Shown here piece by piece: positions 1 through 64,000 of a DNA stretch of 64,000 nucleotides. Numbering within the stretch: the stretch's first letter is position 1; each line of letters opens with the position of its first letter. This DNA is from Comamonadaceae bacterium (GTDB lineage Bacteria; Pseudomonadota; Gammaproteobacteria; Burkholderiales; Burkholderiaceae_C). A program made the position numbers and the translations under genes. The notes under the pieces were generated by a model. It did no database searches and was not told where the DNA came from. It worked only from the letters and a program-made list of their open reading frames with translations. The stretch spans positions 81,772 to 145,771 of the forward strand of contig CANBVJ010000001.1 in NCBI GenBank assembly GCA_947372865.1, in the 5' to 3' direction.

Positions 1-238
1 TGCCCATTTTCAGCACGGTGGACGAGCCTTTGACTTTCAGGTCCTTGATCAGCACCACGGCGTCGCCGTCTTGCAGCACCTGGCCGTTGGAGTCTTTCAC
101 CACGGCGTCTGCTTCTTCCACCACCGCCGCAGCCTGGGCTGGCCATTCAAAGCCGCAATCGGCGCAAACCAGGTTGGCGCCGTCGGCGTAGGTGTTTTCC
201 AAAGTGCATTGGGGGCAGGGGGGCAAGGTGTTTGGCAT
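1..238 (-). CDS. phnA: PhnA/YjdM-family zinc-ribbon protein (C-terminal end lies beyond the window start)
   Basis: Manual minus-strand translation from ATG 238-236 gives MPNTLPPCPQCTLENTYADGANLVCADCGFEW...LIKDLKVKGSSTVLKMG. It has CxxC...CxxC and the KVKGSS tail typical of PhnA/YjdM. Absent from the ORF track because the window edge truncates it. Confidence 0.8.
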   Translation of the reverse strand, partial: MPNTLPPCPQCTLENTYADGANLVCADCGFEWPAQAAAVVEEADAVVKDSNGQVLQDGDAVVLIKDLKVKGSSTVLKMG

Positions 239-280
239 GGGGGTTTCCGGTTCAGGATCAAAAATAGGTAATGGGTGGAT

Positions 281-1132
281 TTACGCGGCCGCGAGGCCGG
301 GCCAGCGCCCGCCGCTGCAACGCGCAATGCCAGCCAAGTCGGGGCGCGATTGCACATCCGCAAACCCGGCGTCTCGCAACAAATCACACACCGCCCGCGC
401 CTGGTCATAGCCGTGCTCCAGCAGCAGCCAACCGCCCGGCGCCAGGCACGCAGGCGCTTGGCGGATGATGGCGCGCAAATCGTCCAGCCCATCGTCACCG
501 CTGGCCAGCGCTTGCAAGGGCTCATGGATCAGCGCCGCCAAGTGCGGGTCGGCGGCGGCGATGTAAGGCGGGTTGGAGACGATGGCGTCAAACGGGCCGG
601 TCAGGCCGTCAAGCCATGAACCTTGCGAAAACGCCACTTCCAGGCCCAGGCACTGCGCATTGGCCTGGGCCACGGCCAGTGCTTCGGCGCTAAAGTCGCG
701 CGCGTGCATCTGCACATCGGGCCGCTGGTGTTTGATGGCCAGGGCAATGGCGCCGCTGCCGGTGCCCAGGTCCAGCACGCGGGCGGCGGGCGGCAGCAGC
801 GCCAGTGCCCAGTCCACCAGGGTTTCGGTGTCGGCGCGCGGGCACAGCACGCGCGCGTCTACCCGCAAATCCAGCCCATAAAACTCCTGGTGCCCGGTGA
901 TGTATGCCAGCGGCTCGCCGCGCAGGCGGCGTTGTAGCGCGGTGCCAAAGCGGGTGTGTGCATCGGCGTCCAAGGCATCGCTGTCGTGCGCCAGCAGCCA
1001 GGCCCGGTCGTGCGGGGTGCGGTCCAGCGCGTGCAGCAGCAGCATTTGGGCGTCCAGCCGCGCCAGGCCCATGCCGCTGGCGTGGCGCAGGGCGCTTGCC
1101 AGCGTGGCGCTGCAAGGCGCACTCTGGGTCAA
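281..1132 (-). CDS. prmC: Release-factor glutamine N5-methyltransferase PrmC/HemK
   Basis: 283-aa ORF with SAM motif [11 protein letters not shown] and catalytic NPPY. Its TTG start overlaps the prfA stop (TTGA). The hemA-prfA-prmC order is classical. An alternative ATG lies at 1072. Confidence 0.9.
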
Positions 1133-2226
1133 GACAGGCCCACTTCCAGTGCCGCCATTTGCTGCGCGGCTTCATAGGCTTGCAGGGCTTCGACCACGTC
1201 GCCCAGGTCGCCTTCCATGATGGACAGCAGCTTATACAAGGTGAGGTTGATGCGGTGGTCGGTAAAGCGGCCTTGCGGAAAGTTGTAGGTGCGGATGCGG
1301 TCGCTGCGGTCGCCGGTGCCGATCAGGCCTTTGCGCTCGGCGGCGTCTTTGGCGGCGCGCTCGGAGCGGTCTTTTTCGTGGATGCGGGCGGTCAGCACTT
1401 TCAGGGCTTGTGCCTTGTTGCTGTGCTGGCTGCGCCCGTCTTGGCATTCGGCCACGATGCCGGTGGGCAGGTGGGTAATGCGCACCGCCGAGTCGGTTTT
1501 GTTGATGTGCTGGCCCCCGGCGCCGCTGGCCCGGTAGGTGTCAATGCGCAAATCGGCCGGGTTGATCTTGATGGCTTCTTGCTCGTCGGGCTCGGCCAGC
1601 ACCGCCACGGTGCAGGCGCTGGTGTGGATGCGGCCTTGGGTTTCGGTCACTGGCACGCGTTGCACGCGGTGGCCGCCGGACTCAAATTTGAGCGCGCCAT
1701 AGACGTTGTGGCCTTCAACCTGCAGCACCACTTCTTTGTAGCCGCCCAGCTCGCTGCCCGATTCGCTCATGATCTCGGTTTTCCAGCCCTGGGCGTCGCA
1801 GTAGCGGGTGTACATGCGGGCCAGGTCGCCAGCAAACAAGGTGGATTCGTCGCCGCCCGTGCCGGCGCGGATTTCGATAAAGGCGTTGCGGGCGTCGTCC
1901 GGGTCTTTGGGCAGCAGCATGCGTTGCAGCTCGGTTTCAAGCTGCGCGAGCTCTGCGCTGGCGCTGGCTATCTCTTCTTGCGCCATTTCTGCCATTTCGG
2001 CGTCGCCGTCGGCCGTTTTTAGCAGGTCGGTGCCCGCAGCCAGATCGGCTTCGCGGGCTTGGTAGCGCGTCCAGCGGGTGGCAACGGCAGCCACTTCGGT
2101 ATGTTCGCGCGACAGGGTCAAAAACTGCGGCATGTCTTTCATGATGTCTTCGCGCGAGAGCAAAAACTCCAGCTCACCGAGCCGGTCGGCGTAGCGGGCG
2201 AGTTGTTGGCGTAAAAAAGGTTTCAT
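1129..2226 (-). CDS. prfA: Peptide chain release factor 1
   Basis: 365 aa with the GGQ motif ([11 protein letters not shown]) and the RF1 tripeptide region ([13 protein letters not shown]). ATG start verified at 2226-2224. Confidence 0.97.
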
Positions 2227-2330
2227 GGTGGGTGCAGCAAAAAAAGGTGGCTTGGACGCAAATGCGGGCGTGGTGCCCGGCGCGAGCGGGGGCGAAGGCG
2301 GCGCAAGGCCGCCCGGGCGGGCCAGCGCCG

Positions 2331-3590
2331 CTAACGCTCTTTGCGCAAAAAGAAGTGTTCGATGGCGTGGCTGGCCCGCTGGCGCCCGCTGGGGTCTGCG
2401 CCGTGCAGTTCGGCAAAAGCGCCGTGCAGCATTTTTTGCGTCAGGCCTTTGGACAAGGCCTCTAACACCGCATCCACGTCCTCGCCCTTGGCCAGCGCTT
2501 TGCGTGCGCGCGCCAGTTCTGCCGCACGCCAGGCGTCGGCCTGGGCGTTGAGCTGCTGGATCAGGGGCACGCTGTTGCGCTGGTCCACCCAGTGCAAAAA
2601 GCTTTGCACTCCGGCGTCCACAATCGCCTCGGCCTGGGCCACGGCCGCCTGGCGGCTGGCTTGCGCGGTTTGCACCACGCCAGCCAGGTCGTCTACGGTG
2701 TACAAATACACATCGCCCAGGCGCTTGACCTCGGGCTCAATGTCGCGCGGCACGGCCAGATCGACCATGAACATGGGCCGGTGCTTGCGCTTCTTTAGGG
2801 CCCGCTCCACCGCGCCCAGGCCAATGATGGGCAGGGTGCTGGCGGTGCAACTGATCACCGCGTCAAACTCGTGCAGGCGCTCGGGCAGGTCCGCCAGGTG
2901 CATCACCTCGGCGCCAAAGCGCCCGGCCAGCTTTTCACCGCGCTCGAGCGTGCGGTTGGCGATAGCCATGGTCTTGGGGTTTTTGGCGGCAAAGTGGGTG
3001 GCGCACAGCTCAATCATCTCGCCCGCGCCCACAAACAGCACTTTGACCTGCGCCAGGTCTTCAAACAATTGCCCGGCCAGCCGCACCGCTGCAGCCGCCA
3101 TGCTGATGGAGTGGGCGCCAATCTCGGTCGAGCTGCGCACCTCTTTGGCTACGGCAAACGAGCGCTGGAACAACTGCGACAGCGTGCTGCCCAGGGCGCC
3201 AGCGGCGTCGGCGGCGCGCACCGCGTCTTTGAGCTGGCCCAAAATCTGCGGCTCGCCCAGCACCATGGAGTCAAGCCCGCTGGCCACCCGAAAGGCGTGG
3301 CGCGCGGCCTGGCCGTCGGTCAGGCTGTAGGTGTGCGAGCGCAGGGACTGTACCGACACCCCGCCCGACTGCGCCAGCCACGCCAGGGTGTGTTCCAGGT
3401 GGGATTCGTCGCCCGCGCAGTAAATTTCGGTGCGGTTGCAGGTGGAAACGATGGCTGCCTCAGGCGCCTGCGGCATGGAGCCACGCAGGCCCTGGAGGTG
3501 CGGCTCGATCATGTCCAGGGCGAATGCGAACCGGCCACGCAGGTCCAGCGGTGCGGTGGTGTGGTTGATTCCGAGTGCCCAGACTGCCAT
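2331..3590 (-). CDS. hemA: Glutamyl-tRNA reductase
   Basis: 419 aa. N-terminus [19 protein letters not shown] and catalytic [13 protein letters not shown]-binding VLFVGAGEM. Sits upstream of prfA. Confidence 0.95.
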
Positions 3591-3644
3591 ATATCAACGG
3601 GATTATAAAATTGTTGCTACTTCGAAAGCATTTGCACACTATTT

Positions 3645-3920
3645 ATGGGCCCGCTCGACCTGATGAACCACCTGCTCAACTTTGCGGCGCCCGCCGTATT
3701 TGTGGGTTTTTTCCTGGCGCTGGTAGCGCCCCGGGTGCTGCGCACGGGGCCCCGGCGGGGCAGTTTGGCGGCGTGCGTGCTGGTGAATTCCATCTGTGGA
3801 GTGTGCGCCTTGTTGGCGGGGCTCTGGTTTTTTGGCAATGACGGCAAGATGGCCAGCTACTTGGCCCTCGTTTTGGCCAGTGCTGCCAGCCAGTTCTGGC
3901 TGATGCGGGCCCGCCGATGA
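3645..3920 (+). CDS. Small integral membrane protein, unknown function
   Basis: 91-aa ORF with about three hydrophobic helices. Its stop overlaps the next start (ATGA at 3917-3920). No recognisable family. Confidence 0.5.
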   Translation: MGPLDLMNHLLNFAAPAVFVGFFLALVAPRVLRTGPRRGSLAACVLVNSICGVCALLAGLWFFGNDGKMASYLALVLASAASQFWLMRARR

Positions 3921-4465
3921 GCGCGCCACAAGCGGGCGGCCCCGCCATCGTGGCGGCGCGCACCGAGCACCTGCCCGCGCTGGAGGCCCTGATCTTTGAC
4001 CACGGCGCCAATATCTGGAACTACCTGCCCGAAGACGGCATCCGCGAACACCTGGACGACGTTGCCCAAGGGCGGGCGCACGGCGTGCTGGCGCTGCAAG
4101 ACGGACACATCCTGGGCGCGGTGACTTTTTGCCTGAACACCGACTTTGATCGCTATCTGTCTGCGTCCCTGCGCGGCACACCCCAGGGCTATGTGTGTGA
4201 AGCCGTGGTGCGGCGCGACCAAGCGGGCCAGGGTTTGGGCACGCGGCTGCTGCGCGAGGCGCTCTCGGTGCTGGCAAAAATGGGCGTACAGGTGGTTTTT
4301 ATCGACCGCCATGAAGAAAATCGGGCCTCCGCCGGGATGATGCGCCGCGCTGGATTTGTAGAAATTGACACTTTCGCCGAACCCTGGCGCCGCCCGCAGG
4401 GGTCGGGGCGCACCACAGTGTGTTCTTTCAGCTTTGCGGTGGAACGTGGTCCACCCGGTCCGTAA
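3917..4465 (+). CDS. GNAT-family N-acetyltransferase
   Basis: 182 aa with acetyl-CoA binding motif A, VVRRDQAGQGLGTRLL (Q/RxxGxG/A). Confidence 0.8.
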   Translation: MSAPQAGGPAIVAARTEHLPALEALIFDHGANIWNYLPEDGIREHLDDVAQGRAHGVLALQDGHILGAVTFCLNTDFDRYLSASLRGTPQGYVCEAVVRRDQAGQGLGTRLLREALSVLAKMGVQVVFIDRHEENRASAGMMRRAGFVEIDTFAEPWRRPQGSGRTTVCSFSFAVERGPPGP

Positions 4466-5240
4466 TCAGCCCGTCGGTGCCCCAATCCAGCAGGCGCTGG
4501 GCCTCTTGGTCGTCGTTTACGGTATAGCTCAGCAAGCGAAACCCCGCCGCTTTGGCCAGGGCCACAGACGCGGTATTCCAAAGTTCGTGGTTACAAACAA
4601 TGGCTTGGCAGCCCAGTCGCGTGGCGTGGCCCAGCCACTGCGCCCAGGTTTGGTCTTCCAGCGCATGGATCAGCAGGCCGCGCGGCAGCTCGGGCTGGGT
4701 TGCCAAGGCGCCTTCCAGGGCTGCGATGTCAAACGAAGTCAGCAAAGGCGGCACCGCCACACCCTGCCACAGTTGCGCTGCGTGCTGCGCCACCACTTCG
4801 CCGGTGTGGCGCTCGGTGCCGACGGTGGGCTTGATCTCTATATTGAGGAAATACCCGTTGGCGATGCAAAAGCGGGCAATTCCCTCCAACGTGGGCAGCG
4901 GCTCGCCCGCAAATGTGGCGCTGTGCCAGCCCCCGGCGTCGAGCTGCGAGAGTGCGTGCCAGGGGTGGTGGCCCGCAACCGGGTCTGCGTCCAGGGGCAG
5001 GGTGGACAGGTCCGCCGTGCGCTCCAGCGTGTCGTCGTGCAGCAAAAAAGGCACACCGTCGCTGCTGAGTTTCACGTCGCACTCAAACATGCGGTAGCCG
5101 TGGGACGCACCTAAGCGAAAGGCGGCCAAGGTGTTTTCAGGCGCCAGCGTGCCCGCGCCCCGGTGGGCGATCCAGCGCGGGTAGGGCCAAGGGGCAGGGC
5201 GGGTGGTAGCAGTGGCGGCGGTGGGAGCGTTGGGGGTCAT
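4428..5240 (-). CDS. ugpQ: Glycerophosphodiester phosphodiesterase (GDPD family)
   Basis: GDPD motifs [16 protein letters not shown] and [23 protein letters not shown]. Start set to internal ATG 5240 (MTPNAPT...). The longer track ORF to 5471 would overlap the divergent neighbour. Confidence 0.85.
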
Positions 5241-5382
5241 GCGGCTGAATTTAACCGCAAGCCGGTGCAGGGCGGCGGCAGGCTTCGCCTTACGCATCGC
5301 TTGTGAATGCTGCACTGCGGTACCATCACCTGCCGCCCTCTGTGGCACCCACCCAACGGACGCGCCGCTACCAAACCGACTG

Positions 5383-8300
5383 ATGAACGCTCCCACTTCC
5401 CTCGCCCAGCTCTTGCCCGCGCTCCCTTCGGCCCATCCGGCCAATGAGCGCATCCGCGAAATCCCGTACAACTACACCTCGTTCTCCGACCGCGAGATCG
5501 TGATCCGCCTCTTGGGCCAGCAGGCTTGGGAAACGCTCAACGCCCTGCGCGAAGAACGCCGCACCGGCCGCTCCGCCCGCATGTTGTACGAAGTGTTGGG
5601 TGACATTTGGGTGGTGCAGCGCAACCCCTATTTGCAGGACGACCTGCTGGACAACCCCAAGCGCCGCGGCCAATTGGTCGATGCGCTCAACCACCGCCTG
5701 GCCGAAGTCGAAAAACGCCGCACGCCCGACGCCGACCTTGAGCGCGACACCATGGTGGCCGAGCTGCTGGTGGCCGCGCGCAAATCCGTACAGGCATTCA
5801 ATGCCGCTTTTGAAGAAGTGGCCGCGCTGCGCAAAAAGTCGCAAAAGCTGCTGAACAAGCTCACCGCCAAGGACAACGTCAAGTTTGACGGCCTCTCGCG
5901 CGTGAGCCACGTGACCGACGCCACCGACTGGCGCGTGGAATATCCCTTCGTGGTGCTCACGCCCGACTCGGAAGAAGAAATGGCCGGCCTGGTCAAAGGC
6001 TGTATCGACCTGGGCCTGACCATCATTCCGCGCGGGGGCGGCACCGGCTACACGGGCGGCGCCATTCCCCTGACTTGGAAGAGCGCGGTGATCAACACCG
6101 AAAAGCTCGAATCCATGACCGAAGTCGAGATGCGGCGCCTGCCAGGGCTCGACGTTGACGTGGCAACCGTCTGGTCGGAGGCCGGTGTGGTCACCCAGCG
6201 CGTGGCTGACGCCGCCGAGCGGGGCGGTTATGTGTTTGCGGTGGACCCCACGTCTGCCGAGGCCAGCTGCATTGGCGGCAACATCGCCATGAATGCCGGG
6301 GGCAAAAAAGCCGTGCTTTGGGGCACGGCGCTGGACAACCTGGCGAGCTGGCGCATGGTGACACCGCAGGCTGAGTGGTTAGAGGTGACCCGCGTCAACC
6401 ACAACATGGGCAAGATCCATGACGCCGAAGTCGCCAGCTTTGAGCTGCAGTATTTCAAGGCCGACGGCAAAACCAAGTTGCGCACCGAGCGCCTGGACAT
6501 TCCCGGCAAGACCTTCCGCAAAGAAGGCCTGGGCAAGGACGTGACCGACAAGTTTTTGAGCGGCCTGCCGGGCATCCAGAAAGAAGGCTGCGATGGCCTG
6601 ATCACCAGCGCGCGCTGGGTGCTGCACCGCATGCCGGCGCACACCCGCACCGTGGTGCTGGAGTTTTTTGGCCACGCGCGCGACGCGGTACCCAGCATTG
6701 TGGAAATCAAGGACTTCATGTTCGCCGAGCAAAAGCGCTCGGGCGTGGTGCTGGCAGGGCTTGAGCATCTGGACGATCGGTATTTGAAAGCCGTGGGTTA
6801 CGCCACCAAGTCCAAGCGCGGCGGCCTGCCCAAAATGGCGTTGTTTGGTGACATCGCCGGGGACGACGCAGACGCCGTGGCGCGCGCCACCTCCGAGGTG
6901 GTGCGCATTGCCAATTCGCGCAGCGGCGAAGGCTTTATCGCCATCAGCCCTGAGGCGCGCAAAAAGTTTTGGCTGGACCGCAAAAAGACCGCAGCGATTA
7001 GCAAGCACACCAACGCCTTCAAGATCAACGAAGACGTGGTGATTCCGCTTCCGCGCATGGCCGAATACACCGATGGCATTGAGCGCATCAACATCGAACT
7101 CAGCTTGCAAAACAAGCTGGCCCTGTGCGATGCGCTGCAAGAGTTTTTGGGCCAAGGCAACCTGCCCATGGGCAAGGCTGACGACTCGATTGATATCCCA
7201 TCGGCTGAACTGATGCAAGAGCGCGTGGCCCAGGCCGTGGCCGTGGTGACCGATGTGCGCGCCCAGTGGCAAGGCTGGCTGGACAACGTGAACACGCTGT
7301 TTGCCGAGCTGCAAGACCACAGCCTGCGCGCGAGCTGGAAGACCCAGTTGCGCGAACCCCTGCAAGGCATATTTACCGGTGGCGCCTTTGCGGCCATCCT
7401 GGCCGAGTGCACCGCCATTCACAAACGCGTACTCAAGGGCCGCGTCTGGGTGGCGCTGCACATGCACGCCGGTGACGGCAATGTGCACACCAATATTCCC
7501 GTCAACAGCGACGACTACGACATGTTGCAAGCGGCCCACGGCGCGGTCAAACGCATCATGGCGCTGGCCCGTAGCCTGGACGGCGTGATCTCCGGTGAAC
7601 ATGGCATTGGCATCACCAAGCTGGAGTTTTTGAGCGACGCCGAACTGCAGCCGTTTACCGACTACAAGGGGCGCGTTGACCCCGAAGGGCGCTTTAACAA
7701 GGGCAAGCTGATGCGCCAGCCCTCCATGGCCGCGCAAACCGCCGCGCACAGCGCAGGGACGCAGTCGCACATGTATGCAGACCTTACGAACGCGTACACG
7801 CCGTCGTTTGGCCTGATGGGTCACGAGTCCATCATCATGCAGCAGAGCGACATTGGCGCGATTGCAGACTCCATCAAGGACTGCCTGCGCTGCGGCAAGT
7901 GCAAACCGGTGTGCGCCACCCACGTGCCGCGCGCCAATTTGCTGTACAGCCCGCGCAACAAGATTCTGGCCACCTCGCTCTTGATCGAAGCCTTTTTGTA
8001 CGAAGAGCAAACCCGCCGCGGTATCAGCATCCGCCACTGGGAAGAGTTTGAAGACGTGGCCGACCATTGCACCGTGTGCCACAAGTGCGAAAGCCCGTGC
8101 CCGGTGAAGATCGACTTTGGCGACGTGACCATGAACATGCGCAACCTGTTGCGCAAAATGGGCCAAAAGACCTTCCGCCCCGGCAACGCGGCGGCCATGT
8201 TCTTCCTGAACGCCACCAACCCCGAGACCATCAAGATCGCCCGCGCGGCCATGGTGGGCGTGGGCTTCAAGGCGCAGCGCCTGGCCAATGACGTGCTGCG

Positions 8301-9312
8301 CGTGTTTGCCAAGGCGCAGACCGCCAAGCCCCCGGCCTCGGTGGGCGCGCCGCCTATCAAAGAGCAAATCATCCACTTCATCAACAAAAAGATGCCCGGC
8401 GGCCTGCCCAAAAAGACGGCCCGCGCGCTCTTGGACATTGAAGACGCGGACTACGTGCCCATCATCCGCAACCCGCAAACCACCACGTCCGAGACGGAAG
8501 CGGTGTTTTACTTCCCTGGCTGTGGCTCGGAGCGGCTGTTCAGCCAGGTGGGCTTGGCCACCCAGGCCATGCTGTGGCACGCCGGGGTGCAAACCGTGCT
8601 GCCCCCGGGCTATTTGTGCTGCGGCTACCCCCAGCGCGGCAGCGGCCAGGCAGACAAGGCGGAAAAAATCATCACCGACAACCGGGTGCTGTTCCATCGC
8701 GTGGCCAATACGCTCAATTACCTGGACATCAAAACCGTGGTGGTGAGCTGCGGTACCTGCTACGACCAATTGCAGGGCTACGAGTTCGACAAGATATTCC
8801 CGGGCTGCCGCATCATCGATATCCACGAATATCTGCTGGAGAAGGGCATCACGCTGGTGCCCCAGGGCGGCGCGGGCGCCGGTTATCTGTACCACGACCC
8901 CTGCCACAGCCCCATGAAGCTGCAAGACCCGGTGAAAACCGTCAAAGCCCTGGTCGGCGACGCGGTGCTCAAAAACGAGCGCTGCTGCGGCGAGTCCGGC
9001 ACCCTGGGCGTCACCCGGCCTGACATCTCTACGCAAATCCGCTTTCGCAAGGAAGAAGAGTTGCGCCAGGGCGAGGCCGATTTGGCGGTGCTGACGGGCG
9101 CCGCCCCCGGCGCGCCCAAGGTAACCAAAATCCTGACCAGCTGCCCAAGCTGCCTGCAAGGCCTGAGCCGCTACGGCAACGACCTGAATAACGGCCTGCT
9201 GGAGGCCGACTACATCGTGGTCGAAATGGCCAACCAGATTCTGGGCAAGGAATGGCTGCCCGAATACGTGCAAATTGCCAATGCCGGCGGCATTGAGCGG
9301 GTGCTGGTCTAG
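5383..9312 (+). CDS. Large DUF3683 / FAD-linked oxidase (GlcD-like) / Fe-S (GlcF-like) fusion oxidoreductase
   Basis: N-terminal [17 protein letters not shown] block. FAD-binding [14 protein letters not shown]. Two 4Fe-4S motifs ([23 protein letters not shown]). C-terminal Cys-rich CCG-type repeats. Start set to ATG 5383 ([10 protein letters not shown]). Confidence 0.9.
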
Positions 9313-9378
9313 GGCAGGCGCAGGCCAAGCCCGCATCACACAATACGACTCACAATACACCTGACTTCAAAAAACACC

Positions 9379-9792
9379 ATGGCCGGACTGAAAAAAGACT
9401 CTCCCACCCCGCAGGCGATCACCGCCCACAGCCAGTCCCGCGTGCTGGAAATCAGCTTTTCAGACGGCGCGAGCTTTCGCATTCCGTTTGAGCTGATGCG
9501 GGTGTATTCGCCTTCTGCCGAGGTGCAGGGCCATGGCGAGGGCCAGGAAGTGCTGCAGACCGGCAAGCGCCTGGTCGAACTCACCGGCTTGGAGCCGATT
9601 GGCAACTACGCGGTGCAGCCTTCGTTTTCAGACGGCCACGAAAGTGGCATTTTTACCTGGGATTACCTGTACTTTTTGGGTTCGCAAGAGGCCAGTCTGT
9701 GGCAGCAGTACGCGCAGCGCCTCCAAGCGGCGGGGCGCGACCGCGACGGCCCCATGCCCGCGCCCGCAGGCCACGGCTGCGCCAGCCACTGA
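9379..9792 (+). CDS. DUF971 (gamma-butyrobetaine hydroxylase N-terminal-like) protein
   Basis: 137 aa containing LEISFSDG..F.IPFELMRVYSPSAEV...GNYAVQPSFSDGHESGIFTWDYL, which is characteristic of DUF971. Lies directly upstream of ubiE. Confidence 0.8.
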   Translation: MAGLKKDSPTPQAITAHSQSRVLEISFSDGASFRIPFELMRVYSPSAEVQGHGEGQEVLQTGKRLVELTGLEPIGNYAVQPSFSDGHESGIFTWDYLYFLGSQEASLWQQYAQRLQAAGRDRDGPMPAPAGHGCASH

Positions 9793-9819
9793 ACGCCAAC
9801 CCTCCATTTATCCATAGAC

Positions 9820-10551
9820 ATGTCCAAAACCCACTTCGGTTTCCAATCGGTCGATGAGACCGAAAAAGCCCGCCACGTGCGCGGTGTGTTCGATTCGGTC
9901 GCGCCCAAGTACGACCTGATGAACGACCTGATGTCCGGCGGTCTGCACCGCGCCTGGAAGGCCTACACCCTGCTGGTGGCGGATTTGAAAGAAGGCCAAA
10001 AAGCCCTGGATATTGCGGGCGGCACAGGGGATTTGGCCCTGGCTTTTTCCAAAAAAGTCGGCAAAACCGGCCAGGTGGTGCACACCGACATCAACGAGGC
10101 CATGCTCAGCACCGGGCGCAACCGCCTGATTGACCTGGGCGTGCTGCTGCCCACGGTGGTGTGCGACGCCGAAAAACTGCCTTTTCCCGACGGCTACTTT
10201 GACCTGGTCAGCGTCGCCTTTGGCCTGCGCAATATGACGCACAAGGACGTGGCGTTGGCCGAGATGTGCCGCGTGCTCAAGCCCGGCGGCAAGCTGCTGG
10301 TGCTGGAGTTTTCCAAAGTCGCGCCGCCGCTGGAAAAGCTGTATGACTGGTATTCCTTCAAGGTTTTGCCCAAACTGGGCAAGCTGGTGGCCGGTGACGA
10401 CGCCAGCTACCGCTACCTGGCCGAGTCGATTCGCATGCATCCCGGGCAAAAAGAGCTAAAGGCCCTGATGCACAAAGGTGGATTCGGCCATGTGGATTAC
10501 CACAACCTCACCGGCGGCATTGCCGCGCTGCATGTTGGAATCAAGTGCTAG
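9820..10551 (+). CDS. ubiE: Demethylmenaquinone/ubiquinone C-methyltransferase UbiE
   Basis: 243 aa. N-terminal [11 protein letters not shown] and [20 protein letters not shown] motif LDIAGGTGD. Confidence 0.95.
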
Positions 10552-10641
10552 CAGGGCTGCGGGCACTTGCGGGGCGGCAGATTGGCCGCACTTGAGGGGC
10601 TCTCGGTGGCAGTTGGGCACTTTGGTTTTTAAGGAACAGAT

Positions 10642-11601
10642 ATGAAATGGTTGAGTTTGGTGTTGACGGCGTTTTTGTTGTTTGCGGGCGCAAACGCCGA
10701 GGCTGCGCGCCTGGGCGGCGGCAAATCTATGGGCAAACAGTCTGGCAACGTGATGCAGCGCGAAGCCGCGCCCAGCGCGCCGTCCCAAGGCGTGGGCAAT
10801 GTGGCACCTCGGCCGGCACCCGCCCCGGTGGCCGCGCCTGCTGCGCCGCGCCGGCCCTGGGGCGCCATGCTCGGCGGTCTGGCCGCTGGCCTGGGCCTGG
10901 CTTGGTTGGCACATTCCATGGGCATGGGCGAGGGCTTTGGCCAGATTTTGATGTTCGCATTGCTGGCGTTTGGCGTGGTGATGCTGATTAGCGCGTTCAT
11001 GCGCCGGCGCCAGGCGGCCGCCAGCCCGTTTGCCTTCCAGGGCGCGGGCAGTATGAGCGGCGTGGAGTCGCGCCCTTACCGTCCCGAGAACGTGGGCAAC
11101 GACGCATCGGCTCGCCCCTGGGAGCAAAACGCGGCGCATTACGACGCGGCACCGGCCGCTGGTGGTGCGTCGGGCTCCATGATCGGTTCGGCACTTTTGG
11201 GGTCGCAGACCTGGGGCGTGCCTGCCGGTTTTGATACCGAAGGCTTCATCAAGGCCGCCAAGGCCAACTTCATCACCCTGCAAGCGGCCTGGGACAAGTC
11301 CGACATCGGTAGCCTACGCGCCATGATGACCGACGGCATGCTGTTGGAAATCAAAAACCAGCTCAGTGAACGCGAAACCCACGCCGGAGCGCAGCCCAAC
11401 CACACCGAAGTGCTGGCGCTCGATGCCCGCCTGCTAGGTATTGAAGAACTGGCTGACGAATACATGGCCAGCGTGGAATACACCGGCATGATCCGCGAAG
11501 ACGCAGCCTCCGCCCCCAGCCCGTTCCGCGAAGTCTGGAACATGACCAAGGGCAAGAACGGCGGCGGCTGGCTGGTAGCCGGCGTGCAAGCGCTGCAATA
11601 A
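10642..11601 (+). CDS. Tim44-like domain membrane protein
   Basis: 319 aa. Signal peptide (MKWLSLVLTAFLLFAGANA), then a Gly/Ala/Pro-rich stretch, one TM helix and a C-terminal Tim44-like domain (FDTEGFIKAAKANFITLQAAWD...WLVAGVQ). RBS AAGGAA upstream. Confidence 0.8.
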   Translation: MKWLSLVLTAFLLFAGANAEAARLGGGKSMGKQSGNVMQREAAPSAPSQGVGNVAPRPAPAPVAAPAAPRRPWGAMLGGLAAGLGLAWLAHSMGMGEGFGQILMFALLAFGVVMLISAFMRRRQAAASPFAFQGAGSMSGVESRPYRPENVGNDASARPWEQNAAHYDAAPAAGGASGSMIGSALLGSQTWGVPAGFDTEGFIKAAKANFITLQAAWDKSDIGSLRAMMTDGMLLEIKNQLSERETHAGAQPNHTEVLALDARLLGIEELADEYMASVEYTGMIREDAASAPSPFREVWNMTKGKNGGGWLVAGVQALQ

Positions 11602-11670
11602 GCGGCGCCCCGCAGGGGCGCTGTCCGGCGGTGGCAGAACTAAGCGCCACATCGGGAATAATGGGGGACT

Positions 11671-12255
11671 ATGGCAACACAGTCCCCCTTTTCTATGCTT
11701 GAAGGCTTTTTGCAGGACTTCAAGCTCCCGTTTACCCCTCCCGATTGGGCCGTTGAGGAAACACAGCGCCGCGTGGTTTTGCTGCTGAACCATGTGCTGA
11801 TGCAAGAGAGTCAGGCCACCGAGCGCCTGGCGCGGCAAAAAGGCCGCACGGTGCTGGTGCAATGGCAGTCCTTGAGTTTCAAGGTCTTGGTCACGCCCGC
11901 CGGCTTGCTGGATCTGGCGCAGTCCAACGCGGTGTCAGACCTGGTGCTCACGCTGACCGACCCTTCGCCGCTGGCGTTGGTGCAAGGCCTGGTGCAAGGG
12001 GGCAAACCCGCCGTGCGCGTGGAAGGCGATGTGCAATTGGCCGCCGACGTGAACTGGCTCACCGACCATCTGCGCTGGGACGTGGAAGCTGACCTGGCCC
12101 GCATCGTGGGCGATGTACCGGCGCACATGCTGGTGTCCAACGGCCGAAAAATAGCCCAGGCCCTGCAGCAATTTGTGGCGCAGGGCCGCAAGACCCCATC
12201 GGCGTCCAATTCCACCCCGCCAGCTACCACGAATCAACCCGAAAGCGCGCCATGA
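11671..12255 (+). CDS. ubiJ: SCP2-domain ubiquinone biosynthesis accessory factor UbiJ
   Basis: 194 aa located between ubiE and ubiB, overlapping the ubiB start (ATGA). Called from SCP2-like hydrophobic pattern and synteny, not a strong motif. Confidence 0.7.
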
Positions 12256-13820
12256 GTCGCCTGCTGCGCGGCTGGGCCATTCTGCGGGTGGTGCTGCGCT
12301 ACGGCCTCGATGTGCTCTTGCTGCAAAGCCTGTCCAAGCCATGGCTGCAGCGTCTAGGGCGCCTGCTGGCCCTGGGGCGACGCCTGGACGCGCCGCGCGG
12401 TGAGCGCCTGCGCCAGGCGCTCGAAGACCTGGGCCCGATTTTTGTCAAGCTCGGGCAGGTCTTGTCCACCCGGCGCGACCTGCTGGCCCCCGACATAGCC
12501 CTGGAACTGGCCAAGCTGCAAGACCGGGTTCCGCCGTTTCCTTCTGAAGTGGCGGTGGCCGCTATCGAGCAGGCCCTGGGCAAACCACTGAACGAAATAT
12601 TTGCGTCCTTTGAACACACGCCGGTGGCCAGCGCCTCGATTGCACAGGTGCACTTTGCGGTGCTTCGCGACCGCACTGGGCGCGAACGCGAAGTGGCCGT
12701 CAAAGTGCTGCGCCCGGGCATGCTGGGTGCCATTGACAAAGACCTGGGCCTGATGCGCCTGATGGCCGATATTGTGGGCAGCCTGTCGGCGGACGGCCGA
12801 CGCCTCAAGCCGCGCGAGGTGGTGGCCGAATTTGACAAATACCTGCACGACGAGCTGGACCTGGTGCGCGAGGCGTCCAGCGCCGCCCAGTTGCGCCGCA
12901 ATATGGAGGGCTTGGACCTGGTCTTGATTCCGGAAATGCTCTGGGACCATTGCACCACCTCCGTGCTGGTGATGGAGCGCATGCACGGCGTGCCCATCAG
13001 CCAGGTGGACCGTCTGCGCGAGGCGGGGGTGGACATCCAGAAGCTGGCGCGCGACGGCGTGGTCCTGTTTTTTACGCAAGTATTTCGCGACGGCTTTTTC
13101 CATGCCGACATGCACCCGGGCAACATCCAGGTCAGCCTGGCGCCGGAAACCTTTGGCCGCTACATTTCGCTGGACTTTGGCATCGTGGGCACGCTCACCG
13201 AGGTGGACAAGGAATACCTGGCGCAAAACTTTGTCGCGTTTTTCCGGCGCGACTATAAGCGCGTGGCCGAGTTGCACATCGAGTCGGGCTGGGTGCCCGC
13301 AGTCACCCGGGTCGATGAGTTGGAGGCCGCAGTGCGCGCCGTGTGCGAGCCCTACTTTGACCGGCCCTTAAAGGAAATCTCGCTCGGGCTGGTGCTGATG
13401 CGCCTGTTTCAGACCTCGCGGCGTTTTCAGGTTGAAATCCAGCCCCAACTGGTGCTTTTGCAGAAAACCCTGCTCAATGTCGAAGGCCTGGGGCGCGACT
13501 TGGACCCCGACCTTGACCTGTGGGCCACGGCCAAGCCCTTTTTGGAGCAGTGGATGCTCAAGCAGGTCGGGCCAGAGCGTCTGTGGGATGAACTCAAGGC
13601 CCAGGCACCGCGCTACGCCAAGATCTTGCCCGACCTGCCGCTGCTGCTGCAAACCTATTTGCAGCGCGGCAGCGCGGACCCCAAGACGCACCAGTTGCTC
13701 GAACAAATGGTGCGCGAGCAAAAACGCACCCACCGCCTGATGCAGGCGCTGGTCTACACGCTGGGTGGTTTTGCCCTGGGCGCGCTGGGCATGCAGGTGA
13801 TCTGGCGACTCCATCTGTAA
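12252..13820 (+). CDS. ubiB: Ubiquinone biosynthesis regulatory kinase-like protein UbiB
   Basis: 522 aa ABC1/UbiB family ([36 protein letters not shown]) with C-terminal TM helices. Confidence 0.95.
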
Positions 13821-13877
13821 TAGTCGGCCACCTATAATCAAAGGCTTTGCCACCTGACTGTTAGAGGCCACCACGCC

Positions 13878-14231
13878 ATGCCGATTTACGCCTACAAGTG
13901 CGACGCCTGCGGCTTTGCCAAGGACGTGCTCCAAAAGATGTCCGACGACACGCTCACCGACTGCCCGAGCTGCGGCAAAGCCGAATTCAAAAAGCAGGTC
14001 ACGGCTGCGGGCTTCCAGCTCAAGGGCTCTGGCTGGTACGTGACCGATTTCCGGGGTGACAAAAACGCGCCCGCCACCGCCGTGCCCCCTGCAACCGGCG
14101 GCGCCAGTGAATCTGCTTCATCGTCTGAGGCGGCAGCGCCCGCGCCTGCCGCAGCACCGGCGGCAAGCGCACCTGCGGCAGCAAGCACGCCCGCAGCCAG
14201 CGGCCCCAGTACCGCCCCGGCGGCGACTTGA
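13878..14231 (+). CDS. FmdB-family zinc-ribbon regulatory protein
   Basis: MPIYAYKCDACGF...CPSCG N-terminus followed by an Ala/Pro/Ser low-complexity tail. Confidence 0.85.
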   Translation: MPIYAYKCDACGFAKDVLQKMSDDTLTDCPSCGKAEFKKQVTAAGFQLKGSGWYVTDFRGDKNAPATAVPPATGGASESASSSEAAAPAPAAAPAASAPAAASTPAASGPSTAPAAT

Positions 14232-14917
14232 GCGCTTTACCGCCCTCTGACAGGACTACCGTGCCCTTTAAAAAATACCTGCTCACCGGCCTGATGGTCT
14301 GGCTACCGCTGGCCATCACGATTTGGGTTTTGCTGTGGATGACCAGCGTGCTCGACGGCTTGTTTGGCAGCTTTTTGCTGGCCTTGTCTGCCGTCAGCTC
14401 GGAAGCGGTGGGCGTTTCGCTGGAGCGCTTGCACCATATTCCGGGCCTGGGCGTGGTGCTGGTGCTGGGTTTTATGCTGGTAACCGGCGCGCTGGTGTCC
14501 AACGTGGCTGGGCGCTGGTGGCTCAAGCAGTGGGACCGTATGTTTACCCACATTCCGGTCGTCAAGTCGATTTACAACAGCGTGAAAAAGGTGTCTGACA
14601 CCTTGTTTTCGAGCAACGGCAACGCCTTTCGCACCGCCTTGCTGGTACAGTTTCCGCGTCCGGGCAGTTGGACGATTGCCTTTCAGACGGGCGTGCCCGA
14701 CGGCGAAGTGGCCCAGTATTTGCCTGGCGACTTCATCAGCGTCTACGTGCCCACCACCCCCAACCCGACCGGCGGCTACTTTTTGCTGCTGCCGCGCGCC
14801 GAGGTGATTGAATTGCAGATGAGCGTCGATGAGGCGCTGACCTACGTTATTTCCATGGGATCGGTCTCGCCCACGGCGCATCCTGCTCCCGTGGCGCCTG
14901 TCGCTCCGAAATCCTGA
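14228..14917 (+). CDS. DUF502-domain membrane protein
   Basis: 229 aa with two N-terminal TM helices and the conserved P.VK.IY..VK and GY block. The track start is TTG 14228 and GTG 14261 is an alternative. Confidence 0.8.
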   Translation: MSALPPSDRTTVPFKKYLLTGLMVWLPLAITIWVLLWMTSVLDGLFGSFLLALSAVSSEAVGVSLERLHHIPGLGVVLVLGFMLVTGALVSNVAGRWWLKQWDRMFTHIPVVKSIYNSVKKVSDTLFSSNGNAFRTALLVQFPRPGSWTIAFQTGVPDGEVAQYLPGDFISVYVPTTPNPTGGYFLLLPRAEVIELQMSVDEALTYVISMGSVSPTAHPAPVAPVAPKS

Positions 14918-14958
14918 TTTTTACCCCTGATTGCCCGCTTGGGCACTGAAAGCACGCT

Positions 14959-16773
14959 ATGGCCATGCGCTCCCACTATTGCGGTCTTGTGACCGATGCC
15001 CTGTTGGGCCAAACCGTTTCCCTCTGCGGCTGGGTCAACCGCCGCCGCGACCATGGCGGTGTGATTTTTGTGGACCTGCGCGACCGCGAAGGCTACGTCC
15101 AAGTGGTCTGCGACCCCGACCGCGCCGAGATGTTCAAGACGGCTGAAGGCGTGCGCAACGAGTTTTGCGTGCAGATCAAGGGTCTGGTGCGCGCGCGCCC
15201 TGAGGGAACGGTCAACGACAACCTCAAAAGCGGCAAGATCGAAGTGCTGTGCCACGAACTCATCGTGCTCAATCCTTCGGTCACTCCCCCGTTCCAGATT
15301 GACGACGACAACCTGTCCGAGACCACGCGCCTGACGCACCGGGTGCTCGATCTGCGCCGCCCCTACATGCAAAACAACCTGATGCTGCGTTACCGCGTGT
15401 CCATGGAAGTGCGCAAGTTTTTGGACGCCAACGGTTTTGTCGACATCGAAACCCCCATGCTGACCAAGAGCACGCCCGAAGGCGCGCGTGACTATCTGGT
15501 GCCCAGCCGCGTGCACGACGGCCAGTTTTTTGCGCTGCCCCAAAGCCCCCAGCTCTTCAAGCAGCTGCTGATGGTGGCCGGCTTTGACCGCTACTACCAG
15601 ATCACCAAGTGCTTCCGCGACGAAGACCTGCGTGCCGACCGCCAGCCTGAATTTACCCAGATCGATATCGAAACCTCCTTCTTGGACGAGCAGGAAATCC
15701 GTGACATGTTCCAGGGCATGATCACTACGGTGTTCAAAAACACCATTGGCGTGGACCTGGGCGAATTCCCGGTGATGAGCTACGCCGACGCCATGCACAT
15801 CTATGGCTCGGACAAGCCCGATTTGCGCGTCAAGCTGCAGTTCACCGAAGTCACGGACGTGATGGCTGACGTGGACTTCAAGGTGTTCTCGGGCGCGGCC
15901 AACATGAAGGGCGGCCGTGTCGTTGCACTGCGCGTGCCTGGTGGCTCGGTTGAAGGCGGCGGCATCAGCCGCGGCGAGATCGACGCGTACACCGAGTTCG
16001 TCAAGATTTACGGCGCCAAGGGCCTCGCTTACATCCGTGTCAACGACATCACCAAAGGTCGTGATGGTTTGCAAAGCCCCATCGTCAAAAACATCCACGA
16101 CAAGGCGATTGCCGAAGTGCTCGCACGGACCGGTGCGCAAGACGGCGACCTGATTTTCTTTGGCGCAGACAAGGAAAAAATCGTCAACGACGCCATTGGC
16201 GCACTGCGCCTCAAGGTGGGCCACAGCGAGTTTGGCAAAAAGAACGGCCTCTTTGAGACCGGTTGGCGCCCGATGTGGGTGGTGGACTTTCCGATGTTTG
16301 AGTACGACGAAGAAGCGCAGCGCTACACCGCCACGCACCACCCGTTTACCGCGCCCAAAGACGGCCACGAAGACTGGATGGTTACCACGCCCGAGAAGTG
16401 CATCTCCAAGGGCTACGACATGGTGTTGAACGGCTGGGAAATGGGCGGCGGCTCGGTGCGTATCCACCGCGCTGACGTGCAGCAAAAAGTGTTTGACGCA
16501 CTCAAGATCAGCCCGGATGAGGCGCAACTCAAGTTCGGCTTTTTGCTCGACGCCCTGCAATACGGCGCGCCCCCGCACGGTGGCTTGGCCTTTGGCCTGG
16601 ACCGCGTGGTCACCCTCATGACCGGTGCCGAGTCGATCCGCGACGTGATTGCCTTCCCCAAAACCCAGCGCGCCCAGTGTTTGCTCACGCAAGCGCCCAG
16701 CCCGGTGGACGAGAAGCAGCTGCGCGAACTGCACATTCGCCTGCGCACGGTGGAGGCGGCCAAGCCAGCGTAA
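14959..16773 (+). CDS. aspS: Aspartyl-tRNA synthetase
   Basis: 604 aa class II aaRS ([36 protein letters not shown]). An alternative ATG lies two codons later. Confidence 0.97.
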
Positions 16774-16791
16774 AGCGGCCTGAGCGCACAG

Positions 16792-16819
16792 AAAAAAGCC
16801 ACCTTAGGGTGGCTTTTTT
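16792..16819. terminator. Bidirectional rho-independent terminator between aspS and the convergent gene
   Basis: AAAAAA-GCCACC-TTAG-GGTGGC-TTTTTT: a perfect 6-bp GC stem flanked by an A-run and a T-run. Confidence 0.8.
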
Positions 16820-16827
16820 GCGCCTTT

Positions 16828-17445
16828 CTATCCGGCGTGGCGAACGCCTAGGGCTTGCAGATAGGCCGCGCGCGTGGCTGGCGCCACCGCCGCCAGCAGT
16901 TGCACGTAATGCGTCTGGTGCCGTGCAAACATGCGGGCCGACGCCACTACTTTGGAGCGGCAAAACCAGTGGCAGCTGTGCTGCAAGAGCAGCAATTCGG
17001 CGCTGAGACGAAACGCGCGGTCGCGCGCCGACAAATTTGTCTGGTTCGCAATGCCGCTTGCGATGCCTTGGGTGTGCACGCGCAGCAGGGCGCGCAGATC
17101 AAAGCTGGCGCCGGGCAGCCAATGCACCGCCAGCGGCAGGCTCAAGGGCAAGGTGCTGGCGCGCCAGGCGCCGCCCTGGTCTTTGGCCAGGTCTTGCTGC
17201 AGTTGCTGTAACTGGCCGCCCAGCCGCTCCTCGTGCTGGCCCATCACCTGCCAGATGCTGCTGCGCCGTTCGGGGTCGCTTTCGCCCATGGCGCGCAGGT
17301 AGCCCTGGGTCAGGGTTTCCATCAGCGATTCGATTTGGTAGTTGCGCAAATAGCGCCCCAAAAGCGCAATGCGCTGGCGCTGCTCCAGCGCGTTGCGCAT
17401 TTGCAAGCTGAAAGCCAGCACGGCAAAAAAGACCAGAACACTCAT
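16828..17445 (-). CDS. Hypothetical N-terminally anchored protein
   Basis: 205-aa ORF with one N-terminal hydrophobic helix (MSVLVFFAVLAFSL). ATG verified at 17445-17443. No recognisable family. Confidence 0.5.
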   Translation of the reverse strand: MSVLVFFAVLAFSLQMRNALEQRQRIALLGRYLRNYQIESLMETLTQGYLRAMGESDPERRSSIWQVMGQHEERLGGQLQQLQQDLAKDQGGAWRASTLPLSLPLAVHWLPGASFDLRALLRVHTQGIASGIANQTNLSARDRAFRLSAELLLLQHSCHWFCRSKVVASARMFARHQTHYVQLLAAVAPATRAAYLQALGVRHAG

Positions 17446-17479
17446 AGGGGTGGCACGTAAAAAGGGAGGTAACTTTGGT

Positions 17480-18148
17480 TTATACCCGCATGGCCAGTGC
17501 GTCCAGCGCGATGCTGTGGACTATGCGCACGCCCTCGGGCGCCTCGTAATCGGCGAATACGCAGGCGCGCTCGCTGTCTTGCGCAGCGTGGTTCAGCCAG
17601 GCTTTTACGCAGGCGATAGAGCGCTGGTCCAGCGCGGCAAAGGGCTCGTCTATCAATGTCAGGCGGCAGCGGCTGGCAAAGGCGCCGGCCAGCCAGACCT
17701 TTCGCTTGCTGCCCGTTGACAGCATGTACAGGGGCTTGTCCAGCTGCTCGCTCAGCCCCAGATCTTGCACCAGCGCGTCCAGGTCAGGCTGCGAAAAGTC
17801 GGCGTGGCGCGCGTGCAGTAGTTCAAAGTAAGTCCGTGCCGCAATCGCGTCGTGCTGAGCGTCGCGCGGGTCCATCCAGTAGACGCAGGGCGCCGGAGCT
17901 TGCCTCAAGGATTGCGCTGGATCAAGCCATAGCCATTCAACGGCGCCTTTTTGCGCGGGCACAACCCTGGCCAGCAGGAGCAAAAGGCTGGTTTTGCCGC
18001 AGCTCTCACCGCCGTGCACCAGGTTCAAGCCGGGGTGGATGATGAGGTTTAGACCGGAAAAAACTGGACTGGTGCCATAGGAGAAATGCAGATCGTGCAC
18101 CCGTGCCAGCAGCGCGGGAGCAGAGGCGGGCAGGGTGTGTTCTGGCAT
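17480..18148 (-). CDS. Stand-alone ABC-type ATPase (no adjacent permease)
   Basis: 222 aa. Walker A GGESCGKTS, signature-like LSTGSKRKV, Walker B LTLIDEPFAALD. Confidence 0.75.
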   Translation of the reverse strand: MPEHTLPASAPALLARVHDLHFSYGTSPVFSGLNLIIHPGLNLVHGGESCGKTSLLLLLARVVPAQKGAVEWLWLDPAQSLRQAPAPCVYWMDPRDAQHDAIAARTYFELLHARHADFSQPDLDALVQDLGLSEQLDKPLYMLSTGSKRKVWLAGAFASRCRLTLIDEPFAALDQRSIACVKAWLNHAAQDSERACVFADYEAPEGVRIVHSIALDALAMRV

Positions 18149-18235
18149 GGCGCGCTATCCTAACGCAGGCTGCGAACGCGGCTTTTCCGGTCCGCCCGCC
18201 CAGTGCACAATGGTCGGGACCTTGTCTTTTTCACC

Positions 18236-18727
18236 ATGCCCCACCCTTTCAAAATTCCCGTATCCGTGCTGGTGGTGATCTACACCCCGAGTTTGGACGT
18301 GTTGCTGATCCGCCGCACCGAACCCGACCCGCAAGCGAGCGCGTTCTGGCAATCGGTCACCGGCAGCAAAGACGCCTTGGATGAGCCCTTTGCGCTCACC
18401 GCCGCCCGCGAGGTGTTGGAAGAAACCGGCATCGACTGCTACCCGCACAGCGCCTTGGGCGATCAACTGCAAGACTGGCAGTTAGAGAACGTCTACGCCA
18501 TTTACCTGCGCTGGTTGCACCGCTATGCGCCGGGCGTGGTGTTCAACACCGAACGCCTGTTTGGCCTGCAAGTGCCCGCGGGTACGCCGGTGCGGCTTGA
18601 TCCGCGCGAACATACGCATTACCAGTGGCTGCCTTACCAAGAGGCAGCGCATGCCTGCTTTTCGCCATCCAACGCCGAGGCCTGCGCCCTCTTGCCGCGC
18701 TTTGCAAATGCGGGGGCGCAGCCATGA
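18236..18727 (+). CDS. nudB: NUDIX hydrolase, dihydroneopterin triphosphate diphosphatase-like
   Basis: Nudix box GSKDALDEPFALTAAREVLEETGI. Size and N-terminus (FKIPVSVLVVIYT) resemble NudB. Start set to ATG 18236. Confidence 0.8.
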   Translation: MPHPFKIPVSVLVVIYTPSLDVLLIRRTEPDPQASAFWQSVTGSKDALDEPFALTAAREVLEETGIDCYPHSALGDQLQDWQLENVYAIYLRWLHRYAPGVVFNTERLFGLQVPAGTPVRLDPREHTHYQWLPYQEAAHACFSPSNAEACALLPRFANAGAQP

Positions 18728-19560
18728 GCCAGTTGGTGCGGGTGGTGACCTACAACATTCACAAGGGCGTGCGCGGCGTGGGGCCAGGGCGCAGCTTGGA
18801 GATCCATAACCTGGGCCACGCCATTTCCCGCTTTGGCGCGGACCTGGTGTGTCTGCAAGAGGTGCGCAAGCTGCACCGGGGCGAGGAGAAGTTTTTTGCC
18901 CACTGGCCCGCGCTGCCGCAGGCCGACTTTTTGGCGCCCGAAGGCTATACCGCCGTCTACCGCACCAACGCCGTCACCCGCCACGGCGAGCACGGTAACG
19001 CGGTGTTGTCGCGCTGGCCGGTGCTGGCCCACCAGCACGAGGACATGTCCGACCACCGCTTTGAGCAGCGTGGTCTGTTGCACGCCGAAATGACGGTACA
19101 CAGCCAAAGCGTGCACGTGCTGGTGGTGCATCTGGGCCTGGTGCGCGCCAGCCGCCAGCGCCAGTTGCAGCAGCTGTGCCGCTACATTGTCCGCGAAATC
19201 GCCCCCCAGGCGCCGCTGCTGGTGGCGGGCGACTTCAACGAATGGGGCCCGCTGCTGGACCGCGAACTCGGCAGCGCCGGCCTGTCGTCCTGGCGCCAAA
19301 AGGGCTACGCCACTTTTCCGTCGCGCCTGCCCTTGCTGCAGCTTGACCACGTCTACGCCCGCGGCCTGCGCCCGCTGCGCCTGGAGGTGCCACGCGGCGG
19401 GCTGTGGACCAAGATGTCCGACCATCTGCCGCTGATTGCTGAGTTTGAACTGCCGCCCTCTGCGCCATCGGCGCAGGCGGTCCAGCCCACGCCATCGGCG
19501 CAGGTGGTCCGGTCCACGCCGTCAGCGCCAGATGCCAAGGGTGCGCCACTGGCGGCCTGA
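18724..19560 (+). CDS. Endonuclease/exonuclease/phosphatase (EEP) family protein, YbhP-like
   Basis: VVTYNIHKG...LCLQEV...SDHLPL motifs. The ATG at 18724 overlaps the nudB stop. It precedes clsB, matching my recollection of the E. coli ybhP-clsB arrangement. Confidence 0.8.
   Translation: MSQLVRVVTYNIHKGVRGVGPGRSLEIHNLGHAISRFGADLVCLQEVRKLHRGEEKFFAHWPALPQADFLAPEGYTAVYRTNAVTRHGEHGNAVLSRWPVLAHQHEDMSDHRFEQRGLLHAEMTVHSQSVHVLVVHLGLVRASRQRQLQQLCRYIVREIAPQAPLLVAGDFNEWGPLLDRELGSAGLSSWRQKGYATFPSRLPLLQLDHVYARGLRPLRLEVPRGGLWTKMSDHLPLIAEFELPPSAPSAQAVQPTPSAQVVRSTPSAPDAKGAPLAA
19464..19529 (+). repeat. About 2.4 copies of a 27-nt tandem repeat in the 3' end of the EEP gene
   Basis: gccatcggcgcaggcggtccagcccac / gccatcggcgcaggtggtccggtccac / gccgtcagcgcc. 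It encodes the repeated PSAQ.V tail. Confidence 0.7.
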
Positions 19561-19562
19561 CC

Positions 19563-20777
19563 ATGGTGCACACCCACTTCAACCACCACCAGCAGGTGCG
19601 CCTGCTGCAGGGGGCGGTGGAGTTGTTTGCTGCGGTGATTGCCGCGGTGGACGCCAGCGCCACGGAGGTGCGGCTGGAAACCTATATCTTCAACTTTGAC
19701 AGCCAGGGCGAACGCCTGGCGCAGGCGCTGGTGCGAGCAGCAGAGCGTGGCGTGGCGGTGTACTTGGTGGTGGACGGCATTGGTACGCCGGCGCTGCCGC
19801 CGTCCTGGGCGCAGCGCTTTAATGCGGCGGGCTTGCAGTGGCATCGCTTTTCGCCACTGGGGTTTTTGGGCGTGTTTCGGCCCGGGCGCTGGCGGCGGCT
19901 GCACCGCAAGCTTTGCGTGGTTGATGGTACGGTGGCGTTTTGCGGTGGCATCAATGTGCTGGATGATTGGCTTGACCCCTATTACGGCGCGCTGAAAAGC
20001 CCGCGGTTTGATTTTGCGGTGCAAGTGCGCGGCGTGTTGGCCCAGGAAGTGCAACAGGCCATGGAACAGTTTTGGGCGCGCCTGGACCTGGCGCGCCAGG
20101 TCGAGCACCTGCAATGGAAGCAGGCGCGCCGCTTGCTGGCCCAGGCCGCACCCCACCCGGCGCCGCCCGAATCCACGCCACCGGCACCGGTGCCAGGGGA
20201 TGGCGTGTGGGCGGCCCTGGTCTTGCGCGACAACCTGTTGCACCGCAGCCGCATTGAGCAGGCCTACCGCAAGGCCATTGCCGACGCCCGCAGCGAGGTG
20301 TTGATTGCCAGCGCGTATTTCGTGCCGGGGCGCAAACTGCGCCATGCCTTGGTGCATGCGGCCCAACGCGGCGTGCGGGTGCGGGTGCTGTTGCAAGGGC
20401 GCTATGAGTACTTCATGCAGTACCACGGTGCCCGCACGGTCTACGGCGTGCTGATGGACGCTGGCGTCGAGATTTACGAATACACCGGCGGCTTTTTGCA
20501 TGCCAAGGTGGCGGTGGTGGACCGGCGCTGGGCCACCGTGGGCTCAAGCAACCTGGACCCCTTGAGCCTGCTGCTCGCGCGCGAGGCCAATGTGGTGGTG
20601 CGCGACGGCCCGTTTGCGCTGCTCTTGCGCCAGCGCCTGCTCAAGGCGCTGCTGCACCAGTCGGTGCGCGTGGACCCGGCCGCGTACGCGCAGCGCGGGC
20701 GCTGGCAGCGCAGCCTGGACTTGCTGGCGCTGGGCCTGATGCGGGTGGTTTTGTTTCTGATCGGTCGCGCGTACTGA
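19563..20777 (+). CDS. clsB: Cardiolipin synthase ClsB (PLD superfamily)
   Basis: 404 aa with two HKD motifs (HRKLCVVDG and HAKVAVVDRRWATVGSSNLD). Confidence 0.9.
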   Translation: MVHTHFNHHQQVRLLQGAVELFAAVIAAVDASATEVRLETYIFNFDSQGERLAQALVRAAERGVAVYLVVDGIGTPALPPSWAQRFNAAGLQWHRFSPLGFLGVFRPGRWRRLHRKLCVVDGTVAFCGGINVLDDWLDPYYGALKSPRFDFAVQVRGVLAQEVQQAMEQFWARLDLARQVEHLQWKQARRLLAQAAPHPAPPESTPPAPVPGDGVWAALVLRDNLLHRSRIEQAYRKAIADARSEVLIASAYFVPGRKLRHALVHAAQRGVRVRVLLQGRYEYFMQYHGARTVYGVLMDAGVEIYEYTGGFLHAKVAVVDRRWATVGSSNLDPLSLLLAREANVVVRDGPFALLLRQRLLKALLHQSVRVDPAAYAQRGRWQRSLDLLALGLMRVVLFLIGRAY

Positions 20778-20899
20778 AAACGGGTGCGTTGCTATAAAAA
20801 ATAGAGCTCAAACATCAACGGCGACTGGGGTTTTTGGAGTGCTTTGGGGCTATTCAAACGCTGGTAACATGGTCTGTTGCCAATCAAACCACCATTGCC

Positions 20900-21601
20900 A
20901 TGACTCCACCCGACGAGGACGTTGGAACCCCGGTTTCCGTCAAAATTCGCGAGCGCATTGTTGCCTCACGCAAGCGCTTTAATGCCAATGACAATATTGC
21001 TGATTTTGTGCAGCCCGGCGAACTCGCCGCCTTGCTCGACGAAGTTGAAGTCAAGATGCAAGGCGTGCTCGACAGCCTGGTGATTGACACCCAGAACGAC
21101 CACAACACCGGTAACACTGCCCGCCGCGTAGCCAAGATGTACCTCAACGAGGTGTTTCGTGGCCGCTACGTGCACGCGCCCACCATCACCGAGTTCCCCA
21201 ACGCCGAGCATTTGAACGAGCTGATGATCGTTGGCCCCATTACCGTGCGCAGCGCCTGCAGCCACCATTTTTGCCCGGTGATCGGCCAGATCTGGATTGG
21301 CGTGCTGCCCAACGAACACACCAACGTCATCGGCCTGAGCAAGTACGCGCGCCTGGCAGAGTGGGTGATGGGCCGGCCCCAGATCCAGGAAGAAGCCGTG
21401 GTGCAACTGGCCGACCTGATCCAGGAAAAAACCCAGCCCGACGGCCTGGCCATCGTCATGGAGGCCAGCCACTTCTGCATGTCCTGGCGCGGCGTCAAAG
21501 ACATGGACAGCAAGATGATCAACTCCGTGATGCGCGGCGTGTTCCTCAAAGACTCCAATTTGCGCCGTGAGTTTTTGGCGCTCCTTCCCAAGAAAGGCTG
21601 A
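20900..21601 (+). CDS. folE: GTP cyclohydrolase I
   Basis: Conserved TPRRVAKMY-like NTARRVAKMY, the CSHHFCP zinc site and EASHFCMSWRGV. Start set to ATG 20900. Confidence 0.9.
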   Translation: MTPPDEDVGTPVSVKIRERIVASRKRFNANDNIADFVQPGELAALLDEVEVKMQGVLDSLVIDTQNDHNTGNTARRVAKMYLNEVFRGRYVHAPTITEFPNAEHLNELMIVGPITVRSACSHHFCPVIGQIWIGVLPNEHTNVIGLSKYARLAEWVMGRPQIQEEAVVQLADLIQEKTQPDGLAIVMEASHFCMSWRGVKDMDSKMINSVMRGVFLKDSNLRREFLALLPKKG

Positions 21602-21604
21602 CCC

Positions 21605-22027
21605 ATGCTTGTACGTTTGCTTTATGCCAGCCGCGCGGTGGACCCCGCTGCGGTGGCGATCGATGAAATTTTGGCCAAATCGCGCCAGGGCAACCCCAGC
21701 TCAGGCATTACCGGCATCCTGTGTTACGGCGGCGGCATCTTTTTGCAGGCCATTGAAGGCGGCCGCCTGGCCGTCAGCGAGCTGTACGGCCACATCCAGC
21801 GCGACGCGCGCCACAAAGACGTGGTGCTGCTGCATTACGAAGAAATTTCGGAGCGACGCTTTAGCGGCTGGACCATGGGCCAGGTCAATATGTCCAAGAT
21901 CAACGCCAGCATCTTGCTGAAATACGCCGAAAAGCCCGAGCTCGACCCTTACAGCGTCTCAGGCAAAGTGTCGCTGGCGCTGCTCGAAGAGCTGATGGCC
22001 ACGGCTTCGATCATCGGACGCGCCTAA
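21605..22027 (+). CDS. Short BLUF-domain blue-light FAD photoreceptor
   Basis: 140 aa. It carries the BLUF signature residues: Tyr in LLYASRA, ITGILCY, Gln in FLQAIEG, and Trp/Met in FSGWTMG. It starts 3 nt after the folE stop. Confidence 0.9.
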   Translation: MLVRLLYASRAVDPAAVAIDEILAKSRQGNPSSGITGILCYGGGIFLQAIEGGRLAVSELYGHIQRDARHKDVVLLHYEEISERRFSGWTMGQVNMSKINASILLKYAEKPELDPYSVSGKVSLALLEELMATASIIGRA

Positions 22028-22120
22028 ATTTCCACGGGCCTTACCTCGGCCGCGCCGCTCGGCCTGGCACCGCTGCTGGGCTGCGATTTCTCCAGCGCCC
22101 CAAGCCGGCGCAAGCAAATC

Positions 22121-22891
22121 ATGCTGGCCTGGGGCCACTGCGACGGCCAGCGCCTGCGCCTGGCGCAGTTGCAAGGCATAACCAGCCTGCCAGACTTTCA
22201 AACTGCTTTGCAAGCCGCGCCGCGCTGGGTGGGCGGTTTCGATTTGCCCTTTGGCTTGCCGCGCGAACTGGTTGAAACCCTGGGCTGGCCGCTGGATTGG
22301 CAGGCCTGCATCGGCCACTACGCCACGCTTGCGCGCGCCGACATCCGCGCGCACTTTGCCGCCTTTTGCGACGCACGTCCGGTGGGCGGCAAGTTCGCCC
22401 ACCGCGCCACCGACATTCCCGCCGGGTCGAGCCCGTCCATGAAATGGGTCAATCCGCCGGTGGCCTACATGCTGCACGCGGGCGTGCCGCTGATTCAGGC
22501 CGCAGGCGCGCACTTCCCCGGCCTGCAAGCGCCGCAGCCGCAGGCCCCGTGCGTAGCACTGGAAGCCTATCCGGGCATGCTGGCGCGCGAAATCTTGGGT
22601 GCGCGCAGCTACAAAAGCGACGACCGCGCCAAACAGACCCCCGAGCGCCTGATTGCCCGCAAAGACCTGGTTAACGCCCTGGAGCTGGGCCAGTCGCGCT
22701 GGCAACTGCGCCTGCAGTTGAGCCACGCGCAACGCGACGCCCTGGTGGCCGACGCCTCGGGCGACACGCTGGACGCAGTTTTGTGCCTGGTGCAGGCGGC
22801 CTGGGCGCAACTGCGCCACAGCCAGGGCGACCCGCTTTACGGTCTGCCCGCAGGCACCGACCCGCTCGAAGGTTGGATTGTGGGTGCCTGA
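22121..22891 (+). CDS. DUF429-family protein (true N-terminus probably upstream of the first ATG)
   Basis: 256-aa ORF from ATG 22121. The in-frame upstream codons 22028-22120 encode ...LLGCDFSSAPSRRKQI. From memory this resembles the conserved DUF429 N-terminus, but that stretch has no ATG, GTG or TTG. Confidence 0.75.
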   Translation: MLAWGHCDGQRLRLAQLQGITSLPDFQTALQAAPRWVGGFDLPFGLPRELVETLGWPLDWQACIGHYATLARADIRAHFAAFCDARPVGGKFAHRATDIPAGSSPSMKWVNPPVAYMLHAGVPLIQAAGAHFPGLQAPQPQAPCVALEAYPGMLAREILGARSYKSDDRAKQTPERLIARKDLVNALELGQSRWQLRLQLSHAQRDALVADASGDTLDAVLCLVQAAWAQLRHSQGDPLYGLPAGTDPLEGWIVGA

Positions 22892-22976
22892 GGGGTGTAT
22901 AACCCGTCCCGATTCATCGTGTTTGAACACACCATCAGCAGCGCCCTGTAGGGCGCGTTAACACCAAGGAAGAGCA

Positions 22977-23690
22977 ATGGGCGCGCAGTGGAAAGCAAAA
23001 GGCAAGGAACTTGCCGCAAACGCAAAAGGCCGAGCTTTCGGCAAATTAGCCAAAGACATCATGCTGGCAGCCCGCAACGGCGCCGACCCGGCGTCCAACG
23101 CGCGGCTGCGCCTGGTGGTCGAACAGGCCCGCAAAATATCCATGCCCAAAGACACCCTAGACCGCGCCATCAAAAAAGGCGCAGGCCTGACCGGCGAGTC
23201 GGTGAGCTTTGAGCACGTGATCTACGAAGGCTTTGCGCCCCACCAGGTGCCGGTGATGGTGGAATGCCTGACCGACAACGTCAACCGCACTGCGCCCGAA
23301 ATGCGCGTGCTGTTTCGCAAAGGGCAGCTGGGCACCTCCGGCTCAGTGGCCTGGGACTTTGACCACGTGGGCATGATCGAGGCCGAAGCTGCCGTCAAAG
23401 GCGCCGACGCTGAAGTCGCCGCCATCGAGGCTGGCGCCCAAGATTTCGAGCCCGCCGACGAGGCCGGTGTGTGCGTGTTCGTGACCGATCCGGCGGACCT
23501 GGACCTGGTCAGCCGCGCTTTGCCCGCCCACGGATTCACCGTGCTGTCGGCCAAACTGGGCTATAAGCCCAAGAACCCGGTCAACCCCGCCAACCTGAGC
23601 GCCGAACACCTGGAAGAAGTGGAAGCCTTTTTGGCCGCCATTGACGCCAATGACGACGTGCAAAACGTCTATGTCGGGCTGGCCGGATAA
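22977..23690 (+). CDS. yebC: YebC/PmpR-family transcriptional regulator
   Basis: 237 aa. N-terminus [24 protein letters not shown] and C-terminus DVQNVY. RBS AAGGAAG upstream. Confidence 0.9.
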
Positions 23691-23779
23691 ATAAGCCCGC
23701 AGTGGCGCAAACCGCCGCTGACCCGGTGGTGGCGCTCCTGCATAATCACCGGCGACCCTTTTGAAGTTGAACCCCCACT

Positions 23780-24166
23780 ATGTCCCTGACCTCCTTGCGC
23801 CTCTCCATCACCGCCCTTTTTCTGGCTGCATTCCTGGCGGCCTGTGGCGGCGGAAGCGGAAGCTCTGCGCCCCCGCCCACTGGCGGCATCACGGCCACGG
23901 CGGAAGACGGCCAAGTCACCATCACCTGGACGGCAGACGCGGGCGTGGACTACTGGCTGATGTATGCGGCCACGGCCACCGCCATTGACATGAAAAACCC
24001 TCCGGGCAACCACGTGTGGATTAACAGCGGCATGACCTCACCTTATGTGGTTTCGGGCCTGATCAACGGTGTGACCTATTCATTTGCCATGGACGGCCGC
24101 ATCAGCGGCGGGCCCGGCGGCGCGCAGACGCCCTCGGTGTCGGCGACGCCCTCTGCGGCGCCATAA
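23780..24166 (+). CDS. Small lipoprotein with a fibronectin type III-like domain
   Basis: Lipobox LAAC followed by GGGSGSS. The pattern ..VTITW....GVDYW......SPYVVSGLINGVTYSF is typical of FN3. Confidence 0.7.
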   Translation: MSLTSLRLSITALFLAAFLAACGGGSGSSAPPPTGGITATAEDGQVTITWTADAGVDYWLMYAATATAIDMKNPPGNHVWINSGMTSPYVVSGLINGVTYSFAMDGRISGGPGGAQTPSVSATPSAAP

Positions 24167-24184
24167 GAGCGCGCTGCCCCCACA

Positions 24185-24961
24185 TCACAGCCCGCTGGGC
24201 TTGTCCCCACAAACGGAGCATCCCGCCTTGCGCCCCATGCGCACCTGCGTCCACTCCATGCTGCGGCCGTCGAGCATCAGCAGGCGCCCGGTCAGGGGCT
24301 GGCCGATACCCGCGATAAGCTTGAGCGCTTCGGCCGCTTGCATGGCGCCAATGATGCCGACCAAAGGCGCAAACACGCCCATGGTGGCGCAGCGCGTCTC
24401 TTCGGGCACCACGCTGGGTGAAAACACGCAGGCGTAGCAGGGCGAGGCCGCGTCGCGCGGGTCGTACACCGTAATTTGGCCGTCCATCTGAATCGCCGAG
24501 CCTGATACCAGTGGTTTACCGTGGCGCACGCAGGCGGCATTGATCGCCTGGCGGGTGGCAAAGTTGTCGCAGCAGTCGAGCACCACGTCGGCGCCGGCCA
24601 CCAGGGTGTCGAGCAGCGCGGCGTCGGCGCGCACGGGCAGGGCGTTTACTCGGGTGTGCGGGTTCAGGCCCTGCAAGGTGGTTTGGGCCGATTCCACTTT
24701 GGGCGTGCCCACGCTGGCGGTGGTGTGGGCAATCTGGCGTTGCAGGTTGGTCAGGTCTACCGTGTCGTGGTCTACCAAGGTAATGTGGCCCACGCCAGCG
24801 CAGGCCAGGTACATGGCTGCGGGCGAACCCAGGCCACCCGAGCCAATCACCAGCGCGTGGCTTTGCAGAAAGCGGGTTTGGCCTTCAAAGCCAATGTCGT
24901 CGAGCAGGATGTGGCGCGAATAGCGCAGCAGCTCCTCGTCTTGCAAACTGCGCTCGTTCAT
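24185..24961 (-). CDS. moeB: Molybdopterin-synthase adenylyltransferase (ThiF/MoeB family)
   Basis: 258 aa with Rossmann motif VIGSGGLGSPAAMYLACAGVG and CxxC pairs (CYAC, CSVC). ATG verified at 24961-24959. Confidence 0.85.
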   Translation of the reverse strand: MNERSLQDEELLRYSRHILLDDIGFEGQTRFLQSHALVIGSGGLGSPAAMYLACAGVGHITLVDHDTVDLTNLQRQIAHTTASVGTPKVESAQTTLQGLNPHTRVNALPVRADAALLDTLVAGADVVLDCCDNFATRQAINAACVRHGKPLVSGSAIQMDGQITVYDPRDAASPCYACVFSPSVVPEETRCATMGVFAPLVGIIGAMQAAEALKLIAGIGQPLTGRLLMLDGRSMEWTQVRMGRKAGCSVCGDKPSGL

Positions 24962-25002
24962 AAGGTGTGCGCGCTCATGAACTGCGCCTCTTCATGTCGC
25001 GC

Positions 25003-26439
25003 TCAGTCTTCCTTGACTTCGGCCTTGCGCTCGGTCAGCGTCTTGCTGATCTTGACCGGCTGGCCCTTGAGCTGCTTGATCGCCTGGGCCAACTGGAAGT
25101 CCTTGTCGCTGCCAAACTCGGGGGCTTTGCGGTCGGCCACCGGTTTGCGCGATTCTTCTTCCAGGCGTTTGAGCGCTTCTTCGCGCGCTTTTTCGCGGGC
25201 TTCGTCCTTCACCTCGGCGCCTTGGCCGCTGGCCAGATGCTTTTCCAGGTCCGCCTCACGGGTGCGCAGGGCGGCGTAGGGGCTGCCTTCTTCGGTGTCG
25301 TCCACCATCACATTGGGCACGATGCCCTTGGCCTGGATCGACTTGCCGCTGGGCGTGTAGTAGCGCGAGGTGGTGATTTTCAGGCCGGTGTCCGCGCCCA
25401 GGGGACGGAAGGTCTGGACCGAGCCCTTGCCAAACGTCTGGCTGCCCATGATGGTGGCGCGTTGGTGGTCTTGCAGGGCGCCGGCCACGATTTCGCTGGC
25501 AGAGGCCGAGCCTTCATTGACCAGTACCACCAGATCCACTTTTTTCAATCCGGCGGGCAGATTTTTGAGCGGGTCTAGGCCAGAACGGCCTTGGTAATCG
25601 GCGGCAGCCGCACGCAAGGTTTGTTTGCTGTCGGCGGTTTGGCCGTTGGTGGAAACCACCGTCACGTTCTCGGGCAAAAAGGCGGCCGAAATGGCCACGG
25701 CCGCGTTCAGCAAGCCGCCCGGGTCGTTGCGCAAGTCCAGCACCAAGCCCTTGATTTTCGGGTCTTGCTTGTAAATCTCGTTGACCTTTTTGACAAAGTC
25801 GTCCACCGTGCGTTCCTGGAACTGGCTCACCCGCACCCAGCCGTAGCCGGGCTCAACGAGTTTGCCGCGCACCGATTGCTGTTTGATCTCTTCGCGGATG
25901 ATGGTGACCGGGAAGGTGCGGTTCTCGTCCTTGCGGTAAATCGTGAGAATCACCCTGGTGGCCGGTTCGCCGCGCATGCGCTTGACCGCCTCGTTCAGGC
26001 TCAGGCCCTTGACGGCGGTGTCGTCGATCTTGGTGATCAGGTCGTTGGTCTTTACTCCGGCGCGAAAGGCGGGCGAGCCTTCAATCGGGGTGATGACCTT
26101 GACCAACCCGTCTTCCTGGGTGATTTCGATGCCCACGCCGACAAATTTGCCGGCCGTGCCTTCGCGGAACTCTTTGAACGACTTTTTGTCAAAGTACACG
26201 GAGTGCGGATCCAGGCTGGAGACCATGCCCGAGATGGCGTCGGTAATGAGCTTTTTCTCGTCCACCGGCTCCACGTAGTCGCTTTTGATTAGGCCAAACA
26301 CGGTGGAGAGCTGCTGCAGCTCTTCCAGCGGCATGGGCGCAAGCGTGCCGCGTGCCACCGTTTGCAAGGACACGGTGCTCAAGGCACCGGCGACCACGCC
26401 CAGCGAAATCCAACCGGCAATTTTCAGTTTTTGACCCAT
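25003..26439 (-). CDS. ctpA: Carboxy-terminal processing protease (S41 family)
   Basis: PDZ region (GVGIEI...V..PIEGSPA..AGV) and S41 catalytic region (NEGSASASEIVAGALQD, GKGSVQ). Start set to ATG 26439 (MGQKLKIAGW..., signal anchor). Confidence 0.9.
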   Translation of the reverse strand: MGQKLKIAGWISLGVVAGALSTVSLQTVARGTLAPMPLEELQQLSTVFGLIKSDYVEPVDEKKLITDAISGMVSSLDPHSVYFDKKSFKEFREGTAGKFVGVGIEITQEDGLVKVITPIEGSPAFRAGVKTNDLITKIDDTAVKGLSLNEAVKRMRGEPATRVILTIYRKDENRTFPVTIIREEIKQQSVRGKLVEPGYGWVRVSQFQERTVDDFVKKVNEIYKQDPKIKGLVLDLRNDPGGLLNAAVAISAAFLPENVTVVSTNGQTADSKQTLRAAAADYQGRSGLDPLKNLPAGLKKVDLVVLVNEGSASASEIVAGALQDHQRATIMGSQTFGKGSVQTFRPLGADTGLKITTSRYYTPSGKSIQAKGIVPNVMVDDTEEGSPYAALRTREADLEKHLASGQGAEVKDEAREKAREEALKRLEEESRKPVADRKAPEFGSDKDFQLAQAIKQLKGQPVKISKTLTERKAEVKED

Positions 26440-26473
26440 ACTTTTTCCGTTAATACGCCGCTGGCAAGCGGCT

Positions 26474-27226
26474 TTAGGCGATTTTCCCCTGCGCGGCCAC
26501 CGCATGTGCGGCGCGCGCTGCTGCCTCTGCGTCACCCAGATAGTAGTGCGCAATGGGTTTGAGCTGGGCGTCAAGCTCATAAACCAGCGGAATGCCGTTG
26601 GGTATGTTCACGCCCACAATGGCGTCGTCCGAGATGCCGTCGAGGTATTTCACCAGCGCGCGGATGGAGTTGCCGTGCGCTGCCACCAGCAGGCGCTTGC
26701 CTGCGCGCAGGCCTGGCGCCAGGGCTTCGTTCCAGAAGGGCATGACACGGTCCACCGTGTCTTTCAGGCATTCGGTCAGCGGCACCTGACCGGGCTGCAG
26801 CTTGGCGTAGCGCAGGTCCGCGCGTTCGCAGCGGGGGTCACCCACTTCGAGCGTGGGCGGCGGCGTGTCGTAGCTGCGCCGCCAGGCCAGCACCTGTTCG
26901 TCGCCGTATTGCTTGGCCAGCTCAGCCTTGTTCAGGCCTTGCAGGGCGCCGTAGTGGCGCTCATTGAGGCGCCAGGAATGAACCACCGGCAGCCAGGTGC
27001 GGTCCATGGCGTCCAGGCAGTGCCACAGGGTGTGGGTGGCGCGCTTGAGCACGCTGGTGTAGGTGACATCGAACTCGTAGCCCGCGCCCTTGAGCAAGAG
27101 ACCGGCGGTTTTGGCCTGCTCCACGCCCAGCGGTGTGAGGTCGACATCGGTCCAGCCGGTGAAGCGGTTTTCAAGGTTCCAGGTGGATTCGCCGTGGCGG
27201 AGCAAAACAAGTTTGTACATGCGCAA
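26474..27226 (-). CDS. gpmA: 2,3-bisphosphoglycerate-dependent phosphoglycerate mutase
   Basis: 250 aa with the catalytic [12 protein letters not shown] and [10 protein letters not shown]. Confidence 0.95.
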
Positions 27227-27345
27227 AAAATGAATGGAAGGAAATCGGGACGCAAAAGCGGGACAAATCAGCGCCGGCCCCTGGGAGCGCAGCCTTGCAT
27301 TCTAAAATGCGCAGGCTTAGTCACCGAAACTGTCAAGGAACCTTA

Positions 27346-27753
27346 GTGAAATTTATTATCGACAACTGGATGCTGATCGCGCTGGCCGTGGTCTCTGGCG
27401 GGCTTTTGCTCGCGCCCATCCTTCAAGGCGCGGTTGCCACCGGCTTGGCCGCCAACGACGCCGTGCAACTGATCAATCGCGAAAAAGCGGTGGTGATCGA
27501 CGTCTGCGAACCCGCCGAATTTGCCGCCGGCCACGTGGTGGGGGCCAAAAACATCCCCTTGGGCGACTTGCAGGCCAAACTGGCCGGCGCGGTGAAAAAC
27601 AAAAAGCTGCCGCTGATTTTGGTTTGCCAGTCGGGCGCGCGCTCGGCGCGGGCCATCGCCACGGCCAAAGAGCTGGGTTTTGAGCAGGTGCATTCATTAG
27701 GCGGCGGTCTGGGCGCCTGGAAAGCGGCCAATTTGCCGGTCGAGAAATCCTAA
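27346..27753 (+). CDS. Membrane-anchored rhodanese-domain sulfurtransferase
   Basis: N-terminal TM helix plus a rhodanese domain with active-site loop CQSGARS. A GTG start at 27346 is preferred over the upstream track start. Confidence 0.8.
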   Translation: MKFIIDNWMLIALAVVSGGLLLAPILQGAVATGLAANDAVQLINREKAVVIDVCEPAEFAAGHVVGAKNIPLGDLQAKLAGAVKNKKLPLILVCQSGARSARAIATAKELGFEQVHSLGGGLGAWKAANLPVEKS

Positions 27754-27802
27754 AAGCGCGGCACCCGCCTCGCTTCCCCCTTAACCCAAGAAAAGATCCG
27801 CT

Positions 27803-28063
27803 ATGCAAGCCGTCAAGATGTACACCACCGCCGTCTGCCCTTACTGCGTGCAGGCCAAACGCCTGCTCAAGTCCAAGGGTGTTGAGCAGATTGAAGAAAT
27901 CCGTATTGATGTCAACCCGCAAGAGCGCGCCACCATGATGGAAATCACCGGCAGGCGCACGGTGCCGCAGATTTTTGTGGGCAGCACCCATGTGGGCGGC
28001 TGCGACGACCTGGTGGCGCTCGACAGCCAGGGCGGCCTGATGCCGCTGCTGATGGCGGCCTGA
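27803..28063 (+). CDS. grxC: Glutaredoxin 3
   Basis: 86 aa with CPYC active site, TVPQIF and GGCDD. Confidence 0.92.
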   Translation: MQAVKMYTTAVCPYCVQAKRLLKSKGVEQIEEIRIDVNPQERATMMEITGRRTVPQIFVGSTHVGGCDDLVALDSQGGLMPLLMAA

Positions 28064-28152
28064 GCCCGCCCAAGCGTGCAGCAGGTCGCCCAGGCGCTGC
28101 TGACATAATTCAGGTTGCGGCGCGTTAGATTGGCGCGTCAGCAGCTCCTCCC

Positions 28153-28188
28153 AGCCCACCGGCCACTAGCGCAGGTGGGCTTTGTTTT
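28153..28188 (+). terminator. Hairpin plus T-tract between grxC and secB (possible attenuating terminator)
   Basis: AGCCCACC-N13-GGTGGGCT followed by TTGTTTT. Confidence 0.45.
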
Positions 28189-28206
28189 CACCCGAAAGAA
28201 TTCACC

Positions 28207-28665
28207 ATGGCAGACCAAGAACCCGTATTCCAGATCCAGCGCGTTTACCTTAAGGAAGCGTCCCTGGAGCAGCCCAATTCCCCCGCCATCCTGCTCGAAC
28301 AAGAGCAGCCTTCGGTGGACATCCAGTTGGGCGTGGAAGCCAATCCGGTGGCTGACGGTATTTTTGAAGTCTGCGTGACGGCCACGGTGCAAACCAAGGT
28401 CAAAGACAAGACCGTGTTTTTGGTCGAAGTCAAGCAAGCTGGTATTTTTGAGATCCGCAACCTGGCGCAAGAGCAAATGGGCCAGATCATGGGCATCGCT
28501 TGCCCGCAAATCGTCTACCCCTACTTGCGCGGCAACGTGGCCGACCTGATCCAGCGTGGCGGCTTTCCGCCCGTGCACCTGTCGGAAATCAACTTCCAGG
28601 CCATGTACGAACAACAGCAAAACCAGGCCGCGCAAACCAGCGATACGGCCACTTTGCCCCAGTAA
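28207..28665 (+). CDS. secB: Protein-export chaperone SecB
   Basis: 152 aa containing [24 protein letters not shown] and an acidic C-terminus. Confidence 0.92.
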
Positions 28666-28713
28666 GCGCCATTCCCGCGTGGCTTGCCACGCGGGGCAAA
28701 GCCACAATATTTC

Positions 28714-29727
28714 ATGAAAATTTTGGTGCTCGGGGCCGGGGCATGGGGTACGGCACTGGCCATTGGCGCCAGCCAAAACCCGCGCGGCCACCAGGTTAGC
28801 CTGTGGTCGCGCAAGCCTGAGCACCAACGCCGGCTGCAAAGCCAGCGCGAAAACCAGCGTTACCTTCCCGGATTCGCTTTACCGTCGGCGCTTTCCGTGT
28901 TGCAGTGCGACGCGCAGGCGCTGCAAGCGCAGCTCACTGAGCAAGACCTCGTCATCGTGGCCACGCCCATGGCGGGTTTGCGTGGTGTCCTGCGTGATTT
29001 GGCTCAACTGAGCGTGCCGCTGGCCTGGCTTTGCAAGGGCTTTGAGCTGGCGCAGTCAGACGCCGCACCCGGCCTGATGGGCCACGAAATCCAGGCGCTG
29101 GTCGCACCCCACATGCAGGCTGGGGTCTTGAGCGGCCCCAGCTTTGCGCAAGAAGTGGCGCGCGGCCAGCCTACTGCGCTGGTGGCCGCCAGCGCGCACG
29201 CCGCCGTGCGCGAAGCATTGGTGGCCGCTTTCCACAGCCCCTTGTTGCGGGTGTACGCCAGCGACGACGTGGTGGGCGTGGAAGTGGGCGGCGCCGTCAA
29301 AAACGTGCTGGCTATTGCCACCGGTTTGTGTGACGGCCTGAACTTGGGTCTCAACGCCCGCGCCGCCCTGATCACCCGCGGGCTGACTGAGATGACCCGC
29401 CTTGGCATGGCGCTGGGCGCGCGTGCCGAAACTTTTATGGGCCTGAGCGGCCTGGGCGACTTGGTGCTTACCGCCACCGGCGACCTGTCGCGCAACCGCC
29501 GCGTGGGCCTGGCGCTGGCCCAAGGCAAAACCTTGGCAAAGGCGGTCGAAGAACTCGGCCACGTGGCCGAAGGCGTCTACAGCGCCCGCACCGTGGTGCA
29601 GAGGGCGCACAGCCTGGGGCTGGAAATGCCAATTGCCCAGGCGGTGGTTGATCTGCTCGACGGCCGGCTGCGGCCGGAGCAGGCGGTGGCGGCGCTGATG
29701 GGGCGGGGGCCGGGGCAGGAGTTGTAG
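28714..29727 (+). CDS. gpsA: NAD(P)H-dependent glycerol-3-phosphate dehydrogenase
   Basis: [16 protein letters not shown] Rossmann N-terminus, [10 protein letters not shown] and [15 protein letters not shown]. Confidence 0.93.
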
Positions 29728-29833
29728 CTGAGTTTTTGCACCCCCCGGGGTTACGGGTCTGTAGAACAAAGTCTAGCCTTCGTTGCCACGTCCCCCTACG
29801 TACAATCCCCACTCACACCAGGAGCCCCACCCC

Positions 29834-30400
29834 ATGAGCATCAAAAGCGACAAATGGATACGCCGCATGGCCGAATCCACCGGCATGATCGAGCCCTTCG
29901 AGCCCGGCCAGGTACGCCAGGTCGAGGGGAAGAAGATCATCTCCTACGGCACCAGCAGCTATGGCTACGACATCCGCTGCGCGCCCGAGTTCAAGGTGTT
30001 TACCAACATCCACAGCACGGTGGTTGACCCAAAGAACTTCGATGAAAAGAGCTTTGTAGATTTCAATGACGACGTCTGCATCATCCCGCCCAACAGTTTT
30101 GCACTGGCCCGCACCCTGGAATACTTTCGTATTCCGCGCAATGTGCTGACCATTTGCCTGGGTAAATCCACCTACGCGCGCTGCGGCATCATCGTCAACG
30201 TCACACCGTTTGAGCCCGAATGGGAAGGCTACGTGACCCTGGAGTTTTCCAACACCACGCCACTCCCCGCCAAGATCTACGCCGGTGAAGGTTGCGCCCA
30301 AGTGCTGTTCTTCGAGAGCGACGAAGTCTGTGAGACCAGCTACAAAGACCGGGGGGGCAAATACCAGGGCCAAACCGGCGTGACGCTGCCCAAAACCTGA
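29834..30400 (+). CDS. dcd: dCTP deaminase
   Basis: [14 protein letters not shown]-terminus, [16 protein letters not shown] and [10 protein letters not shown]. Start ATG 29834. Confidence 0.95.
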
Positions 30401-30488
30401 GAGGGGCCGCATCGGGGATAATGCGCGCTGTTCCCCGCCTTCTCGGGGCGACCTGCTATCGGCTGGATAGCAACCATTTTTGCTATGC

Positions 30489-32048
30489 ATGCCCGACTTG
30501 ATTACTGAAACCACTTCCCCCGCCGCCCCCGAAGTCTCGGGTACGGACGCCGCCGTGATGGCGTTCTCGCAGCTTCAACTGTCCGCCCCGCTGGCGCGCG
30601 CCGTGGCCGAAATGGGCTACGAGACCATGACGCCGATTCAGGCGCAGGCCATTCCGGTGGTGCTTACCGGGCAAGACGTGATGGGCGCGGCCCAGACCGG
30701 CACCGGCAAAACGGCGGCCTTTGCGCTGCCCCTGCTGCAGCGCATGCTCAAGCACGAAAATGCCTCCACTTCGCCAGCGCGCCACCCCGTGCGCGCCTTG
30801 GTTTTGTTACCCACCCGCGAACTCGCGGTGCAAGTGGCCGAACAAGTCAAGCTCTACGCCAAGTACACCAACCTGCGCAGCGCGGTGGTGTTTGGCGGCA
30901 TGGACATGAAGCCCCAGACCCTGGAGCTGAAAAAAGGCGTAGAAGTGCTGGTGGCCACGCCCGGACGGCTGCTCGACCACATTGAAGCCAAAAACGCGGT
31001 GCTCAACCAGGTCGAATACGTGGTGCTCGATGAGGCCGACCGCATGCTCGACATCGGCTTTTTGCCGGACCTGCAGCGCATTCTGAGCTACCTGCCCAAG
31101 CAGCGCACCACGCTGCTGTTTTCGGCCACTTTCTCCTCCGAGATCAAGCGCCTGGCCAGCAGCTACCTGCAAAACCCGGTCACTATTGAGGTGGCCCGCT
31201 CCAACGCCACGGCCTCGACCGTGGAACAGCATTTCTACAGCGTGGGCGAAGACGACAAGCGCCGCGCCCTGCACCACATCCTCAAAACACGGGGCATGAA
31301 ACAGGCCTTTGTGTTTGTCAACAGCAAACTCGGTTGCGCGCGCCTGGCTCGCTCTTTGGAGCGCGAAGGCCTCAAAACCGCCGCCTTGCATGGCGACAAA
31401 AGCCAGGACGAGCGGCTCAAGGCGCTCGAAGCCTTCAAGAGCGGCGAAGTGGACTTGCTGGTCTGTACCGATGTGGCCGCGCGCGGCTTGGACATCAAGG
31501 ACGTGCCCGCTGTCTTTAACTTTGACATTCCCTTCAACGCCGAAGACTATGTGCACCGCATTGGCCGCACCGGTCGCGCGGGCGCCTCTGGCCTGGCGGT
31601 GAGCTTTGTGGGCGGCAAAAACGACGCGCGCCTGATGGCCGATATCGAGAAGCTGATCAAGGTCAAGATTGACCTTGAGGCGGTGGAGTTTGAAGAAAAC
31701 CAGCCCGACATCCGTGCCCAGGGCCGCATCAACGACGGTCGGCGCATGTACAGCGAAGGCACGCAAGACGATTCCCGCCGCCCCCCGCGCACCAGCCAAG
31801 GCAGCGTGCGCGACGTGGCCCACGAAGGCCAGTTCGCCCGCCCCGCGCGTGACGAACGTGCACCCCGGCGCGACTACACCCGCCCCCCGGCCGCCCCGCG
31901 CGATCCGTTTTTTGACAAGCCCTACGAGCCCAGCGCGGCGCCCGAGGCGGCACCGTCTTGGGAATCCGCACCGCGCACCGGCGCGCGCAGTATTTCGGCC
32001 AATATCAAGCCCAAGCGCCGCGTAGCGGCCTTGTTCAAGGCGGAATAA
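30489..32048 (+). CDS. rhlE: DEAD-box ATP-dependent RNA helicase (RhlE-like) with Arg/Pro-rich C-terminal tail
   Basis: Q motif (TPIQ), AQTGTGKT, DEAD, SAT and HRIGRTGRAG. The start is uncertain among TTG 30480, ATG 30489 and ATG 30558. Confidence 0.9.
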   Translation: MPDLITETTSPAAPEVSGTDAAVMAFSQLQLSAPLARAVAEMGYETMTPIQAQAIPVVLTGQDVMGAAQTGTGKTAAFALPLLQRMLKHENASTSPARHPVRALVLLPTRELAVQVAEQVKLYAKYTNLRSAVVFGGMDMKPQTLELKKGVEVLVATPGRLLDHIEAKNAVLNQVEYVVLDEADRMLDIGFLPDLQRILSYLPKQRTTLLFSATFSSEIKRLASSYLQNPVTIEVARSNATASTVEQHFYSVGEDDKRRALHHILKTRGMKQAFVFVNSKLGCARLARSLEREGLKTAALHGDKSQDERLKALEAFKSGEVDLLVCTDVAARGLDIKDVPAVFNFDIPFNAEDYVHRIGRTGRAGASGLAVSFVGGKNDARLMADIEKLIKVKIDLEAVEFEENQPDIRAQGRINDGRRMYSEGTQDDSRRPPRTSQGSVRDVAHEGQFARPARDERAPRRDYTRPPAAPRDPFFDKPYEPSAAPEAAPSWESAPRTGARSISANIKPKRRVAALFKAE

Positions 32049-32136
32049 GCGCAAGGGGCACAAGCCCCTCTGCGCGCTGTGCTTGAAGGTCTGGGGTTTG
32101 CTCGGTTGTGGCCTTGGGCCCCCGTTCCCAGCAATT

Positions 32137-32997
32137 TCAGAATTTGCCCGGCTTCTGCGCTGCTTCGCAATGCACTTGGTGCAGCGTCCAGCCCAGCGGC
32201 CCTGCGGCTTGCTGCGGCTCCAGGCACAGAGCGCTCAGGCAGCCGCCCCACACGCAGCCGGTGTCCATGGCCAGCACATCGCGCCGCGCCAGCGGTCCCA
32301 GCGTTGACCAGTGGCCAAACACCACCGTGTCTTGTGCGGTGCGCCGCCCGGGCACGTCAAACCAGGGCATGAAGCCCGCTGGCGCCTGGCCCGGGCCTTC
32401 CTTGCTCTCAAATTCCATATGGCCTTGCGCATCGCAAAAACGCAGCCGCGTGAGCGCGTTGACGATGACGCGCAAGCGCTCCACGCCGCGCAGGGACGCG
32501 CTCCATTGCGTAGGCGTGTTGCCGTACATGGCGTGCAGAAACTGGCCGTAGCCGGGTGCGCGCAGCACGTCTTGCACTTCGGCCCCCAGCGCCAGGGTTT
32601 GGTCGGCGCTCCAGTCGGGCAGCACGCCAGCGTGCACCAGCAGGAGTGGGTGGCCCGCTACGTTCAGCGAGAGCGCCATGGACTGCTGGCGCAGCCAGTC
32701 CAGAAGCACGCCGCGGTCGGGTGCGTCCAGCACTGCGCCTAGCGTGTCGCCCCGGCTTGGGCCCCGCACGCCGTGGGCAATAGCCAGTAAATGCAGGTCG
32801 TGGTTGCCCAGCAGGCAGCGCGCGGCGCCGTCCAGCGCCTTGAGCCGGCGCAGCACGCCCAGCGAGTCCGGCCCGCGGTTGACCAGGTCGCCCAGCAAGT
32901 AGAGCGTGTCACGGCTCGGGGAGAAAGCGATGTCGTCCAGCAGACGCGCCAGGGCGCTGTTGCAGCCCTGCACGTCGCCAATCAAGTAAAGTGCCAT
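32137..32997 (-). CDS. apaH: Symmetrical bis(5'-nucleosyl)-tetraphosphatase
   Basis: MALYLIGDVQGC, GDLVNRGP and GNHD metallophosphatase motifs. Start ATG 32997. Confidence 0.92.
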   Translation of the reverse strand: MALYLIGDVQGCNSALARLLDDIAFSPSRDTLYLLGDLVNRGPDSLGVLRRLKALDGAARCLLGNHDLHLLAIAHGVRGPSRGDTLGAVLDAPDRGVLLDWLRQQSMALSLNVAGHPLLLVHAGVLPDWSADQTLALGAEVQDVLRAPGYGQFLHAMYGNTPTQWSASLRGVERLRVIVNALTRLRFCDAQGHMEFESKEGPGQAPAGFMPWFDVPGRRTAQDTVVFGHWSTLGPLARRDVLAMDTGCVWGGCLSALCLEPQQAAGPLGWTLHQVHCEAAQKPGKF

Positions 32998-33020
32998 GTG
33001 TTCATTTTCGCGCCAGTTCC

Positions 33021-34328
33021 ATGGAATTTTTGCTGATCGTTTTTTTGACACTGCTCAACGGCGTGTTTGCCATGTCCGAGTTGGCGCTGGCCGGCAGCAA
33101 ACGCGCGCGTCTGGGTGCGCTGGCCGAAGCGGGCAACCTGGGGGCCAAAGCGGCGCTGGAACTGTTGGGTAACCCCAACCAGTTCTTGTCCACCGTGCAG
33201 GTGGGGATTACCTCGATTGGCGTGCTCAACGGCATTGTGGGCGAGGCGGCGTTCAGCGAGGGTGTGGCCGCCTGGTTGCAGACCTGGGGCACGTCCGAAA
33301 AAGCGTCTGCCATCTCGGCGACCGCGCTGGTCGTGACCGCGATCACCTTCACCACCATTATTTTTGGCGAGCTGGTGCCCAAGCGCATCGGCCAGTTGCA
33401 CCCAGAAGCCGTGGCCTGCTGGGTGGCGCGGCCCATGCTGTGGCTGGCCCGGGCGGCCAAGCCCTTTGTCAAGCTGCTCTCTAGCACCACGGCGGGCACG
33501 CTCAAGCTGCTGCGCATTGATACCACCACCGCACGCGCCGTGACCGAAGAAGAAATCTCCGCCAGCCTGGAAGAGGGCGTGGACGCCGGCCTGATTGAGG
33601 AACACGAGCACCAGATGGTGCAAAACGTGTTTCGCCTGGACGAGCGGCCCTTGACCTCGCTCATGACGCCGCGCACCGACGTGCAGTGGCTCGACGGCGC
33701 CGACACCGTGGCGCACAGCCTGGCCCTGGCGGCCACCGGCGGCGGCAAAGGCGCGCACTCCTGGTATCCGGTGTGCCGGGGCTCGCTGGACGACGTAGTG
33801 GGCGTGATCAGTGTGGCGCAACTGCTGGACCTGCGCGAGCAGATGGATGCGCCCATTAGCGCGCATGCTGCGCCTGCAGTGTTTGTGCCGGAGACGCTGA
33901 GCGGTATGGAGCTGCTGGAGCAGTTTCGCCTGCAGTCCGGGCGCCTGGTGTTTGTGGTGGACGAATACGGCGTGGTGCAGGGCCTGCTTACGCCGCGCGA
34001 CCTGTTGGAGGCCATCACCGGCGAACTGCAAATGGGCGCCCAAGCCGACGCCTGGGCCACCGAGCGGGAGGACGGCAGCTGGCTGCTTGACGGCGTCATG
34101 CCGCTGGGCGAGCTCAAGGCCCGGCTGGACATGGACAGTTTGCCGGACGAAGAGCGCGGACGCTACAACACGCTGGCGGGCCTGTTGATGTCCATCTCGG
34201 GGCGCTTGCCACGCCTGGGCGAGCGCATTGAATGCCAGCGTTGGACGTTTGAAGTGGTCGACCTGGATGGTCGGCGCGTGGACAAGGTGCTGGCGGTACG
34301 GCACCCGACACCGGACGCGGCGGTCTAA
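33021..34328 (+). CDS. HlyC/CorC-family transporter (DUF21-CBS-CorC_HlyC)
   Basis: N-terminus MEFLLIVFLTLLNGVFAMSELAL (DUF21), a CBS pair and a C-terminal CorC_HlyC domain. Start ATG 33021. Confidence 0.9.
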   Translation: MEFLLIVFLTLLNGVFAMSELALAGSKRARLGALAEAGNLGAKAALELLGNPNQFLSTVQVGITSIGVLNGIVGEAAFSEGVAAWLQTWGTSEKASAISATALVVTAITFTTIIFGELVPKRIGQLHPEAVACWVARPMLWLARAAKPFVKLLSSTTAGTLKLLRIDTTTARAVTEEEISASLEEGVDAGLIEEHEHQMVQNVFRLDERPLTSLMTPRTDVQWLDGADTVAHSLALAATGGGKGAHSWYPVCRGSLDDVVGVISVAQLLDLREQMDAPISAHAAPAVFVPETLSGMELLEQFRLQSGRLVFVVDEYGVVQGLLTPRDLLEAITGELQMGAQADAWATEREDGSWLLDGVMPLGELKARLDMDSLPDEERGRYNTLAGLLMSISGRLPRLGERIECQRWTFEVVDLDGRRVDKVLAVRHPTPDAAV

Positions 34329-34343
34329 AGCGCCTGTTGCGCC

Positions 34344-35126
34344 TTAGGCCTGCCCGGACAACCGGTAGGCCAGCAAACCAAGCAACTCGTGCAATAACAA
34401 GGCCCATTTGCGGCTGCCGCGCACCAGTGAGTATTCGGTCCACGGCGTGTGGCTTCCGGTGGCGAAGTCCACTGCGTAGGGCGTCACGTTCCAGCCGGCT
34501 TTTTGAAACGTGGCCAGCGCGCGGCCCATATGCCAGGCCGAAGTCACCAAGAGCCAGGGCTTGGTCGGGTCAACGCCAGTCAAGCGGGCGCTCAATACCG
34601 CGTTCTCAGACGTGGTGCGCGAGCGGTCCTCCATCAGCAGTCGCTCGCTTGGCACACCGAGCGACTCGTAAAAAATCCTGGCACGCTCCGCCTCAGGCAG
34701 GCCCTGGCCCAGAAAATCCCCTTCGCCGCCGGTAAACAGCAGTTGCAGCTTAGGGTTTTGACGCAGTAGCGCGAGCGGCACGAGCATGCGTTCGGCGGAA
34801 CTGTTCAGTGCCACCTGGCTGCGGCCTTCCCAGACGTAAGAGGGCTCCAGCGCGCCACCGAGCACCACCACGCCCTGAAACGCCTGCAGTTCCTGCACAC
34901 TGGGGGCGCTGCCGTAGGGGTCTTCCAGGCGGCGCAGCAGCGCATCAGGCAGCGGCTCCCAGCCTTGGATGAGCAGCACGAACAAGGCCAGCCATAGCAT
35001 TCCCAGGCCCCAAGTGCGCTTGCCAGTCTGCGTTCTTCCCAGCAGCAGCAAGGCCGCCAGCACCAGGGCCGCCACCCAGGCCAGCGGCTCGGTCAAAAAA
35101 ACCAGCAGCTTGGAGGCCAGAAACAT
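34344..35126 (-). CDS. YdcF/DUF218-family membrane-associated protein
   Basis: Two N-terminal TM helices followed by the DUF218 core (VVLGG...LLFTGG...VTSAWHMGRA). Start ATG 35126. Confidence 0.8.
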   Translation of the reverse strand: MFLASKLLVFLTEPLAWVAALVLAALLLLGRTQTGKRTWGLGMLWLALFVLLIQGWEPLPDALLRRLEDPYGSAPSVQELQAFQGVVVLGGALEPSYVWEGRSQVALNSSAERMLVPLALLRQNPKLQLLFTGGEGDFLGQGLPEAERARIFYESLGVPSERLLMEDRSRTTSENAVLSARLTGVDPTKPWLLVTSAWHMGRALATFQKAGWNVTPYAVDFATGSHTPWTEYSLVRGSRKWALLLHELLGLLAYRLSGQA

Positions 35127-35134
35127 GGACGGAT

Positions 35135-35758
35135 TTAGACCACTTTGGCGCTGGGGCGCGCGGCCATGCGGTCGCGCCAGTCTTGCAGTGCGTGCAAACC
35201 CAGGTCCGCCGGGCTGAATTTGAGCAAGGCGCGGCCAAACTCCAGCGCGCAAAAGGCGGTGATGTCAGCAATAGTGAAGCGCGGCCCGGCCATCCAGGCC
35301 TGGGTTTGCAGCAGTTCGTTAAACACCTTGGCCGTTTCTTTGACCTTGCCGGTCTGCGAGAGCCCAAAGTCGGCAAACTGGGGCGACTCCAGTGGCGCCA
35401 GGCCCGGGTGGGTGTGGCGTACGCCGTTGGCGATGCCCAGCAGCAGCGTCCACTCGCCCCGGCGGTCGGCCATTTCAATGAAGGCGCGCTCGTCAAAGTC
35501 CACTCCCATCAGGTTGGTCTCGGGGTACAGGCCCTCCAAGTAGCTGCAAATCGCGCGGGTCTCCGTCAGCACCCGGCCGTCGTCGAGCTCCAGCGCGGGC
35601 ACCTTGGCCAGCGGGCTTTTGGCACGAAAAGCCGCGCCAAAGTGTTCGCCCTGGTTCAGGTCCACCGGTACCAAGGCGATGCCAGTAATGCCTTTTTCCG
35701 CCATGAACATCTGCACCCGGCGGGGGTTGGGCGCGCGCGGGGCGTAGTAGAGCTTCAT
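35135..35758 (-). CDS. Glutathione S-transferase
   Basis: 207 aa with a thioredoxin-like N-domain (MKLYYAP.....RV, KVPALELDDG) and a helical C-domain. Confidence 0.85.
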   Translation of the reverse strand: MKLYYAPRAPNPRRVQMFMAEKGITGIALVPVDLNQGEHFGAAFRAKSPLAKVPALELDDGRVLTETRAICSYLEGLYPETNLMGVDFDERAFIEMADRRGEWTLLLGIANGVRHTHPGLAPLESPQFADFGLSQTGKVKETAKVFNELLQTQAWMAGPRFTIADITAFCALEFGRALLKFSPADLGLHALQDWRDRMAARPSAKVV

Positions 35759-35790
35759 GGGACGGACCTCAGGTTAAAAGTGCAGGGAAA

Positions 35791-36639
35791 TCAGTCCGCC
35801 AGCACGCGGCAGGCGTGCAGCAGGGCGCGGGTTTTGAGCGCTTCGGCGCGGGCGGCGGAAGCAAAGCCGGGGCCACTGTCGGCGTAAATGATGGCGCGCG
35901 AGGAATTGACCACGATGGGCGCCTGGGTGCTTTGCGCCTTGCCGCGCCAGCCGGCCCGCACCGTGGCCGCAGCGTCGCCACCTTGGGCTCCCACGCCGGG
36001 GATGAGCAGCGGCAGCGTGGTTGCTAGGGCGCGCACGCGTTCAATCTCCGAGGGGCGCGTGGCGCCCACCACCAGCCCGAGCTGGCCGTTCTGGTTCCAG
36101 GGGCCTTGGGCCAATGCTGCGATGTGCTCAAACAGCGCTGGCTGGCCCGGCAGATCGGCCAGGCGCTGGTTTTGCAGGTCATCACCGCCGGGGTTGGAGG
36201 TGCGGCAGAGCAAAAACGCGCCTTTGCCGTGGTATTTCAAATAGGGTTGCACCGAGTCCCAGCCCATGAAGGGCGAGAGCGTGACAGCGTCGGCGCCATA
36301 GCGCTCAAAGGCTTCGATGGCGTATTGCTCGGCGGTGTTGCCAATGTCGCCACGTTTGGCGTCCAAAATCACCGGCACCTGGGGCGCGACTTGGCGCAGG
36401 TGCGCCATCAGGCGCTCGAGCTGGTCTTCGGCGCGGTGGGCGGCAAAGTAGGCGATCTGGGGTTTGAAGGCGATGGCCAGGTCGGCGGTGGCCTCGGCGA
36501 TGGCCGCGCAAAAGTCGAATATCTTGGATGCGTCACCGCGCCAATGCAGGGGAAACTTGGCCGGATCAGGGTCCAGGCCGACGCAGAGCAAGGACTGGTT
36601 GTAGCGCTCGGCAGCGCCCAGTTTTTCGATAAAAGTCAT
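35791..36639 (-). CDS. pyrF: Orotidine 5'-phosphate decarboxylase (long, type 2 form)
   Basis: 282 aa containing [18 protein letters not shown] and [11 protein letters not shown]. Confidence 0.9.
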
Positions 36640-36664
36640 GCCTGCATTGTAGGCAGGCGCCCGC

Positions 36665-37198
36665 CTATTTGTGGAAAGGCGCTTTGGTGAACTTGGCGCA
36701 AATGCCCTTGAGCATGTGGCGCCGCGTGCCGTCTTTGAAGGTCAGGGTTTGCACAAAGGCGCCGTCGCTCAGGTCCAGGGTGAACTCTTCTTGGGTGATC
36801 ATCTGGCCAAAGCGCTCGAACATGGCCGGGCGGCTGACAAAGGCCTTGGTGCCTTCCATGCGCAGCGCGCCCTTGCGCGATTCTGAGATCGTGTATTCGC
36901 CCTGGTACCAGCCTGATTTGGCCTCGGGCTCCAGGCCCACGACCATGATGTCGGAATAGACCTTGGGCTCGGAATTGAGCGCGCCCTGGGGCGTGGAAAC
37001 CGTGACTTCACAGACAAAATTGCCGCCCTTTTTGCCTAGCAGGTTGGGGCCATCCAACTCGCCATCACGCCCGCCAGTGACGGACGGGCTGAGGTGAATC
37101 AGGTCCATTTCCACCGCCACCCAGCCCAGGCCGAGCGCCAGCAGCAGGGTGAACAGCGCGGTCAACAAAATGGCGGGCAGGGAGGATTGTTTTTTCAT
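36665..37198 (-). CDS. Hypothetical N-terminally anchored (predicted periplasm-facing) protein
   Basis: 177-aa ORF with one N-terminal TM helix ([23 protein letters not shown]). It starts 32 nt downstream of the carbonic anhydrase stop, preceded by an AAGG RBS. No recognisable family. Confidence 0.55.
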
Positions 37199-37230
37199 AG
37201 CGGGCCTTGGGGCGTTAGGGGAGCGTCTGC

Positions 37231-38541
37231 TTAATTGGTCGTGATTTCACGGCCATTGAGTTCCTGCACCGGGCGCGCATTGCGCTTGAACGGGAAGGCG
37301 GCGACTTGTTCCTTGGCCACGTTGACGGTGGACTTCAGGATGAAGAAGCGCACGCCCTCGGTACACGGCGGGGTGGTGAGCGAGCCTTCGTAGCTGTAGA
37401 AATCAAATTCGCGTGGCAACAGGTTGGCCGGGTTGAAGTTCACGCCTTCGGCGACCACTTCAGGGCCTTCTTCCAGGGGCATGTTGGCCCACAGGGTTTT
37501 GATGCCGGGGTTTTCGTTGCCCTCTTTGAGCAGCACGCCTAGTACCGCAAGCTTGCCCTCGGCGCTCTTGTGCACAAAGTGCACCACCATGGCCATGGGC
37601 TTGCCGTCGATTTTTTCTTCACTGGGGCGGTGGAAGTGGAATTGCAGCAGCTCGTGCGGCACGCCGTCGATGCGGATTTTGCTGCCCGGTGGCACGTTGA
37701 CCTGGATGGTGTGGCCGTTGTTGATCATTTTCAACGGACCTTCCTTGTAGTCGGTCGTCACCACGGTACGGGTTTTGACGAAGGGGCCGCGGATGTCCAG
37801 CGGCGACTGCGACTTGCCCTTGGCGCAGGTGGGGAACTCTTTGCCCCAGCGCTCGGGACCCATTTCACCGTCATAAGACCAGTGAACCGCGTGCTTTTCG
37901 GGGGTCTTTTTGTCGTCTGCTTTGCCGTGTCCATCGTCCTTGGCGTTCTCGTCTTTCGCCCCAGCTTTCTCGCCATGGGCGGGTTTTTCGTCCTTGGCGT
38001 CTTTTGCGCCCTCGGCTTTGGCGGCCTTGGGCAGGCAATCGGCCATGATGGCGACTTTTTCACCCGCCGCAGCCAATCCGATCTGGGCGGCACAAATGGT
38101 GTTCTTGCGGTCGCCCAGCTCGGACAACTGCAGCGCTTTGCGGAACGACTCAATGGCAGCCGGGTTGTCAGCACCCTTGGTGAGCATGCGCAGCGCGCCC
38201 AAGCCCACCTGCCGTTCGGCCGACAGGTTCTTTTGCGATTTGTAGGCGGTTTCCAGGTCGGCCAGCGTGGCGCCGTTGGCCATGGCAGCCTTGACGGCGG
38301 CGAGCTGCTGCACCTGGCCCTCCAGAGGTGCCATTTCTTCGCGCAGGGCGGCCATCTCTTCTTCGGCTGCCTTGATTGCAGCTTCTTTTTGGGTCGCCGT
38401 TTTGGCGGCTTCTTCAGCGGCCGCCGTGAGCTCGGTCAATTGGCCGGTGGCTTTCTGATTGCCTTTAAAGTTGGTCCAGCCAAAGGCGCCGGCGCCCACC
38501 AGGGCCAGGGCCAGGATGACTTCAATAATGGTTCTTTTCAT
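37231..38541 (-). CDS. Membrane-anchored coiled-coil / alpha-class carbonic anhydrase fusion
   Basis: The N-terminus has a TM helix, about 170 aa of A/E/K-rich helical sequence and a K/D/E-rich linker. A complete alpha-CA domain follows: HWSYDGE, NNGHTIQV, LQFHFH, VHFVH, GSLTTPPC and the Cys pair FPTC/TPPC. Start set to ATG 38541. Confidence 0.85.
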   Translation of the reverse strand: MKRTIIEVILALALVGAGAFGWTNFKGNQKATGQLTELTAAAEEAAKTATQKEAAIKAAEEEMAALREEMAPLEGQVQQLAAVKAAMANGATLADLETAYKSQKNLSAERQVGLGALRMLTKGADNPAAIESFRKALQLSELGDRKNTICAAQIGLAAAGEKVAIMADCLPKAAKAEGAKDAKDEKPAHGEKAGAKDENAKDDGHGKADDKKTPEKHAVHWSYDGEMGPERWGKEFPTCAKGKSQSPLDIRGPFVKTRTVVTTDYKEGPLKMINNGHTIQVNVPPGSKIRIDGVPHELLQFHFHRPSEEKIDGKPMAMVVHFVHKSAEGKLAVLGVLLKEGNENPGIKTLWANMPLEEGPEVVAEGVNFNPANLLPREFDFYSYEGSLTTPPCTEGVRFFILKSTVNVAKEQVAAFPFKRNARPVQELNGREITTN

Positions 38542-38592
38542 GGTGCTTCTCGGTTTACGCAATCAGGGGGAAAGGGAAGGGGCCGTGGATGG

Positions 38593-38619
38593 GTATCGGC
38601 AGGAAGGGAAGAAGTTTGA
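38593..38619 (-). promoter_or_regulatory. Sigma-28 (FliA)-type promoter upstream of the carbonic anhydrase gene
   Basis: The minus strand reads TCAAACTT-N11-GCCGATAC. It has the same architecture as the fliC, flaG and fliD promoters in this window. It sits 52 nt upstream of ATG 38541, just after the stop of the preceding lipoprotein gene. Confidence 0.55.
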
Positions 38620-38623
38620 GGCC

Positions 38624-39520
38624 TCACTGGTCACCCCGGAAGCTGATGCCGCTGCCACTGGTGTCGGTGAGGATGAGTTCGAGGCGTTTGGTCTTACCGG
38701 AGACGGGCGAGTTGTGGATAAAGCCGATGCCGGTCAAAACGGTTGGACCGATGCTGCTGGGCGGCGTGCGAACGCATCCGGTGCTCACTGGAATTTCCAA
38801 ACGCGCCAGGTAATAGGGGTTTGTCAGTGTTGACGCCGCAGTGAGCGTCAGATTCAACGGACAGAAGGCGTAGGTGGCGCTGTTTGTGAGGGCGCCTTCG
38901 CTGTTGAAGGTCAGGGTCAGATCGGCAGAGGCTGCGCTCAGGTTGTCCGTGAGTGTTCCCGTCCAGCTGCCAGGCAGTGCGGCGTAGCTGGTGATAGCGC
39001 TGGCGCTGAAACTTGGATTGGCTTGGTTGTTGGTAAGCGTAATGCCACTCAAGCTGACTTGATAGTTGGTGGCCGATGCGCCAGAAATCGATCCGCCGCC
39101 CGTGCTGAGATGGCTCGGGCTAGAGTTCACCAAGTGGGTGCTGAATTGAAATGCGGTCAGGCCCGGACTTGCAATAGTGGCGGAGGTGCTGCTGGTGCTG
39201 CTCAACGCTCCCCGGTAAATATCTGGGTAAATGCTGGCACTGGGGTTAGTCTGCAGGTAATACAAGGCGTACCAAGTAAGTTCCGGCGTCAAAAAACTTA
39301 TGAAATCGCTGCTGTACAAGCTGCCTTGGTAAGCCCCTGCCATTGCCAAACTAGGCGTAGAGCCACCCCCTGAATTTTGCTGCGATCCGTCTGTCGTGGT
39401 GCTGGTGCCGCTGCTTTGCCCGCCGCAAGACGAGAGCAGCGTGCCTGCCACCAGGCAGGACGCAGCCGCCCAGCGGCGCAGGGTGGTCAGGTTTGGGTGG
39501 CGCGAAGCGTTTGGGGTCAT
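38624..39520 (-). CDS. Ser/Thr-rich lipoprotein of unknown function, translationally coupled to the upstream gene
   Basis: Lipobox LLSSCGG. The mature part is Ser/Thr/Gly-rich and looks beta-strand-like. ATG 39520 overlaps the upstream stop (ATGA). GC content looks lower than the neighbours by eye. Confidence 0.6.
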   Translation of the reverse strand: MTPNASRHPNLTTLRRWAAASCLVAGTLLSSCGGQSSGTSTTTDGSQQNSGGGSTPSLAMAGAYQGSLYSSDFISFLTPELTWYALYYLQTNPSASIYPDIYRGALSSTSSTSATIASPGLTAFQFSTHLVNSSPSHLSTGGGSISGASATNYQVSLSGITLTNNQANPSFSASAITSYAALPGSWTGTLTDNLSAASADLTLTFNSEGALTNSATYAFCPLNLTLTAASTLTNPYYLARLEIPVSTGCVRTPPSSIGPTVLTGIGFIHNSPVSGKTKRLELILTDTSGSGISFRGDQ

Positions 39521-40272
39521 GGTGATATCCACCCCGCTTGCAGCCAGTGGCAGTAGCCGGGGCTAAAAGGCCAGGCAATGTGGTGCACCGGCGTGCCTGC
39601 GGGAAAAACGTGGTCGGTCAGGTGGTCCAGCCACTCGCCTTGGGCGTGCAACTGGCGGCTGAAGCGGCCGAGTTCGACCGGGCGGGTGGCGCTCTGCGCT
39701 GGCTGGCTGGCTGCAGAGGTGGGGGCGGGCGCTTGCACGCTGCGCTGCATGATGGGTGCGCTGGCGCTGCCGGCGCGGCGCTGCGTGCGTCCAGAGAAAG
39801 CGTCGTGCACGCTGCCCCAGCGCCGGCCGTGCATGCGGGCGGTGATGGTGTCAATCCGGCGGCTAGCCTCGTCCACCGACGGGGTGTGAAAGCGCAATTG
39901 GCCCAGTACGTTGTCAAACAGCACCAGCGCACGCGGGTGGGCTTGCAACACGGCGTCCAGGTCGGTCAGGGCGTCGGCGGTGTTGCATTGCAAAGCCGTG
40001 TTGGAGGCGCGCAGTGCCGCGCCGTGGCGCAGCCGAAACAAGGGCGCAGCCCAGCGGTCCAGGTCAAAAGTGGTCACGGTTTGAAAGCCTTGCAGCCAGC
40101 TGCTGGGCATCATCCACCCGGCGCTGGCGCCCACGATCACTAGTTCTGAATGGGTGTCTTTTGACGGCGGCATCTGGCCCAGCCACTGCGCGATGTCGGC
40201 GCAGGTCGCCGTCCACTGCGCCTGGTGGCGCCAGGCGTGCAGATGCCAGAACAGGCCGCCGGAGGGGTTCAT
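39517..40272 (-). CDS. Hypothetical protein translationally coupled to fliJ
   Basis: 251-aa ORF whose ATG (40272-40270) overlaps the fliJ stop (ATGA). It has a central P/A/S/Q-rich linker. No recognisable family. Confidence 0.6.
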   Translation of the reverse strand: MNPSGGLFWHLHAWRHQAQWTATCADIAQWLGQMPPSKDTHSELVIVGASAGWMMPSSWLQGFQTVTTFDLDRWAAPLFRLRHGAALRASNTALQCNTADALTDLDAVLQAHPRALVLFDNVLGQLRFHTPSVDEASRRIDTITARMHGRRWGSVHDAFSGRTQRRAGSASAPIMQRSVQAPAPTSAASQPAQSATRPVELGRFSRQLHAQGEWLDHLTDHVFPAGTPVHHIAWPFSPGYCHWLQAGWISP

Positions 40273-40712
40273 GCGGCGCGGGCCTGGTTGAATTGCAGCA
40301 TGCCGAGTTCGTCCATGCTGTGCTGCTCGCGCTTGTTGGTGTACTTTTGCACAGCCAGGCGGTCGTTCTCGGTCAGGGTTTTCATCTTCAGGCGCTCAGC
40401 TTCGGCCTGCAGCATGCGGTGCGCCAGGGTTTGCAGGTGCAACTGCGAGGTACCAATGTCACGGTCCACCCGCTCGCGCAGCGTCAAAAGCTGCGACATG
40501 AACTGGCGCTGGTTCATGGCGTCGGACATGCCACGGGACGTGTCGGCGGCAGCGGTCTTGGCGCGGTACTCTTCATAGAGTTGCTCCAAGCGCTGCTGGC
40601 TGGCCAAAAGCGAATCGCGCAGTTGTTCGGCCTGCACGGTCTCCGCGCGCAGCTTGGTGATGTTTTGCTCGGCCTTGCCTTCCAGGGCGGACCAACAGGC
40701 GCGGATCTTCAT
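40269..40712 (-). CDS. fliJ: Flagellar export protein FliJ
   Basis: 147-aa coiled-coil protein directly after fliI. It has a FliJ-like heptad pattern and a C-terminal DEL motif region. Confidence 0.8.
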   Translation of the reverse strand: MKIRACWSALEGKAEQNITKLRAETVQAEQLRDSLLASQQRLEQLYEEYRAKTAAADTSRGMSDAMNQRQFMSQLLTLRERVDRDIGTSQLHLQTLAHRMLQAEAERLKMKTLTENDRLAVQKYTNKREQHSMDELGMLQFNQARAA

Positions 40713-40761
40713 GCGGCTTGTCCTTCGGGCTGTGTTGGGTGTGTTTGGGCGGTCATGGATT

Positions 40762-42084
40762 TCAGAGTTCCATCAGCACGCGCAAGTCGGTGCGGCAGCT
40801 CGACTCTTCCACGCCGGCGTACATGTCTTGGCGCAGGTAGTTTTCCATGGTCTCGCGCAGCAAAATGGCCTGGTCGATTTCGGGGTTGGAGCCGGCCTGG
40901 TAGGCGCCCACCTGAATCAGATCCACGTTTTGCTGGTAGAGCGACCACAAGCGGCGAAAGCGGTTGGCCAGCTTCAAATCGGTGGGCGAGAGCAGGTTTT
41001 GCATCACGCGCGAGATCGAGCCCGTCAGGTCAATGGCGGGGTAATGCGCGGCGTCGGCCAGCTTGCGCGAGAGCATCACCTGGCCGTCGAGCGAGGCGCG
41101 GGCAATGTCCACAATCGGGTCGTTGCCGTCGTCGCCTTCGGCCAGCACGGTGTAGATGGCGGTAATCGAGCCGTGCCCATGGCGCCCCACACCGGCGCGT
41201 TCAATCAAATTGGGCAAGAGCGCAAACACCGAAGGCGGGTAGCCCTTGGACGTGGGTGGCTCGCCAATGGCCAGGCCAATCTCGCGCTGGGCGTGGGCCA
41301 CGCGGGTCAGGCTGTCCACCAGCATGAGCACGTCTTTGCCCTGGTCACGAAAATATTCGGCCACCACGTGGGTCAGGTGCGCGGCTTTGAGGCGCAGCAC
41401 GGGCGACACATTGGCCGGGGCGGCAATCACCACGGCCTTGGCCAGGCCTGCGGGCCCGAGTGTTTCTGTAATAAAGGCTTGCACCTCGCGCCCGCGTTCG
41501 CCAATCAGGCCAATGACGACGATGTCGGCTTTGGTAAAGCGCGTGAGCATGCCCAAAAGCACGCTCTTGCCCACGCCAGAGCCGGCCACCAGGCCGACGC
41601 GCTGGCCGCGCCCCAGCGTGAGCAAGCCGTTGATGGCTTTGACGCCTACGTCCAGCACTTTGTTGATGGGGCCGCGCTCCATGGGGTTCAGGGGCAGGCC
41701 CAAGAGGCCGAGTTTGGTAGTGCATGCGGGTTTGGGTTTGCCGTCCAGCGGCTCGCCTTGGGCGTCAATCACGCGGCCCAGCAGTTCTTCGCCCAGGAGC
41801 GCGTGGCCGCTTTCGCTGATCACCCGCACCGAGGCGCCCGGGCCAATGCCCACGGGCTCAGAAAACGGCATGAGGTAAATGGTTTTGTCGGCAAACCCCA
41901 CCACTTCGGCCTCAATGCGGTGGCCGGCTTGGCCGACCACTTCGCAGCAGGCGCCCACCGGCGCCATGATGCCGCGCGCCTCCAGGCGCAAGCCCACCAG
42001 CCGCACCAGCGTGCCGCTGCGCGCAGGGCGCGTGCTGCGCAGTTGCGCCACGGCTTGGTCGACTTCGGTGTCGAAGTTAAACAT
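40762..42084 (-). CDS. fliI: Flagellum-specific ATPase FliI
   Basis: Walker A GSGVGKSVLLGM and Walker B VLMLVDSLTR, similar to the F1/T3SS ATPase core. Start set to ATG 42084 (MFNFDTE), an 8-nt overlap with the fliH stop. Confidence 0.95.
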   Translation of the reverse strand: MFNFDTEVDQAVAQLRSTRPARSGTLVRLVGLRLEARGIMAPVGACCEVVGQAGHRIEAEVVGFADKTIYLMPFSEPVGIGPGASVRVISESGHALLGEELLGRVIDAQGEPLDGKPKPACTTKLGLLGLPLNPMERGPINKVLDVGVKAINGLLTLGRGQRVGLVAGSGVGKSVLLGMLTRFTKADIVVIGLIGERGREVQAFITETLGPAGLAKAVVIAAPANVSPVLRLKAAHLTHVVAEYFRDQGKDVLMLVDSLTRVAHAQREIGLAIGEPPTSKGYPPSVFALLPNLIERAGVGRHGHGSITAIYTVLAEGDDGNDPIVDIARASLDGQVMLSRKLADAAHYPAIDLTGSISRVMQNLLSPTDLKLANRFRRLWSLYQQNVDLIQVGAYQAGSNPEIDQAILLRETMENYLRQDMYAGVEESSCRTDLRVLMEL

Positions 42085-43090
42085 GGTCTTCTGCGTCACG
42101 CAGGATTTCGTCAATCGCCGCTACCGTGTCGTAGCCGGCGTCAATGGGTTCGCTGGCTGCGCTTACGGTGGAGGCGCTGGGCGCCATGCGCGGGCGGGCG
42201 TCTTCCACGCCGGTGCCGGGTAGGCGGTCGCTGGCAATGCGCTCGGGGCTGAACGCCGTGCTGGCGCGCCAACGGGGTTCGTCCACGGCCAAACCCCGCG
42301 CTAGGGCGCTCAGACGTTCACCAATCAGGTCTTCCACCAGGGCGTCGTTGGCGCTGGCGCGCACGCTGCCGGGCAGGAGTTTGTCGTTGGGCTGCAGGCG
42401 CAGGGCCGAGCCCTCGGCCAGGCCAGAGCGCTCGCGCAGCGCTTGCAGCATGGTCAGGTCGGCGGGGTTGAGTTCTACCATGACCAAAGATTCATCGTGC
42501 TGCGCGAGTTCGTCCACACAGCGTTGCACCAGGCGCTCAATAGCGCCGCCGTCCAGGGCCAGTTCGGCCAGCACCAGTTGTTCGGCCAGGTGCAGCGCCA
42601 GGCGCTTGAGTGGCTCAAAAAAGGTTTGCGGGCTTTGCTGCAGCAGGGCCAGCGCGTCGGCCAGGGCGTTGACCAAGGCATGGTCGTCGCCGAGTGCTGC
42701 GCGCAGCTTGTCTTCCATCTCGGTTTGCAGCGCGGCGCGGGCCTCAGCGGCGCCTTGGGCGCGGCCTTCTTCGCGTGCTTGGGCCAAGGCCTCGGCGGTA
42801 GCGACAGGCGTTTCCACCACGAGAGGGGGGGCGGGCGCAGCAACGGCATCATCCGTGGCGGGGGTTTCTTCCAATTCGGGGGTGACGGGCGGTGGCAGCA
42901 GGTCGACCGTAGGGATGTCAAAGTCGGTCAGGCCAAACACCGGCTCGCGCTGGGTGCGCCAGGCGCTGGCGACAAAACCGCTCTCAGGCGCAATCGGGTG
43001 GCGCAGGTCGGTGGGTTGCCAGACGCGCGCCGGGCGCACCTCGGCTTTACGGGCGTCCGCTTGCGCGGAAGCTGCCCCGTCCTTAGACAT
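42077..43090 (-). CDS. fliH: Flagellar assembly protein FliH (long form)
   Basis: 337 aa between fliG and fliI. It has an E/A-rich coiled-coil centre and a FliH-like C-terminal domain (VELNPADL...LRLQPNDKLLPGSVRA). The ATG overlaps the fliG stop. Confidence 0.8.
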   Translation of the reverse strand: MSKDGAASAQADARKAEVRPARVWQPTDLRHPIAPESGFVASAWRTQREPVFGLTDFDIPTVDLLPPPVTPELEETPATDDAVAAPAPPLVVETPVATAEALAQAREEGRAQGAAEARAALQTEMEDKLRAALGDDHALVNALADALALLQQSPQTFFEPLKRLALHLAEQLVLAELALDGGAIERLVQRCVDELAQHDESLVMVELNPADLTMLQALRERSGLAEGSALRLQPNDKLLPGSVRASANDALVEDLIGERLSALARGLAVDEPRWRASTAFSPERIASDRLPGTGVEDARPRMAPSASTVSAASEPIDAGYDTVAAIDEILRDAEDHV

Positions 43091-44138
43091 AGTCGGCGCC
43101 GCCGCCTAGCACCAGATCGCCCGCGTCGGCCAGTTTGCGCGCCGAGCGCATGATGATTTTTTGGGCGTCTTCCACGTCCGACAGGCGCATGGGGCCCATG
43201 GCCTCCATGTCGTCTTTGAACATGCCCCGTGCGCGCTCGGACATATTGCCCAGAAACTTGTCTTTGACCGCGTCGCTGGCGCCTTTGAGGGCTTTCATCA
43301 TCAAGTCGGGTTCGACATTGCGCATGATCACCTGGATGCCCTTGTTGTCCACGCCGGTCAGGTTCTCGAAGGTGAACATATTGTCCTGAATCTTCTGCAT
43401 CAGGTCTGGATCCAGGGTGCGCAGGCCACCCATCACCGAGGCTTCGAGCGCCGTTTTGGTCAGGTTCAAAATATTGGCTGCGGCCTTGATGCCGCCCAGG
43501 CTCGAAGACTTGGACGTCGAGTTGGTGGAAAACTGCTTTTTCATGATGGCTTCAAGCTCAATCATGGCTGAGGGCTGCACCGTCTCTAAGCTGGCCACGC
43601 GCTGCATGATTTCGGCGCGCGACTCGGGCGGCAAAAAGTTCAGCACCTCGGCGGCGACGCCGTTTTCCAGTACGGACAAGATGATGGCCACCACCTGGGG
43701 GTGTTCGGCCTTGATCATGTCAGCAATCGAGCGGGCGTCCATCCAGCTCAAAATCTCCAGGCCTTTGCTGCCTTGGCTGGGGTTGATGCGTCCCAGCACC
43801 GAGGCGGCTTTGTCGTCGCCCAGGGCGCGCTTGAACACTTTTTCGACATAGTCTGAGGTGCCCAAGCCCAGGTTGGTCTGGCGTTTGATCTCGGCCACAA
43901 ACTCGTCAAGCACGGCGTTGACCGCCTCTTGCGAGAGTTCGGCCACCTGCACCATGGCCACGCCCAGGCCCTGGACTTCTTTGGGGTTGAGGTAGCGGAT
44001 GATGTTGGCGGCTTGCTCTTCACCGAGCAGCAGCATGAGCACGGCGGCGCGCTGGGTGCCGGTCAGGGCGTCCATTTCCCGACGCAAGGCGTCGGTATAG
44101 CCTGCGGGGCCCGTCAGTTTGGGGTCGTTCTCTGCCAT
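43083..44138 (-). CDS. fliG: Flagellar motor switch protein FliG
   Basis: 351 aa containing AAVLMLLLGEE.AA.I..L, the EHPQ motif (EHPQVVAIILS) and the C-terminal torque helix region (RLSDVEDAQKIIM). Confidence 0.95.
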   Translation of the reverse strand: MAENDPKLTGPAGYTDALRREMDALTGTQRAAVLMLLLGEEQAANIIRYLNPKEVQGLGVAMVQVAELSQEAVNAVLDEFVAEIKRQTNLGLGTSDYVEKVFKRALGDDKAASVLGRINPSQGSKGLEILSWMDARSIADMIKAEHPQVVAIILSVLENGVAAEVLNFLPPESRAEIMQRVASLETVQPSAMIELEAIMKKQFSTNSTSKSSSLGGIKAAANILNLTKTALEASVMGGLRTLDPDLMQKIQDNMFTFENLTGVDNKGIQVIMRNVEPDLMMKALKGASDAVKDKFLGNMSERARGMFKDDMEAMGPMRLSDVEDAQKIIMRSARKLADAGDLVLGGGADYV

Positions 44139-44159
44139 TTTTCGTTCTCTTTATGCCGA

Positions 44160-46028
44160 TCAGCCGGGCTTGATCATGTTCTTCAGCACGCTGGCCACAC
44201 GGGCCGAGTCGTCGGAGACGATCATGCGGATCAGGGCGACCTTGTCGTCGTAAGTGTTTGCAGTATCGAGCATCTCGGCAGAGATGGCAGACTTGTTGGA
44301 CTTCATCTTCGCCTTCATCTCTTCGAGCGTGTCGGCAGCGGACGGCTGGGCGCTGGCGGCTTCGGCGGTAGCTGCAGCGGCAGATTCGAGCGCCATGGTC
44401 TCTTCCTGGGCCAGTTGAATGGTTTGGGCAGCGGCCTGGGCGGCTTCCTTGTCGCGGTTCATCATGTGCATGACGACGGGGCGCACCACGACCATCAGGA
44501 AGGCGACAAACATCAGACCCAGAAAGCCCGACTTGATGTTGGTCATGACCGACTCGTCCTTGTGCCAGGGAATGCTCATGTCCATGGGCACTTCAGGTTC
44601 AAACTTGGCTTGCACCACGCTGACCACGTCTTTGCGGCCTTCGTCAAAACCGACCACGCCGCGCACGAGCTCTTGCATGCGTTCCACTTCTTCGGTGGTG
44701 TAGGGGTTGGGTTTAGGGGGTTGGTCTTCACCTTTGTCGTTTTTGGGCTGGGCCAAAGGCGGGCGCTCATTGATCACGACGGCCACACTCAGGCGCTGTA
44801 CGCCACCGGTGGCGCTCTTGGTGTGGCGCACCTGGCGGTCCATCTCGTAGTTACGGGTGCTGCGAGCGGCAATGGTGGTGCGCTCGTCTGCGCCAGCAGC
44901 GCCTGGGGCGACAGCGGCGGTGGTGAGCGACGTGGTGGGAGCCGGGGGCGCGGTGTTGGACAGGGTGCCAGGAATGCCAGCGGCCTCTTTGGCGCTGTTG
45001 CGGTCTTCGCTGATCACTTCGGAGCGGGTTTTTGGGCCTTTGCCGCCGGTGTCAAAGTCTTCGACGGTGGTTTCGGTCTGGCTGTAGTCCAGGTTCAGGT
45101 TGACTTGCGAGCGCACATTGGCCTCGCCCACGATGGGCGCCAAAATCTGGATCACGCGCTGGCGGTACAGGTCTTCCATGGCCTGTTTGTGCTTGGTCTG
45201 GCCGGCGTTCATGCCCATGGAGGCGTCAGACTCGGCGTCCGTCATCAGCTTGCCAAAGTTGTCCACCACGGCCACGTTCTCAGGCGTGAGCATGGGCACG
45301 CTCGACGCCACCAAATGAACAATCGCCTGGACCTGCATGGGGCTCACGCTGCGTCCGGCCTGGGGTGTTACGACGATGGACGCCTTGGGCGGCGTGCGGT
45401 CGCGCACAAACACCGAAGGCTTGGTGGTAGCCAGATGCACGCGGGCGGTCTGGATGGAGTCAATCTGCTGGATGCTGCGTGCCAGCTCTTGCTCCATGGC
45501 CGAGTTGTAGCGCACCTGCTCCATGAACTGGCTGGTCGTCATGGCGGACTGGTCTTTGAGCGCGTCCAGACCGGTGGCTGCGGTTTTGGGCAGGCCTTTG
45601 GACGCCAGGTACATGCGCGCCTCGTGGTAACGGCTCCCGGGCACGGTGATCTGGCCGCTGCCGGCGTCAATCACGGGTTTGAACTCGCCTTGCTTGAGGG
45701 CCTCGTACACGCCTTGCTGGTCAGTCTCGGTCATGCCGCTCATGACCGGACGGTAGCTCGGCGCGTTGATCATGGTGTAGACCAATGCAAACGCCAAGAG
45801 CGCCATGGCAATCACCATCAGGGGCAACGATTTTTTGACAGCCGGCTGGTTGAGCACTTGCTTGATTGGGCCAAAGGGGCCGGAATAGTCGGGCGACGCG
45901 TCGCTAAACCCCGTGTCACCCGCACGGCCGGCCATGGCGCGCCGGTCGCCGCCCGCGCGGGTTTGCAAAGATCCGGAATCGGCATTGGCAGGGAGAAAAG
46001 TGCCAGCGGTTGCAGTTGCGGTTGCCAT
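44160..46028 (-). CDS. fliF: Flagellar MS-ring protein FliF
   Basis: 622 aa with N- and C-terminal TM helices, YscJ/FliF ring-building motifs (ARVHLA, PSVFV) and a C-terminal FliG-binding tail. Confidence 0.93.
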   Translation of the reverse strand: MATATATAGTFLPANADSGSLQTRAGGDRRAMAGRAGDTGFSDASPDYSGPFGPIKQVLNQPAVKKSLPLMVIAMALLAFALVYTMINAPSYRPVMSGMTETDQQGVYEALKQGEFKPVIDAGSGQITVPGSRYHEARMYLASKGLPKTAATGLDALKDQSAMTTSQFMEQVRYNSAMEQELARSIQQIDSIQTARVHLATTKPSVFVRDRTPPKASIVVTPQAGRSVSPMQVQAIVHLVASSVPMLTPENVAVVDNFGKLMTDAESDASMGMNAGQTKHKQAMEDLYRQRVIQILAPIVGEANVRSQVNLNLDYSQTETTVEDFDTGGKGPKTRSEVISEDRNSAKEAAGIPGTLSNTAPPAPTTSLTTAAVAPGAAGADERTTIAARSTRNYEMDRQVRHTKSATGGVQRLSVAVVINERPPLAQPKNDKGEDQPPKPNPYTTEEVERMQELVRGVVGFDEGRKDVVSVVQAKFEPEVPMDMSIPWHKDESVMTNIKSGFLGLMFVAFLMVVVRPVVMHMMNRDKEAAQAAAQTIQLAQEETMALESAAAATAEAASAQPSAADTLEEMKAKMKSNKSAISAEMLDTANTYDDKVALIRMIVSDDSARVASVLKNMIKPG

Positions 46029-46093
46029 GGAAGTAGTCTTTCAGCGCGGGGGGAATTGTTTTAGCGTGGGGGCTTGTGGTGAAGATGGCGGCG

Positions 46094-46432
46094 TTAGACC
46101 GGCATGTTCATGATGTCTTCATAGGCCTTGAGTACCTTGTTGCGCACCTGCAAGGTGGCTTCAAAGGACAGCGAGGCTTTTTGCATCTTCAGCACCACGT
46201 CGGTCAGGGGCACGGCTTCGCCCCGCTCAAAGGCCTGGGCGGTGTTTTGCGAATCCACTTGCGAGGCATTGGTCTGGCTCACCGCCTGGCGGATCAAATC
46301 CGAGAAGTCCGTCTTGGGCGTGGGCGCCGCGCCGGGCAGATCAAAGCCCTGTCCCGTAGCCTGGGTGCTGTGGGTTTGCAGCGTTTTGAGCATGGCGGCA
46401 ATGCTGCTGGCGGAGGTGGCGGATTCGATCAT
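46094..46432 (-). CDS. fliE: Flagellar hook-basal body complex protein FliE
   Basis: 112 aa with C-terminus ASLSFEATLQVRNKVLKAYEDIMNMPV, typical of FliE. Confidence 0.9.
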   Translation of the reverse strand: MIESATSASSIAAMLKTLQTHSTQATGQGFDLPGAAPTPKTDFSDLIRQAVSQTNASQVDSQNTAQAFERGEAVPLTDVVLKMQKASLSFEATLQVRNKVLKAYEDIMNMPV

Positions 46433-46467
46433 GGCGGTAGGTCCTGTTCGGTTGGGCAGGTAAATCT

Positions 46468-47937
46468 TCAGGAATGGGCAGACAGGCCAGGGGCCGTGTC
46501 GCGCAGGCGGGCAAGCTTGTAGCGCAGGGTGCGCGGGCTGATGCCCAGTTTTTGCGCCGCTTCTTCGCGGCTGCGTGATGCGTCCAGCGCCGCGCGGATG
46601 GCGTGGTGTTCGCTGTGCTTGACCGTGGCGTGCAAGGGACCGGGCGCCAGGGTCTGGACCTGTGCGATCGCTGGCGCCTGCTCGGCGGTAGTTGCTGCGT
46701 CCATGCTGGCTTCGGGCGCCATGGCCAGCAGGAAACTGGTCGAGGCGTCGTCAAACATCAGGTGCGGCGTGTCAATGTGGGTGTCGGGGCACAAGACCAT
46801 GGCGCGCTGCATGATGTTTTCCAGTTCGCGCACATTGCCCGGCCAGTTGTAGGACAGCAGCACGCGCTGGGCGTCCGCGCTCAGGTTCCAGGGCTGATTG
46901 CTGCGCACATGGCGCGCCAGCAGGCGGGCCACCAGGGGCAAGATGTCGCCCGTGCGTTCGGCCAGCGGCGGCACGCGCAGCTTGAAAGTGCTGAGGCGAA
47001 AGTACAAGTCTTCGCGAAAGGCGCGCTGGGCAATTTGCTCGCGCAGGTTTTTGTTGGTGGCAGCCACCACGCGCACGTCAAGCGCAATAGCACGTTCGCC
47101 GCCCAAGCGCACCAAGCTGCGCTCTTGCAGCACGCGCAGCAGCTTGGCTTGCAGGGCCAGGGGCAGTTCGCCAATTTCGTCCAGAAACAGCGTGCCGCCC
47201 TGGGCTTGTTCAAACAGGCCGCGGTGCTCTTTGACCGCGCCAGTGAAAGCGCCTTTTTCGTGGCCAAACAGCATGTCTTCAATCATGTGCTCGGGCAGGG
47301 CGGCGCAGTTCAGGCCAATAAAAGGGCCGTTGGCAGCAGAGGATGACTCGTGCAGCACGCGCGCCAGCACTTCTTTGCCCGAACCGGTAGGGCCTTCGAC
47401 CAGCACGGCCACGGGGGCCTGCGCCACGCGCTGGGCCAGGGCCAGCAGGTTGCGGCTGACGGGGTCTACATAGACCACGCTGCGCACGGCGGCGCCAATA
47501 TTGGGCGCCAGCGGGCGGGCGTGGGCTGCTTGTTCGGTGTTGGGTTTGGCTGCTACAGGCGTGCAGCGGTCGAGCGCCAGGCGCCAGGCGGCGGCAGACC
47601 AATCGTCTGCGGCCAGCACGTGGCAGGCGCCGCTGTGCAGGGCCAGCACGGCGAGTTCTAGTTGGCGGCGCTCAAGGCGGCAGACCAGGGGTAGCGTGCG
47701 GCCCGTGGTGTGAATCAGGGCCAGGGTGTCTTGCAAGAGTTCAATGTCAGCGCCCAAGCCCAGCACCACGGTCGCCGTTTGGCTGGATGCGGCTGCTATT
47801 GCGGCCTGCAGTTCGTCCAGCGTGCTCACAGTCAGCACGTCCATGCCTGCGGCGGCCAACAGCGCGCGGTCCGCTGCCGTCAGGGGGCGAAACGGGTCGA
47901 GCCAGAGGGCTTGCGTGGGGCTAGAAGAGGCGGACAT
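46468..47937 (-). CDS. fleQ: Sigma-54-dependent transcriptional activator, FleQ-like (flagellar regulator)
   Basis: AAA+ core with GPTGSGKEV, GAFTGA (GHEKGAFTGAV) and a C-terminal Fis-type HTH (AAQKLGISPRTLRYKLARL). The N-terminal receiver-like domain appears to lack the acceptor Asp. Start is ATG 47937 or TTG 47952. Confidence 0.88.
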   Translation of the reverse strand: MSASSSPTQALWLDPFRPLTAADRALLAAAGMDVLTVSTLDELQAAIAAASSQTATVVLGLGADIELLQDTLALIHTTGRTLPLVCRLERRQLELAVLALHSGACHVLAADDWSAAAWRLALDRCTPVAAKPNTEQAAHARPLAPNIGAAVRSVVYVDPVSRNLLALAQRVAQAPVAVLVEGPTGSGKEVLARVLHESSSAANGPFIGLNCAALPEHMIEDMLFGHEKGAFTGAVKEHRGLFEQAQGGTLFLDEIGELPLALQAKLLRVLQERSLVRLGGERAIALDVRVVAATNKNLREQIAQRAFREDLYFRLSTFKLRVPPLAERTGDILPLVARLLARHVRSNQPWNLSADAQRVLLSYNWPGNVRELENIMQRAMVLCPDTHIDTPHLMFDDASTSFLLAMAPEASMDAATTAEQAPAIAQVQTLAPGPLHATVKHSEHHAIRAALDASRSREEAAQKLGISPRTLRYKLARLRDTAPGLSAHS

Positions 47938-47978
47938 ACGGGTTTGGGGCAAGGTGGTGTCAGAGTTAAACCCCTTGC

Positions 47979-47994
47979 TGCAAGACCCGTGCCA
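47979..47994 (-). promoter_or_regulatory. Sigma-54 promoter (-24/-12) upstream of the activator gene
   Basis: The minus strand reads TGGCAC-GGGTC-TTGCA, an exact match to TGGCAC-N5-TTGCW. It lies in the 57-nt gap before the activator start. Confidence 0.65.
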
Positions 47995-48009
47995 CCAAAA
48001 ACCAGGGCT

Positions 48010-48246
48010 TTATTGACGATTTGCCGACACCTTGGCGGACGCGCCGGCCGTCTTGGGCTCAAACCCCTGGCAGGCCCGGCCATCGAGCTGCAGCACCTGC
48101 ATGCAAGGCAGCATGCGCGACTTAAAGCCCAGCAGCTTGCAGCTATAGGGCAGCGCTGGGTCCCAGCTCGTGGCGAAGTGGCGGCACTGCCAGCAGTTGA
48201 CGGCGGGCGGCGAGCCTTTGGAATAGGTGGGGATGTTGGGGGGCAT
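48010..48246 (-). CDS. Small Cys-rich protein of unknown function
   Basis: 78 aa from ATG 48246: MPPNIPTYSKGSPPAVNCWQCRHF..W...LPYSCKLLGFKS...PC......DGRACQGFEPK. It has five Cys in a CxxC...C...C...C pattern. It is preceded by a sigma-54 promoter. Confidence 0.55.
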   Translation of the reverse strand: MPPNIPTYSKGSPPAVNCWQCRHFATSWDPALPYSCKLLGFKSRMLPCMQVLQLDGRACQGFEPKTAGASAKVSANRQ

Positions 48247-48288
48247 AGGCGGCTTGGGGCGGGGCAGGGTGGTGTGCGCGGGGTGGGA

Positions 48289-48304
48289 TGCAAGTTGTGC
48301 GCCA
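48289..48304 (-). promoter_or_regulatory. Sigma-54 promoter upstream of the small Cys-rich gene
   Basis: The minus strand reads TGGCGC-ACAAC-TTGCA (GG and GC correctly spaced), 43 nt upstream of ATG 48246. Confidence 0.6.
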
Positions 48305-48343
48305 GGGCGTATCCCAATTTGCGTAAACGTGTAAAGTGGCCCA

Positions 48344-48583
48344 ATGGCACCAACCATAGCCCGCGACGGCCAATTTCGTTTGTTCTTTTTCTCCCGTGAG
48401 GAGACAAGAATCCACGTTCATATTGCCCACCCGCAGGGCGAGGCAAAGTTCTGGCTGACGCCATCAGTACACTTGGCGAAGAACGTCGGGCTGTCTGGCG
48501 TCCAGTTGCGCCAAGCGCAATCGGTGGTCGAGGCGCACCTTTTGGAGATTCAAAATGCATGGAACTACCACTTTGGCGGCTGA
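48344..48583 (+). CDS. DUF4160-domain protein
   Basis: 79 aa containing F.FFFSREE..IHVH.......AKFWL, characteristic of DUF4160. Confidence 0.8.
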   Translation: MAPTIARDGQFRLFFFSREETRIHVHIAHPQGEAKFWLTPSVHLAKNVGLSGVQLRQAQSVVEAHLLEIQNAWNYHFGG

Positions 48584-48812
48584 AGTGACCAATGTGTCCA
48601 CGCACTGCCTCTGGCTGTTGCTTGGCGACGAGGAACTGGTTCTGCCTTTTGCTGACTTTCCGTGGTTCAAGAAGGCGACCATTGAGCAGCTTTCCGACGT
48701 CCAGCACCCAACCGAAGACCATCTTTATTGGCCACAACTGGACGTTGATCTGTCGGTAGAGTCCATTCGCAGGCCACAGGCCTTTCCTCTGGTGGCGGCA
48801 ATCTCGGACTAA
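48555..48812 (+). CDS. DUF2442-domain protein
   Basis: 85 aa with the pattern V......L.L.L.D.....P...FPW...AT.EQL......E..L.WP.LD.DL, typical of DUF2442. It overlaps the DUF4160 gene by 29 nt, the usual two-gene module. Confidence 0.8.
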   Translation: MHGTTTLAAEVTNVSTHCLWLLLGDEELVLPFADFPWFKKATIEQLSDVQHPTEDHLYWPQLDVDLSVESIRRPQAFPLVAAISD

Positions 48813-49009
48813 ACCATTCCTATCTTGCGGTGATGCCGCGAGCGCAATAGGTTGCCTAGCCGTAAGTTGAAAGCCCCCTGTTGGGTGCCCATTTCAACCC
48901 GGGCCCCTAGCGTGTTCCCCTAGAACTGGCTCCGCGCCCGGCGCCCTTGGGCCCCCCCACACCGGTTAAGCTGACCCGCATCCTCTTTTGTGTCTATTGG
49001 TAATCGGAT

Positions 49010-50260
49010 ATGGCCACTTTGCACCCCACACGCCGCGTTTTGGCGCTTATGCCCTTGTATGTGCAGCGGTTTGCGTGCACCGGTGCGCAGTGCGAAGACA
49101 CGTGCTGTTCGGGCTGGACGGTGGTGATTGACAAAAAAACCTACCAGTCGTACCGGCAAACCAAAACCCCGCCGCTAGGTGGGCGCCTGGACGCCCAAGT
49201 CAAACGCATGCGCAGCGCGGCGTCAGACGCCAACTATGGCCGCATTGAACTGCGGCCCGACACTGGCGAATGCCCCATGCTCGAAGAACGCCTTTGCTCG
49301 GTGCAAAACGCGCTCGGTGAAGACAAGCTCTCTAACGTCTGCTTTACCTACCCCCGCAAAGTGCAGCAGGCAGGCGACGTCTGCCAGCAAGCGCTCACTT
49401 TGTCGTGCCCCGAGGCCGCGCGCCTGGCGCTACTGGCAGACGACGCGTTTGAATTTGTGGAAAGCGACATCGCCGTGCGGCCCGCCGTGGTGGAACAGGT
49501 GCTGCCCAAGTGGGGCCTGAGCTTGGAGCAAATGAACGAGGTCCGTTTTTTTTGCCTGCAGATTGTTCGCGGCGAGGGCCTGCAACTCTGGCAAAAACTG
49601 GCCATGCTGGGGCTGTTTTGCGAAACCTTGACCCAGGCCCTGCAAGCCGGAGAACAAGACCGCCTGGCTGAAACCATGCAGACCACCCGCACGCTGATTA
49701 CCAGCGGGCAAGCCGCCGACTTGTTTGCCAACATGGCCCCGCAGCACGACATGCAGGCGCTGACCTTTCATTTGCTGTGGCGGTTTTCCAAGACCATCCA
49801 CATGCGCCCCACGCACCGCATGGTGTTTGACGCGATGGCCGACGGCCTGGGCGCCGACCCTAAGACCGGCGAGGTGCCCGAGGCGCAGCTTATTGCCCGC
49901 TACCAGCAAGGGCTGGCTTTGCTGCCCACGGCTTTGCAAGACGCCCCGGCCTTGATGCAAAACTTTGTGCAAAACGACATGCTGCGCGAGATCTTTCCGT
50001 TTGGCGCCAGCGGTGGCAACGACAGCCCACAAGACCAGTTTTTGCGCCTGGCCACACGGTATGGCCTCGTGCGCTTCATGCTGGCCGTGCAATGCCGCGC
50101 CGATGCGCCACTGCCGGGCGTGCCCGCCCTGGTGCGCACGGTGCAGGTGTTTGCGCGGCGCTTTCAGCATGACAGTGGGTTTGCCGCGCAGGTGGACACC
50201 TGCTTGAAGAGCTTGGGCTGGGACCCGCTCGACAAGATTTTCAGGCTGCTCAAACCTTAA
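49010..50260 (+). CDS. fliB: FliB-family flagellin lysine-N-methylase
   Basis: 416 aa. The N-terminal Cys cluster FACTGAQCEDTCCSGWTVVIDKKTYQSY matches my recollection of the FliB F.C.G..C.D.CC.GW....DK motif. Convergent with fliC. An alternative ATG lies at 49049. Confidence 0.75.
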   Translation: MATLHPTRRVLALMPLYVQRFACTGAQCEDTCCSGWTVVIDKKTYQSYRQTKTPPLGGRLDAQVKRMRSAASDANYGRIELRPDTGECPMLEERLCSVQNALGEDKLSNVCFTYPRKVQQAGDVCQQALTLSCPEAARLALLADDAFEFVESDIAVRPAVVEQVLPKWGLSLEQMNEVRFFCLQIVRGEGLQLWQKLAMLGLFCETLTQALQAGEQDRLAETMQTTRTLITSGQAADLFANMAPQHDMQALTFHLLWRFSKTIHMRPTHRMVFDAMADGLGADPKTGEVPEAQLIARYQQGLALLPTALQDAPALMQNFVQNDMLREIFPFGASGGNDSPQDQFLRLATRYGLVRFMLAVQCRADAPLPGVPALVRTVQVFARRFQHDSGFAAQVDTCLKSLGWDPLDKIFRLLKP

Positions 50261-50284
50261 AAGGTGTTGGCCCCAACGCAAAGC

Positions 50285-50312
50285 AAAAAGCCACCGCAAG
50301 CGGTGGCTTTTT
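50285..50312. terminator. Bidirectional rho-independent terminator between fliB and fliC
   Basis: AAAAA-GCCACCG-CAAG-CGGTGGC-TTTTT. A second GC hairpin, GCCGGGCG-CAG-CGCCCGGC, lies at 50321-50339 immediately after the fliC stop. Confidence 0.8.
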
Positions 50313-50349
50313 GTTGCAAGCCGGGCGCAGCGCCCGGCGGATGCAAACC

Positions 50350-51501
50350 TTACTTGAGCAAGGCCAGCACGCTTTGTTGCGACTGGTTGGCTTGCGCCAG
50401 CATGGCGGTCGATGCCTGGGCGATGATCTGGGTACGAGCCAGTTCGGTCGACGCTTTGGCGTAGTCAGTATCCTGCACACGGCTGCGGGAGGCAGACGCG
50501 TTTTGCGAGATGTTGGCCAAGTTGTCGGCGGTGTAGGTCAGGCGGTTGATGCCAGCACCCAGGTTGGAGCGTGATGCATTAACGTCCGTCAACGCGGTAG
50601 AGACTTCCGTGATCGCCGCTTGCGCAGCGGATTGGGTGCTGATGTTGCCTGTCACCATTGATGTGCCACCAGTCGACTTTGTCAACGTCTCGCTAAAGGG
50701 AACGGTCCCCGTGAGCACCACGGTGTTGGTGTCAGATGTTGCCACTGCCGTAGTGCCAGTAAGAATGCCAGAAGCGGTGAGTCCCGAGGCGATATTCGCG
50801 GCCACTGTGGCACCGCGAGCGGCGGCATCAGCACCGGTCATATCCGCTGCAGTTACCTGGTAAGAGAAACTTTTGCCATTGACATTCGTCGTGTAAGTTG
50901 CACCAAGGGTTGGGACAATGGCATCCGATGTTTGGATCAAACCAGTGGCATCGGGAGTCAGGGCCACGGTGGCTGGAGCTGCGCCTGCTACACCACCGAT
51001 GTGCACTTGCATACGTTGGGCTGCTGCGTCGTTAGCGCCAATTTGGAAGGTAAAGTTGCCGCTGTTGTCGCCTGCAGCGCCCGATCCGTCCAAAATGTTC
51101 ATGCCGTTCCACTGCGTGGTGGAGCCAACGCGTCCGATTTCAGTTTTGAGGGCAGAAAACTCATTGTTCAAAGCCGTGCGGTCTGAACCGACGTTCGTGT
51201 CGGAAGCGGCTTGCACTGCCAGTTCACGCATACGTTGCAGCATGTCGTTGACTGCACTCAAGGCGCCGTCAGCCGTTTGCAACATGGAAATTGCGTCGTT
51301 GGCGTTGCGAACCGATTGGTCCAGACCGCGGATTTGCGAGGTCATCTTGGATGCGATGGCCAGGCCGGCGGCGTCGTCCTTGGCGCCGTTGATGCGCAGG
51401 CCGGTGGACAGTTGTTGCATGGCTTTGGACTGGGCCAAACCGTTGGAGCTCATGGCGTTTTGGGCGATGAGCGAGCTGACGTTGGTGTTAATGACTGACA
51501 T
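50350..51501 (-). CDS. fliC: Flagellin
   Basis: 383 aa. It has a conserved N-terminus (INTNVSSLIAQN...LSTGLRINGAKDDAAGLAIA) and C-terminus (SRVQDTDYAKASTELARTQIIAQASTAMLAQANQ). The central variable domain is Ala/Thr/Gly-rich. Confidence 0.95.
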   Translation of the reverse strand: MSVINTNVSSLIAQNAMSSNGLAQSKAMQQLSTGLRINGAKDDAAGLAIASKMTSQIRGLDQSVRNANDAISMLQTADGALSAVNDMLQRMRELAVQAASDTNVGSDRTALNNEFSALKTEIGRVGSTTQWNGMNILDGSGAAGDNSGNFTFQIGANDAAAQRMQVHIGGVAGAAPATVALTPDATGLIQTSDAIVPTLGATYTTNVNGKSFSYQVTAADMTGADAAARGATVAANIASGLTASGILTGTTAVATSDTNTVVLTGTVPFSETLTKSTGGTSMVTGNISTQSAAQAAITEVSTALTDVNASRSNLGAGINRLTYTADNLANISQNASASRSRVQDTDYAKASTELARTQIIAQASTAMLAQANQSQQSVLALLK

Positions 51502-51567
51502 GGTATTTCTCCTTCAAGGGGTACTTAGGGTTGACAAGAAATCCGTTGTGGTGTCTTGTTACTTAAT

Positions 51568-51594
51568 GAATCGGTTGCTGTAGCGGAAACTTGA
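51568..51594 (-). promoter_or_regulatory. Sigma-28 (FliA) promoter of fliC
   Basis: The minus strand reads TCAAGTTT-N11-ACCGATTC, against the consensus TAAAGTTT-N11-GCCGATAA. It is followed by a GGAGAAA RBS about 7 nt before the fliC ATG. Confidence 0.7.
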
Positions 51595-51613
51595 GTAGGT
51601 TTGAAAAATAATT

Positions 51614-51994
51614 TCATACTTTTGCGTTTAACAAGAGTCCTTTCATGTCGTCGATGCTGTGGGCCATTTGGATGACCACATCGGTAGGGATCTTGCGAAC
51701 CACTTCGCCGGTTTCTGCATTGGTCACGGTGACCACCGGACGGTTCAGGCTTTGGTCGATGGAAAAACCCAGGCCGGTTTTTTTGGATTCCATCTGGTCG
51801 TTCAAGGAACGCACCGCTTCTTGCAAATTGCGCTGGGCCTGGGCCGCGTCATAACGAATATCAATGGGCTTGGGTGCGCTTACTTTGGGCGCGCTGGACT
51901 GGTCGGCCACGGCGCTGCGTGACGCAAGGGCCTGGGCCAAAGCCGCAGCGGGCGCGCGGGATGCGCTGCTAACGGCTTGAATGTCAGAGGTCAT
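51614..51994 (-). CDS. flaG: FlaG-family flagellar protein
   Basis: 126 aa from ATG 51994 (RBS AAAGGA). The C-terminal block LGFSIDQSLNRPVVTVTNAETGEVVRKIPTD is typical of FlaG. Confidence 0.85.
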   Translation of the reverse strand: MTSDIQAVSSASRAPAAALAQALASRSAVADQSSAPKVSAPKPIDIRYDAAQAQRNLQEAVRSLNDQMESKKTGLGFSIDQSLNRPVVTVTNAETGEVVRKIPTDVVIQMAHSIDDMKGLLLNAKV

Positions 51995-52085
51995 GGTGTG
52001 CCATCCTTTCTTTGTCGGTACCGGCAGCGCCGTGGGCCTTGCCAGGTGCAACGGGTGTTGCTGAAATTAAACCTATGTGGCTTAA

Positions 52086-52112
52086 GAATCGGCAGCTCTG
52101 GCAAGAACTTGA
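52086..52112 (-). promoter_or_regulatory. Sigma-28 (FliA) promoter of flaG
   Basis: The minus strand reads TCAAGTTC-N11-GCCGATTC, followed by CTTAAGCC as at the fliD promoter. Confidence 0.65.
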
Positions 52113-52130
52113 GGATTGCGTGCGCATTTT

Positions 52131-54290
52131 TTACTTATTGGTATAGGTGGCCATCATGCCGGCGTAGGTGGCCGTCATGCTGTTGCGCAAGGTGGTGGAT
52201 TGGCCCACGATGCTGTCCATGGCCGAAAACTGTGCCAGGTAGCGCGCCTTGAGCTTGGTCATACGGTCTTCCAATGTAAGCAGGTCTTTTTTGTAGCTGC
52301 TGATCTTGGTGGTGGCGTTGGCACTGTTGGTGCTGATGGAGCCGGTGCTCGCCAGCAGGGCCGTGAGCTTCTTTACGGCGTTACCCGCCACGCCGCCGTC
52401 CAGCGTGCTGTAGCTGCTGAGGTTTTCGCGGTTGGCCGAGAGCAGGGTGACGGCGTTGTCAAAGTTGCTGCTCAGGGCGGTGCCCAGCATGGTGGTGTCC
52501 AGCGCAAGGACGCCCTTGCTGTCAATGGACACGCCCAGATCCCGCAGGGCGGTCATGTTGCCCGAGGCCGGCGCGTTGGCGGCGGCACCGCCCAACACCA
52601 TGGCCCGTATTTGGCTGCGCACCTGGCCCACGAGCGAGTTGCCTACCAAGGACGCGCCGTAATCGGCCACGGTGGACTTGGGGTCGGACACGACACCGAG
52701 CATGCTGACCGCGTCGTTGTAGGCGGTGACCAAGGCCTGCAGCTTGGTGGTGACGGCGGATGTGTCGCGCGAGAAGCTAAGCGTGGCGGGTGTGCCGGGC
52801 GTGGTTTTGGCGGACAGGTTCAGCGTCACGCCCGATACCGCGTCTTGCACTTGGTTGCTGCTGGAGGTGATGGCTACGCCGTCTACCGTGAGCGTTGCGT
52901 TGCTGGCAGTTTGCGTGGTGGTGCCAAAGTTGAGCGCGGCCACGGCGGCCATGTCGGTGCTGGTGCTGACGGCCAGGTCTGCCACATTGGTGCTGACGCT
53001 GCTGCTGGTGGCGGTGAACGACGCGCCGGTGGATGCGCCCGTTGCAAAGCCGCTCAGGCTGCCTGTGTAGTTTCCTTTTGCCGTGCCCGCGCCGCTGGTG
53101 GCGCCGTCGGCCAAAGCACCAAAGGCATCCGCCAGTTCGGACGCGCTCACGGCGCTGGTGGCGGTGTAGGTGAGTCCTGCAACCGTCACGCTTTGCCCCA
53201 CGCCCAAGCCGCTGCCAAAGCTAATGGCAGAGGCTTCAGTGGCCAAGCTGCCGGGGGTGGCGTTGCCCTGGCTAGTGACCAGTGTTGGTTTGCCAGCCGC
53301 CAAAGCAATGCCGGCCACGCGCAGGTCGGTCACGTCGCTGCTGCTGGTGCTGCTGGTTGCGGTGATGGTGTTGCCACCACTGACTGCACTCGTGGCAAAG
53401 CCCGTCAAGCTGCCAGAGTAGCTGCCTTTGGCAGTGCCTGCGGCGCTGGTGGTAGCGCCTGCGGCCAGGGACGCAAAGGCCGTGGCAAGCTCTGAGGCGC
53501 TGACCGCACTAGTGGCGGTGTAGGTCAGTCCGCCCACGGTCATGCTTTGGCCAATGGCCAGGCCCGCGCCAAACGCAACTCTCGACGATTCAGTGACCAG
53601 GCTGCCGGTGGCAGCGCTGCCCTGAGTGGTGGTGACGGTGGGGTTACCGGGCATGGCCTGGCTGGTCATGGTGAAGTCATTGGCAGCACCCGACGTGCCC
53701 GTGAGCATGATCTTGAAGGGCGCGGCGGCGTCGCCGGTGTTGACGATTTGTGCGTTCACGCCCAGACCGGCTTGGTTAATGGCATAGGCCACACCCCGGG
53801 GCGTGGTGTCTGTGATGGCAATACTTGTGGGTGTGCCACCGTGCACCGACAGCAAAACATTAAAGGGCGCGTTGCCGTTGATGGGCGTAGAGCCGCTGGC
53901 AAAGCCGCCGCTCACATTGCGTTGGGCTGCCGCGAGTTGCGTCACCTCAATCGTGTGGGTCCCAGTGGTAGCGGTCGCGCCTGCGGTAACGGTTAGGGCG
54001 CTGGGCTGGCTGTTAACGGGCGTTAGCGAGTTGAAAGAGCTTTGGTCTTTCAGGGCGGCAAATGCGGTTTGCAAGTTGCCCAGCACGTATTTGATGGCGC
54101 TGTAGCCCGAAATATTGGCAGTTGAACTGGCGATGCGCTTGTCGATGACGGCTTTGGCGGGCGCGCGCTCGGCCTCGGTCAGGCTGGTGGTCAGCGCCTG
54201 TATGTCCATGCCCGAGCCTGCACCCAAGAGGTTCGTGATCTGGCTGGGGCTGGTGGCACCCGTGCTCGTGGTAGTGCTGGTGGTGGACAT
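52131..54290 (-). CDS. fliD: Flagellar filament cap protein FliD (enlarged, 719 aa)
   Basis: The N-terminal FliD_N block (GSGMDIQALTTSLTEAERAP...I.....IS.YS) and C-terminal FliD_C block (YKKDLLTLEDRMTKLKARYLAQFSAMDSIV) are present. The centre carries a tandem duplication. Confidence 0.9.
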   Translation of the reverse strand: MSTTSTTTSTGATSPSQITNLLGAGSGMDIQALTTSLTEAERAPAKAVIDKRIASSTANISGYSAIKYVLGNLQTAFAALKDQSSFNSLTPVNSQPSALTVTAGATATTGTHTIEVTQLAAAQRNVSGGFASGSTPINGNAPFNVLLSVHGGTPTSIAITDTTPRGVAYAINQAGLGVNAQIVNTGDAAAPFKIMLTGTSGAANDFTMTSQAMPGNPTVTTTQGSAATGSLVTESSRVAFGAGLAIGQSMTVGGLTYTATSAVSASELATAFASLAAGATTSAAGTAKGSYSGSLTGFATSAVSGGNTITATSSTSSSDVTDLRVAGIALAAGKPTLVTSQGNATPGSLATEASAISFGSGLGVGQSVTVAGLTYTATSAVSASELADAFGALADGATSGAGTAKGNYTGSLSGFATGASTGASFTATSSSVSTNVADLAVSTSTDMAAVAALNFGTTTQTASNATLTVDGVAITSSSNQVQDAVSGVTLNLSAKTTPGTPATLSFSRDTSAVTTKLQALVTAYNDAVSMLGVVSDPKSTVADYGASLVGNSLVGQVRSQIRAMVLGGAAANAPASGNMTALRDLGVSIDSKGVLALDTTMLGTALSSNFDNAVTLLSANRENLSSYSTLDGGVAGNAVKKLTALLASTGSISTNSANATTKISSYKKDLLTLEDRMTKLKARYLAQFSAMDSIVGQSTTLRNSMTATYAGMMATYTNK
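52968..53633 (-). repeat. Tandem duplication (two units of about 118 aa / 354 nt) inside fliD
   Basis: Unit 1 (aa 220-337) and unit 2 (aa 338-441) both read QG.A..GSL.TE.S...FG.GL..GQS.TV.GLTYTATSAVSASELA.AF..LA.GAT..AGTAKG.Y.GSL.GFAT......TATSS.....V.DL.V. Roughly two thirds of residues are identical by eye, and the repeat is also obvious at DNA level. Confidence 0.85.
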
Positions 54291-54321
54291 GAAGGCTAAA
54301 TAAGTGAGGTCACTGGCTTAA

Positions 54322-54348
54322 GCATCGGCACGGACACGCTGACCTTGA
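54322..54348 (-). promoter_or_regulatory. Sigma-28 (FliA) promoter of fliD
   Basis: The minus strand reads TCAAGGTC-N11-GCCGATGC followed by CTTAAGCC, in the 68-nt flgL-fliD gap. Confidence 0.65.
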
Positions 54349-54358
54349 GCGGCGTGGC

Positions 54359-55282
54359 TTACTTCAGATAGTTGAATAGCGAGAGCTGCGAAATCTTGGC
54401 GAAACTGGCTTGCGCGGCTTGCATGGCCGTCATCTGCACGTTCATTTTGGTAATAGCGCTTGCGTAGTCCAGGTCTTCGACCGAAGACAGGGCTGTTTTT
54501 AGCGTGAGCTTGGTATCGGTCAAGATGGCGCTTTGCTGGTCCAACACATTGAGGTTGGTGCCGACATCGGCCTGGGCCAGCAACACGCCTTCGCTGAGCT
54601 TGTCCACCTCGCCCATTCCGCGCTGGACAGCGGTAATGTTCGAAGTTTTTGTGCCAGCAATCAGGTCATCGAGCGCCTGGAAAAATCCCACCCCTTCGCT
54701 GCTGCCGTCCGCGGCAGTGCGCACTACGCGTACAAAGGCGCTGGTGCCTGGGCGATTCAGGGTGGTGGTGCTGCGCTCGCCCACGGCAATATTGGTTTTG
54801 GCCTGGTCACCCTGGTAGCTCACGCTGCCGTCAGATGCGGTTTGGAACGCTGGTGTCTTGCTTTTGCTACCTGAAAAAATATAGTTTCCACCCGTGTCCT
54901 GGCTGTTCGCCAAACTGAGCAATTGGTCACGCATGGCTTGCATTTCGGTGGCAATGGCCACGCGTGCCGTGGGGTCCACGGTGTCGTTGGCGGCTTGGAT
55001 GGACAACTCTTTGATGCGGATCAGGGCATCGTTGGCGCTGCCCAGTGTGGAGTCTTCAAAGTTCAGCCGCATTTGCGCTGTGTCCACATTGCTGGCAAAG
55101 CTGTCTTGTCGGCCAATCACCGATTTCAGACGGCTGATGGCAGCTGCCTGGTCGGGCGCGTCGCTGGGGTTGAGCACCTGTTTTTTGCTGGCAATTTGGG
55201 CCTGCGAGCGGGTGAGCTCGTTTTGCAAATTGCTCATCTGGGTGCCCGCGCGATCAAACAACAGGCTGGTGGATATCTGCAT
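54359..55282 (-). CDS. flgL: Flagellar hook-associated protein 3 (FlgL)
   Basis: 307 aa. It has a flagellin-like N-terminus (MQISTSLLFDR....M..LQ..L...Q.QI.S.K) and C-terminus (EDLDYASAITKMNVQMTAMQAAQASFAKISQLSLFNYL). Confidence 0.9.
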   Translation of the reverse strand: MQISTSLLFDRAGTQMSNLQNELTRSQAQIASKKQVLNPSDAPDQAAAISRLKSVIGRQDSFASNVDTAQMRLNFEDSTLGSANDALIRIKELSIQAANDTVDPTARVAIATEMQAMRDQLLSLANSQDTGGNYIFSGSKSKTPAFQTASDGSVSYQGDQAKTNIAVGERSTTTLNRPGTSAFVRVVRTAADGSSEGVGFFQALDDLIAGTKTSNITAVQRGMGEVDKLSEGVLLAQADVGTNLNVLDQQSAILTDTKLTLKTALSSVEDLDYASAITKMNVQMTAMQAAQASFAKISQLSLFNYLK

Positions 55283-55298
55283 GGTGGTGTCTTCGGGT

Positions 55299-58200
55299 TT
55301 AGCGGATTTGCAGCACGCTGTCGAACAGTTGGCTGGCGACTTGCAGGGCTTTGGCTGCGGCCTGGTAGGCCTGCTGGTAGCGGATCAGGTCACCGGCTTC
55401 TTTGTCCAGGCTCACGCCGGCCACCTGGTCGCGTGAGGTGACGGCCTGGTCATGCACCACGGTCAGCGCGGTTTGCGAGATGGTCGCCTGGTGGGCAATA
55501 TTGCCCATTTCATTGACGTGGTCGATGTACGCGTTGGACAAGGTCTTGTTGCCGACCACGGCCTTGCTTTCGAGTGCGTTGAGGGAGAGCATGTTTTCGT
55601 TGTTGCCCACACCGTCCGAGTTGCCGTCCATGGTGAACTGGTCGCCTTGTTTGGGCGGCGAAGTAAACGTGAGCTGCAAGCCCAAGTAGCTGATGCCCGG
55701 ATCAAGGTGGACCGGATCAAACACGCGGTCTGCCACCACGGTGTTGGTGGACACGTCGGTAATTTGGTAGTGGGTGTCCGACAAAAACGCCACTTTCATG
55801 GGGTTGGTGCGCAGCGCCTGCTTGGCGTCGATGGCTTCGCCGGAATAGCTGGCCGACACGGTGGCAGTGCCGGCAGCACCGGTCACTAAGACGACCAAGT
55901 CATCTTTGGCTTGGCCCGTAATGAATGCGCCCGTGCGAAAACCCAGTTGCGTCAAATCGGCCGGACTCCCAGCGCTGCCAAAGCCGAGTTGAATGGGTTT
56001 GGTAATAGGCGTGCCGTTGACGTCGGTGAGTGGCTGAGTGAGACTGATCTGGCCCCGGTAGGTTCCGCCAGCAATTCCCATGGTGTTGGGGGAGCCGGTA
56101 TTGACCAGGTTGGAGATGGAAATGTCCTCGCCTTCGTGGCCGGCTGCGTTGGACAGCACGAGTTGGCCATTAACTGTCAAAGTGGCTCGCACATTGCTGG
56201 TAGGTGCGGCGTTAATGGCGGCGACCAGGTCTTGCGGCGTGCCAAGCGCCGAGGTGTCAATGCTGACGCCATTGAGCACCAGCGAGGAGGCCGTCAAATT
56301 GAGCTGTTTGGCATCTATCCGGATGTCGTTGAACGCGCTGGCGCTCACACCGGTCTGCGTGCTGATGGTATTGATCCAGTTTGCGACCGCCGCCGCGTTG
56401 GCCACAGGCGAGGCAAGTGCGGGCAAGGGCACGCCGTCAAGGGTGAGTGCATTGGCCGCAACGCCGTTGCCCAAATCTTGGATGCGGCCGCCTTGCAGCT
56501 GAGCAGCAAAGGGCTTGGTGCCAGAAATCTGGTCCTTGCTGTTGTAAACCGGTTGCAGCTGGACGCTGGCCTGAGCGCCGTAGAAAACGTCCATGCCCTT
56601 ATACGCCAATTTCACGCCTGCACCAAAGACGATGCCAGAACTAAGCGACTGAGTCAGGCCTGGGCGTGCCGGGGACGTGGGGTTGCTCGTCAGTAGGAGC
56701 TTGGTCGGGTCATTAGGGTCCGCCGCAATGCCGGTAATCCCGGCGGTAGCGGCACCCGCTCCGGCCAGAATACTCGCTTTTTGGGCCAGGATGGCGCTAG
56801 CAGTGCCGGCCGCACTGTCGCCAGCCCTGGCGCCCGCAATGGCAATGCCCAAAAAGCTGGGCGCTGCCGTGGCAGTACCGCTGATCTGTACCGACTGCTT
56901 GGCCCCGTTGAGGTAGGCATCGCTATAGCTGGCGCCCGCCGCAAAGCCGTTGTCCTGAGTCATCACGCTTCCGAGCAGTGCGCTGTTGCCGGCCATCGAC
57001 TGGCCTATGAGCTGGCGGCCGTCGCGCGTCAACACCTGCAGCTGTTGACCTGGCTGCAGGCTGTCCAGGTAGATGCTTACATCCTGCATGCCGCTGGGAA
57101 TGATGGCCACTGCAGTGGCAGGAATGCTGCGCGAGACGGTGATCGTTTTGGCCGCGCTGGGGCTATCATTGTTGACCATTGCGGTAGTCAATGTAGCGGG
57201 GGCTATGCTTGGCGTTGAAGCCGGGTCAGCGTAGGCCAAGGTTGCGTTGGCGCTGCCGGTGTTGTTCGCGCCCTCCGTGACCCGAAACTGCGCTGCGGCT
57301 GCCACGAGCAATGGGTCTTCGAAAGCGACCGTCATACCGGCTGACGCATAGGCTGCTGTCGGGTCTATCTTGAACAAGGCTTGCCCGGGGTTTCCATAGG
57401 CGTCCACGCCTTGTTCATGAATAGTGTTGGTCTGGTCTACAAAAGTTTTCGCCAGGTTGTCCAGCGCGCTTTGGGAGTTGCCCAGCACCTGCGCACGAAA
57501 GGCCATCAGGCCCGACAAGGTGCCGCTGGTAATGCCTGCCAAGGGCGTGGCCTTGCCATAGGGGTCAAGCATCAGCGCTGCTTTTTCAGAGGATGCGGCG
57601 TCGTAATTGGCACCGATGGGGGTGACCGTCGTGCCACTGACCACAATGTCCTGGTTGACCGTGGGGCCCAGGCTCACGGTGACTTGGCCGTTGGTGCTAA
57701 AGCGCGTGTTGACATGCGCAAACGTTGACAGGTCCTTGAGCAGCAAGTCGCGCTGGTCCAGCAGGTCGGGCGGTTGGGCCGCCTCCGTCAATTGCTTGGT
57801 GAGCTGGCCGTTGACCACGCCGAGCTGTTTGGTCAGCGTGTTTACCTGCGAAACCGCGTTGTCGATCGCGCTTTGGGTTTCGTTCTCGATCAAACTGAGC
57901 TGCTGGGACAATTGCCCAAACCGTTGCGCCACGCCTTGGGCGTCACGCACAAAGCTGCTGCGCAGCACGGTGGACGAGGTGTCGGCCGACAGCGCCCGTG
58001 CCGAGGTAAAAAATTGGTCCAAGGCCGTGTTCAGGCCCATGGTTTGGCCGCCCATCACATCAACCACGCGGTTGGCGTAGTTGACCATGGGTCCTTGGGC
58101 GGACACGTCGCTGTTGGTGTTGCGCAGGTTGGATTCGACAAATGCGTCGTACTGCCGCTTGACGCTGTTGACCACCACGCCCGAGCCCAAAAACAGGCCG

Positions 58201-58349
58201 CCCGACTTGGTGACGGGCAGGGCCGAGAGCGAGACGTCCTGTCGCGAATAGCCGTCCGTGGCTACGTTGGCGATGTTGTTGCTGACGGTAGACAACGCGT
58301 TTTGGTAGGCCGATACCGCGTTGCCTGCAATGCCTGCGATGTCGCTCAT
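55299..58349 (-). CDS. flgK: Flagellar hook-associated protein 1 (FlgK), unusually long (1016 aa)
   Basis: Canonical N-terminus (AVSAYQNALSTVSNNIANVATDGYSRQ) and C-terminus (GVSLDKEAGDLIRYQQAYQAAAKALQVASQLFDSVLQI). A central insertion of about 450 aa sits between them. Confidence 0.9.
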   Translation of the reverse strand: MSDIAGIAGNAVSAYQNALSTVSNNIANVATDGYSRQDVSLSALPVTKSGGLFLGSGVVVNSVKRQYDAFVESNLRNTNSDVSAQGPMVNYANRVVDVMGGQTMGLNTALDQFFTSARALSADTSSTVLRSSFVRDAQGVAQRFGQLSQQLSLIENETQSAIDNAVSQVNTLTKQLGVVNGQLTKQLTEAAQPPDLLDQRDLLLKDLSTFAHVNTRFSTNGQVTVSLGPTVNQDIVVSGTTVTPIGANYDAASSEKAALMLDPYGKATPLAGITSGTLSGLMAFRAQVLGNSQSALDNLAKTFVDQTNTIHEQGVDAYGNPGQALFKIDPTAAYASAGMTVAFEDPLLVAAAAQFRVTEGANNTGSANATLAYADPASTPSIAPATLTTAMVNNDSPSAAKTITVSRSIPATAVAIIPSGMQDVSIYLDSLQPGQQLQVLTRDGRQLIGQSMAGNSALLGSVMTQDNGFAAGASYSDAYLNGAKQSVQISGTATAAPSFLGIAIAGARAGDSAAGTASAILAQKASILAGAGAATAGITGIAADPNDPTKLLLTSNPTSPARPGLTQSLSSGIVFGAGVKLAYKGMDVFYGAQASVQLQPVYNSKDQISGTKPFAAQLQGGRIQDLGNGVAANALTLDGVPLPALASPVANAAAVANWINTISTQTGVSASAFNDIRIDAKQLNLTASSLVLNGVSIDTSALGTPQDLVAAINAAPTSNVRATLTVNGQLVLSNAAGHEGEDISISNLVNTGSPNTMGIAGGTYRGQISLTQPLTDVNGTPITKPIQLGFGSAGSPADLTQLGFRTGAFITGQAKDDLVVLVTGAAGTATVSASYSGEAIDAKQALRTNPMKVAFLSDTHYQITDVSTNTVVADRVFDPVHLDPGISYLGLQLTFTSPPKQGDQFTMDGNSDGVGNNENMLSLNALESKAVVGNKTLSNAYIDHVNEMGNIAHQATISQTALTVVHDQAVTSRDQVAGVSLDKEAGDLIRYQQAYQAAAKALQVASQLFDSVLQIR

Positions 58350-58885
58350 GGCGTGTCTCCGTCAGGCTTGTGGCTGCTGGCTTGCGTGGGCGCAAAGCGC
58401 TGCGTCAGTGGGATGGGGCCACCGACGCGCGGCAAGGGCGCCAGCACGGGTGGTGCTGCGTTCAGGGCCATGGCCTTGGCCGGTTCGGCCTGCAAGGACA
58501 TGCCTTTGTTGTTGCGGGCTTCGAGCATGGCCGCCGTGCTGGGCTGGGCCGCAGTGGTGTCGGGCATGTGCTTGACCAGCATGTCGGCCAAGCCCAGCGC
58601 GTTGCGCTTGGCCATGGACACCGACACTTCTTTGTCAAACATGCCTTCAAACGTGTCTTTGGCGGACGATTCGACCAAGTCCGCCTTGGGCGTGGCGTCG
58701 CGCATGGTCTTCATCATCATCTGCAGGAACATGGCCTCAAACTGCTGCGCGGTTTCGCGGGTGGCAGCCTTGGCGTCGGTGCGGGCCTGGCCCTTGAGCG
58801 CGCCCAGGCCACCGAAGTCGAGGTAGGAGCCGGTGACGCCCGTGCTGGCAGGGGCGGGGGGCAGGGCGCTGGGGTTCGTTTCCAT
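58346..58885 (-). CDS. flgJ: Rod-binding protein FlgJ, single-domain (no muramidase domain)
   Basis: 179 aa. The rod-binding block is present (AAQQFEAMFLQMMMKTMRDA....F.GMFD.E.....A.....GLADML). The C-terminal 70 aa are Ala/Pro-rich with no glucosaminidase motifs. The stop overlaps the flgK start. Confidence 0.8.
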   Translation of the reverse strand: METNPSALPPAPASTGVTGSYLDFGGLGALKGQARTDAKAATRETAQQFEAMFLQMMMKTMRDATPKADLVESSAKDTFEGMFDKEVSVSMAKRNALGLADMLVKHMPDTTAAQPSTAAMLEARNNKGMSLQAEPAKAMALNAAPPVLAPLPRVGGPIPLTQRFAPTQASSHKPDGDTP

Positions 58886-58896
58886 GGCGATGGGCT

Positions 58897-60036
58897 TTAA
58901 ATCACCAGCAGCTCGGCGCGCAGGCTGCCAGAGCTTTTGAGTGCTTCCAAAATCGCGATCAGGGCCGAGGGCGTTGCACCGACCTGGTTGACGGCGTCCA
59001 CGATCTGACGCAGATCCACACCCGGCTGGAACAGGAACATGGGCTTGTTGGGCTCGGTCACCTTGACGTCGGCGTTTTGCACATCCTTGGTCGTGCCGCC
59101 GCTGGACAACATGCCGGGCTGCGACACTTCGTTGGTCATGGCCACAGAGACGCTGATGGTGCCGTGACTCACGGCGGCGGCGAGCACGCGCACATTGCGG
59201 CTGATCACCACCGTGCCGGTGCGGGCGTTGACCACAATGCGCGCCGGTGGCTCGCCGGGCTGCACGTCGATGTTTTCGATCATGCTCATGAACGACACGC
59301 GTTGACTACTGTCCATGGGCGCGCGCACGACGATGGACACGCTGTCCAAGGCGCTGGCCACGTCGCCGCCAAACTTGGCGTTGATGGCTTGAATGATGCT
59401 CGAGGCGGTGGTGAAGTCGCCGTCGCGCAGGTTCAGCAACACGTTGTCGGCTTTGTCAAAAGAGTTGTCCACGGCCTTTTCAACCGTGGCGCCACCGGGA
59501 ATGCGCGCCGAGGTCGTCACGCCGGTGGACACCTTGGAGCCTGCAGCGCCCGCGTCAATGCCGGTGGCAGTGAGCGAGCCTTGGGCCAGCGCGTAAATTT
59601 GTCCGTCCACGCCGCGCAGGCTGGTCAGCAGCAGGGCGCCGCCGCGCAAATTGGTGGCTTTGCCGATGGCAGAGACATTGATGTCAATGCGCTGTCCGGG
59701 TTTGGACATACCGGGCAGGTCGGCGGTAATCATCACGGCGGCCACGTTTTTGAGGTCAATCTTGCCGCCGCTGGTGGCCGCTTCATAGTCGCTCAAGGGG
59801 TTTTCTTGGTTCACGCCCATGCGGTTGAGCAGGGTTTTCATGCTCTGGGTGGTAAACGACAGGTCGGAGCCGTCGCCCGTGCCTTGCAAACCCACCACCA
59901 GGCCGTAGCCGATGAGTTGGTTGCCACGCATGGCGGCCATGGTGGTCAGGTCTTTGATGCGGTCAGCGTGCGCCAGCGAGAACGGCAACACCCACAGCAA
60001 GGCCGCCAGGGGCAGGGAGTGGAGAAGTTTTCGCAT
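58897..60036 (-). CDS. flgI: Flagellar P-ring protein FlgI
   Basis: Signal peptide, then RIKDLTTMAAMRGNQLIGYGLVVGLQGTGD and the C-terminus ALKSSGSLRAELLVI. Start ATG 60036. Confidence 0.95.
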   Translation of the reverse strand: MRKLLHSLPLAALLWVLPFSLAHADRIKDLTTMAAMRGNQLIGYGLVVGLQGTGDGSDLSFTTQSMKTLLNRMGVNQENPLSDYEAATSGGKIDLKNVAAVMITADLPGMSKPGQRIDINVSAIGKATNLRGGALLLTSLRGVDGQIYALAQGSLTATGIDAGAAGSKVSTGVTTSARIPGGATVEKAVDNSFDKADNVLLNLRDGDFTTASSIIQAINAKFGGDVASALDSVSIVVRAPMDSSQRVSFMSMIENIDVQPGEPPARIVVNARTGTVVISRNVRVLAAAVSHGTISVSVAMTNEVSQPGMLSSGGTTKDVQNADVKVTEPNKPMFLFQPGVDLRQIVDAVNQVGATPSALIAILEALKSSGSLRAELLVI

Positions 60037-60056
60037 TGTGATGGAGCTTTCAGCCT

Positions 60057-60713
60057 TTAGAAAGGCCAGAGTTTCAACAGACCGCTGGTGGCCCAACCGG
60101 CGCGGCTGGCGGCAGCCATGTCGCCTGTGCCGCGGTAGGTAATTTGTGCATTGGCCAAGCGGCGCGAGGCCACGGTATTGTTGGGGGCAATATCGTCTGG
60201 GCGCACGACGCCGGCGACCTGAATGATCTCGGCGCCTTCGGTGAGTGCGAGTTGCTTTTCGCCGCGCAGCACCAGGTTGCCGTTGCTCATGACGTCAATC
60301 ACCGACACGGCCACCGAGCCCTTGAGCGTGGCGGTCTGGTCGGCGGTGCCGCTGCCTTCATTCTTGATGGAGCCGCCCAAGAGGTTGGCGCCCGAGAGCA
60401 ATCCGCCACCCATGCCCGAAGGCACGACGTCGTTGCTGGAAGTGCGCTTGACCACGCCGCTTTGGGTGCGACCGGCTTGGGTCGATTCGTCCAGGATCAC
60501 GGTGATCACGTCACCCACCTGAAAGGCACGGCCCCGTCCAAAAAAAGCTTCGCTTTGCGATCCGTTGTAAATCGCGCCGGTGGCCATTTGCGGCTGGCTT
60601 TGCGTCACCGGGTAGACCGGGCGAAAACCTTCGGAATGCGCCAGCGGCTCGCGCGGCAAGACCGAGCAAGCGCTCAAGGCAAGGGCGGTCAGGGCGAGCA
60701 AAACATGTTTCAT
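60057..60713 (-). CDS. flgH: Flagellar L-ring lipoprotein FlgH
   Basis: Lipobox LALSAC. Conserved GDVITVILDE and NGNLVLRGEKQL...E.I.VAGVVRP.DI. Start ATG 60713. Confidence 0.93.
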   Translation of the reverse strand: MKHVLLALTALALSACSVLPREPLAHSEGFRPVYPVTQSQPQMATGAIYNGSQSEAFFGRGRAFQVGDVITVILDESTQAGRTQSGVVKRTSSNDVVPSGMGGGLLSGANLLGGSIKNEGSGTADQTATLKGSVAVSVIDVMSNGNLVLRGEKQLALTEGAEIIQVAGVVRPDDIAPNNTVASRRLANAQITYRGTGDMAAASRAGWATSGLLKLWPF

Positions 60714-60725
60714 GGGGGTGGCCAA

Positions 60726-61511
60726 TTACATGTTCTGGTTGATGTACTTCAGCATGCCGTCGACCGCAGAGATGGCCTTGGAGTTGATCTCGTAGGCGCG
60801 CTGGGTTTCGATCATGTTGACCATTTCTTCCACCACGTTGACGTTGGACGCCTCCAGCGTGCCTTGCATCAAGGTGCCTGCGCCTGCAGTGCCTGGTGGC
60901 ACCACTTGCGGCACGCCGCTGGCGGGGGTTTGCAGCATCATGTTTTGGCCGGCGGCTTGCAGACCTGCGGGGTTCATGAAGCGGGCCAGCAGCACTTGTC
61001 CGAGTACCTGCTGGCCTGCGCCACCTTGCAATTCCACGGACACGGTCCCGTCGCGGCCGACCGTAACGCTGGCGGCCGTGGGTGGAATGGTGATGGCTGG
61101 CTGCAGCGGCGCGCCGTTGGAGGTGACCAGTTGTCCGGTTGCCGACACCTTGAAGTTGCCGTCGCGCGTGTAGGCTGTGGTGCCGTCAGCCTGGGTGATC
61201 TGGAAATGTCCGTCACCCGCAATTGCCAAATCCAGTGGATTTTGGCTGTTGATCATATTGCCCTGCACGTTGAGCTTTTCGGTAGCGACCACGCGCACAC
61301 CGGTGCCCAGCATCAAGCCGGTGGGCGCTTGTGTGGTGGCGCCGGTCTGGCCGCCAGCCTGGCGCACGTTTTGGTACAGCAAGTCTTCAAAAACCGCGCG
61401 ATCGCGCTTGAAGCCCGTGGTGTTCACGTTGGCCAGGTTATTGGAAATCACATTCATGCGCGTCTGCTGCGCGTCGAGGCCTGTTTTGGCCACCCACATT
61501 GATGCGTCCAT
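60726..61511 (-). CDS. flgG: Flagellar distal rod protein FlgG
   Basis: 261 aa with SNNLANVNTTGFKRDRA and C-terminus LEASNVNVVEEMVNMIETQRAYEINSKAI. Confidence 0.95.
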   Translation of the reverse strand: MDASMWVAKTGLDAQQTRMNVISNNLANVNTTGFKRDRAVFEDLLYQNVRQAGGQTGATTQAPTGLMLGTGVRVVATEKLNVQGNMINSQNPLDLAIAGDGHFQITQADGTTAYTRDGNFKVSATGQLVTSNGAPLQPAITIPPTAASVTVGRDGTVSVELQGGAGQQVLGQVLLARFMNPAGLQAAGQNMMLQTPASGVPQVVPPGTAGAGTLMQGTLEASNVNVVEEMVNMIETQRAYEINSKAISAVDGMLKYINQNM

Positions 61512-61573
61512 TGACTGCTCCAGGAATTGTTAAGTTATAGGGCTATAAGCAAGGCGCGTGCCTGGAAAAACCG

Positions 61574-62338
61574 TCAGCTGGCTTTCATCATCGTTGCACC
61601 AGATTCGTCACAAGTCTTGCTTTCTTTAATCAGGTTGACTTGCTGCTCAAACGAGCGGCTTTGGTCCATGAGCTTGACCATGATGGACAGGGCGTTGACA
61701 TTGCTGCCTTCGAGGGCTCCGGACGTCAGGTTGGGCTTCACAGGGCCTGGCGTGATATCAGTGCCCGCATCGGCGCCTGAGACGGCGAACAAACCGTCTT
61801 CCCGGCGCTGCAAAGGTGTGTTGCTTGCGTCGCGCATCATCAGCGTGCCGATTTGTAGCGACGGCGTGTTGCTTGGCTGTGCCGGGTCGCTGCCAAAGAC
61901 GGCCCCATCCGAACGAATCGTGACCCGCACACCCGGTGGTATGGTGATGGCGCCGCCGTTCTGGCCACGCACCAAAATACCGGCTCCGTTTTCCATAGCA
62001 CCGTCCGCGTTGACTCGCAGGTCACCGCGTCGCGTAAAGGCCAGTTTTCCATCGGGGGCAGTCACGCCCAGAACGGTGCTGCCGCTAAAGGCCACATCTA
62101 GGTCGTTGCCGGTTGCCACTACCGGACCAGCTTTCATGCTGATGTAATCCTCGGCAAAGGTTTGTGGCTGAAAGCGGCTTTTCAGACCCGAGCCGTCCAC
62201 CGCCACCGTGCGCATGGCGGCCTCGAAACTGCGCTTGAAGCCGGTTGTGGTGACGTTGGCGAGTTCGTTGACCGACATTTGTCGCCCAAGCGTGTGCTCG
62301 TTCATCGCCACTGCGGCGTTAAAGGCCATCCGATCCAT
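61574..62338 (-). CDS. flgF: Flagellar proximal rod protein FlgF
   Basis: 254 aa with ANVTTTGFKR and C-terminus LEGSNVNALSIMVKLMDQSRSFEQQVNLIKE. Confidence 0.9.
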   Translation of the reverse strand: MDRMAFNAAVAMNEHTLGRQMSVNELANVTTTGFKRSFEAAMRTVAVDGSGLKSRFQPQTFAEDYISMKAGPVVATGNDLDVAFSGSTVLGVTAPDGKLAFTRRGDLRVNADGAMENGAGILVRGQNGGAITIPPGVRVTIRSDGAVFGSDPAQPSNTPSLQIGTLMMRDASNTPLQRREDGLFAVSGADAGTDITPGPVKPNLTSGALEGSNVNALSIMVKLMDQSRSFEQQVNLIKESKTCDESGATMMKAS

Positions 62339-62370
62339 GGTGTTGGCTCCTTAGAGTGGTGTCAGACGGC

Positions 62371-64000
62371 TTATGAACGCAAGTTGATGATGGCCGAGGT
62401 CATCGTCGAGCTGGTTTCAATCGCCTTGGCATTCGCCTGGAAGTTACGCTGGGCGGTAATCAAGTCCACCAGCTCCTGCGTCAAGTCAACGTTAGCACGC
62501 TCGGTGGCGCCCGCGCGCAGAGTGCCGAAACCGGCAGAACCGGCATTACCTAGCGTCGCCTTGCCCGAGGCAGCCGAGGCCAGGAAGGTAGAGTCACCCA
62601 TCTGACGCAAGCCCACCGGGCTGGAGAAGTTGGCCAACAAAATTTTGGCTAACGACTTTTGTGTGCCGTTGGAGAACGAGGCGCTCACTAAGCCATCGTT
62701 TCCGATGGTCACACCCACGAGGTCTCCTTCAGGTGCACCGTCTTGCGACTGCGACAACACGGCGAAGGGAGAGGTGTACTGAGTGGACGCGGAGTAGTTG
62801 ACATTAATCGTCAAAACACCCTTACCACCCGCAAGGTAGACGGGTTCTAGCTGTGTACCTTGTACTGGCGAGACTAATTTACCTGCGGTGCTGAAGGTTA
62901 ATTCGCCTTTGGTCAGGTAGACCGGAGACCAGGTGGGCAGGTTCACAAAGCCGTCGCCACTGGTGGTCTCATTGCCTTGACCGTCAATGTACTTGGGCTG
63001 GGACACGCCAGAGACGGTATCGGCGTGTTGCGTGGGCTTGATCCAGGTGGAGTCTGTCCCGCGAGCAGCCTCGACCTGGTCAAGGCCCCAGTCTGCGCTG
63101 CCGGAAATCTTGATGAAGGAGTTAGCCCCTGTGGTGCCGCTGGTGAAGTTGAAGCGCTTGTTCGCATCGTCATAGGCGACTTTGACACCGTTGACTGTGA
63201 GCGGCTGGCCGGTGGGGCTGTTGGCGCCCATGGCGTTGATACCTTTTTGCAACTCGGCCTTGAATGTGTCGAGCGAATAGTCCGGCCGAGGTGGAATCAC
63301 CACGGTGGCCTTGACGCCGTCGACGGTCACCACAAAGGAGTTGTTTGTGTTGTCCACCGCAAAGTTGCTGGAGATGTTCTTTAGCGGCGTGGTTCCCGTG
63401 GCGGTTGCCGGGGTGGAAGCAATGCCGCGCAGTGCTACGGCCGAAGTGGTGACTAAGTTGACGGGGGCATCGGTAGCACTGCCGTTGGCGGTAAAGCCAA
63501 ATATCTGCTCCCCCACAGAGTTAGATGCTACCCCAGTAATCGCAAGGCTCGACTTGTCACCTGTGGTTCCCGACTGGAGGGTGAACACTTTGTTCACCGA
63601 GTCGTAGTTCATTTGCATGCCATAACGCTGCTCGGATGGCAGGCGAATGGCCAGGCCATTAGGAATCACTTTGGCGTCATAGTGGCCAGTGGTGTTGTCC
63701 AACACAGTCGGTGTGGGTGTCAGCTGGAACAGATCGTTCTTGAGCACCGTGGTTGGTGTACTGAGCTTGATCGTTTGCACTCCATCCATAAATTTAAAGC
63801 TCGACGTCGAATAGTCGTAACTGACTTTGATGGTGTTGGGTGTTCCATCTGCATTTTGCCCCAACGCGTCAAGCTGAGCCTGTATGGCACTGACCATCTG
63901 TTCAGTAGTTACCTGTTTTGGGTTGCTTGACAAGCCCAGGGTGCCTGGAACCAAATTGATGGACATTGGGTGTTCGACAACCGTCGGCGCCGCAGTGGTT
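62371..64000 (-). CDS. flgE: Flagellar hook protein FlgE, enlarged; N-terminus lies beyond the window end
   Basis: The C-terminus is canonical (LANFSSPVGLRQMGDSTF...ERANVDLTQELVDLITAQRNFQANAKAIETSSTM). The frame stays open from 63966 to the window edge. The track's first Met is followed by variable-domain sequence, not the conserved GLSGL...NNIAN N-terminus. Confidence 0.85.
   Translation of the reverse strand, partial: TTAAPTVVEHPMSINLVPGTLGLSSNPKQVTTEQMVSAIQAQLDALGQNADGTPNTIKVSYDYSTSSFKFMDGVQTIKLSTPTTVLKNDLFQLTPTPTVLDNTTGHYDAKVIPNGLAIRLPSEQRYGMQMNYDSVNKVFTLQSGTTGDKSSLAITGVASNSVGEQIFGFTANGSATDAPVNLVTTSAVALRGIASTPATATGTTPLKNISSNFAVDNTNNSFVVTVDGVKATVVIPPRPDYSLDTFKAELQKGINAMGANSPTGQPLTVNGVKVAYDDANKRFNFTSGTTGANSFIKISGSADWGLDQVEAARGTDSTWIKPTQHADTVSGVSQPKYIDGQGNETTSGDGFVNLPTWSPVYLTKGELTFSTAGKLVSPVQGTQLEPVYLAGGKGVLTINVNYSASTQYTSPFAVLSQSQDGAPEGDLVGVTIGNDGLVSASFSNGTQKSLAKILLANFSSPVGLRQMGDSTFLASAASGKATLGNAGSAGFGTLRAGATERANVDLTQELVDLITAQRNFQANAKAIETSSTMTSAIINLRS

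Follow-up and report, generated by a model that had tools for sequence, protein, structure and literature searches.

Soluble periplasmic alpha-carbonic anhydrases (alpha-CAs), represented by the enzymes of Persephonella marina (6IM0), Thiomicrospira crunogena (4XZ5), Neisseria gonorrhoeae (1KOP) and Helicobacter pylori (4YGF), are secreted as free domains of ~225–250 residues, and the H. pylori enzyme serves periplasmic pH control (PMC4444264). Human CAIX is a tethered extracytoplasmic alpha-CA with a charged disordered segment (PMC5986270, PMC6021347, PMC7051959), and both CAII and CAIX act as proton antennae for H+-coupled transporters (PMC5986270, PMC6021347), feeding or removing protons for the monocarboxylate transporter. 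Class III flagellar genes (fliC, flaG, fliD and motAB) have sigma-28 (FliA) promoters, whose consensus elements include a -10 box of the GCCGATAA type (PMC12784957).

Here, the gene for a membrane-tethered alpha-CA was analyzed within a 64-kb stretch of DNA (the window), where it had been predicted to belong to the flagellar regulon, a reading that the comparative evidence supported. The protein resembles the soluble periplasmic enzymes in fold, catalytic apparatus and disulfide (37–45% identity over ~215 residues), but differs from them by ~220 extra N-terminal residues, by Glu at position 107 and Val at position 117, by its flagellar locus and by its sigma-28-type promoter. With CAIX it shares the tethered extracytoplasmic domain and the charged disordered segment, and the role proposed here would likewise consist of feeding or removing protons for an H+-coupled membrane machine. 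However, CAIX is eukaryotic and has a C-terminal anchor and an N-terminal proteoglycan-like domain, its tether is unrelated to the one described here, and the proposed partner at this locus would be the flagellar stator rather than a monocarboxylate transporter. The promoter shares the architecture of the class III genes, including the match to the -10 consensus, whereas the product, unlike those of other class III flagellar genes, would be an enzyme of CO2/bicarbonate chemistry. Bitopic proteins associated with the stator or basal body, such as FliL, and also PilN and CpoB/YbgF-type coiled-coil proteins likewise place a single N-terminal membrane helix before periplasmic coiled-coil or helical parts; in contrast to these, the CA protein carries a Cys-pair helical domain (aa 82–170) that matched nothing in Pfam and PDB sequence searches, and it gave no Pfam FliL signal. 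Literature searches combining carbonic anhydrase with FliA, sigma-28, the flagellar motor or Limnohabitans returned no described flagellar-regulon CA, in agreement with the original prediction. Separately, these searches brought up unrelated mentions of Vibrio fischeri can (growth defect) and of Escherichia coli can with RpoH.

Table 1 Features of the CA locus and comparator promoters, with positions in the 64-kb window
Feature	Position	Strand	Details
p177, single-pass protein with a periplasmic eight-stranded beta domain	36665..37198	-	starts 32 nt after the CA stop
CDS, 436-aa membrane-tethered alpha-carbonic anhydrase	37231..38541	-	ATG at 38541, stop at 37233..37231
Alpha-CA domain, aa 220–436	37234..37884	-	Pfam PF00194, PDB, Foldseek
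Disordered linker, aa 171–219	37885..38031	-	K/A/D/G/H-rich, pLDDT <50
Four-helix domain, aa 82–170	38032..38298	-	77% mean identity, pLDDT 75–88
Coiled-coil segment, aa 25–81	38299..38469	-	56% mean identity
N-terminal transmembrane anchor, aa 5–22, after MKR	38476..38529	-	75% mean identity, helical in the AlphaFold model
Predicted sigma-28 (FliA) promoter	38593..38619	-	-35 TCAAACTT, 11-nt spacer cttcccttcct, -10 GCCGATAC
Ser/Thr-rich lipoprotein	38624..39532	-	overlaps the p251 end
p251	39517..40272	-	overlaps the fliJ stop
Comparator fliC promoter	51568..51594	-	TCAAGTTT-N11-ACCGATTC, matrix score 24.4
Comparator flaG promoter	52086..52112	-	TCAAGTTC-N11-GCCGATTC, matrix score 23.7
Comparator fliD promoter	54322..54348	-	TCAAGGTC-N11-GCCGATGC, matrix score 16.5

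Full-length CA-fusion homologues were found in freshwater Comamonadaceae at 57–100% identity, and all of them begin with MKR, which led us to reject a TTG at 38562 as the start codon. The product is predicted to be bitopic in the inner membrane, its short N-terminus lying in the cytoplasm and the other parts in the periplasm. Moving outward, a helix with a conserved Glu would span the membrane, followed by ~60 residues of coiled coil, a small four-helix domain held by a disulfide bond, ~50 residues of flexible, charged linker that contains His and, at the end, an active alpha-CA. A periplasmic, catalytically competent topology is in keeping with the positive charge of the N-terminus, with two Cys pairs that are invariant and with the conservation of the active site. 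The N-terminal part had been described as a helical stalk of about 170 aa; it is indeed helical but not uniform, as the coiled coil is followed by the conserved four-helix domain with its Cys pair. Residues 2–89 form one unbroken helix in the AlphaFold model, with Glu7 within the membrane helix in 118/118 homologues, and Pfam coiled-coil matches to the coiled-coil segment were weak. The four-helix domain contains invariant Cys150 and Cys169 and the motifs LGALRMLTKG and CAAQ, and its family is narrow (79 clusters among 1.84 billion representatives). Pfam, NCBIfam and PDB sequence searches with the N-terminal 178 and 94 residues returned nothing or weak coiled-coil matches. The linker varies from 34 to 67 aa among homologues (45% mean identity) and holds a median of 4 His.

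From the observed sequence features, promoter conservation, synteny and active-site conservation, we infer that this CA may be linked to the flagellar motor or its proton supply. In the overall explanation that we rate slightly better than even, the gene would belong to the flagellar regulon as a late (class III-type) gene with a sigma-28 promoter of its own, and the tethered product would equilibrate CO2, HCO3- and H+ for proton-driven stators. The enzyme would hold these three species at equilibrium in the periplasm beside the membrane. Lake water is buffered mainly by bicarbonate, which could then supply or remove protons fast enough for the stators, and the local proton-motive force would be stabilised during swimming. 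Anchored, with its beta domain in the periplasm, and co-transcribed with CA, p177 would be a lineage-restricted partner.

The linkage to flagellar genes was assessed in locus scans, one of which used a smaller alignment, the larger one being too divergent. The genome scan identified 536 relatives, and 80 loci (L001–L080) were inspected. All 80 inspected genome loci with upstream sequence showed the order fliF-G-H-I-J-p251-(lipoprotein)-CA (arrangement A). A second and independent order, miaB / CA / fliN-M-L-K, was found in Limnohabitans at 36/36 loci (arrangement B); there, the CA gene is convergent with fliKLMN, miaB is the divergent upstream neighbour and no flagellar operon lies upstream of CA. 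Metagenome fusions without fliFGHIJ were considered as non-flagellar cases but rejected, as they proved convergent with fliKLMN. The original prediction had raised the question of whether such fusions are common in genomes without flagella; the 80 inspected genome loci and all metagenome fusions with enough flanking sequence adjoin either fliFGHIJ or fliKLMN, an outcome that, like that for the motif below, did not refute the prediction. Because all fusion loci come from one family, shared ancestry inflates these counts, a concern that is lessened by the two arrangements and by the variable downstream genes, which differ between clades 3' of CA, with a synteny break downstream of CA or of p177.

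The 177-aa gene was located 32 nt after CA as predicted. It encodes invariant Cys63 and Cys167 and lies directly 3' of CA even in distant homologues, where stop and start codons overlap; it is found beside CA in part of the family only. On the other side, p251 follows fliJ in every arrangement-A locus, and the lipoprotein is fast-evolving and missing in some clades. Pfam, NCBIfam and PDB sequence searches gave no significant family match for p177, p251 or the lipoprotein. An nSTAND3 match to p251 was weak, below threshold, and was discarded; beta-barrel resemblances of p177 (LolA, nitrobindin and the TbpB handle) were not taken as homology (TM ≤0.42 under either normalisation, none with E ≤0.001). 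Neither p177 nor the N-terminal domain of CA matched known flagellar accessory families (FliL, MotX/MotY, FlgT, FlgP and others considered).

This last result would also fit a CA that is switched on with the motile planktonic programme yet works as an ordinary periplasmic enzyme, in inorganic-carbon uptake or envelope pH homeostasis, with no action on or near the motor. Elsewhere, FliA (sigma-28) regulons extend to non-flagellar genes, so that co-regulation is no proof of a motor role, and for the hosts, as bacterioplankton of lakes, bicarbonate chemistry is important in any case. We consider this explanation possible, if on the unlikely side, as the gene keeps its place next to flagellar operons in two arrangements that are unrelated, with different neighbours otherwise, and the anchoring module has sigma-28-like promoters even without CA. 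A general housekeeping enzyme would need neither such constant flagellar linkage nor such module promoters.

In other Burkholderiales the N-terminal module is also found as a stand-alone protein, its gene preceded by sigma-28-like sites at a constant spacing to the ATG; no core flagellar genes were found within 10 kb of these stand-alone homologues. When a stand-alone module profile was searched against PDB, it matched the YbgF coiled coil (E = 8e-4), PilN (0.02) and FliL (0.33), but these matches cover only the membrane-helix and coiled-coil parts, were judged probably compositional and were not accepted as homology. The module would be the older component, kept under sigma-28-like promoters in Burkholderiales, with the CA having been fused to it in freshwater Comamonadaceae. 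A stronger proposal, which we consider unlikely and put forward tentatively, is that the tethered CA is a physical accessory of the proton-driven motor (a 'proton-supply metabolon') placed at or near the stators by the N-terminal module. The module, with or without CA, would then represent an unrecognised sigma-28-controlled flagellar accessory family in Burkholderiales, its stand-alone form being partnered with a small membrane protein that bears a FliF-like, FliG-binding tail.

The favoured explanation, a late flagellar-regulon CA equilibrating CO2, HCO3- and H+ for the stators, includes an active enzyme, and activity of the predicted alpha-CA is probable from its sequence. The CA domain is the best-conserved part of the protein (85% mean identity) and matched Pfam PF00194 over aa 228–435 (E = 1.1e-39; 27-bit cut-off) and PDB 6im0 by sequence (E = 1.6e-57). 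Foldseek aligned the CA model to the same structure (E = 1e-22, TM 0.79 normalised by target length), and carbonic anhydrases alone were present among the 50 matches listed for the full CA-model fold search. The complete domain of the original prediction, with its three zinc histidines, the NNGHT histidine, GSLTTPPC and a Cys pair, was recovered in full, and these residues are nearly invariant. All three zinc ligands (His302, His304 and His321; human CAII His94, His96 and His119) are present in 117/118 homologues, as are the proton-shuttle His277 (CAII His64) and Glu308 (CAII Glu106), while Thr389 (CAII Thr199, in GSLTTPPC with T390) is found in 118/118; the disulfide cysteines (Cys239–Cys393) are also kept among homologues. 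Overall, the catalytic residues are all intact in 117 of the 118; orthologue P0120 lacks two of the three zinc histidines. The second-shell His107–Glu117 network is absent, with position 107 occupied by Glu309 (116/118) and position 117 by Val319 (118/118), at a site where the nearest solved enzymes read PSEH...EAHFVH. The valine had already been recognised, and the change of His107 to Glu is a further one; both are fixed in the subfamily. The network is typical of the alpha-CA family but not defining, and its loss might lower zinc affinity or activity.

This unusual second shell (E309, V319), the zinc-ligand losses in P0120 and the existence of N-terminal modules that work without CA in other lineages could be read as signs of a mainly structural protein, i.e., a periplasmic flagellar scaffold built on the N-terminal module, in which the CA fold is a binding or spacer domain and catalysis is unimportant. 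Catalytically inactive CA-related proteins can still aid transport (PMC6609565). With a complete set of catalytic residues in nearly every homologue and the CA domain as the most conserved region, such a role is improbable.

Control by sigma-28, the regulatory element of the favoured explanation, was examined at the motif TCAAACTT-N11-GCCGATAC. The motif was re-read where it had been reported, with 52 nt from its last base to the A of the CA ATG; the TGA of the upstream lipoprotein ORF (38626..38624) lies just 5' of it. The site has the sigma-28 layout, with a TAAA/TCAA-type -35, ~15 nt from its first four bases to the -10 and a GCCGATAA-type -10. Taking the -15 to -8 position of GCCGATAA in the Pseudomonas aeruginosa fliC promoter as a basis (PMC12784957), transcription would start near 38585 and leave a 5' UTR of ~44 nt. 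The reported likeness to the fliC, flaG and fliD promoters also held, all three being found on the same strand with the same 8-11-8 architecture. Searching the window with the full 16-base pattern (27 nt with the spacer, ≤3 mismatches) returned the self-match alone, with 0.43 expected by chance, so the full pattern by itself is not significant and core-pattern and matrix tests were used instead. The core TMAA-N15-SCCGAT gave 3 matches versus 0.23 expected, and 0/100 shuffles reached 3.

The matrix tests are the decisive sequence evidence on the predicted motif. A matrix built from the fliC, flaG and fliD promoters of the window located a site 5' of CA in 73/73 orthologous loci (the genome loci with enough upstream sequence), which settles the question of whether the motif would be absent there in favour of the prediction, and scored at least 12 in 92% of CA loci versus 1% of 7,478 control windows. 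Conversely, with a matrix from 45 distant CA-upstream sites, the best four sites of the window were fliC, flaG, CA (18.7) and fliD (comparator scores in Table 1), and the next-best site among 128,000 positions scored 12.4. The two boxes are information-rich and most of the spacer is near zero; the remaining intergenic sequence varies among orthologous loci, and the distance from motif to ATG ranges from 50 to 138 nt. A variant, TAAAGCTT-N12-GCCGATAC, was present in every Limnohabitans-type (arrangement B) upstream region inspected. Comparative evidence thus supports the predicted sigma-28 promoter, and the CA gene is probably FliA-dependent in vivo; fliA itself is not within the 64-kb window. 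As no terminator-like site was found between the lipoprotein gene and CA, read-through from the fliF operon may add to CA transcription or dominate it. That the motif is a chance match or fossil, with CA transcribed only by fliF-fliJ-p251 read-through or from an unrecognised sigma-70 promoter, would suit this missing terminator and the non-significant exact pattern, but is highly improbable given a motif that all orthologous loci retain although spacers and flanks are not conserved and the lipoprotein can be lost, and that is also present in arrangement B, where the upstream miaB is divergent and there is no upstream flagellar operon.

How stators are supplied with protons when the surrounding water is dilute, poorly buffered and neutral to alkaline is usually discussed in terms of the bulk proton-motive force. 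The predicted sigma-28-type promoter and flagellar synteny of CA point to an undescribed link of CO2/bicarbonate/proton chemistry to swimming. The gene is carried by Limnohabitans with complete genome records (L. curvus, protein PUE59790.1, and Limnohabitans sp. INBF002), and sulfonamide inhibitors of alpha-CAs are available. The analysis also brought to light a periplasmic module not characterised before, together with p177 and p251, two partner proteins with ties to flagellar loci. Should the proposed function prove true, the flagellar regulon would gain an enzyme class, the energetics of motility would be connected with inorganic-carbon chemistry, and the metabolons formed by carbonic anhydrases and transporters in animal cells would have a parallel in bacteria. 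The conserved CA, with its predicted co-regulation with flagella, suggests a view other than that of bulk proton-motive force, in which abundant lake bacteria (Rhodoferax, Limnohabitans and Polaromonas) may invest in local CO2/bicarbonate catalysis when swimming.

The flagellar cluster on the minus strand fills the right half of the window (62.5% G+C), ending with the gene for a membrane-tethered alpha-carbonic anhydrase (CA) and p177, a 177-aa gene directly 3' of it. Since housekeeping genes (pyrF, GST, ElyC-like, CorC/CBS, apaH, rhlE and others) start right after p177, CA lies precisely at the border of the flagellar locus, with flagellar genes on one side and pyrF and its neighbors on the other, as the original prediction had proposed. 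A sigma-70-like site (TCCACA-18-TACAAT) overlaps a small hairpin ahead of pyrF, which probably has its own promoter and lies outside the flagellar transcript. The sigma-54-dependent activator and FliB methylase beside fliE and fliC suggest a sigma-54 to sigma-28 cascade as in Pseudomonas.

Window features and segments of the CA protein (segment identities are means against the window protein)
Feature	Position	Strand	Remarks
flgE, flgF, flgG, flgH, flgI, flgJ, flgK, flgL	right half	-	flagellar cluster
fliD	52131..54290	-	
flaG	51614..51994	-	
fliC	50350..51501	-	
FliB-type flagellin lysine-N-methylase	49010..50260	+	adjoining fliC
Sigma-54-dependent activator (FleR/FlbD-like)	46468..47952	-	adjoining fliE
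fliE		-	flagellar cluster
fliF	44160..46028	-	
FliF C-terminal tail	44172..44336		
fliG, fliH		-	flagellar cluster, between fliF and fliI
fliI	40762..42114	-	
fliJ	40269..40712	-	
p251	39517..40272	-	start overlaps fliJ stop
Ser/Thr-rich lipoprotein	38624..39532	-	overlaps p251 end
CA promoter motif	38619..38593	-	
CA gene	37231..38541	-	82-nt gap after lipoprotein gene
CA residues 309 and 319	37585..37617	-	Glu309, Val319
p177	36665..37198	-	32-nt gap after CA gene
Sigma-70-like site	36646..36675	-	p177 end and short gap before pyrF
Hairpin	36640..36658		
CA anchor	aa 1-24		MKR, then membrane helix, invariant Glu7; 75% identity
CA coiled coil	aa 25-81		part of one long helix (aa 2-89); 56%
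CA Cys-pair domain	aa 82-170		four short helices, invariant Cys150 and Cys169, pLDDT 75-88; 77%
CA linker	aa 171-219		disordered, 34-67 residues; K 22%, A 18%, D 14%, G 13%, H 8%; 45%
CA catalytic domain	aa 220-436		alpha-CA fold; 85%

Upstream of CA, the motif TCAAACTT-N11-GCCGATAC begins 4 nt past the stop codon of the preceding gene, with its end 52 nt ahead of the ATG. Both this motif and the three promoters with which it had originally been compared, those of fliD (TCAAGGTC-N11-GCCGATGC), flaG (TCAAGTTC-N11-GCCGATTC) and fliC (TCAAGTTT-N11-ACCGATTC), were found in the sequence. When the window was scanned, the full CA motif pattern by itself was not beyond chance; the core TMAA-N15-SCCGAT occurred three times versus 0.23 expected, with all three sites on the flagellar strand just 5' of a gene start. 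The -10 box of the CA promoter fits the sigma-28 consensus GCCGATAA, which occupies positions -15 to -8 of the fliC promoter in P. aeruginosa (PMC12784957); this predicts a CA transcription start near 38585. As a regulatory element, the CA promoter is, by its sequence, an ordinary sigma-28 site. No terminator-like site was found between the lipoprotein gene and CA, so read-through from the fliF operon may add to CA transcription.

Promoter conservation was assessed using 80 orthologous loci from species-level freshwater Comamonadaceae genomes (labelled Rhodoferax, Polaromonas, Limnohabitans and others), across which CA identity ranges from 57 to 91%. A forward matrix built from the window fliC, flaG and fliD sites, with the spacer ignored, placed a site 50-138 nt 5' of the start of CA in each of the 73 loci having 200 nt of upstream sequence; the motif, which the original prediction had proposed to look for in orthologous loci, is thus kept throughout. 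The median CA-site score was 13.8, and 92% of loci scored at least 12, compared to 1% of control windows (7,478 windows of 200 nt drawn from the same loci). Spacers, flanks and distance to the ATG vary by clade, with most spacer columns carrying approximately zero information content. A reverse matrix, built only from 45 CA-upstream sites of loci with CA <70% identical to that of the window, was used to scan both window strands and returned fliC (24.4), flaG (23.7), CA (18.7) and fliD (16.5) as its top sites, the next best scoring 12.4. This ranking indicates that the CA-upstream element is the same as that of the flagellin, flaG and cap genes. CA is very probably a member of the FliA regulon.

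Linkage to flagellar genes is maintained in two gene orders. In the first (arrangement A), fliF-fliG-fliH-fliI-fliJ-p251-(lipoprotein)-CA was observed in each of the 80 genome loci that include upstream sequence, some clades being without the lipoprotein. The conserved p251 gene, part of the fliF operon and so far uncharacterised, returned zero matches in Pfam, NCBIfam and PDB; it overlaps fliJ by start and stop codons in every arrangement-A locus and occupies a position at which fliK is often found. The lipoprotein carries an LSSC lipobox; its third-position G+C is lower (0.70), its sequence diverges quickly (25-58% identity), and Polaromonas-type loci lack the gene. Only in closer relatives are p177 and pyrF found 3' of CA, while in the remaining relatives the next gene past CA is clade-specific and on the opposite strand. 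This variation places a synteny break just past CA or p177, with CA staying on the flagellar side. A metagenome locus scan seeded with the N-terminal module of the fusion recovered more arrangement-A loci and a second fusion group without upstream fliFGHIJ. These were rejected as counter-examples to the flagellar link because fliK-fliL-fliM-fliN adjoins in 36/36 loci, convergent with CA and 0.2-1.7 kb apart (arrangement B, including Limnohabitans curvus and Limnohabitans sp. INBF002). Here, miaB lies divergent and 5' of CA wherever upstream sequence exists, and TAAAGCTT-N12-GCCGATAC precedes the ATG by ~50-110 nt in all upstream regions viewed. Two independent gene orders therefore keep the fusion beside flagellar genes, behind a sigma-28-type site. 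A conserved inverted repeat, TTGCGGCAATAATTTGCCG, is also present ~25-35 nt 5' of the TAAAGCTT box in Limnohabitans-type CA genes (loci L115, L120, L125, L127, L142 and others) and may be a regulator binding site.

Members of the narrow p177 family (204 matches) carry an anchor helix followed by a variable linker, and their conserved domain of ~115 residues has invariant Cys63 and Cys167. This domain is predicted to be eight-stranded antiparallel beta (mean pLDDT 79), and a structure search with p177 gave zero significant matches. Homologues at only 47-49% identity still follow a CA fusion directly, with the flagellar surroundings unchanged and with stop and start codons that overlap; in other clades p177 is absent or adjoins CA on the other strand. 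p177 is a lineage-restricted partner of CA.

Homologue alignments and an AlphaFold model define the CA layout. All protein features listed in the original prediction are present, but aa 82-170 form a conserved folded domain instead of a mere stalk. An N-in, C-out topology agrees with the positive N-terminus and the two pairs of Cys, and conservation of the membrane helix argues for a retained (uncleaved) anchor. Among solved structures, soluble periplasmic or thermophile alpha-CAs come closest (37-45% identity). The names given in databases do not go beyond "carbonic anhydrase" or "hypothetical protein". Of 118 homologues, 117 keep every catalytic residue and the Cys239-Cys393 pair; P0120, a CA orthologue (63% identical), has Arg and Asn replacing two of the three zinc histidines with the remaining fold kept, and is probably a catalytically dead variant. 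The window protein is likely an active periplasmic CA. As an enzyme it belongs to the alpha-CA family and has, like its subfamily, a variant second shell: the Val previously noted at position 117 (human CAII numbering) was borne out, and position 107, not listed before, is Glu instead of His. Both residues (Glu309 and Val319 of CA) always co-occur in the subfamily and may reflect a swap of the second-shell carboxylate that serves the third zinc histidine.

The N-terminal module forms a protein family in its own right: residues 1-215 matched only 79 clusters among 1.84 billion representative proteins. Many of these are complete 185-210-residue proteins (anchor, coiled coil, Cys-pair domain and Ala/Pro-rich tail, no CA) from marine and freshwater Burkholderiales. 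A sigma-28-like site, TCAAGnnn-N11-TGyCGATww, ends 7-8 nt before the ATG of most stand-alone module genes (L095, L098, L100, L102, L103, L108, L116, L117, L119, L130, L133, L134, L139 and L165), a proximity that predicts leaderless or nearly leaderless mRNAs. No core flagellar genes were found within 10 kb of stand-alone module genes. The usual neighbor, in many loci directly downstream in the same orientation, encodes a membrane protein of 247-262 residues with no Pfam domain, whose last ~55 residues are 44-57% identical to the window FliF C-terminal tail (e.g., L100:6001-7391, L165:10001-11389, L089:4047-6603 and L166:6640-10606). In known motors, this tail is the FliG-binding part of FliF. 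Module and neighbor could be a flagellar system remnant or a repurposed piece of one. Our reading is that the anchor module is older than the fusion and itself under putative sigma-28-type control, with CA added by freshwater Comamonadaceae.

Bicarbonate is the main buffer of dilute lake water, where CO2 hydration is slow without a catalyst, and stators belong to the late class in well-studied systems; neither motA nor motB is in the window. CA would be made together with late flagellar genes and would equilibrate CO2, bicarbonate and protons in the periplasm near the inner membrane. Local CA could then let the bicarbonate buffer bring protons to or from proton-driven stators, steadying the local proton-motive force, and the charged His-containing linker could contribute buffering. 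Periplasmic pH control by the H. pylori periplasmic alpha-CA is a cited precedent (PMC4444264), and CAII and CAIX serve H+-coupled transporters as proton antennae, with the charged, proteoglycan-like CAIX domain contributing (PMC5986270, PMC6021347). The main rival explanation is that CA is co-regulated with flagella and has no action at the motor; a motor-related function is a tentative assignment, and the mechanism at the motor is plausible but unproven. The conserved sigma-28-type promoter, flagellar linkage, intact active site and extracytoplasmic long-tether design are established at the level of sequence, and as far as such comparison reaches they support the interpretation as a flagellar-regulon CA. 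No account of a CA in a flagellar regulon turned up in full-text literature searches. New here are the fusion of a carbonic anhydrase with a periplasmic anchor module that is itself uncharacterised, two uncharacterised companion genes, and the conservation of this fusion within the flagellar loci and predicted flagellar regulon of abundant freshwater bacteria.

Follow-up and report, generated by a model that had tools for sequence, protein, structure and literature searches.

We propose, with a probability of roughly 0.55, that orf251, a variable lipoprotein (lipo298), a tethered periplasmic alpha-carbonic anhydrase (CA443) and orf177 form a lineage-specific accessory module within the flagellar regulon of freshwater Comamonadaceae-type Betaproteobacteria. 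The differences between the flagellar motors of one lineage and another reside mainly in accessory proteins, most of which have been discovered one organism at a time, and to our knowledge none of these four proteins has been studied so far. All positions given here refer to the window, that is, the whole 64-kb stretch of DNA that was analysed. A previous sequence-only reading had described the two genes that follow fliJ, but the unit runs beyond position 38624 into CA443 and orf177, which that reading missed.

The genes fliE-fliF-fliG-fliH-fliI-fliJ occupy 40269-46432, every one of them on the minus strand (Table 1), with the fliJ stop and the orf251 ATG sharing an ATGA at 40269-40272 and the TGA of orf251 overlapping the lipo298 ATG at 39520; both ATGA overlaps had been claimed before, and all of their coordinates were confirmed. 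Overlaps of 4 nt, even two of them, are nothing unusual in bacterial operons, and in our comparison of related loci it is the conservation of the overlap, and not the overlap itself, that exceeds chance. In enterics, the gene after fliJ is fliK, which encodes the hook-length control protein, long, secreted, rich in Pro and Gln, and ending in a Flg_hook domain. The sequence-only reading saw neither FliK features nor a recognised family in the two ORFs, and this stands, given that neither of them reaches a Pfam or NCBIfam curated cutoff, Flg_hook included. A FliK identity was thus rejected for both ORFs, with no Flg_hook match in Pfam at E<=1 and with orf251 being, by its predicted structure, a compact globular Rossmann-fold protein; no fliK was located among the annotated genes at roughly 33-64 kb of the window. 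The module lies at the border of the flagellar cluster with housekeeping genes, namely pyrF, a GST gene and an ElyC-like gene.

Table 1. Positions of the genes and putative sites of the flagellar gene run and of the module in the window.
Feature	Positions	Strand	Basis or remark
Sigma-54-dependent transcriptional activator, flagellar regulator type	46468-47952	-	Pfam Sigma54_activat 6.3e-66 and HTH_8
fliE	46094-46432	-	name from Pfam families of the L092 homologue and tblastn synteny
fliF	44160-46028	-	name from Pfam families of the L092 homologue and tblastn synteny
fliG	43083-44138	-	name from Pfam families of the L092 homologue and tblastn synteny
fliH	42077-43090	-	name from Pfam families of the L092 homologue and tblastn synteny
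fliI	40762-42114	-	name from Pfam families of the L092 homologue and tblastn synteny
fliJ	40269-40712	-	Pfam FliJ 2.3e-09; also NCBIfam
orf251, 251 aa	39517-40272	-	start overlaps fliJ stop (ATGA)
lipo298, 298-aa lipoprotein	38624-39520	-	start overlaps orf251 stop (ATGA)
Hypervariable central cassette of lipo298	38760-39450 (limits approximate)	-	DNA/protein identity, GC3
Sigma-28 (FliA)-type promoter-like site, TCAAACTT-N11-GCCGATAC	38593-38619	-	consensus match
CA443, alpha-carbonic anhydrase, read from ATG 38541	37231-38541	-	Pfam Carb_anhydrase
orf177, 177-aa membrane-anchored protein	36665-37198	-	synteny
Terminator-like hairpin	36640-36658	-	hairpin scan
Sigma-54 promoter-like site, TGGCACGGGTCTTGCA	47979-47994	-	0 mismatches to TGGCAC-N5-TTGCW
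True FliB gene, adjoining fliC	49010-50260		NF038110 E=1.6e-62

Homologues of orf251 were found in 380 clusters, and in 630 clusters at the 50% identity level. The check proposed in the sequence-only reading, namely whether relatives keep the fliJ-orf-orf arrangement, was borne out for orf251: tblastn synteny places it after fliJ, in the order fliE-F-G-H-I-J-orf251, in 78 of the 80 loci fetched, a synteny that in part reflects shared ancestry because all 80 syntenic loci belong to one bacterial family. In all 78 loci having both genes, orf251 lies at most 59 nt from fliJ, and in 61 of these 78 the spacing is exactly -4, the 4-nt overlap itself. The genes 3' of the module vary by lineage while the module remains with fliJ, and all loci whose sequence extends ~1 kb or more past orf251 have a CA gene downstream of it. 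Among abundant lake bacteria of the Rhodoferax, Limnohabitans and Polaromonas types, at least 225 species-level genomes share the conserved module.

Distant betaproteobacterial relatives of orf251 are found in other flagellar neighbourhoods. Among the divergent loci, orf248 stands immediately upstream of flhA-flhF-fliA (L086, L088 and L089), orf254 lies 5.5 kb downstream of fliJ (L095 and L096), orf246 and a CA gene are placed between motA and motB with no fli genes adjacent (L070), and L092 shows the order fliJ, sigma-54 activator, orf232, Sel1 lipoprotein, orf177 homologue and CA. In other phyla, relatives in Bacteriovoracia, Bdellovibrionota (beside mfd), Binatia and others lack flagellar neighbours, and therefore the wider family is not itself flagellum-specific. 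The flagellar link of orf251 holds up through its conserved synteny and coupling, the different flagellar contexts of its distant relatives, and the transcript contigs that cross the gene junctions.

These contigs come from freshwater metatranscriptomes and are unstranded and may contain DNA; they cross fliJ/orf251 (39941-40425), orf251/lipo298 (39368-39558 and 39405-39638) and lipo298/CA443 (38018-38730), which suggests that orf251 belongs to the fliE-J transcript and points to expression of the module genes in natural communities. Contig depth, a poor measure, climbs from lipo298 into CA443, at most an indirect hint of FliA-dependent transcription of the latter. An internal terminator after fliJ, a possibility raised by the sequence-only reading against its own proposal, was not found: the scan detected no hairpin-like site after fliJ, orf251 or lipo298, nor any between these genes before 36658, and contigs span fliJ/orf251. 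From fliE to pyrF, the hairpin at 36640-36658 is the sole intergenic terminator-like site of the minus strand, the others being intra-coding, and it is weak evidence, since the total of terminator-like sites equals the chance expectation. At the opposite end, 27 nt 5' of the activator gene, the 64-kb window has its one perfect match to TGGCAC-N5-TTGCW, TGGCACGGGTCTTGCA, which likely marks the start of the co-directional gene run; given that matches to this pattern at <=2 mismatches are no more numerous than chance, we take it as a lead only. A generic sigma-70 scan of the window also gave a site count no higher than chance, and only the positions of its sites were used.

The downstream half of the module is formed by CA443 and orf177. 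CA443 is laid out as an N-terminal membrane anchor, a helical/coiled-coil stretch of ~190 aa, a charged linker and a C-terminal alpha-carbonic anhydrase domain (Pfam Carb_anhydrase PF00194, 1.1e-39, residues 235-442), with the zinc-ligand histidine pattern FHFH...VHFVH being read in its translation. The orf177 protein, probably periplasmic, shows a conserved pair of Cys residues and matches no Pfam or NCBIfam family; its gene is syntenic in most loci, and a homologue with 46% identity is placed beside the CA gene, on the opposite strand, in the divergent locus L092.

Promoter calls here being consensus matches alone, the CA443-orf177 pair has its own conserved sigma-28-type promoter-like site, 52 nt upstream of the CA443 ATG. 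This site has 4 mismatches in 16 positions, equal to the fliC and flaG sites, and across the 64 kb only three sites reach <=4 mismatches to TAAAGTTT-N10-12-GCCGATAA, namely those before fliC, flaG and CA443. Upstream of the CA genes of the related loci, the motif is present with <=4 mismatches in 50 of 72 and with <=5 in 67 of 72, as against 1.5% and 6.2%, respectively, of random 150-nt windows. The motif of L070 has 2 mismatches, and the CA gene of L092 has no clear sigma-28-type motif upstream. Among the distant orf251 homologues, the motif was found upstream in the Bacteriovoracia locus L084 only (3 mismatches) and not at L085, L087, L090, L091, L093 or L095; being absent from most of these loci, it does not support a family-wide FliA link.

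Another way of reading these neighbourhoods is that the genes are passengers without flagellar function, orf251 and the CA being a core dedicated to a CO2/bicarbonate or envelope task, merely co-regulated with the planktonic swimming state and kept at the island edge for regulatory convenience. The housekeeping border with pyrF, GST and the ElyC-like gene agrees with this, as do the persistence of the orf251-CA pair in L070, where adjacent fli genes are lacking, and the non-flagellar neighbours of distant family members, but passengers would hardly be expected to retain the fliJ coupling in 61 of 78 species, nor to recur at differing flagellar sites, near flhA in some cases and near motA/motB in another. 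Moreover, a sigma-28-type promoter before the CA argues for dedicated flagellar regulation and not for read-through. We consider that passengers of this kind are rather unlikely, and even so, the module genes would still be members of the flagellar regulon.

Turning to what orf251 may do, its predicted structure is that of a cytoplasmic protein with a class I SAM-methyltransferase fold. The AF2 model (pLDDT 85, pTM 0.86) shows an N-terminal helical lid region and a beta-alpha alternation building a seven-stranded sheet (E43-47, E65-69, E93-97, E116-120, E152-162, E228-237 and E240-249) with the terminal antiparallel beta6-beta7 hairpin. Foldseek against the PDB returned 135 matches at E<=1e-3, and the best 50 of these 135 are methyltransferases throughout, mostly with probability 1.00 and including GNMT, PEMT, NNMT, OvsM and PMT, the TM-scores being modest (0.31-0.48) and the identities 9-16%. 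Against PDB sequences, the close-family profile had no match, and the profile of the broader family had CalS10 as its sole match (E=0.002), over motifs I-II, aligning the family GpSaG...vdlD with GCGTG...LEL of CalS10. No Pfam or NCBIfam model, methyltransferase models included, was reached at the curated cutoff by orf251, by 27 close relatives or by 10 distant ones, and a recurrent nSTAND3 match (E ~0.002-0.008, below cutoff) was discarded as a generic nucleotide-binding-fold echo that covers strands 3-4 of the Rossmann core only. The HMM and structure searches recommended in the sequence-only reading thus led to no curated family and, through AF2 and Foldseek, to a methyltransferase fold, which together with the CalS10 profile match fits its suggestion of a cytoplasmic modification factor.

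Class I methyltransferases carry a glycine-rich motif I, GxGxG, and an acidic residue ending strand 2 that binds the SAM ribose. Judged on 28 close and 12 distant family members, the motif I position of orf251, G48-x-S50-x-G52 after strand 1, is invariant with the canonical central Gly changed to Ser, D70 directly after strand 65-69 (strand 2) is Asp in all 28 close members and either Asp or Glu among the 12 distant ones, and the FxNxLGQ that follows strand 4 is also invariant, along with the further polar residues H10, H156-D157, H217 and H242. The unusual GxSxG with its invariant Ser, the silence of the methyltransferase HMMs and the coupling to fliJ, which suggests equal amounts of both proteins, could fit a non-catalytic orf251 that retained the fold and that, produced along with FliJ, assists export by partnering FliJ, FliI or FlhA as an adaptor or in a chaperone-like way. 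This seems quite improbable to us, because the expected SAM-contact positions (strand-1 loop, D70/E and FxNxLGQ) are invariant across the 630 clusters (50% identity level) of the family, the invariant histidines and aspartate complete a pattern typical of an active site and not of a scaffold, and family members also occur in non-flagellar contexts.

The second gene of the module, lipo298, was correctly read as a Ser/Thr-rich lipoprotein with an LLSSCGG lipobox: Ser and Thr make up 30.5% of its residues, and the lipobox LLSS/C is followed by GGQSS, the context ...LVAGTLLSS/CGGQ fitting [LVI][ASTVI][GAS]C. An equivalent Cys-Gly-Gly site was found, by regular expression or by eye, in 58 of 58 homologues in this slot, and a Gly, and not an Asp, after the lipid-bearing Cys leads us to place the protein, putatively, at the outer membrane. 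An alternative GTG start at 39532 would give a 302-aa form, and the ATG at 39520 is preferred because 35 of 58 related loci retain the 4-nt overlap. The lower GC noticed by eye is real and modest, at 0.589 overall (0.565 in the centre), with a GC3 of 0.70 (centre 0.68) vs. 0.75-0.83 in the adjoining genes. The AF2 model (pLDDT 78.5) has residues 1-55 disordered, as a Ser/Gly/Thr linker, followed by an all-beta body of 15 strands, with the blocks from residue 61 mostly at 74-97.

Homologues of lipo298 form 59 clusters, and a lipobox homologue is present in 58 of 72 syntenic loci and missing from the other 14. Its centre is a recombining, hypervariable cassette, which in DNA is only 43-59% identical to the nearest relative, L001. 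The flanks are closer to the same relative, at 82-96% from fliI to orf251 and, for the most part, at 88-99% from CA443 to orf177, where short stretches dip to 70-78%; from about 38700, past the cassette, identity is again 92-99%. Between proteins, mean pairwise identity rises from 0.40-0.47 in the centre to 0.74 over the last 40 residues. No Pfam or NCBIfam match was obtained at E<=1, LPP20/FlgP and FlgT models included, and Foldseek against the PDB and a viral library gave nothing at E<=1e-3: there were single-barrel lipocalin/avidin-like echoes and weak echoes of TbpB, a haemophore and AimA, with a best E-value of 8e-3 and TM-scores of <=0.36, and one hook model appeared at E=0.19, no flagellar structure being significant. 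The lipo298 profile against PDB sequences gave weak, spurious RNA polymerase alpha subunit matches only.

The sequence-only reading had proposed both ORFs as candidate new flagellar components, with the lipoprotein possibly in a FlgP/FlgT-like basal-body role. The first part stands, both ORFs being conserved, uncharacterised and tied to the flagellar operon, while the FlgP/FlgT-type role of the lipoprotein finds no support. A structural ring or disk component of the periplasmic or outer-membrane basal body, in the manner of FlgP/FlgT, would agree with the lipobox and likely outer-membrane sorting, with co-transcription with basal-body genes, and with the strongly conserved C-terminal 40 residues as a possible docking surface; furthermore, the L092 slot holds a Sel1-repeat lipoprotein, and MotX, the Vibrio T-ring protein, is also a Sel1-repeat protein. 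However, we find such a component very doubtful, for lipo298 has no FlgP/LPP20 or FlgT family match nor a significant fold match, 14 of 72 loci that are otherwise syntenic lack it, and its centre is swapped wholesale between near-identical genomes (43-59% DNA identity as against mostly 82-99% in the flanks), which is unusual for a part of a conserved machine. The dispensability and hypervariability of lipo298 agree less with a core component of the basal body than with a protein on which selection acts from outside.

If the accessory-module reading is taken further, orf251, its production tied to that of FliJ, would bind SAM and methylate, in the cytoplasm, either part of the flagellar export apparatus or one of its substrates; lipo298 would sit in the outer membrane as an optional, non-core element whose variability may come from outside selection, for example by phage or grazers; and CA443 and orf177, as late flagellar genes, would speed the periplasmic CO2/bicarbonate/proton equilibration during motor rotation. 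The complete version, a new flagellar accessory system that joins a FliJ-coupled methyltransferase acting on the export machine, a sigma-28-driven tethered CA that together with orf177 serves the motor or the export gate by feeding or buffering protons and bicarbonate, and a hypervariable outer-membrane lipoprotein of the same operon, is put forward tentatively, and we regard it as the less probable, speculative end of our proposal. If it were true, it would be, to present knowledge and in the literature searched, the first functional link between a carbonic anhydrase and the bacterial flagellum, and a sigma-28-driven CA with an effect on motor energetics would make it testable whether, in fresh water that is alkaline or poorly buffered, rotation or export is limited by the local proton/bicarbonate supply. 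Likewise, if orf251 methylates a flagellar protein, flagellar biology would gain a new type of modification enzyme that differs from both FliB and CheR. The methyltransferase-fold family of orf251, with its 630 clusters and no Pfam or NCBIfam model, merits one in any case, and the lipo298 cassette would mark strong outside selection on a gene within a flagellar operon.

In comparison with known systems, orf251 shares the seven-stranded fold, the N-terminal helical lid and the size (about 240-260 aa) of the class I SAM-dependent small-molecule N-methyltransferases (CalS10, the glycine, nicotinamide, phosphoethanolamine and PE N-methyltransferases, and OvsM), with CalS10 aligning at motifs I-II, but the identity is 9-16% and the TM-score 0.31-0.48, orf251 has GxSxG and lacks a curated model, and, unlike the compared enzymes, it is encoded within flagellar operons. 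FliB, the flagellin lysine-N-methylase, is like the orf251 candidate a methyltransferase of a flagellar cluster, and it modifies a flagellar protein, yet the two belong to unrelated families. A FliB identity for orf251 was rejected, with no NF038110 match and with a separate true FliB at 49010-50260; since the window already has a true FliB, orf251 is not its replacement and probably has another target.

The lineage-specific periplasmic or outer-membrane motor accessories FlgP, FlgT, MotX and MotY resemble lipo298 in being envelope proteins, lipoproteins in some cases, whose genes stand among flagellar ones; lipo298 differs in having neither a family nor a fold match, in its hypervariability and in its absence from some loci. 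Mosaic surface proteins, such as flagellins with their central domains and TbpB-type lipoproteins, have conserved ends and a centre swapped between close relatives, as lipo298 does; in lipo298 this goes with lipidation, a long flexible linker and a predicted beta-barrel-like body, although its fold matches are non-significant and its surface exposure is putative. The C-terminal domain of CA443 is standard for the periplasmic alpha-carbonic anhydrases of Gram-negative bacteria, zinc-ligand histidines present; in contrast with these, a long helical extension links CA443 to the inner membrane, and its gene lies behind a sigma-28-type site in a flagellar cluster. The literature searched on fliJ, methyltransferases, carbonic anhydrase and Comamonadaceae flagellar clusters contained no report of such an arrangement. 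Operon-tail genes such as flhE (PMC11247099) are likewise lineage-restricted, non-core extras placed 3' of a flagellar type III export operon. FlhE is a periplasmic protein encoded at the end of flhBA, whereas what follows fliJ here is a cytoplasmic protein with a methyltransferase fold and a lipoprotein, and then a carbonic anhydrase.

In the window, orf251 (the 251-aa ORF after fliJ) and lipo298 (the 298-aa lipoprotein ORF after orf251) follow fliJ through two consecutive ATGA overlaps, as claimed by the sequence-only reading, with orf251, a gene of methyltransferase fold, translationally coupled to FliJ and the variable lipoprotein placed next. Both ORFs score below the cutoff of all Pfam and NCBIfam models, in line with the earlier failure to recognise any family, and neither is FliK, given that no Flg_hook match was found in these two collections. 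The Ser/Thr richness of lipo298 (Ser+Thr 30.5%), its lipobox LLSS-C, and its lower GC were also borne out (0.589, with 0.565 in the centre, and a GC3 of 0.70 vs. 0.75-0.83 in the neighbour genes). The unit extends past lipo298 to an alpha-carbonic anhydrase gene (CA443) and to orf177, and these four genes form the module at the end of the fliE-J operon. The host is a Comamonadaceae bacterium of fresh water, its window sequence being detected in lake-water metagenomes, and the closest loci are lake MAGs labelled Comamonadaceae, Rhodoferax, Limnohabitans, and Polaromonas.

Coordinates of the module and of other features of the window
Feature	Position	Strand	Description
orf177	36665-37198	minus	membrane-anchored; conserved Cys pair
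terminator-like hairpin	36658-36640	minus	sole intergenic one, after orf177; number of sites equals chance
CA443	37231-38541	minus	PF00194 at 1.1e-39; zinc-ligand histidines
sigma-28-type site	38593-38619	minus	TCAAACTT-N11-GCCGATAC, in 80-bp spacer before CA443
lipo298	38624-39520	minus	298 aa; ATG at 39520 shares ATGA with orf251 TGA
orf251	39517-40272	minus	251 aa; start shares ATGA with fliJ TGA
fliJ	40269-40712	minus	Pfam FliJ 2.3e-09
sigma-54 promoter-like site	47979-47994	minus	TGGCACGGGTCTTGCA, perfect consensus, 27 nt upstream of activator gene before fliE
115-aa ORF	48010-48357	minus	no NCBIfam match
two small overlapping ORFs	48344-48583, 48555-48812	plus	79 and 85 aa, between fliB and activator
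fliB	49010-50260	plus	flagellin lysine-N-methylase, NF038110 1.6e-62; divergent from fliC
fliC	50350-51501	minus	adjoins fliB
other sigma-28-type sites	51568-51594, 52086-52112	minus	at most 4 mismatches to enteric consensus
FliD	52131-54290	minus	unusually long, 719 aa
FlgK	55299-58349	minus	unusually long, 1016 aa; Flagellin_IN motif

Contigs from three freshwater metatranscriptomes span every junction, namely fliJ/orf251 (39941-40425), orf251/lipo298 (39368-39558 and 39405-39638), and lipo298/CA443 (38018-38730), with further contigs inside the lipo298 gene at 98-99% identity; because these contigs are unstranded and may include DNA, this spanning is support and not proof. A hairpin scan found no coding-strand terminator-like hairpin after fliJ, orf251, or lipo298, which is weak evidence since the number of sites equals chance.

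A scan with one genome per species gave 225 genomes carrying an orf251 relative, and among the best 80 loci, the order fliE-F-G-H-I-J-orf251 was found in 78, the two exceptions being a locus that ends at the contig end and an Oxalobacteraceae MAG (L070) where the orf251 relative and the carbonic anhydrase lie between motA and motB. A 4-nt overlap joins the end of fliJ to the start of orf251 in 61 of the 78 loci, and in none of the 78 are the two genes more than 59 nt apart. Across loci, FliJ and FliH identity to the window drops to ~40-50%, with orf251 falling in parallel to 45-60%, and these sequences suggest a constraint on orf251 comparable to that on FliJ and FliH. The module remains attached to fliJ despite differing downstream genes, which depend on the lineage (pyrF, an ElyC-like gene, a GGDEF protein, or none recognised). 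It is conserved within one lineage, and a rearranged version recurs in more distant relatives: in locus L092, the orf251 relative follows fliJ and an inserted sigma-54 activator, and then come a Sel1-repeat lipoprotein, an orf177 homologue, and the carbonic anhydrase.

Like those of L092 and L070, further distant betaproteobacterial relatives (all at ~30% identity) occur in other flagellar settings, either 5.5 kb downstream of fliJ (L095/96) or directly upstream of flhA-flhF-fliA (L086/88/89, isolate LSUCC0115 among these). In L095, the interval 1887-5992 between the post-fliJ sigma-54 activator and the family member orf254 holds an Ion_trans channel (549 aa), a YLATT three-TM protein, and three unnamed genes; in L088 (3510-4785) and L089 (5134-6409), a VapBC (PIN/VapB) pair and a 204-aa gene stand between the orf248 cluster and flhA, an insertion missing in LSUCC0115 (L086), with the arrangement otherwise identical. 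Besides Betaproteobacteria, the family has members in Bdellovibrionota, Binatia, Myxococcota, and Alphaproteobacteria, and in other phyla these have unrelated neighbour genes. From these flagellar and unrelated contexts, it follows that the family is general and that its betaproteobacterial branches were drawn into flagellar loci on more than one occasion. In Bdellovibrionota, a family member lies between a divergent nuo operon and mfd (L085 8001-8738, L093 6001-6759), overlapping the mfd start by 4 nt in L085, a second tight coupling with an unrelated partner gene, and in L090, the family gene overlaps the end of a PAS-GAF sensor gene. A Bacteriovoracia MAG (L084) carries a family gene without flagellar neighbours, and 55 nt upstream of it there is a sigma-28-type site with 3 mismatches (TAAAGTTC-N12-GCCGATTC, 7919-7946, plus strand).

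This unnamed, conserved family comprises 380 clusters at 90% identity, and its profile, searched against 1.84 billion representatives, matched 630 clusters at E<=1e-3, of which 539 reach E<=1e-10. The AlphaFold2 model of orf251, made from 28 sequences, is confident (pLDDT 85, pTM 0.86) and predicts alternating strands and helices with a terminal beta hairpin, the topology of class I SAM-methyltransferases. Foldseek returned 135 PDB matches at E<=1e-3, the best 50 of the 135 being all methyltransferases, with modest TM-scores of 0.31-0.48 and 9-16% identity; glycine, nicotinamide, and phosphoethanolamine N-methyltransferases and OvsM are included among the matches. A broader family profile had a single significant match among PDB sequences (E=0.002), CalS10, a sugar N-methyltransferase, with the family GpSaG...vdlD aligned to GCGTG...LEL of CalS10 as motifs I and II. 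Several residues stay invariant or nearly invariant down to members only 27-34% identical: strand 1 is followed by G48-x-S50-x-G52, strand 2 by D70 (Asp or Glu) and D72, and strand 4 by F119-x-N121-x-L-G124-Q, strand 5 carries S154-x-H156-D157-x-x-S160, and D216-H217, W234, and H242 complete the set. The modelled fold assignment is sound, and catalysis is only likely, since motif I has a Ser in place of its central Gly and no curated methyltransferase model in Pfam or NCBIfam matches orf251 or the 27 close and 10 distant relatives scanned.

In the cytoplasm, orf251 would methylate a flagellar export component or substrate; in a rival explanation, it has no catalytic activity and acts as a partner of the export ATPase complex. 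FliK, FliB, and CheR were all rejected as identities, and orf251 is not a stand-in for FliB because the window encodes a true FliB beside fliC, on which Pfam finds nothing at E<=0.001. Near fliB, the 79-aa and 85-aa ORFs, with no NCBIfam match, may be a toxin-antitoxin-like pair.

The lipo298 family looks narrow at first sight (59 clusters), yet a profile detects homologues 260-312 aa long at the same place in 58/72 syntenic loci, and 35 of these 58 begin with a 4-nt overlap with the orf251 stop. All 58 share a signal peptide and a Cys-Gly-Gly site for lipidation, along with a conserved C-terminus, ...RLE/DhhhhD..GSGISFRGDQ. The profile detects no homologue in the other 14 loci, 11 of which have just 100-300 bp from orf251 to the next gene. 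Its variability is what tells most about lipo298: when the window is compared with L001, the nearest relative, DNA identity is 82-96% across fliI-fliJ-orf251, falls to 43-59% between ~38800 and 39400, within lipo298, returns to 92-99% at 38600-38700, and is mostly 88-99% across CA443-orf177, with short dips to 70-78%. Across loci, lipo298 identity does not follow that of its neighbours, and there are alleles with near-identical N-terminal parts and different centres, the mean pairwise identity rising from 0.40-0.47 in the centre to 0.74 over the final 40 residues. These sequence comparisons mark out a hypervariable cassette that recombines and is flanked by conserved ends. In one sublineage, a further lipobox protein (214-232 aa), unrelated to the first, is encoded between the variable lipoprotein and carbonic anhydrase genes (L017 2338-3036, L018 4074-4736, L025 6080-6724), and the L059-L080 group has an extra 129-168-aa ORF between orf251 and the lipoprotein gene.

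In E. coli, a Gly after the lipid-bearing Cys sorts a lipoprotein to the outer membrane, and since GGQSS follows the signal peptide and lipobox Cys of lipo298, its sequence points to that destination. Its variability suggests exposure to outside selection, and it would be an outer-membrane protein that is optional and subject to diversifying selection. The rival, proposed in the sequence-only reading, is a structural disk protein. The AlphaFold model has 55 disordered N-terminal residues, followed by an all-beta body of 15 strands that is for the most part confidently modelled; Foldseek gave no match at E<=1e-3 in the PDB and viral structures, with non-significant echoes of lipocalin/avidin-type barrels, TbpB, haemophore, and AimA.

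An alpha-carbonic anhydrase gene lies downstream in all loci with at least ~1 kb of sequence past orf251. CA443 has an N-terminal membrane anchor, ~190 aa of helical/coiled-coil sequence, a Lys/Asp/Glu/Ala-rich linker, and a standard alpha-CA domain; the length of this extension depends on the lineage (~65 aa in L092, signal peptide only in L070), and in L092, the orf177 homologue adjoins the CA gene on the opposite strand. The anhydrase and its partner stand behind a sigma-28-type promoter-like motif. Scored against the enteric consensus TAAAGTTT-N10-12-GCCGATAA, exactly three sites with at most 4 mismatches exist in the 64-kb window, before fliC, flaG, and CA443. The motif precedes the CA gene with at most 4 mismatches in 50/72 loci and at most 5 in 67/72, vs. 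1.5% and 6.2% of random 150-nt windows from the same loci; numerous examples are textbook (TCAAGTTT-N11-GCCGATAA), and the L070 site has 2 mismatches. Given these sites, the anhydrase is a strong candidate for a late flagellar gene. Contig depth, a poor measure, climbs from lipo298 into CA443, as expected if there is an extra promoter before CA443. The anhydrase and orf177 may tune periplasmic CO2/bicarbonate/proton chemistry during flagellum use; alternatively, the module is merely co-regulated with swimming, without a flagellar role. We infer the functions of all module genes from context and fold only.

The interpretation of orf251 and lipo298 as new flagellar components was partly right: the feature is real and belongs with the known lineage-specific flagellar accessory genes. 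In the available papers, neither a methyltransferase-fold gene coupled to fliJ nor a carbonic anhydrase in a flagellar regulon was found. The module is unusual in three respects: the methyltransferase fold of orf251, the hypervariable cassette of the lipoprotein, and a carbonic anhydrase gene with a sigma-28-type site. With respect to known systems, orf251 is like the class I methyltransferases by fold, yet outside every curated family, and lipo298 is a lipoprotein by sequence that fits no known family of flagellar lipoproteins; the closest analogies are operon-tail accessories such as FlhE, on the one hand, and the lineage-specific motor accessories FlgP, FlgT, MotX, and MotY, on the other.
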